In this document: piece by piece, positions 1-64,000 of the stretch
Layout of the letters: each line of letters opens with the position of its first letter
How positions within the stretch are numbered: position 1 is the stretch's first letter
Assembly (NCBI GenBank): GCA_977018835.1
Contig: OZ361260.1
Span: 186,001-250,000, forward strand
Direction of reading: 5' to 3'
Length of the DNA: 64,000 bases
DNA from: Minutocellus sp. GHC0000111
Lineage: Eukaryota
Program-made: the position numbers and the translations under genes
The notes under the pieces: model-generated
Database searches by the model: none
Seen by the model: the letters and a program-made list of their open reading frames with translations, nothing else
What the model was told of the DNA's origin: nothing

Positions 1-27
1 GGATGTTTCATGTCAATTGTTGAGTGA

Positions 28-528
28 GTGGACTTCTGCTCATGTTGTTATTTCATTTTCATTCCACGGCCGTGCCTGTCTGTCTGCCACAGTCGGTCCG
101 CTTCGTCATCCTCAAGTGACGGTGTTGAGGAGAGCCGCCTCCGCGACAGCCGCCGTTCCCGTAGTGACCACCGTAACCGTCGCCGCCACGACCGCCATCG
201 GAGACGATCTCGTCGGCGTAGTCGTTCTCGCTCTCGTTCCCGCCGTCGTCGCGTAAGCCGCTCTCCTCCTGATCGACCGTACGACCGCCATCGGGGTCGT
301 ACGCGTCGGCACAGTCGTTCTCGCTCTCGTTCCCGCCGTAAAAGCCGCTCTCCTCCTCATAGACCTCAATCACAGAGCCGCTCCTTGACACGGCGTAGGA
401 GCCGTTCTTCCTCACCGAGCCTGTCTTCACACCATTCCAGATCTCGTTCGCGGAGTCGTTCTCGCAAGGGCCTCTCCCAACCGTCGCTGGTGTCCCTCCT
501 ACGAACAATGGACAACGATATTTCATGA
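28..528 (+). CDS. Arg/Ser-rich low-complexity ORF, probably the last exon of a gene starting outside the window; coding strand uncertain
   Basis: RSRSRSRSR tracts, a ~93-bp internal duplication (189-~270 / 282-~357) and a possible acceptor ccacag near 91. An acidic/Gly-rich ORF is also open on the minus strand (59-526). Confidence 0.35.
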   Translation: MDFCSCCYFIFIPRPCLSVCHSRSASSSSSDGVEESRLRDSRRSRSDHRNRRRHDRHRRRSRRRSRSRSRSRRRRVSRSPPDRPYDRHRGRTRRHSRSRSRSRRKSRSPPHRPQSQSRSLTRRRSRSSSPSLSSHHSRSRSRSRSRKGLSQPSLVSLLRTMDNDIS

Positions 529-571
529 GAGAGGCAGAATCTCACAATTCGAAGATACCGATGAAACTGAC

Positions 572-1540
572 TTACCGCTTTTCGTTTGTGCCATTTCCAG
601 CGATTGTGCCTTCGTCAACAACGCAATTGGAAATGTTGTCCATGTGGACGCCCATTACAACGGGCACAAGCTCTCCCTTGTGTCTGGAAAGTGCAATGAA
701 TGACTGACCTTTTGGAATGACAAGCTCTTCCCCGAAGTTAAGAGCCTCCAAGATGTCATTGTCCGCCATGACTTCGTCAAGATTTTGCCAATACGCGCTT
801 CTTTCGGTGCACTTTCCGTCGACTACTTGTGTGTACCGACATCGCTCGTCGCGACCACATGCGCTTTCCTCACTCACGATTACCATAAATTCATGGTCGA
901 TCCCTAAACTCTCCTTGATATCGGGGAGAAAGGGTGTCTCATCAAGTCCAAGATGCACTTTAGCTGCCTCTTCATTTCCCAAAAAAGGAAGACGAAATTG
1001 ACGTGGCCGATGTTCCTTCTTCGGTATGCCATCGTGGATGTCGCGGGGTTCGTCAGATGCGTTGTCGTCTGCCCTACTTCCTTCGTTGAGAAGTGCGGCA
1101 GAAATTGCGTTACGCGCAACCAGTGGTATGTTGCTTGGAATGCTGCCATTCAGCACCTTGTACTTCACGTCACTCAGGTCTAATGTCTTCTGCTCACCGT
1201 AGTCGTAGAGGAAAGTGTAACAATCGGGAAACCCACTGTGGGTCGCAACAATTGTTGCGGGAAAGTACATGCTGTCCCTCTTCCGGTACATGCCAATTCT
1301 CGCTCCAACAGCAAATTTCTGCTGGAGCGACATGCTTTCCGGCGGGCGAACGCAAATCTGGTCTTGTCTACGGAACGGGTGGTGACAGAGCCCGTGGCAG
1401 AGAGGTGGAGCGGTGGCTGCATCCGCGTCATCCGGTGGCTGCTGCGCATGCGATTTGGCGGGGCATTCATGTGCCAAATGAAGCGGCACAAGAGATGAGA
1501 TGACGGAAAGGGTCAATGCGCGAGGGCTCAGAATCAACAT
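572..1540 (-). CDS. Tudor/Agenet-like domain protein (possible mobile-element cargo)
   Basis: 322-aa ORF. FAVGARIGMYRKRDSMYFPATIVATHSGFPDCYTFLYDYGEQKTLDL fits the Tudor beta-barrel pattern. The ORF ends at a possible GTAAGT donor. Confidence 0.5.
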   Translation of the reverse strand: MLILSPRALTLSVISSLVPLHLAHECPAKSHAQQPPDDADAATAPPLCHGLCHHPFRRQDQICVRPPESMSLQQKFAVGARIGMYRKRDSMYFPATIVATHSGFPDCYTFLYDYGEQKTLDLSDVKYKVLNGSIPSNIPLVARNAISAALLNEGSRADDNASDEPRDIHDGIPKKEHRPRQFRLPFLGNEEAAKVHLGLDETPFLPDIKESLGIDHEFMVIVSEESACGRDERCRYTQVVDGKCTERSAYWQNLDEVMADNDILEALNFGEELVIPKGQSFIALSRHKGELVPVVMGVHMDNISNCVVDEGTIAGNGTNEKR

Positions 1541-1549
1541 TCAAAAAGG

Positions 1550-1885
1550 ATGTCAATAATGATGGACATTGATCATGCAGATGAAGATATTTCCTCGGAG
1601 CGTGAGCACGATGACGGAAACGAATATGACAGCGACGCAACGGTCACATATCCGTTTCCAACTTGCCCCTTCATGCCCGGCGACATCGTTCTGGTAGCTG
1701 CACGCACCGGACCAAGAATGAACAAGGCCGGAGGCGTCGGCAAGGTTGCAAAAGTCGACGAGGAGGCCGCCACTGCGACGGTGGTATACCTCATTGGCCG
1801 CAAAAGGACTGAGAAAAATATTCCCTTCGCAGACATGGTGCAATACAACCTCGGTCCTCGTGTAAGTAGGCGTAAGAAAAATTAA
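1550..1885 (+). CDS. Small Tudor/SH3-barrel-like protein
   Basis: Acidic N-terminus, then FMPGDIVLVAARTGPRMNKAGGVGKVAKVDEEAATATVVYLIG..EKNIP and a basic NLS-like tail RRKKN. Confidence 0.45.
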   Translation: MSIMMDIDHADEDISSEREHDDGNEYDSDATVTYPFPTCPFMPGDIVLVAARTGPRMNKAGGVGKVAKVDEEAATATVVYLIGRKRTEKNIPFADMVQYNLGPRVSRRKKN

Positions 1886-2154
1886 CATAATGAAACAATT
1901 GCATCGGACAGAAGAGACGCGAAGATGCGAAGCTGCATTGGAAAGGAACATCAAAGGCACACTTAGCATTGCAAATTAAAACATGAAGATATTATGTGCT
2001 ACCTTAACTATATTGTTAACACATTTATTAAATATTAAGTTGCACTATACGTAACATCCATGGTGACACAATCCATTCTGAACTTTGCTGCTAAAAGTAT
2101 AAGTACCAGCACAGGCAAACGTAAGACAACCAATACAACACAAGCAAAAGTTCC

Positions 2155-2590
2155 TCAATCCGTTTGATGTGGTGGCTGAAAAGGGACTCGATTTCCCCGC
2201 TCGAACTCACTGGGATCACATATCCCAACAAGCTCGCAGCCAGCGTGACGCGTAGGGACGGACGTGACAGCGTCGAACGCATCCATTCGAGGTCGGCGCA
2301 TGCTCTCAAGTGTCCGATTAGTGTTGTGGGCAGCACAATAGAGGTCGGGAGGCAGCAACTTGATACCGAAGTCGCGCACAATGCGCTCCACTATGCCAAA
2401 CCACTCCGCAATGAACACAACCATCTCGTCTTCGGTTACCTCGTCCCAAAGTGAGTATTTCTCTGAGCAGAAGTTTCTGGCACGCTCAACCATGCCGAAC
2501 CACTCGTCGTGAAGGTCCCTCGAGGGGAACTGATAGGATGTCACCGGGTACCCAGGGCCGACCGTCATATGTGCAGTGTATGGGGGCATG
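2155..2590 (-). CDS. Hypothetical protein
   Basis: Part of a 206-aa ORF (from MPPYTAH) with a duplicated EWFG(M/I)VER motif. No family recognised. Confidence 0.3.
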
Positions 2591-2793
2591 TCTACAGCAT
2601 GGCACGAGGGAGCGTAGGCCCTGATGATCGACAGCAGCAAATGAAAGGATACGCGGATACGCTGGATGGATGATATCGGAAGAACTTCCGTGCAGGCACC
2701 ACCTGTAATTGGCTGGTGACGCAAGGAGTGATGACGCGCCTTCGACCGCCCAACAGCGTCATCGCCGCGGCGCAAGCACCAGTATTGTGCATT

Positions 2794-2979
2794 TGGACGG
2801 ACGTGAATTCACGCCAGAGGTTTACGTAAATCCACGTCCAACAGTAGTATGAAAAGTGAGGACGTGACACGTCGACCTGAAATGCTACTGACTATTGATT
2901 TGTTAGTAAAATTTTCTAGTACGGTCGACGGACGGACGAACGCGAATTCACGTTAACGTGAAAAAGCGCGCACTCCGTA
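2794..2979. repeat. Cluster of short palindromes and GGAC repeats; putative mobile-element terminus
   Basis: Perfect palindromes cgtgaattcacg (2802-2813), tttacgtaaa (2821-2830) and ttcacgttaacgtgaa (2947-2962). ggacggacg occurs twice. The tract ends at ...cactccg|TA, followed by host-type TAGC repeats. Confidence 0.4.
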
Positions 2980-3285
2980 GCTAGCCTAGAGCTAGCTAGT
3001 AGTAGGAATTCCTAGTACGCCTGCCGATGCCTGCCTGGCATGTGGGGTTCGCTTTCAATGACACGTTCAGAACAGGTCAGGGCGCGGGGAACGGCTCACC
3101 CTGAAAGCGAAGGCACACCAACCCAAAATCATCATAGAGCATCAAAGGACCAATCTAGCTAGCTAGCACTCACTCGTAGCCGTAAAGGAAGCAACACATC
3201 TCGTTGTATTTACATGTATCATTGAATTCAAATCAGGGAAGTCGAACACATCACACTTCAAACTTCGAAAACTCTGAAAAATACC

Positions 3286-3951
3286 ATGACATCGTATAGA
3301 GACAAGGTGAAAATCCATGCCGTCCTCATGCTTTTGGGGTGGGGCTTCTTCATCCCGGTGGCTCTTTTTACCCGATCCCACCTCTCTCGCCGATCATACG
3401 CTCACGACGAGTTTGGCGTGCACTTTCACATGGCCGTGTCCACCATCGGACTTGCACTGTCGCTCGCTGGCTTTGGATATGGCATTAAGAATTTTAATAC
3501 TCTCGAACAAAGGGGCGTCGGCGAACGAACGGACCAGTATGAGTACGCCCATGCCGTTATTGGCACTCTGGCAACGGCGGGCTCTGTTTTGCAGCTGCTC
3601 TTGATGGCGATCATGCGCAAACCCAAGGACGAGAACGACACCTTTTCGGGTTGGCCCATGCGGCAAAAGATTGGTCACGTTTCCCATCGTGCCTGTGGAT
3701 TCATTTCCCTCTACCTCGCACTGGTGTGTATGGAGATGGGGACGCATCTGAGTAGCAGCAGGGCACAAAAGTACTCGGCTGCCCTGATTGGTACGCTAAC
3801 TGCGGCAGTTCTGGTAATTGTATTGACAGTTCGTTTTGCCATCTTGAAATATGACGATAAACGTAGCCAGCGAGTTGCCAAAATCCACGAGGTAAAGATC
3901 GATCTCAAAGAGGAGGAAGAAGAATCAATTCAAGCTGAAGAAAAGGTGTAG
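3286..3951 (+). CDS. Cytochrome b561-like transmembrane protein
   Basis: 221 aa, five hydrophobic helices, heme-ligand His pattern KIHAVLMLLGWG / HFHM / YAHAVIG / SHRACG. Confidence 0.75.
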   Translation: MTSYRDKVKIHAVLMLLGWGFFIPVALFTRSHLSRRSYAHDEFGVHFHMAVSTIGLALSLAGFGYGIKNFNTLEQRGVGERTDQYEYAHAVIGTLATAGSVLQLLLMAIMRKPKDENDTFSGWPMRQKIGHVSHRACGFISLYLALVCMEMGTHLSSSRAQKYSAALIGTLTAAVLVIVLTVRFAILKYDDKRSQRVAKIHEVKIDLKEEEEESIQAEEKV

Positions 3952-4062
3952 AGAATAAATGATCCATGGACACATTGGAAAAGTAGCGAGGAACATTCGA
4001 TTCAAATAATATTCACACTAAATAGTACACCTACAATGCATTAGCTCTAAACTAAAAACGCT

Positions 4063-5244
4063 TCACTCCTTCTCCTTGTCTTCACTCCCTTTTGGCAATG
4101 AACGATGCATGAGCACCCCCAAGAGAGCCGCGGTTCCCATCTTGCCGCCCCATCCACCCAATAACAACCCCGTCATCCCAACCCAAGCAACAGCCGACAG
4201 AGCCGAAGCCAGAGCCAGAGCCTTCCTGTTTTTCAATACAGTGGGCGCACTCATGGAAATAAAACTACCAACGAAGGCTGGCCCCGCTGCGGTAGGACTA
4301 ACAAGGGCAGCAATCGCTCCAGTGGCGCCTACTGCAGCGGTGGGGGTGGCCAAACGAGGCAGCGATAGCTTCGATGCATATTCCTCGAAAAAAAACATGA
4401 AAAATGCCCCGGCAATCGTTGAAAGAATCATCGGCGCCAAGGTAGTGGCAGCTCCAGCCATCGATAAAGATTTGTACAGATTCAAGTCAACCAAAGCTGC
4501 CGGTGCCACAACTTCTCCCAATATCGATTCCAACATGGATCGGATACTGCTGGGAATGACTCGCAATCCATATCGAAGGACCACGAATGTTGACGTGCAA
4601 GCGACCTGCGCAATGAAGCCCAGCCTACCGCCTTTTCCAATGAGCCATTTTTGCCGATCAAACAGCCGAATCATGTACGAGCAGACCAAACCCAACACCG
4701 CGGCAGCGGCCGGGCTTGGGATGACAGCCTGCCGAGCCATACCGGCGAAGGATCCACAAAGTGCTGCAAGTTGCATCACCGGCCGATTGGGTCCAAGTGC
4801 AATCGCCGATGCCAGAGCAACCACGGATGATCCCATGACAGGTCCGAGGTTGTACTGATTGTTGACAATGTAGGTAATGACGGTGGCTGCCGTGGCGGCA
4901 CAAGTCTTGGCCACTGTACCATCGGATGTCACGGTTGGGAGAGCAATGCGACGACGTGCCTCCTTGGCATTGGCACCACTGTCGCCGAAGCCATCTGCCG
5001 CGGTTGAAGATGCGGTCGAAGCAAGAGGAATTCTTCTACTTGAGCCATCTCGTTTCCTGTTTGTGATGATTAGCTGCCGCCTCTTATGATGTTGATGGTG
5101 GTTGTGATGATGACATTGTGTTACTGTTGTTGATCGTCCCAATTGCTGCTGCTGAAAGGCAGACGCCGTGCCAAGGTGACCAGAAAGGAGTATGACAAAC
5201 ACAAAAATTCGTGCCCCAGGAAAAACACCGGCGAAGGGACGCAT
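4063..5244 (-). CDS. Plastid-targeted multi-pass membrane protein of unknown function
   Basis: Signal peptide ending ASAF plus a transit peptide. Two internal repeats GSFAGM...GGRLG and GSFISMS...GGKMG. Confidence 0.7.
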   Translation of the reverse strand: MRPFAGVFPGARIFVFVILLSGHLGTASAFQQQQLGRSTTVTQCHHHNHHQHHKRRQLIITNRKRDGSSRRIPLASTASSTAADGFGDSGANAKEARRRIALPTVTSDGTVAKTCAATAATVITYIVNNQYNLGPVMGSSVVALASAIALGPNRPVMQLAALCGSFAGMARQAVIPSPAAAAVLGLVCSYMIRLFDRQKWLIGKGGRLGFIAQVACTSTFVVLRYGLRVIPSSIRSMLESILGEVVAPAALVDLNLYKSLSMAGAATTLAPMILSTIAGAFFMFFFEEYASKLSLPRLATPTAAVGATGAIAALVSPTAAGPAFVGSFISMSAPTVLKNRKALALASALSAVAWVGMTGLLLGGWGGKMGTAALLGVLMHRSLPKGSEDKEKE

Positions 5245-5429
5245 TGTTTTGGGTTTTAATTTCTGTTGGTCGCCACCGTTTGGGCTTTGAATCAATAATA
5301 TGCTCCTAATGAACGTTGGTGTTCCTTCGAAGGAGATGCGAAAAAGAGATGCCGGTGCGGTGGGCTGCTGCTGACGTAGCTCCGTACCGTACGTAGTATG
5401 TACGATCATGCTGGCTTACGTACCTAGTA

Positions 5430-8400
5430 CCTTTCGGTTTCAGAGGATTTGTAGAGGGTATACCAATAACCCCTAAAAAAGGTCATTCTTGCACCCATTT
5501 CTCATTTCCCACCACGTGTTTTGTTAGTCGACATTCTCTTCGGGAGGAACGCAAATACTCCTCAACTCGTGGATATCTACTGGACCTGCTCATTCAGTAG
5601 GTTGCCACCGACCAGTAGTATCCACTGAATTCGCAGGTCCAGTAGATTCTGGCAGGAACACATATATTTTTTGGTCCCCCGCACACCCCCTCACACACAC
5701 ACCGCAACCCGCAAATTTTGTGACGATGACGACGACCAACCAGACCACGCCCAAAAAATACAAACGCAGCAGAACTTCGTTCTCAGGGAGCAAGAGAGGC
5801 AACACCAAGGCATCCAGGAAGGCGGCAAAGGCGGCAGCTGAGCCGAAAACACCATCGCCGAGCGCAAACACGCACACGTCGAAGAAGCGGCCACGGTCAA
5901 GTTCGCCCCCGCCAAACCGTCACCGTCGTCGGCGAAGAAGAGGACGGCCCCTCCTCCCATCCCCATGGCCTTTCTCCTTGCAGCAGATGTCATTCGAAGG
6001 GCTGGTAAGGATCTGTGGTGGAGAGTGACCCCCGATTCCTGCGGCAAAGATGACATTTGTGTTGTTGGTTCTCGGCAGAAGTGATGGGAAGACGTCCTCC
6101 CTGCTTTCATCGAGGCCGACTTGTTGCGTTCCAAGTCCGTCGGTGGAGGAAAGTATGAGCTACAGTACAACGAGGAAAAATGGAAGGATGTGCAGCAACA
6201 TCTCAAGGAGCATTGTAGTTTGAAGTTGCACTTGTCGACGCATCGGCCGAGAGGGAAGACAAGACGCAGGGCGCTTTGTTTGTGTGCTCACAGGTTGCGC
6301 AAAAAGAAGGAGGACAACCACCCGAAATTCTCTGGACCGGAGGGACAGAAGGTGCACGAGAAAAGCAATCCCGATGAAGTTCTGTTCTCTGGGCGCTCGA
6401 CTGTCTTAGCTACTAAGCTAGGTGAGAGGTTGTCAGCTCACAGAAAGGAGGTGCAGTCAGCGCATTGCGAAGCAAGAGTAAAATCACTAGTCGACGAGGC
6501 CAAGAAACTGGGTTGGATGCCAGCAAGTCTCCTCAGCACACTGAAGGGAACTGGTGATACTTCCGCCACTGAAGCAGCTGCAGCCTCCCCCAATGATGAA
6601 GGTTTAGGAGGAGCCGATACTTCCGTTGTCTGTGCCACCTCCAGTGACATTGATGAACAGGTAAAGGTCGCGCTCTCGGCCTCGACTTTGTTGTTCGGAT
6701 GGCCAACGATGACATGCTCCGTCCTCCTCGTCCCAATGCAACCGTCACCGAACCAATGCCAATCAGAAAAGAAAAGCAGGCGAATGAAAGAATGCGGTTC
6801 AGCGCCGTGGCTCTCGCGGATTGGTGGGGATGCGGCGACCCAACTCGCACGCATGAAGACCGGCAACAAATTGCAACTGCCGCGTGTCGGCAAGTTGCGC
6901 ACGATCACGGTTATGCCAAGTCAACCGGTGGTTCTCAGCTTTACAAGTGGAGAGACCAGCTCTACAAAAGCCTTACTGATGGCATCAGCAATCCCATCGG
7001 CAGAAAGGAGGTTCGTGGAAGGAAGGCATGCACGGACATGATCGAGGAGAAGGAGCCAGGACATCTCCGCGAGCTGTGTCGGCATGCTGCTCGGATGAAG
7101 GGTGCGATGGCAACCTTTAAGGAGCTAGCTGACTTTGTGAGCGCAAAATCAGCTACTCCAGATGAAGACAGGCTGACAATTAGTCTCCATCGTCTTCAGC
7201 TTTTTCGCTGGTGGAAAAAGCAAGGCGGCAAGGAGAAGTCGTCGATCGAGAAGCCGAGGCTCACCCCCGAACATTGTAGGAAGCGACTTGATTGGATCGA
7301 AAAGTGGGAGGACATTACGACCGATCCCAACATTCCTGTAGCGTGTCTTGATGAAAAGTGGTTTTACACTGCTACTCGGCGACGAAAGATCAAGATGTTG
7401 CCACTTTCTGACGAAGAACTAAGCAGTCCGAACCTCGCGTCTATCCATGCTTCCGAGGCAAGCCCGAAAATTCGATCCAGAAGACACCCTGTCAAAGTTA
7501 TGCATCTTGGAGTTGTTGGCCGACCAATGAAGGACGAAACCAAAGACGTTGATTTCAATGGGCGCATCATGATCAAGAGAGTCGCCAGGGAGCAGAAGGT
7601 GGAAAAGCTTACGCGTAATCAGAATTTCTCTCCAGATGCTAAGGTCAACGATGCGCTAAAAAATGACAAAGATTGGCGCGACATTTACGACGAGAATGCT
7701 GACATGACCGTCGGCCATCTTTGCGACCACATTGCCGAAATCTACGGCCTTTCTGAGTTTGTTACAGAGCGATTGGAACTTCAATACGAGGACTATAAAT
7801 CCGACGGTCAGGCAAAAAGTCGCAAGCATGCCGCTGTTGGCTACAATCAAAAGATCTCGAGTCTCAAGCGACACACTCCTGATAGCAATGGAGAGAAGGT
7901 GAAGGTTGAGATCGACGACCTTGAGCTCGGGGTGCGGTATCAACGGGGCGATAAGGTTACCAAGGACTGTAGCTGCGACTCCAAATGGATGTTGGAGACT
8001 ATGAATGAGGTCGGGAAGGCGATTCGAGACGCACATCATTGGGTGAAGTGGGATCCACAAAATGTTCAGGAGTCTGATGTGTTTTGTGTCTTATGATGGA
8101 CAATGCCGGCGGTCATGGGTCCAATGAAGCAGTTGAGAAGTACACCGAGGACCTCAAAAACAAATATAAGATTGAGATAATCCAGCAGGTTCCTCGGTCG
8201 CCCGAGACAAATGTTCTTGATCTCGGCATCTTGATGTCTTTGCAGTCGGCCGTCGAAAAGGAGCATCGCGGTCAGAAGAATGATGCGAATGCTCTTGACA
8301 AGACTGTGATGAAAGCATGGGCCAATGTCGCATCAAAAGAGGCCTTTCTCAGTGTATTTGGAAAACTTCCAGTGATATATAACAACATCAAGAGAAGTCG

Positions 8401-8906
8401 TGGCGGTAACAATCTTGTGGAGACCAGACGGGGAAAGGCTGGTCTCGCAAAAATTGCCGCGCGCCGAGGAAGAGAAGCTGAAGAGGATGGTGAACCACTC
8501 TGGCCAATTGATGCTCCCGGCGAAGATGATGACATTGAGGACGACATAGATGAAAATGATGAAGACGATGGAGTCATTGATTTGCTATAACTTATCATAG
8601 CATGTCCATTTCTATTCATTACATTTTGATTTGGTGCTTCCAAAAATGTATTTTTTCCCGGGGCGAGGAATGCAAATGTCGAAAAAAATCATCACATAAT
8701 GTACATTTATTGGTTCTGGTGCACAATATCTCTCGACTATATGTAGAAGTTGGTGACCATAACTTGGTTCTTGCCCCGACTTCCATCTTGGCCGTCATTT
8801 ATTCCTCGGAGTTAGAAAAAGTGAGCTTGGATTTTTGGTCTCTGGTGTGGTCATGTTTCTAAGACGTCATCATCACGTCACTTTCAAATCCTCTGAACTC
8901 GAAAGG
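5430..8906 (+). mobile_element. Tc1/mariner DNA transposon of the DD39D (plant-MLE-like) group; full length, defective
   Basis: 22-bp TIRs cctttcggtttcagaggatttg (5430-5451) and caaatcctctgaactcgaaagg (8885-8906), 2 mismatches. TA on both flanks (5428-29, 8907-08). Contains a transposase. Confidence 0.92.
5726..8590 (+). pseudogene. DD39D transposase, disrupted
   Basis: Motifs LDEKWFY, KVMHLGVVGRP and MDNAGGHG...QVPRSPETNVLDLG, with 39 residues between the 2nd and 3rd Asp. Frameshifts near ~5905, ~6660 and ~8085; in-frame TGA at 6082. Confidence 0.88.
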
Positions 8907-9239
8907 TACACCACCACAAGCTCAAATCTCGTCGTTTTAGCTGCTTATTATTTGAACCAACAGCGACAATGGTGAACTCCAGGAAGAGGCGACTCGTTGC
9001 TGCTGCCCGCCCCGCCCCGCCTTCTATTATAAATGGTGCATCGGAGGGGTGTGTTCCATTCGCTCGAGAATCAGAGCCATCCCGCAGACGGAAACTAGCG
9101 TATCCTGATGCTCAAGCAATTGCCCTCGGAATTCCGATTTCGGCGAGCACTACTCGTAGCTCGTGTCCTGGTGGTGGTCTGGCGCGAGAATCAAGAAGAG
9201 CAGAGGATAGACTTTGCGCACAGACGAAGAACGAGGGCA

Positions 9240-11352
9240 ATGAAAATTAGAAACGCTGGTGTGGTGGGCCTCCTCCTTTTGGGTGCGGGTGGTGGCGGAC
9301 TGAGCGTTTGTGCGGAAGAAATTGGAGAGTTTGGCCGACCGAACTCCAACGAAGAGAAAGTCAGCTCCCACGACGCCGACGAGGCAACCCCAAAGCCAAA
9401 GAGTGCGTTGGTATCAGATCTGAATAGGAACTCTCCGCCGGTCCCTCCAGGCATATCTAATGATGGAAAGACTCCTGTGGTGGCACCGGTACTACCTGAT
9501 CGTGCCGCCAACGATGAGTCCTCGGAGAAGAAAAATGGTGACTTCTTGTGGTGGTGCCAGCATTTGATGGGGATCAAAATGCCGCACGTGGAGATCCGAA
9601 CATTTGACTATCCCGACTATCTCGAAGAACGTGCCGCGTGGGATGCCTATCATGCGGAACTGGCCACCGTTCGGGCCGTCCAATCCGTTCTTGGTAATGA
9701 TGACAGCATTAGCAGCACTTCTAGCCGAGCAGGAATCACCCCTCCAGATACCGATGCCATCCCCACCGTCCCGGTTCGCGGATTGGCCGCCACTCAGCCG
9801 ATATCGCCGGGAGAGACCATCATTTCTATACCCCTCAATGCCATGATTTCGGTCCAGACGACGATTGATCACGATCCGGTTCTCTCCACCGTGCTGGGAC
9901 CAGCGCAGCGATCAGAATACGGATGGGATGGGGCCAACGCTCGCTTCTACGAAGTACCGCTCCTCATCGTGGCGGTTTTGTACCATGCGCATGTGCTTGG
10001 TGATCAAAGTCCTCTATCGAAGTACATTGACTCCATGCGAGATGCGCCTGTGGAGAGCATGCCCTTTCTACTCGATCATGCGCAGTTTCGTCGTCAGGGG
10101 TTTTCGGATGGCGTCAGGAAGGTCATTGGTGAAGTGCAGGACGACATGAGAGACATGTATGTGACTGTCATGGGGGCTCTCGTCAAAGATTTTCCCGACG
10201 TATTTGGCCCGCCGAAAAGTGAGCAGGGTGATGTTATCGACGATTGGGCCTTTTCCTTCGAACGTTTCAGTTGGGCTTTTGCTGTTGTGAACTCTCGTCA
10301 TTGGAATGTACCCGTCCTAGACTTGGATGACGCTGGTGAAGCCGTCATGCGTCCTGTGTCTTTGGCATTGTCCACTAGTGCTACTGGTGGAATGAGTGCG
10401 CCAGCCATAACCCCGAACGGTGGTCAGAATAGTGTGAGCGTCGAGGGTGAGGGAGTGGATTTACCGCCACACGAAGGCGCCTCTGAACACTTGTCATCTA
10501 TCGGCGTAGATGGCATCGAAACTCCACCTGCCGCTCAGCCTACAGACGTATTTGTCGAGCAGCAAGTGGCAGGTACTGGCGCCGTCGAAAATAGCCGAGA
10601 AAGTAATGAGCGGTCCGAATCATCGGAGGATGTTGTAAAGGGAGTGGTGTCCAGCGACGAATCAGAAAGTCGACATGTGGTAATGAATCCTCGATCCCAC
10701 TCCTTCTTGGCACCTCTGGCAGATCTACTCAATTTTGGACCGCCGTGCACTCGAGGCTCATATGATGTATTGACCCGTACCTTCAACGTAGTTGCTACCT
10801 GTAGCTTTGAGCCCGGTCAGGAGATTACTTTGAGATTGTGAGGACGTAATTTATGCCAATTATGGTTTCGTTCATCCAATGATCCCAACCTGTCCCACAT
10901 TTGAAGACACTAAGAAAGAAGTGGACAGCTGGATGGCCAAAAGCAAAGATTTAAGCACAGCACTTGTGGCAGCCTATGAAGACATGGATACCATGGAAGC
11001 GGACATCCAAGATTTAGCTGACAGATTAGAAGCATGCGGTTGTCAGGAGGTGGATGCCAATACTAGAATTACCGATGATTATGTCCCTGGACAGTCTCAG
11101 GTAACTTAGCCACCGACTATTGCCAATGCTTCGGGCCAAGATGCTTCACCTCCTCAGGCCCCATCGAGAAGAACCATCACGGACAATGCACCACATAAGG
11201 AGTTGCGGGGCAGTGCTCATGCTGCTTCCCAGGCAAAGGGCGGAACGGAAGATGAGAGTGATGCATCGACTGAAAGTCACGGCGGTGTGAGAAGATTATG
11301 GCGACGAATCAGCAGCAATCGGGACATCCGAGACATTGAGGACAGTCTTTGA
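9240..11352 (+). pseudogene. SET-domain (Rubisco-LSMT/SETD3-like) methyltransferase with a frameshift
   Basis: RGLAATQPISPGETIISIP, FSWAFAVVNSR, LAPLADLLN and GQEIT, then a frameshift at ~10830 before YANYGF. TAG at 11107 may lie in a 57-bp intron (11101-11157). Hydrophobic signal at the N-terminus. Confidence 0.75.
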
Positions 11353-11816
11353 TTCAATTCTTGGAGAAAAATCGAATCGAAATTTTTGAAGACATGAATA
11401 GATCAATGTTAGAATGTAAATTTTGAGATAGGAATTTCCTATTAGGATTCCTGCATGAAAAGCCATCCATCTACTCTACAAAGCATTTAGCAGATCTACC
11501 GGTACCATATTGCCGGTCCACTCGCGCTTGGTGGGTGGCTGGGAGATCAAGCTGGCCTCTGGCCAAGAATGGACTTATTCGACTAGACTCGACTCACTCG
11601 ACTCGATGTCACGATTGGCAAGCAAGTCAAGAGCATCATGCAAGGAAAACACTAGGCCTATGCAGCGGCAGTGGCCCAGCGACCTGAAGAACGCAAGGAA
11701 CAAGGCAGCAACACCAGCATCAAGGCGAGAGGGCTGGATAGCACATTACGCACTCCATTTGTCGTACTAGTAATCCGACACTGAGACGAAGCATTTTGTC
11801 TGTCAATCAATCAACT

Positions 11817-12455
11817 ATGGCGACCGGGAGTACGAGTACCGGTACCGGCACGTCTCTCAGTTTGGCGTTGTTTGCCCTCATTCCAGCCTTTGCCATCTTC
11901 CAAGCACAAAGGAGGCGACGGCAGGAGAAGGCACGTCAGGAGAACATCGAGGTCCTTCGTGAGCAGTTTAAGAGGGGTTCCATATGCTTTTCTGATTTCC
12001 CGCCGGTGGTCAAGGATGTGCTGAAACGATGCAAACTAACGTATCTTGCCACTGTCGATGCTGAGAATGACACTTCTCATCTCTCGTTGATGAGATTTAC
12101 ATTCCTTGAGGAGGACGGTGTCATCGTCATGAGTACGAATATCAACACAAAGAAATTCAATATGCTGCAAAATCAGAATGGTGTCGCCCTTCTCGTCCAT
12201 GACTTCCACCAGTTTGACGATGGAAAGAGCACAGGCGCTTCCATTACACTAAATGGGAGGTGCTACATCGTGGAGGCCGGTCCAGATGCGGACCGGTTCA
12301 GACAGGCTCATTTGAGGGCGAATCCTCGGTACCCACAATTCATCATTGGGCCAGATATCGCAATGCTTGCCGTGGAAGTTCAGAGCGCACGAATTGCAGA
12401 TATTCATGATCGAGTGACGAAGTGGAGCGTCGGCGAAGGAGTAACGCCACCTTAG
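11817..12455 (+). CDS. Pyridoxamine 5'-phosphate oxidase-like FMN-binding split-barrel protein
   Basis: YLATVD..SHLSLMRFTF..IVMSTNINTKKF..LQNQNGVALLVHDF..SITLNG; N-terminal membrane anchor. Confidence 0.8.
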   Translation: MATGSTSTGTGTSLSLALFALIPAFAIFQAQRRRRQEKARQENIEVLREQFKRGSICFSDFPPVVKDVLKRCKLTYLATVDAENDTSHLSLMRFTFLEEDGVIVMSTNINTKKFNMLQNQNGVALLVHDFHQFDDGKSTGASITLNGRCYIVEAGPDADRFRQAHLRANPRYPQFIIGPDIAMLAVEVQSARIADIHDRVTKWSVGEGVTPP

Positions 12456-12670
12456 TGCTGACTGATACATGGCTAGTAGACTCTGATACACTTGGCTATA
12501 TAGACTGTTGGTAAATATACATTGTCGGTAGTCACCGCCGCTAATGTAAGAAAAGATGTAAGATGAAATGTTTTGCTACCTAACATACTAGTAATGAATA
12601 TGTTACTATTTGTTGTAGCATATCTCCACCACCATATGATCACCATACCGGTCACTAGTCATTCATTGAC

Positions 12671-13577
12671 TCATGCAAGGCTGCCCGGCTGCTCCTTGGC
12701 CCGAACCTTGAGGCCACTGGTTGGAGCCAGCGTTGCCTTGAAGGAATTCACAGTGTCTCTGATCTGCTTCTCCGACCCCTTCCTCCATCGAGTTGCCGTA
12801 GAGCTTCCAACCAGCATGACAACATCATCCGTGCCTTCAGGAATGGTCGCAGCCACAAGAGCTGTCCGTGGTATCTCTGCGTTCGTACTCTGAGAAAGGT
12901 TGCTGAAGGTAATCTCAAGCATGCGATACGGCCCATTCATTTCGCTCTTCTTGACCTTGATGTCCGTGGGGGCGCCGTAGAAGGAGAACCGCCCAACTGG
13001 GCTTAAAGAGTGAATCCGTAAAGAATGACTTCGATAAATCCTCAACCGACTTGCCATCCTTCCCCTTGGCTACCGTGAGGAAGGCACCATCACCGCTGCT
13101 TGCATCTCTGCATTCGACGTCGAATACAGTTCCAGTTGCCAAGGGCCAGGGCGATGAGAAGGTGGCAAGTACGGGGGTCGGATCAGACGATTTTCCCAGG
13201 AGAATTTCTGCCAAAACATTGCCCTTGTTGTCGCGACTGACTTCGCTACCCTCTCGCAGAATGATACCGGTCACAGGCTTGGCCTTCCCTGCTTGACCAG
13301 AAACACCCATTGGCATGCTTACTTGTCCCGTCTTGAGGAAGTCGTCGGTATCAAGAGCATTCGCGGACTGCAGATGAGCCACCAGGCCTGCTGTCACGGC
13401 AGCCGAGGCCTTGACGAAGACATCCCTGCGGGTAACATCATCGGCGGCACTTTTCGATGCCTGGAGAGCAGATACTGCTGCCGACGCCTTGGAAACTGGG
13501 GCAAGAGGCGCGAAGGCGGCAGCGTGGCCGGATACGGCGACGAGGGCGAGGAGCGGGGCGGTCTTGAGGTACACCAT
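12671..13577 (-). pseudogene. PsbP-like thylakoid lumen protein with a 1-bp frameshift
   Basis: Signal peptide AAAF-AP, twin-Arg lumen signal TRRDVF...ANA and a PsbP-like C-terminus. The frame switches at ~12995 (LFKPS / GRFSFYGAP). Confidence 0.7.
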
Positions 13578-13886
13578 GTTGAAAGAGCTGAATGGGCCCG
13601 GGTGGCCTCTAATTCCCAGCAACTCCGGGTTCCGCTAAGGGCCGATTTAGCCGCTAGTTCAGGGCGATGTAGGAAAATTGGAAACTAAAAACATACAGAC
13701 ATGAATATTCCATATGATACACCACTTTGTTTGAGAGGGATGGTGCACAGCATTAGGGTTAAACAAGTAACTAAGTCTTGTAAGCATGTAGTTTGTGTCT
13801 TTTAAGAGCCTGCCACACCACTTCATAGCACTCGTTTCTCATTGAGTTCATTTGGTGTTCGTTCAATTGAATTTTGTCTTGGTTTG

Positions 13887-16800
13887 CTAGTAATTGAGGT
13901 CTCTGTTCAGGTTCCTGCGCCAGCTCCAGTTGCTCGCAGCTTCATCAAGGGTGTCTTTGCTCGCACGGAAGTTCCTGCACCAGCTCAGCACTGTCTCTGG
14001 TGTTTCTCCTTCAGCCAGCTGCATCCCCACTGTGTTTTCTTCCACTCGGGATGCCCACTTTCGTCTCAACTGCACTCTTTGGTGCTATGACCCCGAAGTT
14101 CCTGCACCAGCTCAGCACTGTCTCTGGTGTTTCTCCTTCAGCCAGCTGCATCCCCACTGTGTTTTCTTCCACTCGGGATGCCCACTTTCGTCTCAACTGC
14201 ACTCTTTGGTGCTCTGACCCATCTTTTTAAGTGTCAGATTCAGCACTCTGTTTCGAGTCATGTTGTGCCCAGTGAAGTAGATTGCTGAGTCTTGCCGTCT
14301 TGCTCTCTGCTCACTGCTGTTGTTGCTAGCATCGCCAATGGTGGTTGCTCTTGACACTGACTGCCATGTAGAGCAGCCCTGGGTTGTTGGTTCTTTCCCT
14401 CTCCATTCCTTTGTCTCCTGGGTCCACAATCACCCGGTCCACCGCATTTGGTTGCTGGCCATGGCTCACTGGTCCTGCTGACTGTCCTTGGAATGTGTGG
14501 CACGTTTTTGCAAATGACAGGTGAGTGGGCAGTAAGTGGCTTTGCAGCGCACTTGTTTTTGCACATCATGGCTGTCATTGGAATTGGAACGACCTTTTCA
14601 CATGAGGGGGGAAAGGCAGGAGGTTGTTGGGTGTGAGTTAAACTGGTGCAGTTAAACAACCAATGACCTGACTCACGGCTTGGCTTCCAAAAGAACACCC
14701 CTCGGTGTTCATCAAGAATCTAGTTCTTACCTTTGGCTTCAGGGGGTCCCAGACCGGACCGCTGCACTGAGGGAACTTCACTGCCACGTAGCATGGTTGG
14801 TCTCCTGTGTTTGGATTTCTTCCTTCTTCGAAAATAATTTCTTCTACCTCTCCCACGCTGTTGTTGAAGAGTCCCCACTCTGGTTCAAAGTTTCGGTCTG
14901 CCAGGCAGACCATGGCGCCTCTCTGCTAAGAACTGTTGCATTTGCTGGTGGGTTTTTGGAAAGTGTGCCTTGCGGACAGCTGCCTTCCCTGATGTGGACT
15001 CCCACTTGGTTTTCACCAGGGCCACTGGGTTGCTTGAACTGGTCACCTTTTGTAGCTTCTGGTAGTTGAACTCATCCCTTGGCGCCTTTTTTGCAAAAAG
15101 ATGCATGGTTGTTCCTCCTGTGCTTGTGATGGCTTCCACTTCTGCATTTCCAAAGTTGGTGAGGTGGTACTGCATTAGCTTGTCTGCATCTGCTGGGTGT
15201 TGGGTGTCCTGACCAAAGCCTTCCCAGCATGCTGACGAGTTCAACCTGATCTGACTTTTGACGCTTGATTGTCTTGAGTTCCATGCACTTTTCAGATGTG
15301 TCGAGAAAAAGCTGTGCTCCTGATGCAGCAACTCCAGTTTGCGTTTGTGAGTGTGAAGGCTGCCCTCCAACTGTGTCAAATGCTCCCTTTTGTGTGTTTG
15401 TTGGTGGGGGCAGCTGGTAGTCATCCCCCACAAGCAGAAAGATGGGCACCCCCCCCCCCCCGAACAGCTCTCCTTCGTGGCCTCCTCCATGAACAGTTGC
15501 TGCAAGATTCCTCTCAGCAGCCCCAAGGTTGTCTGCTGTGTACATGCTCCTTTCATCAAACTTTCTGTGCATTGTCTGTGTCCTCCCCCACACTGCTGAC
15601 CATGCTGCTGCTGCACCGGTGGGGGCAACCACATGGATGACGTTTTTCTCTCCTAAAACCTCCCTCACTGTGTTCACCAAGCATTTAATGAAGAGAAGCT
15701 CTTGCCTGATCCTGCGCAGCCTTGCACCGTCAAGTAGTAGAGTGGCTTGAAAGACCTGGCTTTGTTGACATCACTTGAAGTGGCGCACTCCACCCACTCC
15801 TTGACCTTGCTCATCACTGTCAGAAGCAACTCCTGCTGGTCATTTTTCACCATTGATGCATCAATTGCCATGGGCTTTCCATCTACTTCAGTGGTAAAAG
15901 GTGTCCATTCTGTTGCATCTTTTGAGCTGACTGCTTCTTCTAGCCAGGACCCCCCTTCAAGCATGGCTGGCGTCTCTTGCAGGGGGAACATTCTCTGAGA
16001 CCAGTCATAGTTTAGCCCTCTGTCAAACTTGAAGTCCCCAATGGTCACTCCTGGGTCGTTGCTGACTGCATTGGTTTTGACCAAGTTGAGAATGTCTCTG
16101 GTTTCATCATCCATGTCTCCGTGAGCCTCGTAGTCATATAGCATTCTTCATCTTCTGCTGTTGGCTCACTGTGGCGTTTTTCTTCACTTTGCGCTCTCTC
16201 ACCCTGGCGTACACGCAATCTTGACTGACTGGGGGCAGCACGAGTCAGAAAGAAAGTTGTTGAACTCTTTGATCCATTGCTCTTTGCTTAGCCGGGGAGG
16301 TGTTGATGCTCTCCATGGCCTGTGCACTAGCAGCGTCATGTTCTGGCATAGTCCTTAGTGACTGGGAATGTTGGTTGCCCCCTCCCTCCTATCCAATGTG
16401 GAATGACAGCTTTCTCAGTGTTCTTGCTGCCAATTTGTTGTTGGAACAGGTCACTGAGCGAAAGGTTAGGGTTCTTGGCAGCTATTTTTCTGTATTTGGC
16501 AACCAGTCCATTGTGGGTTTCTGATGTGTGAGCTTTTGTAGCTACCGGGGAGACAAACTAATTGATGACTCGATGGTCTCCGTGCACAGGATCAAGGGAA
16601 GCTTGTCTAGCTCCACCATGCACTCTTGTTTTGGCACAAGTCTGCTGACCACGGCTCTGTTGAGCAGCTTCCTGGCCAATGTGATTACATCATCAATATT
16701 TCCTGATACCTCCTCAGCACTGGAAGTCGAATCAGGGGATTGAGCATGCGCGCGTTACAGCGTGAAAATGACACAATGAACGGAAATAGACGCGGGATCA

Positions 16801-19800
16801 GATTCATTTTGAATACTCACGGGTGTTCAAATGGAATTGGTCCCGTTTTGGCACATTTGCATCCAACGCAGCACTCACCGATTGACGATGGCTGTAATAG
16901 TGTCGCGTTCGGTGGCCAGTGTCTCGTTTCCTTTGCATGCGTAAGCGACAACATAATCGGTAACTTCGGCTATGTCCTCTGGCGTTGGTTCGCTGTCGTG
17001 ACAGTCGTATAATAACACTTTGATATCACAATTGCCACGCCATCCTCTCAGAACGTTGAGTGGGGTCTGAATCATGCGAAGATTGTTCCGCTTCATTTCG
17101 AGCTTCAGGAAATCACGATCATCACGGGTGATGGCATGGTCTGAACGTAATTGGAATCCTGGTGTATCGCAAGCATTTGGGGTCTTCTCGTATCCTGTTC
17201 CGGCACGGCAATATCGTCGTTTATCTGGTTTTGCGGTGCTTGAATTCGTCTCGTGTGTGCTGGGAGGGGAATTTGCTGATTCTTTATTTTTCTTCGCACG
17301 ATGGTTTCGCATGCAGTAGCTCCCGCATTTATGATGTTGGCATTCAAAACAGAGTCGAGCCTCGTCCTTACGATAGTCGGAAACCTCGCCGAGACGTTGT
17401 TTGCTTGCTCCCATGTTACCGCTTTCGTCAGCAGGCCTGTCGAGAAAGGAGGAAGAGGGATCATGAGACCTTGTCGCGTCTGATCATGTTGGTTTTTGAT
17501 TCAATTTGCACATATACTCACTCGCTATTCCTGTCGATGGATGAAGTCATGCCGAAGACCCGTTCTGCCCAGTCCCCAACGAGTTTGGCCTGATCGGCGT
17601 GACTTCTGCCTCCGTCATTTAGCTGGTCCTGGAGGTCTCTTGTCATGGTCTTGTCCAATATACCAAGAAGATGGATGTGTATCTGCCCCCGTCCTTTGGC
17701 AAATTCCATTCGGCCCCAATAATATTTTATGCCGAGTAATTCCTTTCCGACGGTGTTCAAGAAATTCTCTGCACGTTTGATGAAATATTGTTGAATTACG
17801 AGGGCATAGTCATTGACGGCTCTGTTTCGATCGACCCTATTATTGCTGAGGTCAATCTTCCGTCCGTCGCGAAAGCATCGATTTCCGTTTACGATTTTCC
17901 TCCCTTCCGCGATCCATATGCGTTCTTCTAGGAGCCGTATTGCATCCGGCCAAAAATATTCCGCACAGGAAAGGGTCATGAATATGTCTGGCGCTCCGTG
18001 ATTGGCTTCTATGTGGTGAGAAATCCATGTGTATAATTTTGAGCGTTCTGGCCGCCAGTGTGAATCTGATCCACGAACTCGCTTGCTGTAGAAAATGAGT
18101 TTGCTAACAAAGGAAGAGTCGCCCTTCCTTAGCTGTTCCTTCAATTCATCGAGAGATTTGGGCGGATCGCTGATGTGATTGTTGATGAAGTATCCTCCGC
18201 TAGAATTGTTACGATGTCTTTGGCAGTAGTTATACACAAAAAATCCCCAGAGCTTGTCTCGCTGAAATCTTCCATCGGCCTGCCGTAGAAGATGTTGTGC
18301 CCAATTTGCTACGTCTATGTCTGATTCACGGTCAAGATCGCGGAAATCACCTGTTCCTCCCGGGAAAAGCCAAGGGAATGCATTCGTGAAGATGCGTACA
18401 TTGGAATATTCCGAAATGGCATCGGGATAGCTGGTCTGTGGCCAATCAAGCTTTGATACGTCGCTCTGCTCGCCTGCTGCCTCCTTCAAAGCATTTATCA
18501 TTGCTTCTTGATTTTCGTTGGTGAGCGATGTTGCCTCTTTACACGAGAAACCTGAGCATTCCTCTTCATCATTATCAATCATCAGGGGATCGATACATTG
18601 GGAATTGGACACCCCAGTCTCCTCGGTATCAGCGAGACTATCATTTTTTTCGGTGTGCACTATGTCAGTAACGGATAAGAGATCAGCCTCATCTATCCCG
18701 GCGGGCATCCAGTCAAGATTTGTTTCATCAATAGTCAATTCACCGTTCTCGTAGGCTTGCCTATAATCAGAGTGGTGCTTTACGAGCCAGAGGAGAGCAT
18801 TCATGACGCGACGACGATTCACAGTGTACATTGTCGTGACCGGAAGACCGTCGCTATTTTCGTGAGTTCGAATCATCCGTATTGCTTTGACTTGGTGAGG
18901 TAATTTTGGGAGCGACGAAGCTAGATCTTCGATATTTTGCATAAAGGAGCAAACGTGCCCCTTTATTCCAAGATTGCCATTTTTAATGTGATGTATTTGC
19001 ACGAGCGGTGAGACGCGCTGGATCAATAATTTCTCGGCAATAGTGAGGCATTCTAGTTCCGGAGGAACCTCTAGATGCTCCTTACCCTCATCATCAATCC
19101 ACAGTGGGATCATGGCATTTTCTTTCGTATAATCATTTTTCGTCCGTTTATTTGCACACCTTCGACAGACATTATTCTTGTTTACAGTCATATCAATGCT
19201 GCACTCATTGCACAAAGAGCAAACATCATGGTGAAGTTGCATCATTCTCGATTCAAATCGCATGAGCGATTCGAGTACCTTCTGTTCGGCATAGGTTGAT
19301 GCTCGGAATGCTTGGCGATTAATTGCGTACATGTCTTCCTTCCTGAAGTGGGCGTCTCTTTTCCTCCTCGCTGCCGATATTACCTTGGTGGCTTGCCCAA
19401 TGGCGATTTTGTACTTGTCATTGTTCAGTGCACGATATGGATCGCAAGCACTCAAATCAACGTCCAACTCTATTGCGTCTTCCCATAGCTGCTGCACATG
19501 AAGAGCATCATAGTCGCGAAGACGGTCATGATGCGGTGGCTTTATGTTCATCCTGGGTATGCTCTCCTTCCTTTTAATTTGTTCTAAGTGTCGTCTAGCA
19601 TTTTTCAGTCGCTGCTTTTCTTGTTTTGATACCTGTTCATTGTGTAAAAAATAATTTTAAAATTGAAAGTTAGCGTGCTAGCAGTAAGGGGCTGTGATCA
19701 TCAGCTAGTGTAGGTTCTTTTTGAATACCAGGGGGTATTCTTTCGGAACCAAGCCATGAATCGGGTGATTGGTATTTACCTGATTTTGCCTCCGCTTGAG

Positions 19801-20300
19801 ATTGCCGGTGTGTGGAACGCAGACGCCACCGCGAAGACGAATGTTTGCCATCACAGTTGATCCATTGTGCATTCCTGTCTCCCACAACTTTGCCTTTGTG
19901 TGCTCTAGTAGCTTTGACCCAAACGTCGTGTACACGTCAGATGGCGACACCGGCAGTTGAGTTGCCAGCATTGCTGCCACTCTGCGATGTAAATCAATGC
20001 AACTTTCTTCCTTGCTAGCAGGCGTGGCGATGACTGAGCCATCAGGGCACTTAATGAAGATCACCCACTCTTGGTCTTTTTTGTCAATTGCGTCCACTGT
20101 GCATCCATTGCTCAACCCCAAGCAGCAGAGTGGCAGAGGGGACAGTCGTGTCGGTTCCCATCATAAAGAGAGTCAATGTCCACTGTGCCCCGTCCTGCTA
20201 GCTTCTCAGTGGCAAGCACAACTTGAAGCCACAAGTTCCGCCCACTGCAGGTCCTTTTCACCTTGACCTCAAATGGCGATCCAAAGGGTGACCGGACCTT
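13887..20300 (-). pseudogene. Helitron Rep/Pif1-helicase (RepHel) with N-terminal ubiquitin-like domain(s); Rep half intact, helicase half degenerate
   Basis: HUH Rep motifs PDIFMTLSCAEYFWPD, EFAKGRGQIHIHLL and DYVVAYACK. Pif1 motifs QGCAGSGKS, VAPTGAAA, DERSM, VGDDYQLPP and IKRQ. In-frame GT-AG introns at 19633-19779, 17437-17521 and 16720-16878. Many frameshifts below 16.7 kb. Confidence 0.9.
13968..14220. repeat. 127-bp direct tandem duplication at the 3' end of RepHel
   Basis: The unit gaagttcctgcaccagctc...ggtgct(a/c)tgaccc starts at 13968 and again at 14095. Confidence 0.95.
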
Positions 20301-22856
20301 GATTGACCAAACTTCTTTGGGGCCGGCAACCAAGCTGGCAGACAGCCTCACCAGGCATGGGCTGTGCGCTGCTGGCATCAGCTTCATCCTGAGGGAAGCC
20401 CTTGCCAGCCCACGCTTTAGCGTCTGGTGCAAAAGAGCAAAGCTCATCTTCTCCTTTACCTTCTTGTCCATGAAAAAGTAGCTAAACCCCTTTGATGGCA
20501 CACCAAGAGGGCTGACTTCAAGCACCAAGCACCAAGATGGGGCTGTCACAAAAACTGAGGGCTTTGCAACAGTGTTCCCTGTGTTGCTCAGCTCCACTGT
20601 GCTCCACCCAATCTCGGCAACATTTAAGGAAACAATGCAGCTTCTCATCATCTTGAAGAGCCTCCTGTGTTGCTGGAACACGCTGGTTGAGCTGCAAGCC
20701 ATTGACACCTCGTCAACACTAGGCGAGTGCACGAGCACAGCACAGGGAGTTGACACAGCAATTGCTTTTTGAGGCCTGAAAGGGGGGGAAGAACAGACTT
20801 CTCCTGTCTGGCATCACTGATAGAGATGCCATGTGTGCCAAAACTGGAGGTGAAGAACACAAAAATGAGTGAGAGGTGCACTAGCAGAAGTAAGTTGAAG
20901 CACACAGTGTGGAGCAAACAGGTGCAAACAAGAGGGGCTTTTTTGATCACTATGTAGTTTGATTACAGTTTTTGATTTTTTGATTGCAAAATGGGGTCTG
21001 ACTGAATTTGTGACTGAGTGTTTGACCTCCTTCATGACTTTTGCGCTTAACGTTTTTCATTTTTTTTACAGTGGTTTGTGTTTGTGTTTGTGTGTTTGGT
21101 GTTTTTTTGTGGTTGAAGTGTGATCAAGCCCTTACCTAAGACAATGCAAAGTTTTTTAATCTCCACCAGAAAGCAGCCACCCTGAGAACAGAGTTTCACT
21201 TCCTCACTCCTCCGCAAACGTACCAGCTGGAATGCTCCCATCCTTGTAAGCAATCTTCCGCGCAACGAAGCATCTGCAGCCCAGCGTCCAGGGGGAACGC
21301 CGTCAGTCAAGAAGGACATGGCTTCCTTGATGTCTTTGTCCATCAAAACTGTGTTCAGGTGTGAAGGATCAACAACCTCCAGGTTGCACCCCTTGAAAAT
21401 GACCCAACAGGAGTGGTTGTCCTGCTCAAAATCTGAGAGCCAAGCTTGGCCCACCGCCCACCGCCGTTCACCATCATGTCAGTGTAGGCCTCCTTGAACA
21501 CTTTGGATGTCACAACTTCGTGCAACATTTGCACCAGGCAAACAGCCTCCTCGGCAGGAGGGCGAATCTTCTCTGACACGTCCAGGGAAAACATGGTGGT
21601 TGTGATTGGAAAAGCTGACCCAGTCTTGGAGTAGGACAGCTTCCCAACATCAGCACCGCAAGGAATGTCGCGCAAAGGAACCTCTTTGGCACTCTTTGCA
21701 AGGTCAGAGAGGCACGCAAGATGGGGGTTCTCGGTCAAAGCTTGAAGAGTGTCAATGAGAACATCATCAGGCTTAAGAATCCAGCAAGGGGCATTGCGCC
21801 TGTCTACGAGGTTGACGACACCCACAACTTTGGCTCTGCCTGAGGTTGTGACCACACCAGAGAGGTTCACTGTGAGCTTGTAGCCACTGGCTCCACCACC
21901 ACGGGCCTCCTTGGCACTCTTGTGCTTCTGGACAACGTCCTTGGTCAGCACCTTGATGTCAAGACTGTCCAGGTTGAGCTGTTTTGATGGTGACTTTGAA
22001 GGTGAACTGATGGCAACAGTGCTCTGACTCTGGCAACAGCAGCAGGAGGAGCAAGAGCAGCAGCAACTTTCCCAGCACTAGCGCCACCTCCTTCAGCTTT
22101 GGGGGTGCGCTTGGGGGTTTCAAGAGCACCACTGGCACTCGTGCTCACAGCATCGTCTTTGCCAACACAAGGAACAAACAACACTGTAGCTCCACTCTCC
22201 TGAATGGCACTCATTGCCTCAGGGTAACTGCTGTGAAGAACCACAGAAATGTTCTCCCAGTCCTTGCTGCCCTTGGACCGAGCTTCAAGAGCCCAGGCAG
22301 TGGCCACGCCATGCACCAAGTCACAGCAAGCATCAAGAGTGAACCGCTTGCCAGCAGCATCGTCAATGGCACTGAACACACGGGCAGGGTTGCTTTCATC
22401 CTTTAGCTCCTGCACAGGAACCCTGCTGCCAGTGCTAATCTGACAAGCACTATACCAATTGCCAAAGTAGCTGACGTCAACGCCATTTTCGAAGGCTATG
22501 ACAGCAGCTAGCTTCTCTTCTTGCTTAAGTCCACCAACCAAGCTCGGCACAGGTGAGGCTTGAGGTGGCAGAGAGAGCAGAATCATCATCACCTGTTTTC
22601 TTCTAGGCAACAGGGCTTGACTCACCACGCTGATCATCAGCAACAGCTCTCTTCTTAGAGACCACAAGAGCAGAAACACTGTCACTCTTGTTCTTTTTTG
22701 CTGAAGAACAGCTGCTGCTCTTCTTGCTGTCGTCACCGCTACCACCAGCAGCAGCGACAGCCACAGCAGCAGCAGCACCAGAGCTTTTGCTGCTGCGCAG
22801 GTTCCTGCTAGGAGAGCCAGTGCTTGACATAGCAGCTGGAAGAAACATAGTAACAA
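20300..22856 (-). pseudogene. Degenerate Helitron-associated ORF(s) upstream of RepHel
   Basis: Chain of frameshifted minus-strand ORFs (20112-20756, 21047-21454, 21355-21951, 21945-22856) in CpG- and TpA-poor DNA. Confidence 0.55.
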
Positions 22857-23686
22857 CTAACATCATAAGAACTAGAAAGGTGTAAAATCACAGTTGCACG
22901 TGCAGATGTGTGGACTTTTCGGGCATTCCGAATGAACACCTCCGGGAAAAATACTCCCAAAATAATGTCTTTCCTTCGTGCGTCAAAAATAAGGAACCGC
23001 CACCATGCCACGCGCCATGCCATGCGCCATCGGTATGCCGCCCATGCATGCCGCTCCTGCCCATCGCCGACAACGATGGTGATGAAAGCTTGGGACCCGA
23101 TGGTAAAGATCGATCACCTGCACTGCGCGACCATTCAAGCGCAATGGGCGACTCGTTTCCAGCATTACAAATGAACAGAGTAATCAACTTGACATGATCA
23201 TACGATTCATTGAACGAAACCGAGACGCGGCGACGATCCCGAGCAATAAATGTACAAGTCGCACTGAATAAAAGCGGCGCCACGACTGAGTGACGCAAAC
23301 GCGAAGGGCACTTACGCTTATCTTCCGTGGAATATGGCGACCTCGGAGCAATGTTTTCTTTCGATGGGACGCTCTTGCCAAGAGCGTTGGTCGAATCGTT
23401 GAGATGGACTGGCACTTATCACTTTTCTCAAATAATGAAAGATGAATACACGTGCGAGAATGAACATGAAGATACGGCGACACCAAAGGGCTTTTCTATT
23501 CTGACATCCGGTCGAACGAATCAAGATTTCTGCGAATTCCGAGAAAATACCGGACCATTCGCTCACAAAACTTGGAAAAAAAAAATCTGATACCGATCGC
23601 AAAGTAAGGTGCTTCTTCGTACAACGAACGATACATCGCTCATATTGACGTCCACTCATCATCCGCCTCGTAACAAAGAAGTGACC

Positions 23687-26600
23687 ATGGCCACGGTTGG
23701 CGATCCCCCAGATGGAAGCGAGGATGCTGGTGACAGCGGCAACTCTCGGCGTGCGGCGAAGGCTGGGAGCAACGATGTAAGTATCAACTATTTCTGTATT
23801 CATTTCGGTGAATGAGCATGCGATTGATATCAGATCCACACATATTTTCGACTGACCAAGAGCGAAAGGGAATTCCCCGCACTGATGACACATGAAAGGG
23901 AACGTCGACAATCATTGTCCATTGGTGTGTGATTTTGAGTTGCAATCAAAATCATCCAGCGGTAGCAATATTTCCCTTCAAGGAGAACATTTTTTTTTTT
24001 TTTTTTTCGTGCTGATTTATTTCCATGACGTAATCATGATGATTATATGACGTTCTTCCTTTTGAATACCCCCCAGTATTCATTCGGAAGAACCAAAACG
24101 AGATCTAACTCTCCTTTGACTTATACATTGTTTTATTTACGTGACATAGCAAATCCAAATCCAACTCCCAGATGAAGGAATTAAGCAACTGTTGACTGCT
24201 GCCGGTATCGAAGCAACGTTTCTCAATCATAATGGAAAGATATGTGTATGCATTGGCGAGGCTTCAACGGTCAAGCTCTCGGTCCTTTTTCTTCGTGCTC
24301 TTTTGAAGTACTTCGGGGCCACTGACCCTGCAATTAATGGTGAAGATATTGGTGCCGCTGGTGATGGAAACGATAGGGGCGCTTGTATCAGATTGAACAC
24401 TGAAGGATTTGGGAGCACTGGAGCTTTCAAAATGCTGGTGTATTCACTCGTCTCGCAGGGCATTCATGCCTATCGCACTTACGGCGAGGTAGATGACAAC
24501 TTGGATGACCTAAATCCGTATCGACGTAATCTCATCATGCGCAGCGAAGACGTTAGAATAATGATGAAGATAATGGATAACGAGGGTTTCGCCGGTGAAC
24601 TGACGCTCGGAAAATTCACCGAGGATCTCAATCATGAATGGTGGGAATTTTACTATGGAGTGCTCCCTTCTCATCATGGTGACACAAACTCTCAATATCA
24701 GACTTATCGTCGTGACGCAAATTACGTGCAGAGCTTTCTCTTCGGGATAATGAAGACGTTGCTTAGAAAGCGAGACGTCAGCGAACCAACAAAGACCCTG
24801 TTAGAATGTGAACTCGTCCGTGATCGGCGACCAGGGGGGAAAGTGGAGAACCTCGACAACCTGTGGATAGAAGACCCCTCTGCCGCGCTTGCATTTTATC
24901 CATTCGTTTCCAATAATAACATCGAACGTATCCTGAAATGCATGGACATAATTGACTCTGGTATCGTGCCAGACTACATCAATAGGGACGGTGACGATGA
25001 CGTTATCGATAAACTTTTTGCCAGTTACCATCCTTTCATTGGCGGAGAACTCAAAAGACGCGGAGCGGAATTCTTTGTTTGCATTCATCGAGATTCGCTT
25101 CCTCAGTTGATAGATTTATTTCTGACTAACGCAATTGACCATCTCAGGGCTACGGTACCAACACTTCTCAGTGAGGACGATCATGTTGGTCCTGATGTTT
25201 TCGCGGACAATAAGGAAAAGAGATATCTCGTCTATCTTTTCCTTGTACAAGGGCTATTGGCGACTCTTGCTCTTGGAGAATTGACAGAGGGCCCTATTTC
25301 AAATGATCTTGACTTACGATTTGCGACAAGCGGAGAAGAGCGGCAATCCATCCACGACCTCTTTCGATCTCATGAATTTCTTCCAACGATCGGTCCGAAC
25401 ACAAAATCAACTGGTAGTTGGGTCGGATATAATGCCATGACTCCCTATTACCTGGGCCAGTTCTTGAAAGACAATGTCCAACTGATTAGGAATAAAGAGG
25501 TGAACATGAACACCCAGAGCTATATTATCGGAGTAATGAAACTACTCTTTGCCAAGCGCTCGAGACCTGCTGTCAAATGTCTCTTGAAGTATGACATATG
25601 GTATGAAGTTGGATTGGGCAGATGGCAGAATATTACGCCCCTCTGGGAAAGTAAAGGATTTGTCGCAAAGACAGAGTTGATGAAAGTGGCCAAAGTATTG
25701 GATGAAATTGACCGTGTGGCTCCTAATGGGGCGGCCATCCTTAATGACTATCTACAAGCCCATTTCGCGAGGGTGGGTGAGGAAACAAAAGCCCATCTTG
25801 ATACGCTCGAAAAGGATACCTTTCTAAATCATGACGAACTCAGCGATGACGCCTCAGATAAAGAAATGAGCGAGACTGAACGCTCGAGGCTATTCGTCGA
25901 CGCTGCTACACCAAGGCGGGAGAGTCGAAAAATGGCCAGCCGAGAAACGCTACTTCTGGAAACTGACAGGCCTCATGGTGCCGTCGATAACGCCGAGGTT
26001 AGTACCGAAGGAAACACCAATGATCAGGAAGCCCTACCGATGGAAGAAGAGGACTTCAATGCACCTCCAGTTAACGACGACTCTATTGATAATATCGATA
26101 ACGCTGACGATGAAGCCGAAGAAGCCAACAGCGAGGCATAATATCGATAACGCTGACGATGAAGCCGAAGAAGCCAACAGCATCGACGACTCGAGTGGCA
26201 GCGATAGAGACGAGCAGAGTAGTGAGGGCAGCGGCAAGAGTGACAATGATAGTGACGATTAAGATGAATTTAAAGATGTCGATCATCTCGCAAACATAAC
26301 CGCAAGCACGACGAAAGTTGATTTAAAAACAAGCATTGCTTCGAGAGGGGATTGGCCAATTGTCCTGTTGGCCTACGTGTCGTTACCTTTCCCGAAGACT
26401 TCCTCGCAGCGATTGAAACTCAGAGGCTGTAATCAGCAACTAGTGCAGCGGGCCAAGGCCGAAGACATCGCAGTGGACATGTTCCGGAGCAGAAATGAGG
26501 CGAAGGAGCAGCTTACATTCCAACCTGCAACGCTGATGATCGGAGCCGTTGGCAATGAAGCAGATAATGATGAGGAGGATCTTGTGTTCGATGCAGAATA

Positions 26601-29542
26601 CGGCGTCGCGAGTGGCGAGTCAACAGTAAAGCGGCACGTGGTCGAGTGTTCAGGACCCAAGGTACTGTATTATGTCATGCTGTCAGCAGGAAGCTATGAA
26701 GAAGCCGATAAATACATCCAGGAAACTATTGAAAAGGGAAGAATAGAGGAGAATTGGAACCAGGATTATCATGACGAGTGCTCAAAAATTGCCGAAGGCT
26801 TGGCAAAAGACATTGCGAGCATCGAATCATTCATAGAGAAGGACAAGAATAGTGAGATCGAAGGGTAAGTGCTGATTTTTATTTTCTGGTTAAATACCAA
26901 GAGGTATTCAAACAGAATTTGAACACTCACGAATATTTCCTCTCTTTGCGCATAGGGAACCTCTTCTTCGAGACTTGGACCGATATACAGGGATGAAAAG
27001 AACTCACTATGTCTTGCGGGCGCGGTATGACATGGTGATTTACTTGTCTCGCCGTCGTCTCGGATCAACCTTTCCAACGTCAATGAGTTACAATTTAATT
27101 GGTTGCAACATTGATGGCCAGCACCGTGGTCTCGCATCGTGGATGAAAACATTCGGTTTGCCATATGGTGATGATAGCAATCGCTCCTTTGACGTGACCA
27201 ACCCGACGCTGCGGAAGCAAATGGAATGCTACCATAATCAAGGATCCAACGTGTTGCACGCTGATTCACAGATCCTCGACAAGGTCAATGTCACGGTTCT
27301 TCATTTCACACGAGATGTAGACCACCTCAGAGCAGTCAGTGACCTTAATGCTCGTGCTGCATCATCGGGACAAACCAATTTCTCGCAACTCAGCAACATG
27401 CTCAAAGATCTCAATGCTGCCAGCCAGGCCAAGGAAATTAAGCATCACACCGTAGAATCATGTCTCATGGAGAGTGGTGGTACTCTCGAAGGAACACTCA
27501 TGTCCGTTAGGGGGGCAGCGGCTTTCGCCCTCGCAAAGAATCTAACTGCGACCTCGCTCTGGGGAAGAGAAGAAATCTCGAAGGTAAAGACAAATGGCGA
27601 TGAAGTAACGCCAGAAAAGAAACTCGAAATGGTGGTAGCGCAGATCACGCTTCTGGCTCGAGGATATCAAAAGGATCCCGACTGTGATGACGACGCCAAA
27701 TTCCATAACGCAATTGGTCACAGAATATCGTATGGAGTTCACAAATTCGAGGCCCCGAAGCAAAAGAGCACCTTCACGCTGACCAAAGAAATCAGAGGAA
27801 CACTTGATCTTGCATCGATGATGGCCCTCAACCCCTCCGCCCTCATCACCTTCCAAATGGCACTTTCTCAGGATCCAAAGATGGCTTCGTACAACAAGCT
27901 TGAACTTATATGGGCGTTTCTGCGGAACGTGGCATCAACTATCGCCGGGAAACAGAGCAAAGGCGCAAGAGGAACAAAGAAGCTCAAGGGAGTGATCGAC
28001 AGCACCCTCGATAATCTGCCGACATATAAATTGGAGGCCATCAGGAATCACATCTTCTACAATGCTCTGTCAGAAATAACCAAGGAATTCACCGAAGTTG
28101 CCCTGGCGACCAAAGGATTCACGACGGTTGAGGTCTCAAACTGGTCGGCAGAGAAATCGATGCTAGTGCAGGGATATCGAGCTTATCAGAATGATCGTCA
28201 CAACGAAGCATCGGCCGAGAAAAGAGATCACATGACAGATACGATCCTTGCCACAGCCTACAAGAACAGGACAGAGTGGACGTCCAGATCGAATTCTCCC
28301 CCAACGGACGTGCTATCATTAGCAATGGCTACATACGTCTCCGTGCTGAGGGAAGCACTAGACGCAGGATATCTGCAGAGCGACGCAATGAAGAAGAGAA
28401 TCAAGGATCTCAAGAACGAAGACGATTGGTTCCTCTTCTCGTCGTCAACGATGAGACGAGATCAGATTCCAACGGACACCGACCTCGACGATAAAACTTG
28501 CATTGTTGGATTCAAGTCAACAAGTGACGAGATATTGTACCTCAGGAAAGAATTCCGATTCGCAGCCATGGTGAGACTGCTAATTGACGAGCCCGCTGAG
28601 GAGGACAAGAATGATCCCAATCTTGCTCAACGATTATGGAAAGCCAAAGATCCAGGGTCAAAAGGTACGATATGAATAATTGAAGCTCGCCTCTTCCTTT
28701 CGTGGTATTCTTCGATAATTGCTCTTTCCTGGTATCCCTTACTCAAATTTAATATTTCTATTTTCCAATCGACAGCAGCCAAACGACGACGATCGCCTAC
28801 ACCAACGTCAAAATTAACAACAAAACCAACCAATGCAGATAACAGTGCAAGGCAAAATGCTGACGACGCGAATGAGAATCAAGATAATTCCGAGGAACAA
28901 GTCGGGGGCCAAGACCAGTCAAGACGAGCAAAAAGAATGAAGTCATCACCGCGACAAAATGAGGAAGTAGTCGCAGGTGATGCCGCTCAAGAGTCGCCAC
29001 CGGCCCGTGATACTAGCCATAGTCCCAAAATGCAACAAGTTATAAGGTACGCCAAAGCACTCCGTGATGGTGATGCAAATCCCCACAGCAACCGTAGGAA
29101 AATGGAAGAAAAGGATACGATCAAAGACGTGACCGTCGGGGTGATGACCGCTGCTGCCGAGGAACTGAGACATGATCCGTTCAGGAAACTTAGTAAGAGC
29201 GACCTGAAAAAGTTAGTCCAAGAAAATCCCAACGACGTGGTGACAATCCTCACCCACCTAAACAAATGGAGAAGAGCGTTGGCAAAGGACCTCAACGCCA
29301 CAGCAAAAAGGATCAAGTCGCCCAGAGTCAAAATGGTGACTCCCCACTCCTTCTCGGAGCTAGGAATGTATGAAACGCAGGACTCGTCCCAAACACCAAC
29401 TTCAGCTGGGACTAGTGATATTGCTGTCCAAGATCAAAATGGAGATCATGCTTCCCCTGTACAAAATCGAAATCTTGGAAATGATCTGAACAATGAAGAG
29501 GCAAAATCCAATGGTGATGAAGATAGTCCTTCAGGTATATGA
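23687..29542 (+). pseudogene. Giant (~1,740-codon) four-exon gene with an IDGQHR ParB/DndB-like motif, disrupted
   Basis: Exons 23687-23776, 24150-26864, 26956-28664 and 28776-29542 join in frame through GT-AG introns. Broken by a 49-bp-period duplication (26089-26181) and a TAA at 26260. Confidence 0.7.
26089..26181. repeat. Tandem duplication of a 44-bp unit with 49-bp period, causing a frameshift
   Basis: ataatatcgataacgctgacgatgaagccgaagaagccaacagc at 26089-26132 and 26138-26181. Confidence 0.95.
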
Positions 29543-29670
29543 TTACATATTAGAGAAATAATAATATATATTATATATGAGCACGTGCCCAATAAAATAC
29601 CACCCTAAGATGAACATAGCACGTGCACATAAAACGGAGAGATGAAGACCACACTCACTTATGCAGCATG

Positions 29671-30573
29671 CTAAACCTGACCATAATCATCCCCGTCATA
29701 TATAGACCTATTAAAAGCCTCACCGCCCCTGAATAATTCCCGCAACAGTTCGAAGGTCGATGATCCAGATGCAAACATGTCGCTGTGATTCCCATGAGTG
29801 TGAATATCATGGAATCTACGAAAATGATGAGCAGGAGAACCATACTTGTGATGCCTCTGCCGAGCGTGAATATCACCACCAAATTGAACATTAAAACGGT
29901 GATATTCTGATATTACACGAGGAAGATACTCATGATTCTGGCGACAGATAAAATGCAAGAATGTGCTTCCTCGCAGTAAAACTCGAGATCCGAATGGATC
30001 ACTACGAAAGTGAAGACAACCAACGTACTCCATGAGGCGGTGATCAAACAAGTACCGATGATATCTCGACGAGGACACAAGAGCTGACACCATGCCCCAC
30101 TGGATGTCATCAGCATACCGCTCGACGACCCTGCCACGCTCGGAGACGCGAAAGAAAAGAACAAATATTTCACAAAGAAGCTGGCGAATGTAGAATAAAT
30201 CCCTACAAGCAGCCGACAAAGAAGACATGGACATCATACTCCTCATCGTGCCATCGGCTTCCAATTGACTGCTCCTGAGACCGGAATACGCTGATGATAA
30301 ATACTGAGGAACATAAGTGCTCTCCACCCAACGAAAAAATCGGACTGTACAAGAATGACCGAGAAGGGACATAACCACGCCAGACCAAGCGTCATTCTCA
30401 GCAGCGCCGTCACTACCAGGACCAAGTATAGTGGACATCAACACGATGCGCCGAGCCAGCTCACGCCCAATAAATGATGGCCCGTTAACGAACCGAGAAA
30501 GCTCAATGCTCGCCCCCGTTGAAGAGGATGAGCCCTGACTGGAGATGCTCGACCTACGCATAAAGGATGGCAC
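29671..30573 (-). CDS. Hypothetical protein, possibly Helitron cargo
   Basis: 300-aa open frame, Arg/His/Phe-rich; no family recognised. Confidence 0.45.
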   Translation of the reverse strand: MPSFMRRSSISSQGSSSSTGASIELSRFVNGPSFIGRELARRIVLMSTILGPGSDGAAENDAWSGVVMSLLGHSCTVRFFRWVESTYVPQYLSSAYSGLRSSQLEADGTMRSMMSMSSLSAACRDLFYIRQLLCEIFVLFFRVSERGRVVERYADDIQWGMVSALVSSSRYHRYLFDHRLMEYVGCLHFRSDPFGSRVLLRGSTFLHFICRQNHEYLPRVISEYHRFNVQFGGDIHARQRHHKYGSPAHHFRRFHDIHTHGNHSDMFASGSSTFELLRELFRGGEAFNRSIYDGDDYGQV

Positions 30574-31014
30574 ACAAACACACCAAAGCTAATAGCACGA
30601 AGTGCCGGGGCAACGCTCCGTATAAACTAACTAACAACAAAGATAAATCACTGCGATCATCACATTAGAGGCCGCCCGGGACATCTGCACCAACAACATG
30701 ATAAACGCAAGAACCCAACCCAAGAGCGATAACAACTCGCAGAATACATGTACCTAGGTACATGTACGAAATTAAGGTACGCACGACAAGCACCAGATGG
30801 TCCCCCCTGGTGCCGCGCACATTTCCTCACCAAAACCACCCCGACGCGGGAGCACCACTCGTCATAAAAATGGCTGAGAAGCTGAGAATGAGATGAGTCA
30901 GTCGCAGAGAACCCGGAGGCATAATTGACGCCGCGCGGAAGTCAGATCAAAAGAGCGCCAGATAGATTGCACCAAGAAGCAATGCCGATGCATTCATAAT
31001 TCCGCAAGTCAAAA

Positions 31015-32658
31015 ATGTGGAAGCACGCGTATCGATCGCTGAATTGGCAAAGGTCCCAACTTTTCCGCCATGCGGCGGCTGCATCTATTGCGGCTTCTTG
31101 CGTGCTGGGCGAGGTAGGCAGCCGTAGCCGTAGCCGCCGCCGCAGTACTGACATCGACAGTGCGACCGCTGGCAGCAGCATCAATAATTGTTGTGATGGT
31201 CTGCATACCATAGCAACAGTAGCACGTTGTGAAAGCGAAGCAGGGGGCAATAGTAGTAGCACTAGACCTGGGCGGAAGGAGGTTACCTTTCGAAAGCGAC
31301 GCTTATCCATTGTTCCAGATGCTGAACATGATGAAAGTGAGGACGACGCTACGCCTTCCTCTGATGCGGACCAAAAAGATATGACGACGATGACAACAAA
31401 TCAGCAAGCAAAGCAGACAACAATGAAAACTTCCTATGCCATCGAAATTGAAAGCACACCATCGTCGCGATCATCTTCTCTGAGTTCCAAGGTATCAGAA
31501 AAGAAGAAAATATTTGCTGAGTTTTTGTCCGAGCTGGGGATAAAAGCGCTGGAGGATGGGGATGACGAGGAAGATTTGAAGGACCTTCGGAAGCATCACC
31601 ATACGACTTTTGCCCATCCCTCTTCGATTGGAAATCAAGAGCTGGCATTTTCCGATGACAAGGTTGGAGCATTTTCGGCCCATGGTATCGAACCTCATCC
31701 CTACATCGTGCGAGAGGAAGCATCGCTACTTTTTTCCTCCAATGTTGAGCCACAGATTGTCACTTTGATAACGCAGAAGATCAACCAAGATCGAGGCATT
31801 GTGGTACAAAACTTTGCTCGCGGCGATCAACAAACGGCTCTCTTTGGTGTATTTGATGGCCATGGCCGAAGGGGAGAGCGTGTTGCAGACTTTGCCATGC
31901 ATGAGATTCCCAACCGGCTTCGTAATCATCCCAAATGTCAGTCAAATTTACACCAAGCATTTGTTGAGACTTATCTTTCTGTCGATGCAGACATCAAGCA
32001 AAGAGCAGAATTTGAACCATGCCATAGTGGAAGCACGGCGTGTGTAGCTGTTTTGCAAGGTTCCAAGCTTACTGTGTCAAATGTGGGAGACTCGAGAGCT
32101 GTCATTGGAAGGAGAAGAAGAAAGGGTGAACAAGGTGGGGGTAAGGCGAAGTACTCTCTCCCAGGGGGTCCTACAGTAGATTTGCCGCGAATGCGGTATG
32201 ATTCAATTTCTCTTACGAAGGATCAGAACGCAAAAGATCCAGTCGAAAAACGAAGGGTAATTAAGTCTGGTGGATTTGTCGCGGAGCCTCGAGAACCTGG
32301 CCTTCCTGCGCGAATTTATCTTGACAAAGAGTGCACCTTGGTGGGCTTGGCAATGTCTAGATCTCTCGGCGATCATAACATGAAGCAGATTGGAGTGATC
32401 GCGAACCCTGTGATTACACACCACATGGTAGCCGATCAAGATGAATTTCTGATACTGGCTTCGGATGGGGTATGGGAATTCATTTCGTCTGAGGAAGCCG
32501 TCAGGATCGTCGGAGATTGTCTTGATAAGGGCCTAACGGCCAGCGAAGCCAGCATTCAGCTAATTCGTCATGCTATGAAGCTATGGAAGAAAATTGAGGG
32601 AGATTATCGTGATGACGTAACTGCCATTGTCGTTCGGTTTCCTCAATTGTTCGAATGA
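31015..32658 (+). CDS. Protein phosphatase 2C (PPM family)
   Basis: NQDR, FGVFDGHG, SGSTAC, NVGDSRAV, GLAMSRSLGD, LILASDGVWEF, RDDVT; intact. Confidence 0.93.
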   Translation: MWKHAYRSLNWQRSQLFRHAAAASIAASCVLGEVGSRSRSRRRSTDIDSATAGSSINNCCDGLHTIATVARCESEAGGNSSSTRPGRKEVTFRKRRLSIVPDAEHDESEDDATPSSDADQKDMTTMTTNQQAKQTTMKTSYAIEIESTPSSRSSSLSSKVSEKKKIFAEFLSELGIKALEDGDDEEDLKDLRKHHHTTFAHPSSIGNQELAFSDDKVGAFSAHGIEPHPYIVREEASLLFSSNVEPQIVTLITQKINQDRGIVVQNFARGDQQTALFGVFDGHGRRGERVADFAMHEIPNRLRNHPKCQSNLHQAFVETYLSVDADIKQRAEFEPCHSGSTACVAVLQGSKLTVSNVGDSRAVIGRRRRKGEQGGGKAKYSLPGGPTVDLPRMRYDSISLTKDQNAKDPVEKRRVIKSGGFVAEPREPGLPARIYLDKECTLVGLAMSRSLGDHNMKQIGVIANPVITHHMVADQDEFLILASDGVWEFISSEEAVRIVGDCLDKGLTASEASIQLIRHAMKLWKKIEGDYRDDVTAIVVRFPQLFE

Positions 32659-33356
32659 GTCTGTGCACCAAGTATTGAAATTTAGCTAGATCTACTCTCA
32701 TGTGTGTTCAATCTGCATCATCTAGATCTAATAAAGAGTCCTGGAGATTTCTAGAGATCTAACTAAAATCTACATTGTATAATGGAATCCATCACCACTA
32801 CATCTACAGTACATGGCATATCTACGGTACATGTAGCTAGCTAGAGTTTACATGCAGAGCTATCATACTACGTGGTGGTGCCGAAGATGTTGAAACTTGC
32901 ATTCGCCATCTCCTGCTCATTTTGGCTGTGCTCTTTCCGAGGTCTAATTGTCCTCATCACGAGGAAAAGCTGAGGTCTCAAACAAGGATGTCAATTATCC
33001 TTATTTTTGGGGACGGACTGATGTAGATCGACGTACCGGTACCGGTAGCTAGCTAGAACAGCATCTGCTACATTGAAACATGTTTCAATGTGCACATGTA
33101 GTCCAATCCAAACGATTGGGTCGTTGTGCACTGTGGTGGTGGACTGTTCACACTATAGCTACACGTACCGGTAGATCTACCTCAAGTCTGCAAGTCTAGC
33201 TAGTTTAGCAGTCTAGCTACATGTACGTTTTGAGGCCTTTGAATATCATGCAAATAGTGTCTCGAAGAACGTGCATCTGAAATTTTAGACACCAAATCAA
33301 AGTCGGTGAAGTTGTGGCATCTGAACTTTCGGACGCTGCGACTAAATTGAGACACC

Positions 33357-34087
33357 ATGGAACATGGCATCAGATGGCGGCACCAGATGGCGGCTCTATC
33401 CTCATCACACATTGCATCTTTTTTGGCCTCAGGCCTCACTTGGGCCTCACCCTGCGTTCTTTGGCATGAACAACTCGGCATTTTGCATTCCATTGAAGCC
33501 TTTCCACCCGATCACTTGATATCTCTAGAAGACAATCACTGGCTGATACTCTATTCTTCATCACCATGTGCATCACCACCATCAATTCAAGCAGCAGGAC
33601 CCGCGCGGTTGAGGGCGAAGTCGATCCAAGTACCAGTAGCGGCACTTCTCGGGCAATTTCCCTCCTTCCTCTTCGCCGAAGAACACCGAAACAACCTTGT
33701 CCCTCCGAAAGAAGTATTCGACGAGTAAGACTGCTTGGCTCGTCGCAAGCATCAAACAACCTATCAACATCAAGTCAAGGAGAAAGGAAAATCTCCGATA
33801 CATCGGAGAGCTCCGCTAACTCCGCTCATCAGCCACGATGTGATTCTATCAAAAAGAGATGCCAACCTCGTCGAGAAAGACAAGAAGGTCGTCCAAATGT
33901 CCCTGATAATCAAGATTCTGAACCAGGAACGGAATATATCTCATCACTAAGTGATACGCCTTCTTCACTTCGCACTTCGAGAAGAGGCAACGATGGTCAC
34001 TACCTCTCTTTGCATTCTAAAACATTCCGCCTGCTTGATTTTGAAGAAGACGATGACGATAGCGATGACGATGATTCCCACATGTAG
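33357..34087 (+). other. Possible low-complexity gene or pseudogene
   Basis: Two overlapping ORFs (33357-33728, 33566-34087), Ser/Arg-rich with an acidic tail; no domain recognised. Confidence 0.25.
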
Positions 34088-34760
34088 CTTCGTGTTACTT
34101 ACTTGTTGTTCTTTGGAACTACGTAGTGGGGCAGTTGAGAAGTCAAGAACAATCGCATCGACAAAACCCGCTACTACGCTACATTATTTCGCCATTCATC
34201 TTTGGAGGTGCCGCGAACATGCACTCACTGTGCAAATAGACATTACATAGTAATTTTTCCATGCCTTTAATCCATCTCATACACCACATAATACGGTAGC
34301 TAGATCTGCAACGACATGCCTCCTAATTCTTTCTGCATCGTAACCAATGCATTTGTACCGGTAGAATTTCTATGTAACCTGACCTTCATTTGTGACACAC
34401 TATCCCTTGACGTCAACAATTAGATCTAGAGCAAACAAGTTTTTGTGCGCTGTACAAGTACAACAAATGTTTCTTGGCGATGCCCTTCCTCGTCAATTTT
34501 ACCGTGTGCATGCAATCTACATTGTACGAAAGTCGGCAGAAGTGAATGAGCCAAATTAGACTACTCTAGCTACGTAGGTGGCATATCCATTGTTTCAGCC
34601 CCATCTATGTCTTCTTGCGATGTTCTTCTCGTATATATATATCATCCAGAAACACGAGCCGAACACTTTCTCCATCTCTCTCACCATGCATGTCAAAGCG
34701 CGAGTTTGATTGGATTCGATTACATTTCGAACATGTGGGCTCAACTCGTTGTATCATCAT

Positions 34761-35216
34761 TTATTTCTTCTTCGGTAAGCTTCCATCTCCGCCTCTGCAA
34801 TTTGGGCTGGGGCCGATGGCATCCAACCCGCCCTCTTGGACCATCTTTTCCCACTGGGCGGGCGTTTTGGCCACAATCGATAGGGCATGGACGGGTCCAT
34901 CTGATGCCACCTCCTCCGCCAGGACGGCGTTGACGGCCCTGTGCCGTGCGAGAGGCGTCTTGCACTTGGGTGTGTCGAATTCTGCGGATGCAATTATGAC
35001 CTTGAAATGCGTCTCCGAATTCGCCGGAACGTTGTGCATGTGACTTTCGTTGCGAACCTCGAGATGGAGGGGGCTGAATGCCTCGGTGAGCTCTTTGGTT
35101 ATGGTCTCTGCCACTGGACCGGATGCAGTAGCGGCAGTACTCATTGTAGCAGCGATTCTTCTTGATGCGACGGCTCGACTAGTACTCAATATTATTCCTG
35201 GAGCGAGGAAACTCAT
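34761..35216 (-). CDS. bolA: BolA-family protein, probably mitochondrial
   Basis: LEVRNESHMHNVPANSETHFKVIIAS..LARHRAVN..VHALSIVAKTP..SPNCRGG; Arg/Ser-rich presequence. Confidence 0.92.
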   Translation of the reverse strand: MSFLAPGIILSTSRAVASRRIAATMSTAATASGPVAETITKELTEAFSPLHLEVRNESHMHNVPANSETHFKVIIASAEFDTPKCKTPLARHRAVNAVLAEEVASDGPVHALSIVAKTPAQWEKMVQEGGLDAIGPSPNCRGGDGSLPKKK

Positions 35217-35457
35217 CTGATGAGAAGAGGGGCGGGGAAGCAGATTGGAGATTCGAGGGAGGGGGGTTGGATCTTCAATCGATTTGAAAGGGTTGCATGG
35301 ACTGCTACTGGCCCGGGTGGTAGCTTGGACTGGCTGCTGCGGCGGCTGCTGCTGCTGCTGCTGTTCCACTTATTTTTTTTATTTTCTGTGGCGTAATCAT
35401 GACGACTTTCGATCGCCGGCAGGCAATCGCAAAACCAATCATTTCGTGCGAGCAACC

Positions 35458-36896
35458 ATGCCGAAACATCGAAGCGGAAAGAGCAGTAGCGGCGGCGGCG
35501 GTGGGGGCGACGGAGCCCCCCACAGGAAGAGCCGGGGAGATAAGCACAAGCGGAAGCACCGTCACCACGGGGAGGGCAAGAAGAAGTCCAGCGGCAGTGG
35601 CGGCGGTCAACGGACCGAGGAACCCAAGGACGACACCGCCCCGGCACCGACGTTCGATGCGCAACCTCAAGCCGGCCCTCCTCCGTGGTATTTATGCCTT
35701 TGGCTTCGAGCGGCCCAGTGCCATCCAGCAGCGGGCTATCCGCCCAATTGTTCGTGGCAGGGATGTCATTGCGCAATCTCAGTCCGGAACGGTGAGTTTG
35801 CAAGTGTTGACATGAATGTGGGAGCATGTCCAAAGAGAGTGGTGCGTCGTTCTCGTTTTCACATATTCTTCTCCCTTTCTTCTCATCCAAATCATTGGTC
35901 GCACAACATAAAACAGGGCAAGACGGCGGTCTTTTCCATTTCGGCCCTTCAGATGCTGGATGAACGAATGTCGGATCCACAAGTCATCATCTTAAGTCCG
36001 ACCCGAGAGCTTGCCGAACAGACACAGCGGGTGGTCAAGGCTCTGGGAGACTTTATGAGCGTCAAGGTCCAGTGCTGCATCGGTGGCAAGCCCCTTGGTG
36101 AGGACATCCGTGCCTTTGAGTCCGGTGGCGTGCAGATCGTATCCGGCACTCCCGGCAGAGTCTTCGATCTCATCCAACGCCAGGCCCTGCAGACGCGCAG
36201 CCTCAAGTCTCTAATATCGACGAGGCCGACGAGATGCTGGCCAAGGGGTTCAAGGCACAGATTTACGACATCTATCGGTATTTGCCGTCCTCCACGCAGG
36301 TGGTCCTGGTGAGCGCCACTCTGCCCGTGGAAGTGCTGGAAATGACGCGCAAGTTCATGAACGATCCCATCTGCATTCTGGTCAAGCGTGACGAACTCAC
36401 TCTGGAGGGCATCAAGCAATTCTTTGTGGCGGTGGAGAAGGAGGAGTGGAAATTCGACACGCTGTGCGATTTGTACGATACACTGACCATCACTCAGGCT
36501 GTCATTTTTTGCAACAAGAAGCAAAAAGTAGACTGGCTCGGCGAAAAGATGAAGGAGGCGCACTTTACGGTCAGTACTATGCACGGTGATATGGACCAAT
36601 CCGAGCGTGAGAAGGTGATGGAGGAATTTCGAAGCGGGTCGTCTCGGGTTCTGATCGCCACCGATCTTTGGGGACGAGGCATCGATGTCCAGCAGGTGAG
36701 CCTGGTCATCAACTATGATCTGCCTACCAATCGAGAGCTTTACATTCACAGGATTGGACGATCAGGCCGCTTCGGTCGCAAGGGCGTGGCAATCAACTTC
36801 GTCAAGACGGAAGACGTTCCTACCCTCCGCGACATTGAACAGTTCTACAGTACACAAATTGATGAGATGCCTTTGTCGGTATCGGAGATGCTCTAA
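35458..36896 (+). pseudogene. EIF4A3: DEAD-box helicase eIF4A-III (EJC core) with two frameshifts
   Basis: [23 protein letters not shown] (intron 35792-35916), [36 protein letters not shown] and [13 protein letters not shown]. Frameshifts at ~35662 and ~36217, the second just before DEAD. Confidence 0.9.
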
Positions 36897-37084
36897 TTAT
36901 GGCGAGACTTATTTGAACCGATTAATGATCAATAATACGAGTTACATGCTTCTCGCAAAGTCATTTTTGCTCTCTACCCATTTACCCATTTTCTCGCGGT
37001 CAACTTTGATCCAAACAAAGTGTACCATCACCTTGGACAGTTGTCTCGGCGCTGCCTATGTTGCAGGTACTAGCTAGTACTTGT

Positions 37085-38509
37085 TTATACCGATTTGCCG
37101 ATTGTAATCTTGCCCTTCTTCTTTTTCTTCCTGCCACCACCGGCGCGGACGAGAATAGGACCCGGGGTCTTTCTCTTTTTCTTCTGTATTTGAGACGGTG
37201 ATGTCGATGTCTTCTCTTCCATGACATCTTTGCCAGTTGATATATCATTTCCGATTTTAGCGGCCGCCGCTGATGTTGAGGTAGCTCTTGCACTGTCATT
37301 CTTGACATTCTCCTTGACGTCATTGGCCACAGCGAGAGATGAACTGTTCGCCTGCGTTTGCTGCTCCTTATCAGACGCTGGAGTCTGCGCTGGAGACTTT
37401 CGCTCCAATCCAGCCTCTCGCTCTTCGCCAATCCCGGTGGCATTGTGCGTAGTCGTTGCTCGAGTCGACTTGGTGTTGTCTGATCTCTCTCCGTTGGCAA
37501 CCACTGCTACCTGCGCCGACGATCGACTGGTCGTTTCCATGGGGATGCTTGGTCTGCTCGAGTCTGACTTTTCTTTGGATACAGATGACGAAGCGTTTTC
37601 TCCTCTCATCATCCTTCCCCACCATTGCTCGAATACCCTTCGCATCTCATTCTCTTCTTCGGGATCAACTCCAGAAATGGTAGCAGAACGTGTCTTGGCA
37701 CCAGGAGAGGAATCATTCGTGGCAGAAGAGGCAGACCTTGCACTTGACGTCCTTCTGCTTTCAGCTTCGATATTGGCCAGTAACATGGACATTGGCGTTT
37801 CCCCGATCCGTCCACTGTCATCGTCTGTGTTGTCATTGACAATGGCAAATGAACCAGTCTCGGTAAGACTTTGATGGTCAATTGTCACAACAACCTTTGG
37901 TGGGTCGTTGCCATTGGCCACAACTTCGGCCCGCAGCCCCGTACCTCCCATCGCCTTTCCCAGAAGCCTCGCTGTCGGTCGGCTTTCCATACTCTCCAGA
38001 TCGATATTGATTGAGTCTCCGTACTCCCTCAGTCCCCTCTTGCTCAGATAGCGATCCTGCTGAACGTACGTGCCACCGTTCGGGCGGCAGGTCCGATCGA
38101 TGACGCCGGATCCGGCATCCAATCGAATGGGATGCCAATGCCGAACGAGGGCGCCGAACTTGGCCCTCACTCGAGGTCGCTTTGCCGCATTCGCCTTGGA
38201 CGAGTCTGAGTCTGCAGGCGGTAGGAACCACACCGTCAGATCAACGTACACCACGCGCGACTGGGCCTCTTGGGATACCACCGGAGATGTCGACGATTGC
38301 AGAACGGACAAGGGGGAGAGGATTGGTGACCGCCAGTACAGCTGATGAGGTCGAGTTGCATACGCATCTGCTGCTGTGGTCAAAATATCGGTGACGGCCG
38401 TGGAACCCAGAAGAGTCGACGCCAGATGAATGCAGACATTATCGAGGAAGGTGGGCCCTCCCGCCGCAGCAGCAGCAGCAGCGGCAATACCTTGACCGCT
38501 CTCGCTCAT
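37085..38509 (-). CDS. Hypothetical protein with a basic NLS-like C-terminus
   Basis: 474-aa intact ORF ending KKKRKTPGP...GRKKKKKGKITIG. Confidence 0.6.
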   Translation of the reverse strand: MSESGQGIAAAAAAAAGGPTFLDNVCIHLASTLLGSTAVTDILTTAADAYATRPHQLYWRSPILSPLSVLQSSTSPVVSQEAQSRVVYVDLTVWFLPPADSDSSKANAAKRPRVRAKFGALVRHWHPIRLDAGSGVIDRTCRPNGGTYVQQDRYLSKRGLREYGDSINIDLESMESRPTARLLGKAMGGTGLRAEVVANGNDPPKVVVTIDHQSLTETGSFAIVNDNTDDDSGRIGETPMSMLLANIEAESRRTSSARSASSATNDSSPGAKTRSATISGVDPEEENEMRRVFEQWWGRMMRGENASSSVSKEKSDSSRPSIPMETTSRSSAQVAVVANGERSDNTKSTRATTTHNATGIGEEREAGLERKSPAQTPASDKEQQTQANSSSLAVANDVKENVKNDSARATSTSAAAAKIGNDISTGKDVMEEKTSTSPSQIQKKKRKTPGPILVRAGGGRKKKKKGKITIGKSV

Positions 38510-39923
38510 CTTGCTGGCATCGGCAGGGCAGGAAATGCTGAACTGCAGAACGCTGCTATGGGGGTTGACCCGTGTACGTACACTAACAAAAATTTGGTCC
38601 GTCCGTCGTCCAATTTCACTCGTAAAATCTCCGTTTTGTTAGGAGTTTTCTCTCTCAACTTTGACTTCTTCTAAGTTGGTCAAAATCCAAAACCGCGTAG
38701 CCCCTTTTGGACACAGTGTTGGAATAGATGTGATTAGAGCATTGTGCAAGCTGGGCTTTCTGGTTCCAAAATCTCGTCGAGATACGCCACACGCCCAAAC
38801 CATACCTCTTCGCGCGACGCTCATTTCGCCAACCTCTACCGTCCATGATGTGCCAAACAGCTCCAATGCCGCCCCCACCTTGCAGACATCGAGCACTGTA
38901 CATGTCCGATCATATGTGAGCTTTTGGGGTGAAACGGCGACCATTGAGGCCTCCTTCGTCGGCCATTGCCGCTGCCGACGAAGCGTCAAACGACGCTTTT
39001 TTGGTGGTCATTTGCCATCATGTGCTGCACGCCAAGTCGATGACGCATCCCACCTACCGCCGCCAACACCTTCCAATATGTCTACATGAGCGATTTGATG
39101 CCGGCGGCGCCACTGATAACAATTGCTATTGCCGTATCTTGGCTCAGCATCCGAGCCCTCGATAACGGCCGTTCGAAGACGACCCCAACACTCATTTTTC
39201 GTATTCCAATTGGTCTGTCCGTCCATCCGTTCCCCCACCCTCCTCACGTGATGTGCTACCTTTCGCCACCCAACCATAATTCGATACCGACCGCGCCACT
39301 TCTACCGATCAATTATGTCACAAGGGAGACTGTGTATCATTTTTGCTGCTTCCGGTCGTCGTGTTGTCGAGATTTTCTCGATGAAGCGAAGTGTTGGGGG
39401 TCGAAAAAATATTTTCGTATTCCAGAAACGATATTGGAGGTGGGATAGCAGCCGAAGGAAGAAGGCATACCGGCGAAGCAATGCATCAATCCGACCCTTA
39501 TATATGGTAGTATCGTTGGTGTGGCGTGTGTCGATAGTTTTCGCTTGGAACATGGTTTCGGAGGTCTGTTTCAATTCGCTAGCATTTTGTTAGTGGCCAA
39601 AAAATAAGCTGGTAATAGAAACATCGATATCTCAACGAATAACTACAACTAGAAGTTCGTACCATTTGCATATCACTTCTCTAACATAGTAGTAGTGATA
39701 TATGCAATAAATGGTTGGTGTTTGAAAAATTTTTGTTAGTGAGTTTTACCACGGGTCAACCCCCATAGCTGCATGCCCGGACCGAGCGTTGTTTCCGGGT
39801 TCCTGGTCGGTAAAGCAAAGTGCTTGATTCTTGGCGCAAACCGCCACAAGTGAAACTTGAAGCAGCAAGCTTGCCATCGGCGGCGGAGCATCAGTTGCTA
39901 TTTCCAACTTCCCACTTGTCGGG

Positions 39924-40865
39924 ATGCGCCGCTACGCTTTGTGTCTGTTGGTTGCCGCATTCTTCGCGTTGGACGACGCCTTGGCCTTCTTTTCGGGCCG
40001 TCATCGTCGCCAAGGGTCAGCACGGTCCAGGGTCAGCACTGTCCAGCCAACAAAGAAAGCACCAGATGGCGATGACGTCGCATCGGGATACAAATTCGGA
40101 GACATATCCAGAGGGCTGGCGTCGAGGTTTACAAAACGAGTGGAGCTGGTGACGGGAAAGGAGTACAAGTTTGGGGATTTATCAAGGCATCTTGATGCCA
40201 AGGCAAAGGAGAAAGTATGCGAAGTAACTGGTAAAGATTCCTACTCCTTCGGTGATTTAAGTTTGTGGGCGGATGCCAACGTGAAGGCAAAGGTATGCGA
40301 GATGACTGGTAAGGACTCCTACACTGCTGGTGATCTCTCTAAGGAAATTTTGCGAAGGGTAACGTCGGGTGAAATGAAATGGGAGGAGGTCCTGATGTTA
40401 ATGAAGATGATGTTGTCGATCGGAGCAAGCTTCAGTCCAGTGGCTGGAATGCTCCCGGCCAAGGTACTGATCGAATTGCTCAACTATAGCATAGTTGCAC
40501 AGGCCGGTGAGATGGTCACGAGCGCCATATCCACCGAACTGGATCGTAGAATGAAGAAGGCATTTACCGGTGATCCGGATTACCAATTGGGCGACAAATC
40601 GAAGCGGCTGCTGCTCAATTTTATTGGGAGTGACACATATGAGTTCGGAAGCTTGACAAGGACAATAATTGAAAAGATGAATGCGAGGGATGTTGGTAAC
40701 AATGATGAGAGTACAGGGGGTATCAAAAGCGGTACGGGTAAAAGTGGGATTCTATTTGCCGATTCGAGCAATGAAAATCTGGAGCTAAGTAACGAACAAG
40801 TCTTGATGGAATTAGAAGCTTGGGACAAAGCATTCCAAGTCGAGTCGACGGCGAAAGGGAAGTAG
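39924..40865 (+). CDS. Plastid-targeted protein with YxFGD(L/I)S repeats
   Basis: Signal peptide ending ALAF. Six repeats: YKFGDIS, YKFGDLS, YSFGDLS, YTAGDLS, YQLGDKS, YEFGSLT. Confidence 0.75.
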   Translation: MRRYALCLLVAAFFALDDALAFFSGRHRRQGSARSRVSTVQPTKKAPDGDDVASGYKFGDISRGLASRFTKRVELVTGKEYKFGDLSRHLDAKAKEKVCEVTGKDSYSFGDLSLWADANVKAKVCEMTGKDSYTAGDLSKEILRRVTSGEMKWEEVLMLMKMMLSIGASFSPVAGMLPAKVLIELLNYSIVAQAGEMVTSAISTELDRRMKKAFTGDPDYQLGDKSKRLLLNFIGSDTYEFGSLTRTIIEKMNARDVGNNDESTGGIKSGTGKSGILFADSSNENLELSNEQVLMELEAWDKAFQVESTAKGK

Positions 40866-40996
40866 GAATCCTCCTACGTAGCTAGAGCTAGCGATGGCCA
40901 GAAGGATGTGGAATGGGAAAGTAATACACAAACGATTAACCATAGTTCCAGTATGTTTGTATGTACACAACTTAAATAGGTAGATAGGTCATGATG

Positions 40997-42260
40997 CTAT
41001 TGGACCTCTACGACCTCAACCACGGGAAGACCACGCAAGGTCCCAGAGCCAACTATCGGCGTCAGTTCCGGTTCTACAAAGTCTTGTGGCAGCTTGCTCA
41101 TGCTGGTGACTTCGCTCTCTGATCTTGCTAGCAAAGGTATTCTCTTCTCGTCTGGGACCGTACAAGTACCGACGCCATATTCGAAGCATTCAAAAGTGCT
41201 GCTAGTGGCATCAGGTTCTTGATAATGGCACGCCCCTGCGCCATAAATGCCCATCATTGCTTGGCCCATGTCTCGAGCAAAGTCCCAGCTGCATTCTCCG
41301 CTTGCCCTTGCCCAGCCCACACCCCTGGCATTGTCGGCAAGTTTTCTATTGTATGCCGATGGATCGGCTGTTCGATTCCAATCACGTTCTCTACTTGTTG
41401 TCAAATGATAAACCTTGGCTGACGGCACAGATTGCTCGGTCATTAAAACGAGTGCGTTGCACGATGCGTCGTGAAGCAAATAGTGATCTGCGACAAAGAG
41501 TGGTAAGGTAAAGCTAGGCATATTCGGCACAATATGTTCGTGGTACATCTCTCTGTTCCAGGCGAAGAAATCAACTCCCCTCAAACCATACCTGTTCCTT
41601 TTCTGAAGGTGTGTCTTCTCAACATGAGCTAAGGCATCTTTTTGGGCAGTAGGTTCGTCAAATCTGTTCAAGTACACATTCCATCGCACAGTCGTTGCGA
41701 ATCGCCACCTCGTGTAGGCATCCTTCTCGGAAGGACAGCTCGCTGCATTGAATTGGTTGACGGTCTCTAGAATTGATATTGATGGACAGATATCGCCGTT
41801 CATGAAAGTACATGATGCCGTTCATGAAAGTATATGATGCCGCGTCCGGCCAAAGCTCCCCCATCCTTCGAACGAGGGTGCCAAAATCTTTTTCTTCGGT
41901 TGGACTTATCATCACGGCTTGGAGGGGAAGGTTCTTGTCGTCGATGTACTTCAGCACTGCCTCGTCGGTGGTATAGATGGCTATTGAAGATATTTCGGCT
42001 GTCTGTGATGCCAAGGAGGTAAGGCAGCGCAGATGGAACTTTACAAAATCAGCATGTCTTTGTCCGTGTCCGGTGATGGGAAGCACTGGAGTGGTCAGTA
42101 TCATCTTCCCTGCAGCGGATTCGACTCTGCTGGTAAGGTCAACGGACTGAAGGATTCGCCCACTGCCTTCCCCGGTCAGCATCACGTCGCTATCTCCTCC
42201 CAACATGAAAAGCCCAGCAAGGGCCAAGAGGATTGCGATCGGTGCTTTTTGCGAAATCAT
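40997..42260 (-). pseudogene. Glycosyltransferase-like type II membrane protein, full-length copy frameshifted by a 22-bp duplication
   Basis: N-terminal anchor; YTFMNGDI, GVDFFAW and MPSFTLP motifs resemble GT-A-like families. Removing the duplication at 41795-41838 gives a 413-aa ORF. Confidence 0.65.
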
Positions 42261-43949
42261 GGTATATGTACCATACCAAAGTTACCGCGTACCCTGTAGA
42301 AGCAAATGGAATACTGCTTAGTCAAAATACTAGGCTACAGAAGGGAACGCAGAGGTACGCGTAGTCAATGGCTGAGCATGCTTGGGCCATTGCGAAATCG
42401 GGGACGTCGATTTGAGGTCATCAGTAGCAGTCATTGAGGTGTTTTCAGGCCGTTCACACAAGGGACCTCCCTTGGTTCACAAAGCTCACAATGACGACGT
42501 GTTTCTATCAGGGCTGAGTTGAAGGCTTGGGGTTCATTCAGAAACCAGGGAACTTCAGTGACGCGACGCGACCAGACGGGGTGGAATGAATCCGAACTCT
42601 TTCTTCCTCCTCCTCCCCCCTCCTCCTCCTCCCTCTCGCCAGTACCGGTACGATTTAGAGTCAGTGCAATACAACACAATGGCACGTTCAAGAAAGAAAA
42701 AATACATCAAACTTTATAACGAAACAAAACCCATTTCGTTCAACGAATGGGGCCACAACATGTGTCGCCGACGTGCCTCCCATTGAGAACAATCAAGACT
42801 ACGGGGCACCATACCCTTGTAATAGCCTTTCACAACACTGTGGTGCAGCAGGAGACTTGCAATTACTTTTTTGAGCCTTGAAAAATTCGTTCGCGTTAGA
42901 CCCGATTTTTTCGACAGTTTCCGACGTTCCATCACGACCATGTTCGCCCGATGTACAGCACCACCCCGGCCATCGCATACACTCTGACCACCTAGATGCC
43001 TTCCTGAATATTACTGGAAGGGATTTTTGGGCGATAGCGGTGCGTCGGTGCGTGCCTGTACCGCGAAATGTGGCCCAGCGCCATTACCACCCCCATTACA
43101 CCACCCATCCGAAAGTTGGTCCGGATGCTTTTATGCGGTCCATGCACCACTTCCGTTGCACTGAGCCGTCGACGCTTCACCCATATATATACCAAGCGCA
43201 TTTGAGTGGGGGGTGGTGGCATTTCTTGACAATTCATAGAGAAAACTATTCCCAAAGTCCCGTGTCTGATGTCGGCACCAGATTTCACCTTCATTGCTTC
43301 TGCCGCCCGAGAGGAACGAAACCGGAGAAAGCGGCCAAACCAACACGTGAGATCGATGGATGTAATATAGAATGAGCATCGTGCGTGCTGATATTGCGTG
43401 AAGGAACAGTGGTTGAGGCTTGAAGGGGGTTGTAGTTGGGGATTTGCTACTTTCAGATGTTTTTGCTTTCCATGGTGACGGCCACAATGATACAAAGATG
43501 GGGCCCAATATCGACCCTCTGGCGCAAACTTGCTCCCAACATTACCCAAGTGAAAGTAATGCCGGTCAGGGAGGATTGAAATGGATGTAGACAAGCATCA
43601 GCCATCATTCTTTGCCATTTTGAGGGTAAAAAAATATTGAAAATTTCTGGGCATGAGGAGATGTTGCTAAAATAGCACATGATGTACGATTGAGTTTGCT
43701 TTCAAGTATGCAATACTCACCTAACGCATGTAGTTGGCGTATACATCGGTTGGCTTGGAGTTATTTATCGTTATACCATCATTTGGTGGCCTTCTTGTGG
43801 AGATGAATTCTCCTTGCTTTCGCCGTGTTGAGAGAGGCCATTTAGTGGGTTCATTTTTGCGCTGCATAAAGTATCGCACAAAAAAATTTCCTAGTGCCTT
43901 ACTATTTACGGCGATTTTGTCGGCGGTCTCGAGGAATCACTCTACAATC
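41513..43949 (+). repeat. Left arm of a ~2.4-kb inverted repeat
   Basis: Reverse complement of 46422-48839. About 20 substitutions and 4 indels by manual alignment (~99% identity). Confidence 0.97.
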
Positions 43950-44074
43950 ATGTGTGTACTACATACAAATATGTTAAAGACGTCTACACATGTAGAATCT
44001 ACATTTGCGCTTGCATCGCTTAATTTTATGTGCATGCCACCATGCCTTATATATAGATCTTCGTAGACCAAGAT

Positions 44075-45166
44075 CTAGACATCTACATGATATGGAAACA
44101 GGAAGTCGAGTTGAGACCAGTCTAGCCTGGAGAGGAAGGAAGCTAGCTCGTTGTTGTTGCTGCTACTGCTGCTGTTGTTGTTGGGATGTACTTCCTGGCT
44201 TGGTTCTAACGTGCTGAAGGAATTATAACTTGCGTTCAACGAAAAAGATGCACTCGGAACTGCCGGTTTTTGCGAAGTAACTGTGAGAGGTGCAGGCTCG
44301 AAGAGATCGCCGCACAGGTAGGACGATCCGACGGGGTTGGTGGTCGCATTGGCGTCGATCAACGCCGGTGCACTCAGGTTCTCACCGATGATCGGTTGCT
44401 GCAGTGAAGATGGTGGTGGTGCGGCGGCAAACCCGGTGCTACCAGTGCCGGTAGTGGCGACCGAGGAGGTAGTCCCGTCGCTCTGGAAGTGAACGAGGCT
44501 TGGCATGCTACCAGTGCTGGTAGTGCCGGTAGAGAAAAGGGCCTCCTCGAGGACAGCATGCACGTTCGATCCTTGTGCTGCAGGTTGAATTTCAAAGGAT
44601 GAACGGCGGCTTTCCGACGAGGAGTCATTCTCCTGCGTCTGATGCTTGGCCTGCCTGGCAATATCCTCGAAGACGCTCTTGGCGCTCACATCTAAAGTCC
44701 TCCAGGAGCTGGCGACCTGGATGGTGAGCTCCTTGAAGCCAATGGCCCCGTGAGACTTGCGATGACGTCTCTTCTGTCCGCTCTGGAGGCGGTACGGGTC
44801 GCGCTCGAGGACTTCGAGGACGTGTTTGAGCTTCTCTTCGTGGGTGAGACTGTCGTTGAGGATGTCGAGCGTCATTCCCGGCGATACGGTGACAGTGCGA
44901 TGATACTTCATGTAGAAATTATATCCAGAGAGATTGCGACGGCGCTTGGGCTTGTCCTTTCCGGCGCTCTTGCCCTTAATCTTGCCCAGGTTCTTGCCCT
45001 TGGGCGCACCTTTGGGCTTCTGATCATCAGGGAGAGAGAGTGAAGGAGAGGTTGATACTTCAAGGTTGCCACTGGAGTTCGTGACCTTGCTGAGGTACGT
45101 AAAGTCGTCAATAAAACGCTTCCCCTGAATCCCCTGGTGATTGAATTCTAAGATGTTCACGTTCAT
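44075..45166 (-). CDS. HMG-box protein (diatom-type, split box), intact
   Basis: PKRRRNLSGYNFYMKYHR...RRHRKSHGAIGFKELTIQVASSWRTLDVSAKSVFEDIARQAK. 363 aa from ATG 45166, with an S/T/N-rich tail. Confidence 0.85.
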   Translation of the reverse strand: MNVNILEFNHQGIQGKRFIDDFTYLSKVTNSSGNLEVSTSPSLSLPDDQKPKGAPKGKNLGKIKGKSAGKDKPKRRRNLSGYNFYMKYHRTVTVSPGMTLDILNDSLTHEEKLKHVLEVLERDPYRLQSGQKRRHRKSHGAIGFKELTIQVASSWRTLDVSAKSVFEDIARQAKHQTQENDSSSESRRSSFEIQPAAQGSNVHAVLEEALFSTGTTSTGSMPSLVHFQSDGTTSSVATTGTGSTGFAAAPPPSSLQQPIIGENLSAPALIDANATTNPVGSSYLCGDLFEPAPLTVTSQKPAVPSASFSLNASYNSFSTLEPSQEVHPNNNSSSSSNNNELASFLSRLDWSQLDFLFPYHVDV

Positions 45167-46198
45167 GGTGAATGTCGTAGCTGGTCTGGTCGCTTGCACA
45201 TAGATTGCGATGCGATGATGAATGATACAGAGTGCTAACAGGACTGAGTCGGTCTGTGGATGTAATGGAGCACAGTAGCAGCGACGGTAAAGCGGAGTGC
45301 CGACGCTGTGTGGCATCTTGTGCACCCTTCGCGGTGACGCCGCGATGTGATCGTGTTGTGTGGGATTGTTTTCCCGCTTCACCGGTTTGACGTGTCATTC
45401 GGATTCTTTGAAGAGATGGGAGTACGAGATTGCTTGTTGGGGAAGGACGATTGCGACGTGGCAATTCTCATGCTATAAATGTTGAATGCGTGACACTCGA
45501 CACGTGCAAACACGTCATTGAACAGTCGAACTTCAACCAAATTCAGCGGGATTGTGACTGTCGCTTCAACATTTATTTTTCACTTTTTTTCCCAGTGTGG
45601 TCATGACATTTTTCCCATAATGTCCGCAGCAATTTGTTGCCAGCTAATTGCCGCATCGGCATGGCGCGGGCCATCATCATGGCGGCCGAGAGCAGAGGCA
45701 CGCGGCGGGTGGATGCTACTGAGCTACTAGTAGACCAGGACCTAGTGCAGCTACATGTACGTAGCTAGCTAGAGCTAGCTCTGCTCTAGAAAGTGCGTGC
45801 CAAGACAAGAGAGAGAGCACCTCGCATTGGTTGAAGCTCAGTGGTGGTGGCAGTGACAGAGCAAGCTCACGAACAGGGGAGCACTGTCGAAGAGGGATGC
45901 CAAGACGGAGGAAGAACTCGTTTGGGTGTGAGGTGCAGCAACACCTGCCTCAGGCGTGTCGCTGAGCCGCCGAAACGACAGGACCACGCGCGCACCGCTA
46001 CAACACTTGAGATCTCATTGCTCGCCACTGATGGGGACACCTCTCCACATTCTGTTCTGTTGTTCTGTGGTTAACCTTGTTTAGCAGGAATCAATCCAAG
46101 GGCGCGCACAAAGATGGACACCTCTACATGTAGCCAGCGACAGTCTGCATTGCACGCTGCTGGAGCTCTTCGTGAAGGAGCGAGTGTGAAAATCCTAT

Positions 46199-46268
46199 GT
46201 AGCTAGCTAGCTAGCTAGCTAGCTGTTGCGCAGAGATGCCACATGGCAGGATGGATGGATGGATGGAT
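46199..46268. repeat. (TAGC)n and (GGAT)n microsatellites in the palindrome spacer
   Basis: About 6 TAGC units followed by about 5 GGAT units. Confidence 0.9.
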
Positions 46269-46421
46269 GTTGGTGGATGCATGCACCGGTAGCTGAAAAG
46301 GGGCTGTGTCCATCATCGGATCCGTAAAAAGGGTCAGGAACCTACAAGGATTTGCATTCACGAAGGGGGCGAGGGCAGTGGATTACATGCATTTTTAATG
46401 TCACATGGATTGTGTTCCATG

Positions 46422-48839
46422 GATTACAGAGTGATTCCACGAGACCGCCGACAAAATCGCCGTAAATTGGAAGGCACTAGGAAATTTTTTGTGCGATACT
46501 TTATGCAGCGCAAAAATGAACCCACTAAATGGCCTCTCTCAACACGGCGAAAGCAAGGAGAATTCATCTCCACAAGAAGGCCACCAAATGATGGTATAAC
46601 GATAAATAACTCCAAGCCAACCGATGTATACGCCAACTACATGCGTTAGGTGAGTATTGCATACTTGAAAGCAAACTCAATCGTACATCATGTGCTATTT
46701 TAGCAACATCTCCTCATGCCCAGAAATTTTCAATATTTTTTACCCTCAAAATGGCAAAGAATGATGGCTGATGCTTGTCTACATCCATTTCAATCCTCCC
46801 TGACCGGCATTACTTTCACTTGGGTAATGTTGGGAGCAAGTTTGCGCCAGAGGGTCGATATTGGGCCCCATCTTTGTATCATTGTGGCCGTCACCATGGA
46901 AAGCAAAAACATCTGAAAGTAGCAAATCCCCAACTACAACCCCCTTCAAGCCTCAACCACTGTTCCTTCACGCAATATCAGCACGCACGATGCTCATTCT
47001 ATATTACATCCATCGATCTCACGTGTTGGTTTGGCCGCTTTCTCCGGTTTCGTTCCTCTCGGGCGGCAGAAGCAATGAAGGTGAAATCTGGTGCCGACAT
47101 CAGACACGGGACTTTGGGAATAGTTTTCTCTATGAATTGTCAAGAAATGCCACCACCCCCCACTCAAATGCGCTTGGTATATATATGGGTGAAGCGTCGA
47201 CGGCTCAGTGCAACGGAAGTGGTGCATGGACCGCATAAAAGCATCCGGACCAACTTTCGGATGGGTGGTGTAATGGGGGTGGTAATGGCGCTGGGCCACA
47301 TTTCGCGGTACAGGCACGCACCGACGCACCGCTATCGCCCAAAAATCCCTTCCAGTAATATTCAGGAAGGCATCTAGGTGGTCAGAGTGTATGCGATGGC
47401 CGGGGTGGTGCTGTACATCGGGCGAACATGGTCGTGATGGAACGTCGGAAACTGTCGAAAAAATCGGGTCTAACGCGAACGAATTTTTCAAGGCTCAAAA
47501 AAGTAATTGCAAGTCTCCTGCTGCACCACAGTGTTGTGAAAGGCTATTACAAGGGTATGGTGCCCCGTAGTCTTGATTGTTCTCAATGGGAGGCACGTCG
47601 GCGACACATGTTGTGGCCCCATTCGTTGAACGAAATGGGTTTTGTTTCGTCATAAAGTTTGATGTATTTTTTCTTTCTTGAACGTGCCATTGTGTTGTAT
47701 TGCACTGACTCTAAATCGTACCGGTACTGGCGAGAGGGAGGAGGAGGAGGGGGGAGGAGGAGGAAGAAAGAGTTCGGATTCATTCCACCCCGTCTGGTCG
47801 CGTCGCGTCACTGAAGTTCCCTGGTTTCTGAATGAACCCTAAGCCTTCAACTCAGCCCTGATAGAAACACGTCGTCATTGTGAGCTTTGTGAACCAAGGG
47901 AGGTCCCTTGTGTGAACGGCCTGAAAACACCTCAACGACTGCTACTGATGACCTCAAATCGATGTCCCCGATTTCGCAATGGCCCAAGCATGCTCAGCCA
48001 TTGACTACGCGTATCTCTGCGTTCCCTTCTGTAGCCTAGTGTTTTGACTAAGCAGTGTTCCATTTGCTTCTACAGGGTACGCGGTAACTTTGGTATGGTG
48101 CACATACCATGATTTCGCAAAAAGCACCGATCGCAATCCTCTTGGCCCTTGCTGGGCTTTTCATGTTGGGAGGAGATAGCGACGTGATGCTGACCGGGGA
48201 AGGCAGTGGGCGAATCCTTCAGTCCGTTGACCTTGCCAGCAGAGTCGAATCCGCTGCAGGGAAGATGACACTGACCACTCCAGTGCTTCCCATCACCGGA
48301 CACGGACAAAGACATGCTGATTTTGTAAAGTTCCATCTGCGCTGCCTTACCTCCTTGGCATCACAGACAGCCGAAATATCTTCAATAGCCATCTATACCA
48401 CCGACGAGGCAGTGCTGAAGTACATCGACGACAAGAACCTTCCCCTCCAAGCCGTGATGATGAGTCCAACCGAAGAAAAAGATTTTGGCACCCTCGTTCG
48501 AAGGATGGGGGAGCTTTGGCCGGACGCGGCATCATATACTTTCATGAACGGCGATATCTGTCCATCAATATCAATTCTAGAGACCGTAAACCAATTCAAT
48601 GCAGCGAGCTGTCCTTCCGAGAAGGATGCCTACACGAGGTGGCGATTCGCAACCGAACGACTGTGCGATGGAATGTGTACTTGAACAGATTTGACGAACC
48701 TACTGCCCCAAAAGATGCCTTAGCTCATGTTGAGAAGACACACCTTCAGAAAAGGAACAGGTATGGTTTGAGGGGAGTTGATTTCTTCGCCTGGAACAGA
48801 GAGATGTACCACGAACATATTGTGCCGAACATGCCTAGC
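46422..48839 (-). repeat. Right arm of the ~2.4-kb inverted repeat
   Basis: Mirror ORFs identical to the left arm (e.g. 46775-47377 vs 42992-43594). Confidence 0.97.
48109..48839 (+). pseudogene. 3'-truncated copy of the glycosyltransferase-like gene
   Basis: Lacks the 22-bp duplication, carries a 5-bp insertion at ~48652-48656, and ends at the arm boundary. Confidence 0.85.
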
Positions 48840-49230
48840 CGAGAGGCTGCCCGTCAAGGTCCACGTCGTGTGATGTCATAAAGAAATAAAAATCGTCCAA
48901 CCAACCAAAAGTCACGCACGCTCATTTTCGAAGACAGAGTGTAGTGACCGCCGCCCAGAGACTGAGAAGTATCGACCGCCGCCACTCGAATAGCATGGAC
49001 ACATGCAACACATACGTTTCGGTCCATAATTATCCTACCCAAATTGTTTTCTTTGGCCCGTTGCTACCATTGCGTGTCCAGCTCATTGAAAGCAACGCAT
49101 AGCGCCCAAAACGCAGAGAGACCCCCAGAGAACATTCGGAAACTCAGCGGGTGGTAAAAGAGTTTCCACGAAATATAAGGCTGCTTCCACGCTTGGAGAG
49201 CACTTACTCTTGCCCTATTTGCAAGAGACT

Positions 49231-52200
49231 ATGGACGGCTTCTCCTGGATGGGATCACCCGTCGGTGGTGCTGGTGGATCTCAATCGCGACGGTCCAGCG
49301 ATGGGTTCGGAGGAGCAGGTTCCGGCGGCGGCGGCAGCGCAAATAACGTCGGGGCAGGAGGCGGCGCAAATAATGGCGGCAGTGGGCAGCAGCAACAACA
49401 GCAGCAGGGGAACCACTTTGGCAACTCGATGAATGCAGCTATGGGAGGTAGCTACGACCCTTTCGGGGCTATGCTTGATTTCACCGCCGGTGGGGTGGGG
49501 TTGGGAGGTGGGACCGGTGGTCTCGGCCTCGGTGCGCCCCAGGCCAATCCGTTCGGTGATCCGTTCGCCGCCACATCTCCAAATTTGTACGGCGGTGGCG
49601 CATCAGGACTCGGCGGCGGTGGTGGCAGCGGATATACGCAAATGCAACCATCTCAGCTGGGGGGCACGAGCACGGGCAATGGCATGAGTCTGGGCACGGG
49701 CGGGACTGGCTTCGATGATTTCGCGATGCTCTTCGGTCCTCCTGCTGGTACAACAACAGCAGGGGGTGGGATGGGCGGTGATCTTGGCGCCAGTGCCTAC
49801 CAGCAGCATCATACACAACATCGTCAGCAACTCATGCAGCAACAGCAACAATTGCTGGTGCAGCAACAAAAGCAACTCATACAGGCACAGAATCGAGCGC
49901 TGGCACAACAACAGCAGTCACGCCGAAGGAAAAGTCCGTCAGTACCGCAGCATCGGAGTCGATCGGGCCAGGGACAGCAGCGAGCCCCCTCCATCCTGGG
50001 CTCTGCATCGACGAAGCCCTCCTCCTCCCTCTTCGATCCCATCGACGTGTTTTCGTCCTCTCGTCCCTCTCAAAGGGCAAAGCCCAACACCGCCATCCTA
50101 TCCGCATCGAAATCGGCCACCCCCTTGCCAGTGGCCGAGCTGGGCGAGAATGACGATCTGCTCAATACCTTCACCATGCGAGTAGAAAACTTATCCGTCG
50201 AGGATATGACAGCCAAAGAGGTGTTGGACAAAATCAACACACGAACCGACGAGGTCATCACACTCTTCTTGCCATGTTGTGACTTTCTGGTTCTATGTCA
50301 ACAGGAATTACGGGCAGGACTGGCTGTGGCGACCAAGAAGCGCTACAACAGTCGAGGGGGGTATCAGAACAACATGACCAACAGACAATTTTACAACACA
50401 TATATTGCTAACCTGCCGAACAAATTTTTGCGACAAAATCAGCCCATCATGCCCACGGTTGCCATCCAATCGGCATTGAAGGGCGTGCAGAATCTTTGTG
50501 CCGATGCCAAGCGGGCCGAACGCAGTGGTTGTGAGGCCATGAAGGTAAGTTTTTCATCATTTCTGTGACGGATGCTTGGTCTTGATCTCCCTGGGACTCC
50601 TTCTGAGTATTTTTGGTCGCCATTACTAGTCTAGCTACGTAGTATCTCACGATGCTTGATGGTTCTCCGCTCTTCTTACTCTCCCCCGAATTTAGAACAC
50701 TTTTCTGGGTGGAATGCGCGAAGGACAATCCTGGGGACTTCGGAAATGGCTCAGCACGAACGGTGGCGCACTTGCTATCTGCAACGATCTGGAATTGATA
50801 ATGGGCGCATTGCGCAAACTAGACAAGTCGGCCCCATCGACAATTCGGTTGGCCGAAATTGTTCGGCCGAGGGCGCAGCTTGTATTCGATCGGCTCAAGG
50901 CCGACGTCCCGAAGGCATACCAGGAGCATAGCTCGGCGCATCCATATTTGCCCTTCTTTCACAGGCTCGAAGGTGTATTGAAGGGCCTTGCGACATTTGA
51001 TCCTACCGACGATGATGTAGTCTGTTTGGATGACTCCGACGATGAGGACGACATTAAACCAACCCCTGTCAAGTCCGAGTCCGGTGCTGGCATCGTTCCC
51101 ACTGGTGCTACTCCTGGTTTGGGCAGTAAACGGCCGTCTGTATCAGCCAAGTCTGACGATTCGTCCATGATGGATACGTCGACTTCCAAACGGATAAAGC
51201 GCGAGGAAAGCGACTTGTCGGGCTTTTCTGGGTTCAATCAGGCGTTTGGAAATGTGTTGGAAAAGTTGGCTGATGAAAGTGATACCGGAGGCACTGGTAC
51301 CTCTGGTCAAAGCAGCACACCGGTACAAAAGCAAGAGATTGAAACCATTGACCTGCTTGACTCGAGTGATGAAGAAGACGAGGTTGATAGTAAGCCGTCG
51401 GGTATACCTACTGGAGCTCCGACCGGAGAGTCGGCTGTTGAATCAAAACTACCTCCGACGGCTGCTAACATGCCCCAGGCGGCTTCACCAATTACTGCCT
51501 CAAAGGGCTGGCGCTGCCCGCAGTGCACCTACTTCAACGAAGCGAACGCTAAGAAATGTGCCATGTGTGAAGACGAGGACGATGATGAAGATTTTGACAG
51601 TGATGCCTTGCTTCAGGCTCTTATGAATGGCACATTTGCTAATGATGTCGGCCCGTCGGCGTCGGCGAACTCAACACTCGGTGGATCAGCAGCTGCAGCA
51701 GCTCAAGGTACCAATGCTGCTTTCCCCATATCACATACTGCCGACAGTCTTTCTACCAAATTAGATGCAATCATCACTGGCTTCGGATCAAATATGCACT
51801 ACATGCTGCGGCCGTGCGAGGTTGATACGACTTCCGAGCATTGGAATGCCGAGCACAATTATGTGTGGGCGCTCAAGTTTTTGAAGATGATTCTGCAGAG
51901 ACCTGAAAGTCGAAGCCTCATCAATCCAACAGATGAGACTGCTCTGTTCCTTGCCGGCCACCCGTCCTATTCCTCTGTCATTCGCCACCCAGTCTGCTTC
52001 GCTGATATCGTGGAAGCGCTTGCCACTCCCAAAACGAGAGGGTCACACCTATGGGGAGACGGCAAATTATCCAGCCTCCCGAAGTGCAATCTATGGGAGG
52101 GTAAAGATCTCCTCGAAGCTATCGATATGGTAATACTGAATGCCTTGGCATATTTTGGTGGCCGAGACAATAATAAAAAGGCGGTGGCCCAGAAGCTGCG

Positions 52201-52297
52201 CACCTATTTCTGGAAGACGCTGGATGAAAAGTGCGCACACAATAAATCCATCCTTCCAAAGCGCCGTAGGCCAAGTGACAAATTCATCAAGAAATGA
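49231..52297 (+). CDS. Gly/Gln-rich nuclear protein with a RanBP2-type zinc finger and a bromodomain-like C-terminus
   Basis: Two exons joined in frame (intron 50545-50695). WRCPQCTYFNEANAKKCAMC; HPSYSSVIRHPVCFADIVEAL...MVILNALAYF. Confidence 0.75.
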
Positions 52298-52548
52298 AGA
52301 CATGCACCTACTTTAAAATACACGTACTTAATTAACAAATGTACCCTATGTAGTCATCTTCATCTTCTTGGCCCGTGGCTTATTTTCTCCATCGTTACTG
52401 GTAGGGTATCGGTTCTTCGTAGTGATGACTCCGGGAGTCTCAATTCTTCAAATAAACGTTAAAAATAAACGTGAAAACCATATGTTGCGATGCAAAATGG
52501 CTTTTACTTTATTCCTACAGTATAGACATGTTGCCGTTGGGTTGCAAC

Positions 52549-53475
52549 TCAATTTTCTTCATCAGGCTTGCGATTGGAACCAAAGTACGATCGCTTTGGT
52601 TCACAATCTTTGAAGGGTCGACGGAACGCCCACCTAACATGGTGAGACAGGCGCCGAGTCATTTGATGAGCATTCTTGCCTACTTCATGACTGCAGGCGA
52701 AAATAAGACAGAGAAGGTAGTTCATTCCAGCGATACTCTCAACGATGATGACACTGGTAAAGAGGAGGAGGATATCGATCAAGCGAAAGGATTGGCCAAT
52801 GACGTAGGCGATGAAAAATGGAAGCCAAGAGAAGAGGCCCACGGGCGCGCACTTTGTGCAGACTCTATCGCACAGCCAGTACGATAGGTAGCAGTAGGCG
52901 GCACAAATCTCGATGGTAAAGGCCGACAACACAGCGGTCAGGGCAAGGGTGGCACCGATGACTAGATCAAGGAACCCACTGAAGGTCTTGCCAGATGACT
53001 TGGCATCATCAGTGCCACCTTCGAGATCGGGTGCACTAGGCGACACAGATACAGACGAGGCAGCGACCCTGCCCTTTTGGAAGTCCTCCTTTGCCTCTTC
53101 ATAGACCGTGAGCCAGGGATTTCCGGGGATCAGGAAGCGAGGGTCGATCTCCACACTGGCATTCTCGGGATGGAGCGTGGCAATCCAAGTCACGTAGGAG
53201 GCACTTCCTTGGTTGGACTGAAGGTACGAGTCGCAATGATTCCGAATGTCTGCTACACAAGCCTCCCTGGCCGCCGCTGCGGCAGCTCTGGCCTCTCTAT
53301 CAGACGGGTCGACACTGGTTGCCAGAGGTGTATCATCGTCGTCGCCGTTGACATTTGAGGTGACTGGAACGGCAACGGCGATGGGTGTCAAGCCCTCGGT
53401 GGCGTCATCTCCGAGAGAGGTAAAGTCCTCGGATTCGGACGTGTCACCATCGTTGGTAGCAGGTTTGTTTCTCAT
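52549..53475 (-). CDS. Hypothetical membrane protein
   Basis: 308-aa intact ORF with a YVTWIATLHPEN motif and C-terminal hydrophobic helices. Confidence 0.65.
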   Translation of the reverse strand: MRNKPATNDGDTSESEDFTSLGDDATEGLTPIAVAVPVTSNVNGDDDDTPLATSVDPSDREARAAAAAAREACVADIRNHCDSYLQSNQGSASYVTWIATLHPENASVEIDPRFLIPGNPWLTVYEEAKEDFQKGRVAASSVSVSPSAPDLEGGTDDAKSSGKTFSGFLDLVIGATLALTAVLSAFTIEICAAYCYLSYWLCDRVCTKCAPVGLFSWLPFFIAYVIGQSFRLIDILLLFTSVIIVESIAGMNYLLCLIFACSHEVGKNAHQMTRRLSHHVRWAFRRPFKDCEPKRSYFGSNRKPDEEN

Positions 53476-53820
53476 TCTTCCTACTAACTAGCCAGTGCAA
53501 GCATTCACACAGATGGTTGTGGAAGTCGGCCTCAATCAGGTGTGAGAGCAATAACTCAAAACGAATACGAGCCTTGTACCTTCCTTCCTGCTTCTCCCTG
53601 TTCGCACGAGTGAAAAGTAGCATGAAGTTCGTTGACTGACCGACGCGACTGCCCCCCGCTGTGCTCCCGGCACGGGGAGCTTTTTCCTCCTGGGGCGGTC
53701 TTTCCGTCGCTCAAGCGCGAGAACGGATCGAGGTTCATCCACTTCCTCCCTGCTACCGGCAGAAGGTACTAGGACCTAGTACATGTAGCCACCGACGTAT
53801 TGCTTGCCAAACTTATTGCA

Positions 53821-55116
53821 ATGAAGCTCGCCGCAAATCTTTCGATTGTCGCCATTGCTGCGTCCACATGCGACGTATCTGGCTTTGGCGTGGGCAATGA
53901 TGTGGTAAAACAGCCGGCGGTATCTCGGCCGTCTCTCACCTCTGCTGGTGGCCGACGTCATTGCTGGCAACCGTCCACCAAAACAACGTTGAACGAGAAT
54001 CTTGCGGCCTCTAGCACTGCCAATATTGCCTACAATAGTAAATCGCAACGGCAGAATTCGGCTCTTGATGCGTTGAAATCGAGCGCAGTCGCTGCCGCCG
54101 ACGCCGGTGGTGATGATCAGTCGTCATCATCGGAAGGCAACGCCGCCACTACCAAACTTCCCTTTCCAATTGTCCTTTGGCGCTTCACGAGGCCGCACAC
54201 TCTCATCGGGTCGGCCTTGGCCATACCGGCCCTCCACCTGCTGGCGGCGCCGGCCCTTGCCGATGCCTTCACGGTAACCAACGCCGTTGCCATGCTGTAT
54301 GCCATGATTCCCTCTCTGCTGATGAACTTGTACATTACCGGTCTGAACCAAATAACGGATGTGGAGATTGACAAAATCAACAAGCCCAATCTGCCCATTG
54401 CCGCCGGAGATCTGTCTCCCCGAACGGCAACCCTGGTCGTTCTGGTGGCACTGGCGGCTGCCTTGGGACTGGGGGTGGCCCACCCCACCTTCGGCACGGA
54501 GGGACTCAATGTCGCCTTGTGGGGTAGCGGCATCCTCGGTACCATGTACAGCCTGCCCCCGTTCCGGCTGAAGCGTTTCCCGCTCCTCGCGGCATTCTGC
54601 ATCGTGGCCGTTCGGGGGACCATCATCAATGCCTGTTTCTTCGCGCATGCCAAGGCGGCTGCGTATGGTGCCCAGGGTACCGCGGCGGCGTCGGTGATGA
54701 ATTGTCTTCTAACTGATCCTCGGTGCATGCTGTCAAGTCTCTTCTTTGGCATCTTTGGAATTGTCATTGCCCTCATGAAGGATGTTCCCGATGTGGCCGG
54801 GGACGAACTGTCCAACATTCGAAGCTTCTCGGTCCGAGTTGGGCAGGATCGCATATTCAAGGCCATGCGCCGGCTGCTCTGTGGACTGTTCGTTGCCTTC
54901 GGGGCGGGATTTGTACGTGGCGCGTTCCTCGCACCGACCAGATTCCTTGCAGGTTGCCGAGGTCTTGTGGGGATTGCTAGTTTGGCAGCCGGTTTATCGG
55001 TAAGAGATGAAGCCCAGGTGGTCAATCCCAAGGATAGTTCGGAGGTGTATGGCTACTATATGCATCTGTGGAAGCTGTTCTACCTCTCGTCCTTGGTCCT
55101 TCCGTTTGCTAGGTGA
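53821..55116 (+). CDS. Homogentisate phytyl/solanesyltransferase (UbiA family), plastid-targeted
   Basis: RFTRPHT, NQITDVEIDKINKP, YSLPPFRLKRFP, KDVPDVAGD, LWKLFY. Confidence 0.92.
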   Translation: MKLAANLSIVAIAASTCDVSGFGVGNDVVKQPAVSRPSLTSAGGRRHCWQPSTKTTLNENLAASSTANIAYNSKSQRQNSALDALKSSAVAAADAGGDDQSSSSEGNAATTKLPFPIVLWRFTRPHTLIGSALAIPALHLLAAPALADAFTVTNAVAMLYAMIPSLLMNLYITGLNQITDVEIDKINKPNLPIAAGDLSPRTATLVVLVALAAALGLGVAHPTFGTEGLNVALWGSGILGTMYSLPPFRLKRFPLLAAFCIVAVRGTIINACFFAHAKAAAYGAQGTAAASVMNCLLTDPRCMLSSLFFGIFGIVIALMKDVPDVAGDELSNIRSFSVRVGQDRIFKAMRRLLCGLFVAFGAGFVRGAFLAPTRFLAGCRGLVGIASLAAGLSVRDEAQVVNPKDSSEVYGYYMHLWKLFYLSSLVLPFAR

Positions 55117-55438
55117 TGAGGGATTCTAGGATAATAACTCAGTTGGCAAAGCTTGCCGCACCTTAAAATCCTTCCCTTGGTTATCGCATAGCCGAAGGGT
55201 TCCTGCTACGTACAATAATATGAGTAAATGCTGCCGTTTGTATATCTCTTCCCTAAAATGTCATTGCTACATGTCTGTTTCTTTTGTCTGTGTTGGTGCA
55301 TACTCTACGCGAGTTAATGCTTCTCTCGTCGTGGCACAAGCAGCGAGACTGAAGTTGCTACAAGCAGATTTAGTCTCACATTCCACAACGAAGTCGCAAT
55401 ATATATTGGCGGTCTGGCCATTCACTTTCCTGGTGGGT

Positions 55439-58400
55439 CTACCTGCGAGGCTTCCTGGTATCACATACGTCGCACTTGGTATGATCATCTGAGTTAACAA
55501 TGGTGCAGACCTTGCATCTCCAGCCAGCTGTCTCTTCTTCGGAATCATCGGAAGCTTCCACTTCCATTGCACCGTCGTTGGTCTCGGCGGCACCATTCTC
55601 TTCTCCCTCGGATTCCCCCTCCTCTTCATCTTCATCATCATCACTTTGATCATCCTCGTTATCCTCCTCCTCCTCACCATCGATCATTTGAACGTCATCA
55701 TCTCCTTCTCCGGGTATGCCCGAGCACCATTTTTCGAGCACCTGCTTGTGAGCGTCGGTGAGAGGGCCATGCTCTCCAAAGGATTCATCAAATTCATCGA
55801 CCTGACAGTCAAAACACACGGCCGATGTATCGCCGTTATCATTGTTCTTCCACAATGTAATGGCGGTTGGTGATAGATGAGGCAGTGACACGAGAAAGCT
55901 GGGTGAGGGGGATCGAGTTTTTACAAGTCCTTTGAGCAGGGCAATATGAAATAAATAAAGAGCACCAATAAAACCAAACAAACAGAAGCGTCCGTCACGT
56001 ACCACGCCTGGGACCTTCGCAACCATCGGCCTGACACAAGACGGGAGATGAACCAGTAATTTCCATGGCACTGAACAACTTGGAAATTACCCAGCCCCCG
56101 TCATCATCGTCAGAGTCTTCGTCAGAATCTTCGGAATCTTCGCCATCAGCAGCAGATTTCGTACTGGTCTTGGTCCTGGCCGACGGAGTCTCCATACCAG
56201 TGGCATCCTCATCCCCATCTGAATGAGTCTTCATCTTTTTGGCCCTTGGCTTCTTATCTCCATCGTCACTATCATCCGAATCCGAATCATCCGAGTCATT
56301 GGAATCTGATCCTGATCCACCGTTCTCTTCGAGCTGCTTCTGGAGCTCCTCCAGACGCTGCAATTCTTCCGCCGCCTGACGTTCCTCCTCCTCCTGTTGG
56401 CGCTGTTGGATTAGGGACCACGTGACCTCCAAACCAAAAACGAAGGAAACGGAATCAAATCCACGCATCGCCGCGCGAAAGACGGGATCATCGACGGTAT
56501 CGGTGCTGTAATGATGACTCCAGGAGCGCATGTTCTCCTCATCGGGCATACCCAGCTGTTCCTGGTAGTCCTCACCACGCTCGTTGTCAATGAGGGCACA
56601 CTTGCCTTCGTCGTCACCGGCAGCACAATCGGATGGACCAGAGTTCTCCTTACCGGTAGTCTCATCGTCGGGCTTCATATTCATCAGAACAGGCACAAGA
56701 GCGGTCCATTCGTCGACCCACCAGGCTTGGAGCCGTCTCGCAGCATCGGCAATATCTTGACCAGGTTCCCACACCTTCATCACATTGGAGAAGATGCGAT
56801 TGACGTCCTTGGAGAAGGCAGAAACGCTTTTGTAGCCACTGCCAGACTCGGCAGTCGCCTTCAGCTTATTGCCGATAGTTCCCAGGTCCATGGGCTGCTT
56901 CACCCTCTTTTCATACTCCTCGACCGTTGAGCCGTGCTCGTCGGCCTTCAATGGAGTAAGGAAGGAAGCTGCATCCTCGTGCTCGAGCATTCGGTCCAGC
57001 AGAGTTCGACATTGAGCCAATTTCTTCGGCAAAACCTTTTTCTCAATGGCCTCCTGGTCATCGGCAATAATGGCACATCGCTCGCACTTGAGTTTGTCGT
57101 GTGTATCAGATGGAGTACCAGTTCGGAGCTTGAATAGATTTCGGAGATCCTTGGTCGAGAGAGCGTTGACCTGCTCTTTGTCGTCAACTACAGACTGAAG
57201 ACCCTCCTTGGATAGCTGACGCTGAAAGATCTTCTCTTCGACGGTACCCGTGGCCAAAAAGCGGTAGGTGAAGCATCGCTTCTTCTGACCGTCACGCCAG
57301 CAACGTGCAGCAGCCTGCTTATCGACGGCAGGATTCCAATCGGGATCGAAGAGGACAAGTCGGTTACCTCCGATAAGGTTCAAACCACATCCACCGGCCT
57401 TGGAAGACAGGAGGAAGGCGACAAGACTGGAACCTGGATCGTTGAATTCGTCGACCATCTGTTGACGCTTCTTCATCGAGATGGAACCATCGAGACGGCA
57501 GAATCCCCAGCTGTTCTCGCGGCACATCCGACCGATCAGGTCGAGCGTCTGAGTGTAGTTACTAATGATGACGATCTTGTCGTTGCCGTTTCCAGGCTTG
57601 CGCATCTCACGCATGAGTCTCCAGAGGACGAACATTTTGCCTGACCACTCGGGATGGACAGGAGCATTGAAGCTGCGCCCACCACCAGCTCCGTCAAATG
57701 GGAGGAACTTGCTAACCCCGTCTGCACCGGGGGCTGCGCTGCTTTTCTCGTCCTCGGCGTAGCTAATCTTTTTGGCCTTGGCCCTGCGTCCTCCTCCGCC
57801 GCCAGTATTCTTGGAGTCTTAATCGGCGATAAGGCTCGGGTGGTTGCACAACTTCATGAGCATCTGGATGGAGCTGAGGCAGTTGACCTGCTTGCCATCG
57901 AGGACGTGTTGCATATCCTTGGAGCTGACGAGGTGCTGGTACATATTCTGTTGAATTTCGGTGAGGTTGCAGCATACAACTTGAACGAGCTTCGGAGGCA
58001 AATGCTGTGCATTCAATGTGTTCACACGGCGGAGGATGAACTCGTTGACGGTGGTACTCATTTCGTTCTGCACCTCCGTCATCTTGTTCTTTTGCCGTTC
58101 GGTGGCATCGGGCTCTCTACCACGGAGAATCGGGAAGAGGTAGTTCTTTCTGAATTCTTCCTGCGTTCCGAGGACGCCGGGATTGACTGGGATTGGAAGA
58201 TGATATGGAATTGGGGTGAAACGAAAATAATATTAGAGAGAGAAGTAGTATCCAGCTAGAGATCGATACGTAGATTCTAATCTTGCAAAGAGAGCAAAAC
58301 TTACTGAAATCAACCATGGCGAAGAATTCCTGCAGGTCATTCTGCATGGGAGTACCGGTCAGGAGTACGCGACGCTTGCATGGGAGTGAAAACAAGGCCT

Positions 58401-59869
58401 GGGAGGTCTGATTCTCCCTGTTCTTGAGGCGATGGGCCTCGTCACATACCAGCAGGTCGCAGCAATCCTTGTGTTTGTTGAGCCGGCCAATGTGCGTCCT
58501 CATGGTCTCGTAACTGGCGATGAGGACGTTGAACATCTTGGTCTTGACGAACACGTCCAGATTCTTCTCCACGGTCTTGCGGTCCGATTCGGCCAACGCA
58601 ATTGTCTTGACGGTGCCCGGTCCGAGCCACTTGACGAACTCATTGTCCCAGTTCTTGACGAGGGAGCACGGGCAGACGACGATGACGCGCTTGGCGGTCG
58701 GGGCTGGACGGGCGGCGATGCCGGTCTTGAGGAGGGTCCAGATGAGGGTGACAGATTGGAGAGTCTTGCCGAGTCCCATGTCTGTTGGGTATTTGTATGG
58801 GATAGAAATCATGAGAGATATTTATTTGCGGCGGAAATGAGAGAGTGGGATGGGTATCTACTAGTAATTCCGAGCATGACCACAAACTCAAGTGAAAGAT
58901 GTGGAGATGGCATGACAACAACATACACGATACGCAGGCAATACTAGAATACGGTCTTCACTTACCATCGGCCAGGATACAGCCATTGCCGTCAAAGTCG
59001 CGCATCCCCATGACGCACTCGTACATGAACTTAACTCCCTCCCTCTGATGCGGCCGGAGCCACTTGGCCAGGACCTTGGGAACGTACTGGTCCTCCTTGG
59101 TGTAGGCCTCGGCCGGCGGGCCGGTCTTGATGGTGACCTCCTCCTCGACGCCGTACTCATCGGGCCGGGTGACCGTCCGCAGCACCTTGGGCAGGCCCTT
59201 GGCCTCCCCGCCGTTGTGGGGGGACTGCCACACCATGAGGGGCTTGTAGTTGCGCTCGAGCTGGGCCATGAGGCTGTCCTCCTCCTCCTCGTCGACGGAT
59301 GCGTCGGACCCGTCGTCCCCGTCGCCGGCCTTGGCCCGTCCGGGAGTTTTGTAGTTGAGACCCTTCCCGGCCCGGGCCAGCAATTTGGACATGCCGTCCA
59401 TCCTCCGCTTCTGTCCGAGCGTGGCACGCTTGAGGGCCGCCTCGGAATTCTTGTCGTACGCCCTCCGTCCCAGCTGGGGCCGTTGGAAGGGTTTGCGCAC
59501 GCCAGCCCCCCCACTAAGGCCCGTCATCATTGGAGCCCGCTGGATCTTGAGCTTTACGCCCGGCTGGAACAGCTTGTTGGTCGCGTGCGGTCCGCGAGAG
59601 GCCAGACCTCCGCCGCCTCCTCCGCCAAAACAGGTCTTGGACGGGGCACAGTCCGAGATGGTGGTGATACCACTTCCGGCGGCGGCGGCGGCTGCCGCAC
59701 CGGCCGGTGAGGACTTGAGCATCGCCGGGTTGGCCAGGCCCGACCCTCTCTTGCCCACCGTCTTGATGACGCGGCGGGGACCCCCGCCCGCTCCGAGGCC
59801 TCCGCCGCCGATCCGACGGCCGTCGGGACCGAAGCTGGACGACGTCTTCTTCTTGCCGCCCGCCAGCAT
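55439..59869 (-). pseudogene. RAD54: Rad54 SNF2-family translocase with bromodomain and RanBP2 zinc finger; in-frame stop
   Basis: Exons 59869-58966, 58781-58305, 58186-56003 and 55866-55439. Motifs [66 protein letters not shown] at 57819-57821; the last acceptor appears to read AA. Confidence 0.88.
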
Positions 59870-60271
59870 GGTGGTGTTGGTGTGGGTGCAACTTGCTGGT
59901 ATTTGAATGGGATACGACGAACAAAAGTGTTGACGATATCGATACTTGCTGTTTTTACAATGAGTTGAGTGAGGCAGCTGCAACAACGAGTATTCAGATG
60001 CCCCCTGCTCTCGATATTGCCTCCCTTCGTGCTTGGTGTTTCCTGCAGGAATCAGGAAGGAGCGGCGATAGCGATACTGACTGCCGATACCAACAACCAC
60101 CAGCATGCAGGAATGCCGAACGGCCGAGAAATGATTGAGGAGCTGGCCCTGGGAAAGCACCCGGTGAAAGGTCGGCCGGCTTGCAAATTCGTTTTGTGGG
60201 CGCGAAAGCAAGCAGAAAAATTGCGCCAGCCACCGCACACCACGCCACTCATTCCTGGCCAGTCGTTGACC

Positions 60272-61784
60272 ATGCTCGGTAGCAGCAGACGCATCGTGTC
60301 GCACGCCGCACGCCACGGTCGTCTCTATTGGACGTCATCTTCGTCGCCACCTTCATCGTGCTGTGCCTGTGTCGGTGGTGGTGGTGCTGCTGCTGACGGC
60401 GGCGGCAGTCTCAGGTGGCAGGCAGCAGAGTATGCCGCTTCTGCATCTACATGTACGAGTACTCTGCATTATGGGTATGCCAAGGCACATAACATGGTGA
60501 TAATGAGAGGAATGGGCGGTGGTCCCAGGCCAAAGAAGCCGGGGCACATGAAGGGCAGTCAGGGGAACAAAGGCAATCGGAATCGGAACCAAAAGAAGGC
60601 CAGACAGCAAGCATCCGGCAACAAGAATAAGAAGGTGAAACCAAAACTACCGCCACGACAACCAAGGGCAAAGTCGGAGGAGGCCCAGAAGGCCCCGCCG
60701 GCATATTTGTATCCCACGGCATCGAAATATGCATATATTGCCGGTTGTTCTTCCGAGGAGGCGGGCGTTGATCCCCGCACTCTTTTTGTGGACGCCAGAG
60801 ATGGTCGGACACCACCCTCCTTCCTTGCATCGCAATTCGAGTACGTCAGTCCCAAGGTCCTGGGACATGAAGTGCCCGACTTTCAAATCCCAGAGGTGGC
60901 CTTTCTTGGCAAATCCAACGTTGGCACATCCAGTCTGATCAATGCCCTCACCAAAAAGAAGGAACTCGCAAAAATTAGCAAGACGCCGGGTAGGACGCAG
61001 CAGGTCAATTATTTCGCTCTAGTTAAGAAGGACAAATGCAAGCATCAGGGGAAGGGAGTCTATGCCTTCCACCCCTCGGAATCTACGGGCTTTCTGATTG
61101 ATTTACCGGGATATGGCTATGCTGCTGTACCGGATGACAAGGTGTCGGACTGGCAGGCCAAGACGCAGGAATTCCTCCTGCAGAGGAGGGATTCCACCTA
61201 CCTTCGGAGGGTATTTCTGCTGATTGATGCTCGTCACGGCGTTGCCAACTTCGATCGGGCTGTCATGGGGTGGTTTGATGAGGCATCGATTCCCTATTCC
61301 ATTGTGTTTACGAAGGCCGACCGGGTGGGCCGGCCTCACCTTGTGCGAATAGTGAATGATGTCTGTATGAGGTATCATAGCCAGCTTTATGGTTCTGAAG
61401 GCAGTATGGAGGAGGGGGTACATGTACATCAGTCTCCCATCGTTCATGTTACGAGTTCGAGGTAAGTTCGGTCGAACAGCTGAGTCAATAGTCAAATATT
61501 ATTCGAGGAAGCCGCGCGCATGTGAAATTCATCTTACCTTGCTCTCTTTGTATTTGTTTCGGTAATAATTGTCATCCTTGCCGGTTATCCGTAGGGATGG
61601 TGAGGGAATTGAAACGTTGATGTGGGCAATCGATGGTGACTTCGTTGCCGACGATATTCAAGAAGGAGCCATAGGCGACATTGAGTACGAGGAATGGGAC
61701 CATGAGGATGATGAGGAAGGAGATCACATAAACTTATTGCATTACGAGAAACTCGAGTATGACTTTGAGGACAACAAAAAATGA
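60272..61784 (+). CDS. engB: EngB/YihA (YsxC) ribosome-biogenesis GTPase, organellar; P-loop Lys replaced
   Basis: PEVAFLGKSNVGTSSLIN, SKTPGRTQ, IDLPGYGYA, FTKAD; intron 61462-61594. Confidence 0.85.
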
Positions 61785-61938
61785 AGTTGAGTGGACTGAA
61801 GAAGGTACAAAACGATAATTGCTAATAGTGGTACCAGGTACTCTGCTCGACCGATGATTTGCAACGCACGCAAACAAAAGATAGTTTTAAATACATGTAT
61901 TTATTTGGATGCTACTCCATTTGACTGCTCCTACGTAG

Positions 61939-63368
61939 CTACCTTTCTGGCATTCGACTCATTCGGTATTCTTGCCGGTGAGCCACCTCTTCTTCTGTTT
62001 CCATGGGAAGTGGTCTCACTTTCCGATTCGATATGATCGGTACTGGAATCTCGGATGTGAGAGTTTCTATCTCAAGTTGGAATCTCAAGGGCAAAGGAGG
62101 AGCATCAGCTGCGCTGGAATAAGGGTTATCGGAACACAACCTCGGCAACAACGCCGAGTCGCTCTCTCGAAATCGTATGCAGTCAAGAGCTCTAGCGGCA
62201 GCTGCGTGTTCCGCATCTTTCTTCTTTCTGTACCATACGACGTCGACTGCTCCACCATCACCGTCCACATCTTCTGATGATATTTCGTAAGGGGGATTCT
62301 TTCCATTGTCAACCAAACGGCCACAGGTGAAGCGTTCGACCCCATTTCTAGGGTCGGTGAAGACAGATGAATGGGCCATGTGGTGATCATCACCATTGCT
62401 AAAGCTGTGGAAGTAAGCGCCGATTGATTCAAAGTCCAAGTAGCGCTCTTGAAAGTACTGCTGAAGCTGAGCTTTGGGGGGCGGTGCATGTCGGTCTTCT
62501 GCTACATTCGAAACCCCATCTTCATTCTCTGTCAGCATTGGACCAGTGCTGGCACGTGAAGAAACAGGCGCGCTCCTTGGTAGAGATGGTGCATCCGCTG
62601 GATTCAAATAGGGTTGATCGATGCACATGCCATATGCTTCTTCTCCGTCGGTGCTACGAAAGGAAATACAATCAAGGGCCCTCGCTGCAGCGGAATGTCG
62701 AGCGTTTGCCTTGGAAGAGTAGCACGGAAGCAACACAGTCTTCCCATCGATCGACGGCACTTCCACCATTTCGTATGGTGCCCCTTCCACCGACCACCGA
62801 GAAAGTGCTCGCCATCGAAGGGGTTGGTAAAGAGTCCGACAAATTTGTATTTCATGTCCTTTTTCTTGGACATGGTATCCTCGCACTCCCACACGGTGTA
62901 GTCCGTATCCTTTGCTATTTGGAGCAGCTTGGTATCTTAATCGCTGCCGAATACTTTGATCAAGCATGAGCACGGCTGTCCTGATATCTTGGCGTTGAAT
63001 GCGTACAGTCGGCTGCGATTCGGGCGAGGTGTAGAATCTGTCTCTTCGCCATCATCCACCCCCTTCATTTTGGCATCATCAACTAATATGTCTCGCGGTG
63101 TCCATTCCTTTCCTTCCGTCTCTTTTGCTTTCACAGTGGCCCACCCATCATCTCCTTCGGACTTGGTATTCCATACTCCACAATCAACATCCGACCGCTG
63201 TCCCCATGGTTTTGCCGCACCTGTCGAAGCGCCATCATGACCACGAGCATGGCCGGTGTTCCAAGAACTCGATGTACGAGTTGGCGTCTTCACCTGCCCC
63301 CGTTGACCCCATCCTCCGTCACCTCTCGGCAACGAGGGTGGGACCTGCTCCTCGCTACTGTGAGGCAT
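61939..63368 (-). pseudogene. Protein with two dsRNA-binding-domain-like repeats, disrupted
   Basis: KANARHSAAARALDC and KKKDAEHAAAARALDC helices. In-frame TAA at 62937-62939 and a frameshift at ~62790. Confidence 0.65.
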
Positions 63369-64000
63369 CGATGGAGTTTGATGGCTGCTCCTGGGGTCTT
63401 TCAGTAGCCCGAGGCAAGTATCTCGATCACGCGGTTTGGTGGGCATGGCGCGAGGCGCGAGGTGGCAGTGAGTTGCTTTGAAGAGAATGAAGGCAGCTTG
63501 CAGCCTATGGCAGCTTACGCAGTGGCAAAAGCTCATGATCCGGCATGTGCACTCTCGGCGCCATGGCGGCCTCGCGGCCTCGCCTCCCCGCCCACAGCTG
63601 CTGCACAGTCAGTCCAGCAGAGCAGCAGCAGCAGCCGCAGCTTTGTGAGGAGGTTGCACAGGTCAAGGCGGTCGAGACGGAAAGAGGACGTAAATTAGAG
63701 GTATTGGAAAATACCTGTATTACTAGTCTAGACTAGTCCAGTGAAGTAGATCTAAGTGTGCATTTCTTCAATTGTACCGGTACATGTGATGCTATGCCGT
63801 TGTCAAACCTCGGTAGAGTCTAATGGCAAGGTTTCTCGCGAGCATCAGCGATACATAAGATAAAAATTCAATGCTATCGCTATTCATGGCTACGAAGGTA
63901 CTAATAACTGTCTCTACCTTTAGATCTAGTTCTTATCATCAATGGGCAGTGCACCTGAGAGACATTGCTCATCTCAACCACAAGGAACAAAGAGAGTGCC

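Follow-up and report, generated by a model that had tools for sequence, protein, structure and literature searches.

A TpA-specific transition signature in transposons and a duplicated host gene of a diatom-like alga

The inverted duplication and the direction of its changes

Two arms of an inverted duplication in the window (the whole stretch of 64,000 nucleotides from Minutocellus sp. GHC0000111 that was analysed) differ mainly where one of them carries a TA dinucleotide. The locus (41513-48839) raises the question of whether TA is erased or created here, by what kind of activity, and whether duplication itself is the trigger. The alga is called diatom-like on the basis of what we take to be ASAFAP-type plastid signals in the window ORFs, of compact genes and of the marine origin of the samples that carry the sequence.

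The 2.44-kb arms were delimited by arm alignment and lie at 41513..43949 (left; a host-gene part plus a transposon fragment) and 46422..48839 (right; also defined by strain and homologue comparison). Pairwise alignment of 41513-43949 with 46422-48839 exactly reproduced the counts and coordinates of the first-pass annotation: 20 substitutions, including 15 transitions, of which 12 were TA<->TG/CA and three AT<->GT. Further differences were a 5-bp insertion (right), a 22-bp duplication (left) and two 1-bp indels. The chance share of the TA/TG/CA class, previously put at roughly a quarter, was computed as 23.4%. Against this value, at least 12 of 15 transitions is a strong excess (P = 5.8e-6), and the least favourable variant that we tried, 10 of 15, gave P = 4e-4. 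An assembly error does not account for the repeat, because the right-arm junction was found in independent data: it is bridged by a contig of run X8 (48710-49133), and its fusion is also encoded by the Logan protein P0148.

The host gene, gene A, has its original full-length locus at 40997..42260 (minus strand), where it is frameshifted by the 22-bp tandem duplication (41795..41816). Most full-length homologues are 412-416 amino acids long. A search for a Pfam family found none, and a glycosyltransferase-like nature is at most hinted at. The second copy (48109..48839, plus strand) is truncated and frameshifted by the 5-bp insertion; its Ile>Thr, Ile>Met and Thr>Ala replacements are all TA changes. 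Arm alignment, run contigs and homologues were used to place the 22-bp duplication, which is derived, since the contigs of X1, X15 and X16 show 22-base gaps and that of X2 has 29 gap bases. Its two units differ solely by TA versus CA, as had been claimed and as is seen in the sequence. The second unit carries TAT>TGT at a position where other homologues have Tyr (14/19) or Phe (5/19).

The arm differences were polarised with other strains (X1 and X2), sister taxa (X15 and X16, the two compared among runs X9-X24) and homologous proteins; the Logan contigs may be mosaics of alleles. TA was the ancestral state at 9/9 TA-class sites of the host-gene part, in support of the polarity proposed earlier, from TA to TG/CA. 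Eight of the nine derived alleles are in the right arm (left-arm coordinates 41522, 41907, 42100, 42134, 42266, 42269, 42312 and 42328). TA was present in X1 and X2 at 41522, 41907, 42312 and 42328 and in all four runs at 42529, and the sister taxa showed no difference from TA at 42266/42269. The X1 contig covering 41694-42249 had no differences from the left arm and four from the right, with the reservation that the arm depth in X1 (159-204 versus 128-150) may hide an extra copy. At the protein level, both Ile sites of gene A are Ile in 19/19 other homologues, which bears out the suggested direction MILTTP->MTLTTP; at 42134 the 19 deeper homologues are split between Thr (10) and Ala (9). P0148 combines the right-arm junction with unmutated residues, and the changes absent from it therefore postdate the duplication. 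X2 shares with the right arm its alleles at 42266/42269 and also, with half the depth, those at 42100/42134, so that two to four TA changes may predate the duplication.

The three ApT<->GpT differences, previously listed together, do not form one class and are not a second signature. They polarise in three ways: CAT>CGT in the left arm (42406), CG>CA in the left arm (42433), which is CpG decay, and GT>AT in the right arm (42355).

Spectrum and context in the transposons

The DNA transposon at 5427..8909 (plus strand) has terminal inverted repeats of 25 nt and is bounded by TA on either side. These features, and HTH_Tnp_Tc3_2 matches below cut-off in two relatives, tentatively suggest a Tc1/mariner label for its transposase P0013; a PDB search with P0013 gave nothing useful. 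The transposase family comprises at least 275 database proteins. Its spectrum was determined from 64 sequences (the window's and 63 other copies), whose cells are not independent events; some of the proteins could also represent alternative models of the same locus. The reported loss of Tyr was confirmed, with Y>C in 207 and Y>H in 262 of 779 cells. In the 63 other copies, 61% of Tyr cells were His or Cys, versus about 0.3% change in other A>G contexts (3/946, 5/2267 and 6/2895 at codon position 2). T[A] was changed in 645/2803 cells versus 17/5271 for A[A], 19/4629 for C[A] and 9/6506 for G[A]. A:T>G:C transitions were limited to TpA, on both strands, and transversions at Tyr were rare. The flanking bases ranked RT[A]Y > YT[A]Y > RT[A]R > YT[A]R (524/1289, 95/712, 25/430 and 1/372). 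ApT was rejected as a target (M>T in 1/515 cells).

By our own count, 39 of 49 polymorphic columns were explicable by TA change. Columns with Tyr in the outgroup were polymorphic in 15/20 cases versus 3/145 for nine control residues; the 0-39% "change" of control residues against the outgroup alone reflects fixed lineage differences, not polymorphism. Complete patterns were distinct in 16/17 cases, all four His/Cys combinations occurred in 37/45 site pairs, and the unmutated Tyr fraction per copy ranged from 0 to 0.82. The changes were independent in each copy and affected both strands without strand coordination. Adjacent changes fell on the same strand in 116/242 cases versus a null of 116.8, and strand-processive editing was rejected on this count. 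CpG decay (38/4390, 0.9%) occurred about 25-fold less often than TA change and therefore cannot explain TA loss; at this level, the family provides no demonstration of methylation. CpG decay was not the main change, and is present in the Helitron patches and at 42433.

A Helitron occupies another part of the window. Its helicase end (14001..16300, minus strand) is depleted in RTAY (4 seen versus 28.9 expected) and CG (O/E 0.30), as is a patch upstream (20001..22900; RTAY 2 versus 36.5, CG O/E 0.34) that may represent the Helitron's other end. TA loss and CG loss thus occupy the same tracts. The patches match the context ranking independently, with RTAY at 0.05-0.12 O/E and YTAR unchanged. AT outside TAT/ATA is at 0.89-1.04 in the patches versus 1.3-1.5 at gene level, and falls less than AT overall. 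The multi-copy Rep core between them (16501..19900, minus strand) has normal TA and CG and belongs to a 30-member cluster of 97-99.6% identity; TA changes were found in 10/1351 cells, with 0 to 4 in each of the 14 other, near-identical cores compared. The sole full-length Helitron relative, at 36% identity, is too distant for polarising Tyr sites. No viral genes were recognised (0 PHROGs families among 10 proteins tested).

The arms contain fragments of a high-copy element at 42687..43946 (left; depth, arm alignment and run contigs) and 46425..47682 (right; arm alignment and run contigs). The summed depth of the left fragment exceeds 100 times that of the flank; its true end is at about 43946 (TA, then CAG in the right copy), and it is cut at 42687. 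At two positions both arm copies have a letter other than that of most family members, which shows that they derive from each other. The arms show zero substitutions over 42719-43900, RTAY is not depleted in the element (22 versus 18.6 expected), and TA differences are fewer than in the host-gene part (3/59 versus 9/46, p=0.03). Two metagenome loci matching the element's motif over only about 25 bases, in bacterial-type genes, were dismissed as chance.

Regional distribution and candidate mechanisms

In the host-gene part, 9 of about 46 TA sites differ, versus 3/158 in single-copy DNA compared between the window and X1 (p=1e-4); with window-private changes only, the contrast is 5/46 versus 3/158 (p=0.016). 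The non-TA rates are equal (0.46% and 0.40%). This single-copy background is drawn from the first 20 of the 48 differences along X1's contig, for the most part in coding DNA. TA-class changes in gene A extend to 1165 bp from the transposon, in both arms. Host-gene controls showed T[A] changes in 20/1101 cells, similar to other contexts, and Tyr was kept in 251/267 cells (Phe 13, Cys 3). Genes and ordinary single-copy DNA are thus spared and the TA change is regional, as judged from small, largely coding controls. In the single-copy flank adjoining the transposon end (43950..44300), however, 4/26 TA sites differ between X1 and the window (44053, 44085, 44091 and 44225), all TA<->TG/CA (p=0.008). 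The single-copy spacer, which contains an HMG-box ORF (44075..45394, minus strand, from the ORF list), has RTAY at 0.58 of the gene level (17 seen, 29.5 expected).

We lean towards a host DNA-editing activity that would be drawn to silenced transposon domains, extend for a short distance into adjoining DNA and erase TA to TG/CA. The inverted copy would have arisen when a transposon end took along 1.17 kb of gene A, and the copies and nearby DNA would then have joined a silenced, probably CG-methylated domain. There, deamination would turn the A of TpA on either strand into inosine, replication would fix it as G, and the site would then cease to be a target. Repeated rounds could strip Tyr codons from transposases, with defence as the net effect. 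The enzyme would probably be an adenine deaminase, and TA erasure would probably serve defence. In tRNA, position 32 is a pyrimidine, with which the 5' purine preference seen here disagrees; this is a point against unmodified ADAT2. A domain is favoured over pairing by the changed single-copy flank and by the shared TA and CG loss of the Helitron tracts. Diatom transposons are CG-methylated islands, according to the available part of PMC9998398. The undepleted high-copy element in the arms, with its fewer TA differences, speaks against the domain reading, since spreading from the transposon does not predict its sparing unless gene conversion or protection of a young family is added.

The direction of classical RIP (CA/TG>TA), or an assembly error, is scarcely conceivable and counts as refuted: the one TA gain at 40965 (TA in the window, TG in X1, X15 and X16) and a possible one at 43944 (CA>TA, left arm) stand against the host-gene sites (9/9 TA loss), the junction in independent data, columns with Tyr, His and Cys that require a Tyr ancestor, and reverse changes in 1/652 cells (H>Y 1/371, C>Y 0/281). 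It is very improbable that TpA is mutable genome-wide, with an excess visible only under relaxed selection in dead transposons and pseudogenes. Even genes have a TA O/E of about 0.6, most of the control sequence is coding, and all three background TA-class differences carry TA in the window, which leaves room for a mild genome-wide mutability. The TA-class share of the background, however, is 3/11 among strains and 5/15 transitions among sister taxa versus 23% expected, the non-TA rates of the arms equal the background, and RTAY, of all TA contexts, is retained best in gene regions and their non-coding DNA (O/E 0.76-0.91) but is nearly absent from the Helitron patches. This reading is largely refuted, and the bias looked for in single-copy genes was not seen in these small, mostly coding controls. 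An error-prone, Pol iota- or eta-like polymerase that places G opposite T during the repair or replication of silenced chromatin, leaving the signature as a by-product and not a defence, is decidedly improbable. It would fit changes on both strands without coordination. Pol eta mutagenesis raises A>G at WA, that is AA plus TA, unlike the pattern here (A[A] 0.3% versus T[A] 23%), Tyr transversions are rare, and the near-palindromic RTAY ranking needs both flanks.

The first-pass annotation had proposed a repeat-targeted, RIP-like system. Concentration in transposon and duplicated DNA, as opposed to the whole genome, holds; the pairing trigger is disfavoured. In its full form, duplicates would be recognised by homology pairing and TpA mutated in both partners, perhaps with a RID-related diatom DNMT4, the flank changes being leakage. 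We consider this unlikely, although, once duplicated, the host-gene segment shows TA changes at about 10-fold the background level in either arm and as far as 1165 bp from the transposon, and sister-taxon differences in the same gene show no excess (5/15 transitions). DNMT4 is reported in many diatoms and may group with RID (PMC9998398, in part). Against pairing, the arms are changed least where they are most repeated, the young Helitron cores are nearly spared and adjoining single-copy DNA is changed, from which we conclude that repeat pairing is probably not the trigger. RID, moreover, acts on cytosine as its substrate base. A pairing trigger is also absent in Bigelowiella natans, where the large target is single-copy (10.64898/2026.01.13.699255). 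Quite unlikely, too, is a homology-sensing, possibly DNMT4-tied pathway that sends an RTAY-specific dsDNA adenine deaminase to any duplicate, host genes included. If true, a natural A-to-G genome-editing defence would for the first time have been shown to act against gene duplicates, and the pathway would be a source of a new base-editing enzyme.

Significance and relation to known systems

The signature implies a natural enzyme that converts chromosomal A:T to G:C with RTAY preference, which is searchable and assayable. Such an activity would bias GC evolution in these genomes and the ages assigned to their transposon copies, erasure of TAA/TAG would create long spurious ORFs, and the survival of gene duplicates adjoining transposons may be limited. 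The locus at 41513-48839 offers a natural test of the trigger, duplication versus proximity.

RIP leaks into flanking DNA and requires a RID/DNMT4-type enzyme and a sexual cycle. Like RIP in Neurospora and other ascomycetes (PMC2621366 and PMC7296669, in part), the process described here degrades transposons and duplicated genes through transitions that are specific to a dinucleotide and occur on both strands. RIP, however, is C>T (CpA>TpA), the opposite direction, and leads to AT-rich DNA with new stops, whereas TA, Tyr and TAA/TAG are removed here. RIP is also triggered premeiotically by repeat homology, a trigger disfavoured here. ADAR/APOBEC editing of retroelements and Pol eta WA mutagenesis are likewise enzyme-driven, context-specific hypermutation (A>G for ADAR and Pol eta), but the targets here are DNA transposons without an RNA intermediate, strand coordination is absent and AA is not raised. 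Deamination of 5mC in DNMT5-methylated diatom transposons (PMC9998398, in part) also ends in TG/CA and would affect the same Helitron tracts (CG O/E 0.30-0.34), but it starts from CpG, changed in 38/4390 cells of the mariner family versus 645/2803 for TA.

The closest parallel is the chlorarachniophyte B. natans. As far as the available part of the preprint describes, A:T>G:C changes in its NCLDV and virophage insertions are confined to TpA (TpA>TpG and TpA>CpA), were measured de novo at about 1000-fold above background and are regional and uneven among lineages and copies; TpA-depleted genes are enriched for transposon domains, and an ADAT2-like deaminase was proposed (Mettrop et al., 10.64898/2026.01.13.699255). 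The earlier view that no such mechanism had been characterised therefore needs correcting, with the enzyme in B. natans a candidate only. Our literature searches, including one of work since 2019, found no description of diatom TpA hypermutation, this preprint being the only relevant report. Both systems have TpA-only A:T>G:C change on both strands, regional and uneven among copies. B. natans differs in that viral insertions are targeted, the large one being single-copy, and the main text of the preprint, as available, has no flanking preference, duplicated host gene or CpG link. Beyond that single rhizarian alga, the present data add a diatom-like stramenopile in which a signature, as distinct from a rate, is seen in DNA transposons and a duplicated host gene, with an RTAY ranking, co-located CpG loss and leakage into the flank.

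An inverted duplication with directional TA loss

Alignment of the left arm (41513-43949) of the inverted duplication with the right arm (46422-48839) revealed 20 substitutions, 15 of them transitions. As listed in the first-pass annotation, 12 were TA<->TG/CA (the TA class, which makes up 23.4% of sites by chance; P = 5.8e-6) and three AT<->GT. The latter, presented there as one class, resolved in three different ways, with a single site each for AT>GT, CpG decay and GT>AT. The repeat is real, because a contig of sequencing run X8 (48710-49133) bridges the right-arm junction and P0148, a Logan contig protein, reads through it.

Contigs from four runs divided each arm into two parts. The outer part (41513-42686), with a depth near that of the flank, comprises the promoter and 5' part of a host gene, gene A (original locus 40997-42260, minus strand), which encodes 412-416 aa in most full-length homologues and matched no Pfam family; both copies are frameshifted. 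The inner 1.26 kb, at more than 100x flank depth, is a transposon fragment, cut at 42687, whose true end is the inner boundary of the repeat. The transposon end may have carried adjoining DNA into the inverted copy.

Without a 5-bp insertion (P0148), the right copy reads on downstream (48840-48881) into a predicted 255-aa fusion, head to head and with the promoter kept. The insertion is common to run X2, judging from the database protein P0098 and the X2 gap count. Another database protein, P0130, is an intact 413-aa gene A product that has a private Val in common with the left arm but differs by Glu135Gly and Tyr143Cys. No stretch of the window encodes exactly this protein, so it may represent a third gene A copy on the window's contig or a gene-calling product.

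An X1 contig (41694-42249) showed no substitutions against the left arm and four against the right. TA was present at 41522, 41907, 42312 and 42328 in X1 and X2, at 42100 and 42134 in X1, X3 and X8, and at 42529 in all four runs first aligned, and the sister-level runs X15 and X16 did not differ from TA at 42266 and 42269. Both Ile sites were Ile in 19/19 other homologues, and the 22-bp duplication site was Tyr or Phe in homologous proteins; 42134 encoded Thr in the three nearest alleles and was mixed among more distant homologues. Run contigs, which may be mosaics of alleles, and proteins therefore indicate TA loss at 9/9 host-gene sites (eight in the right arm, one in the left), which settles the direction and bears out the polarity proposed in the first-pass annotation. 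Since X2 shares the derived letters at 42266 and 42269, and half-shares 42100 and 42134, only five hits are private to the window's assembly. Sites 42718, 43944 and 43945, inside the element, were not firmly polarised.

TA loss in transposons, and host-gene controls

The mariner-like element (5427-8909, plus strand) belongs to a protein cluster of 275 members, found on megabase ENA contigs. The 27 Tyr columns inferred from 63 close proteins and the window copy contained 305 Y, 262 H and 207 C in 779 cells, which are not independent events (at least two proteins have one identical pattern); this family shows the Tyr loss noted earlier in the transposons. A>G at codon position 2 was rare after C (3/946), A (5/2267) and G (6/2895), as were reverse changes to Tyr (1/652). 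With ancestry taken from P0005 alone (60% identical), polymorphic columns amounted to 15/20 for Tyr versus 3/145 for controls, and by our own reading 39/49 polymorphic columns fitted a TA hit. Change decreased from RT[A]Y (41%) through YT[A]Y (13%) and RT[A]R (6%) to YT[A]R (0.3%); CpG change was 0.9%. Of 17 complete hit patterns 16 were distinct, all four H/C combinations occurred in 37 of 45 site pairs, and hits were not coordinated by strand (116/242, 116.8 expected). Just inside the left end lies a 24-nt inverted repeat (5575-5647; 92%, 25-nt loop).

The Helitron (about 14001-22900) provides an independent view of the signature. Two patches contained 4 and 2 RTAY against 28.9 and 36.5 expected, with YTAR unchanged and CG O/E of 0.30-0.34; the Rep core between them had normal composition. 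This core belongs to a 30-member cluster, and in 14 other copies (97-99.6% identity) TA change was 10/1351, about 7x other contexts and concentrated in few copies, in a clustering biased toward less-mutated ones. The element looks chimeric, with ends stripped of TA and CG, a frameshifted helicase and a fresh Rep ORF of 677 aa. Because Rep is full length in 4/14 other listed copies and helicase-end copies are likewise close to the window's, the mixed Helitron seems to have spread recently. A 127-bp tandem duplication with one A/C difference lies on its 3' side (13968-14220). Beside the Helitron, a block of lower GC and normal TA and CG (23000-30600) has ORFs of 663, 201, 593, 288 and 305 aa without matches in Pfam (four tested) or PHROGs (five tested); it could be a mobile element or viral insertion that is not recognised as such and has been spared from editing.

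Controls, which were small and mostly coding, showed no such excess. Among the first 20 of 48 differences in an X1 single-copy contig (48841-53432), 11 were transitions and three TA class. TA sites had changed at 3/158 in this background versus 9/~46 in the host-gene part of the arms (p=1e-4), or 5/46 counting private hits alone (p=0.016), and non-TA rates were the same in both. Listed sister-taxon differences in or beside gene A included five TA-class changes among 15 transitions. In five host genes (34 proteins, alleles and orthologues), T[A] change was 20/1101, not above other contexts, and Tyr was retained in 251/267 cells. The comparison of context spectra proposed earlier places the TA excess in transposon and duplicated DNA, and a genome-wide TpA bias is very improbable.

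Targeting of the hits

The RIP-like system suggested in the first-pass annotation stands as a signature in repeats; its repeat-based trigger is unproven and somewhat disfavoured. Homology pairing as the trigger appears unlikely. Hits do not follow copy number: RTAY is at its normal level in the arm-borne element, where substitutions are absent over 42719-43900 versus 15 in 41513-42718 (p=4e-5), a clean stretch that gene conversion or polishing could also explain. Single-copy DNA is hit as well: over the first 350 bp beyond the element end X1 differs at 4/26 TA sites (two X1-only, two unpolarised; p=0.008 against background) and at none of the next 46. TA and CG loss occupy the same tracts, and diatom transposons are described as CG-methylated islands (PMC9998398). 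For these reasons we lean towards an editor targeted to silenced-DNA domains and acting over time; the unhit inner element is the chief fact this editor leaves unaccounted for. An error-prone polymerase (compare PMC3031609) seems less probable still than pairing.

The spacer at the right-hand element end has 739 bp without RTAY (45757-46496; mean spacing 87 bp), which may be older fixed leakage; gene regions too have gaps of 500-560 bp. Intergenic TAGC runs (40870-40895, 45730-45790, 46195-46225) retain their TA steps, which are in YTAR, the coldest context.

Setting and known systems

The window is eukaryotic, with about 50% GC and densely packed genes; several ORFs start with plastid signals of ASAFAP-like type, and its DNA occurs in marine, biofilm and sponge metagenomes. 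These features suggest a diatom-like source.

Our literature search found no diatom description of the TpA signature. Although the first-pass annotation knew of no characterised mechanism, Mettrop et al. (10.64898/2026.01.13.699255) measured TpA>TpG/CpA in Bigelowiella natans, whose viral insertions undergo it at about 1000x background, and proposed an ADAT2-like deaminase. The mutational signature is the same here, whereas lineage, targets and context detail differ. The outcome resembles RIP, but the C>T direction that defines RIP is absent. The TA-loss system is a variant of a recently described kind.
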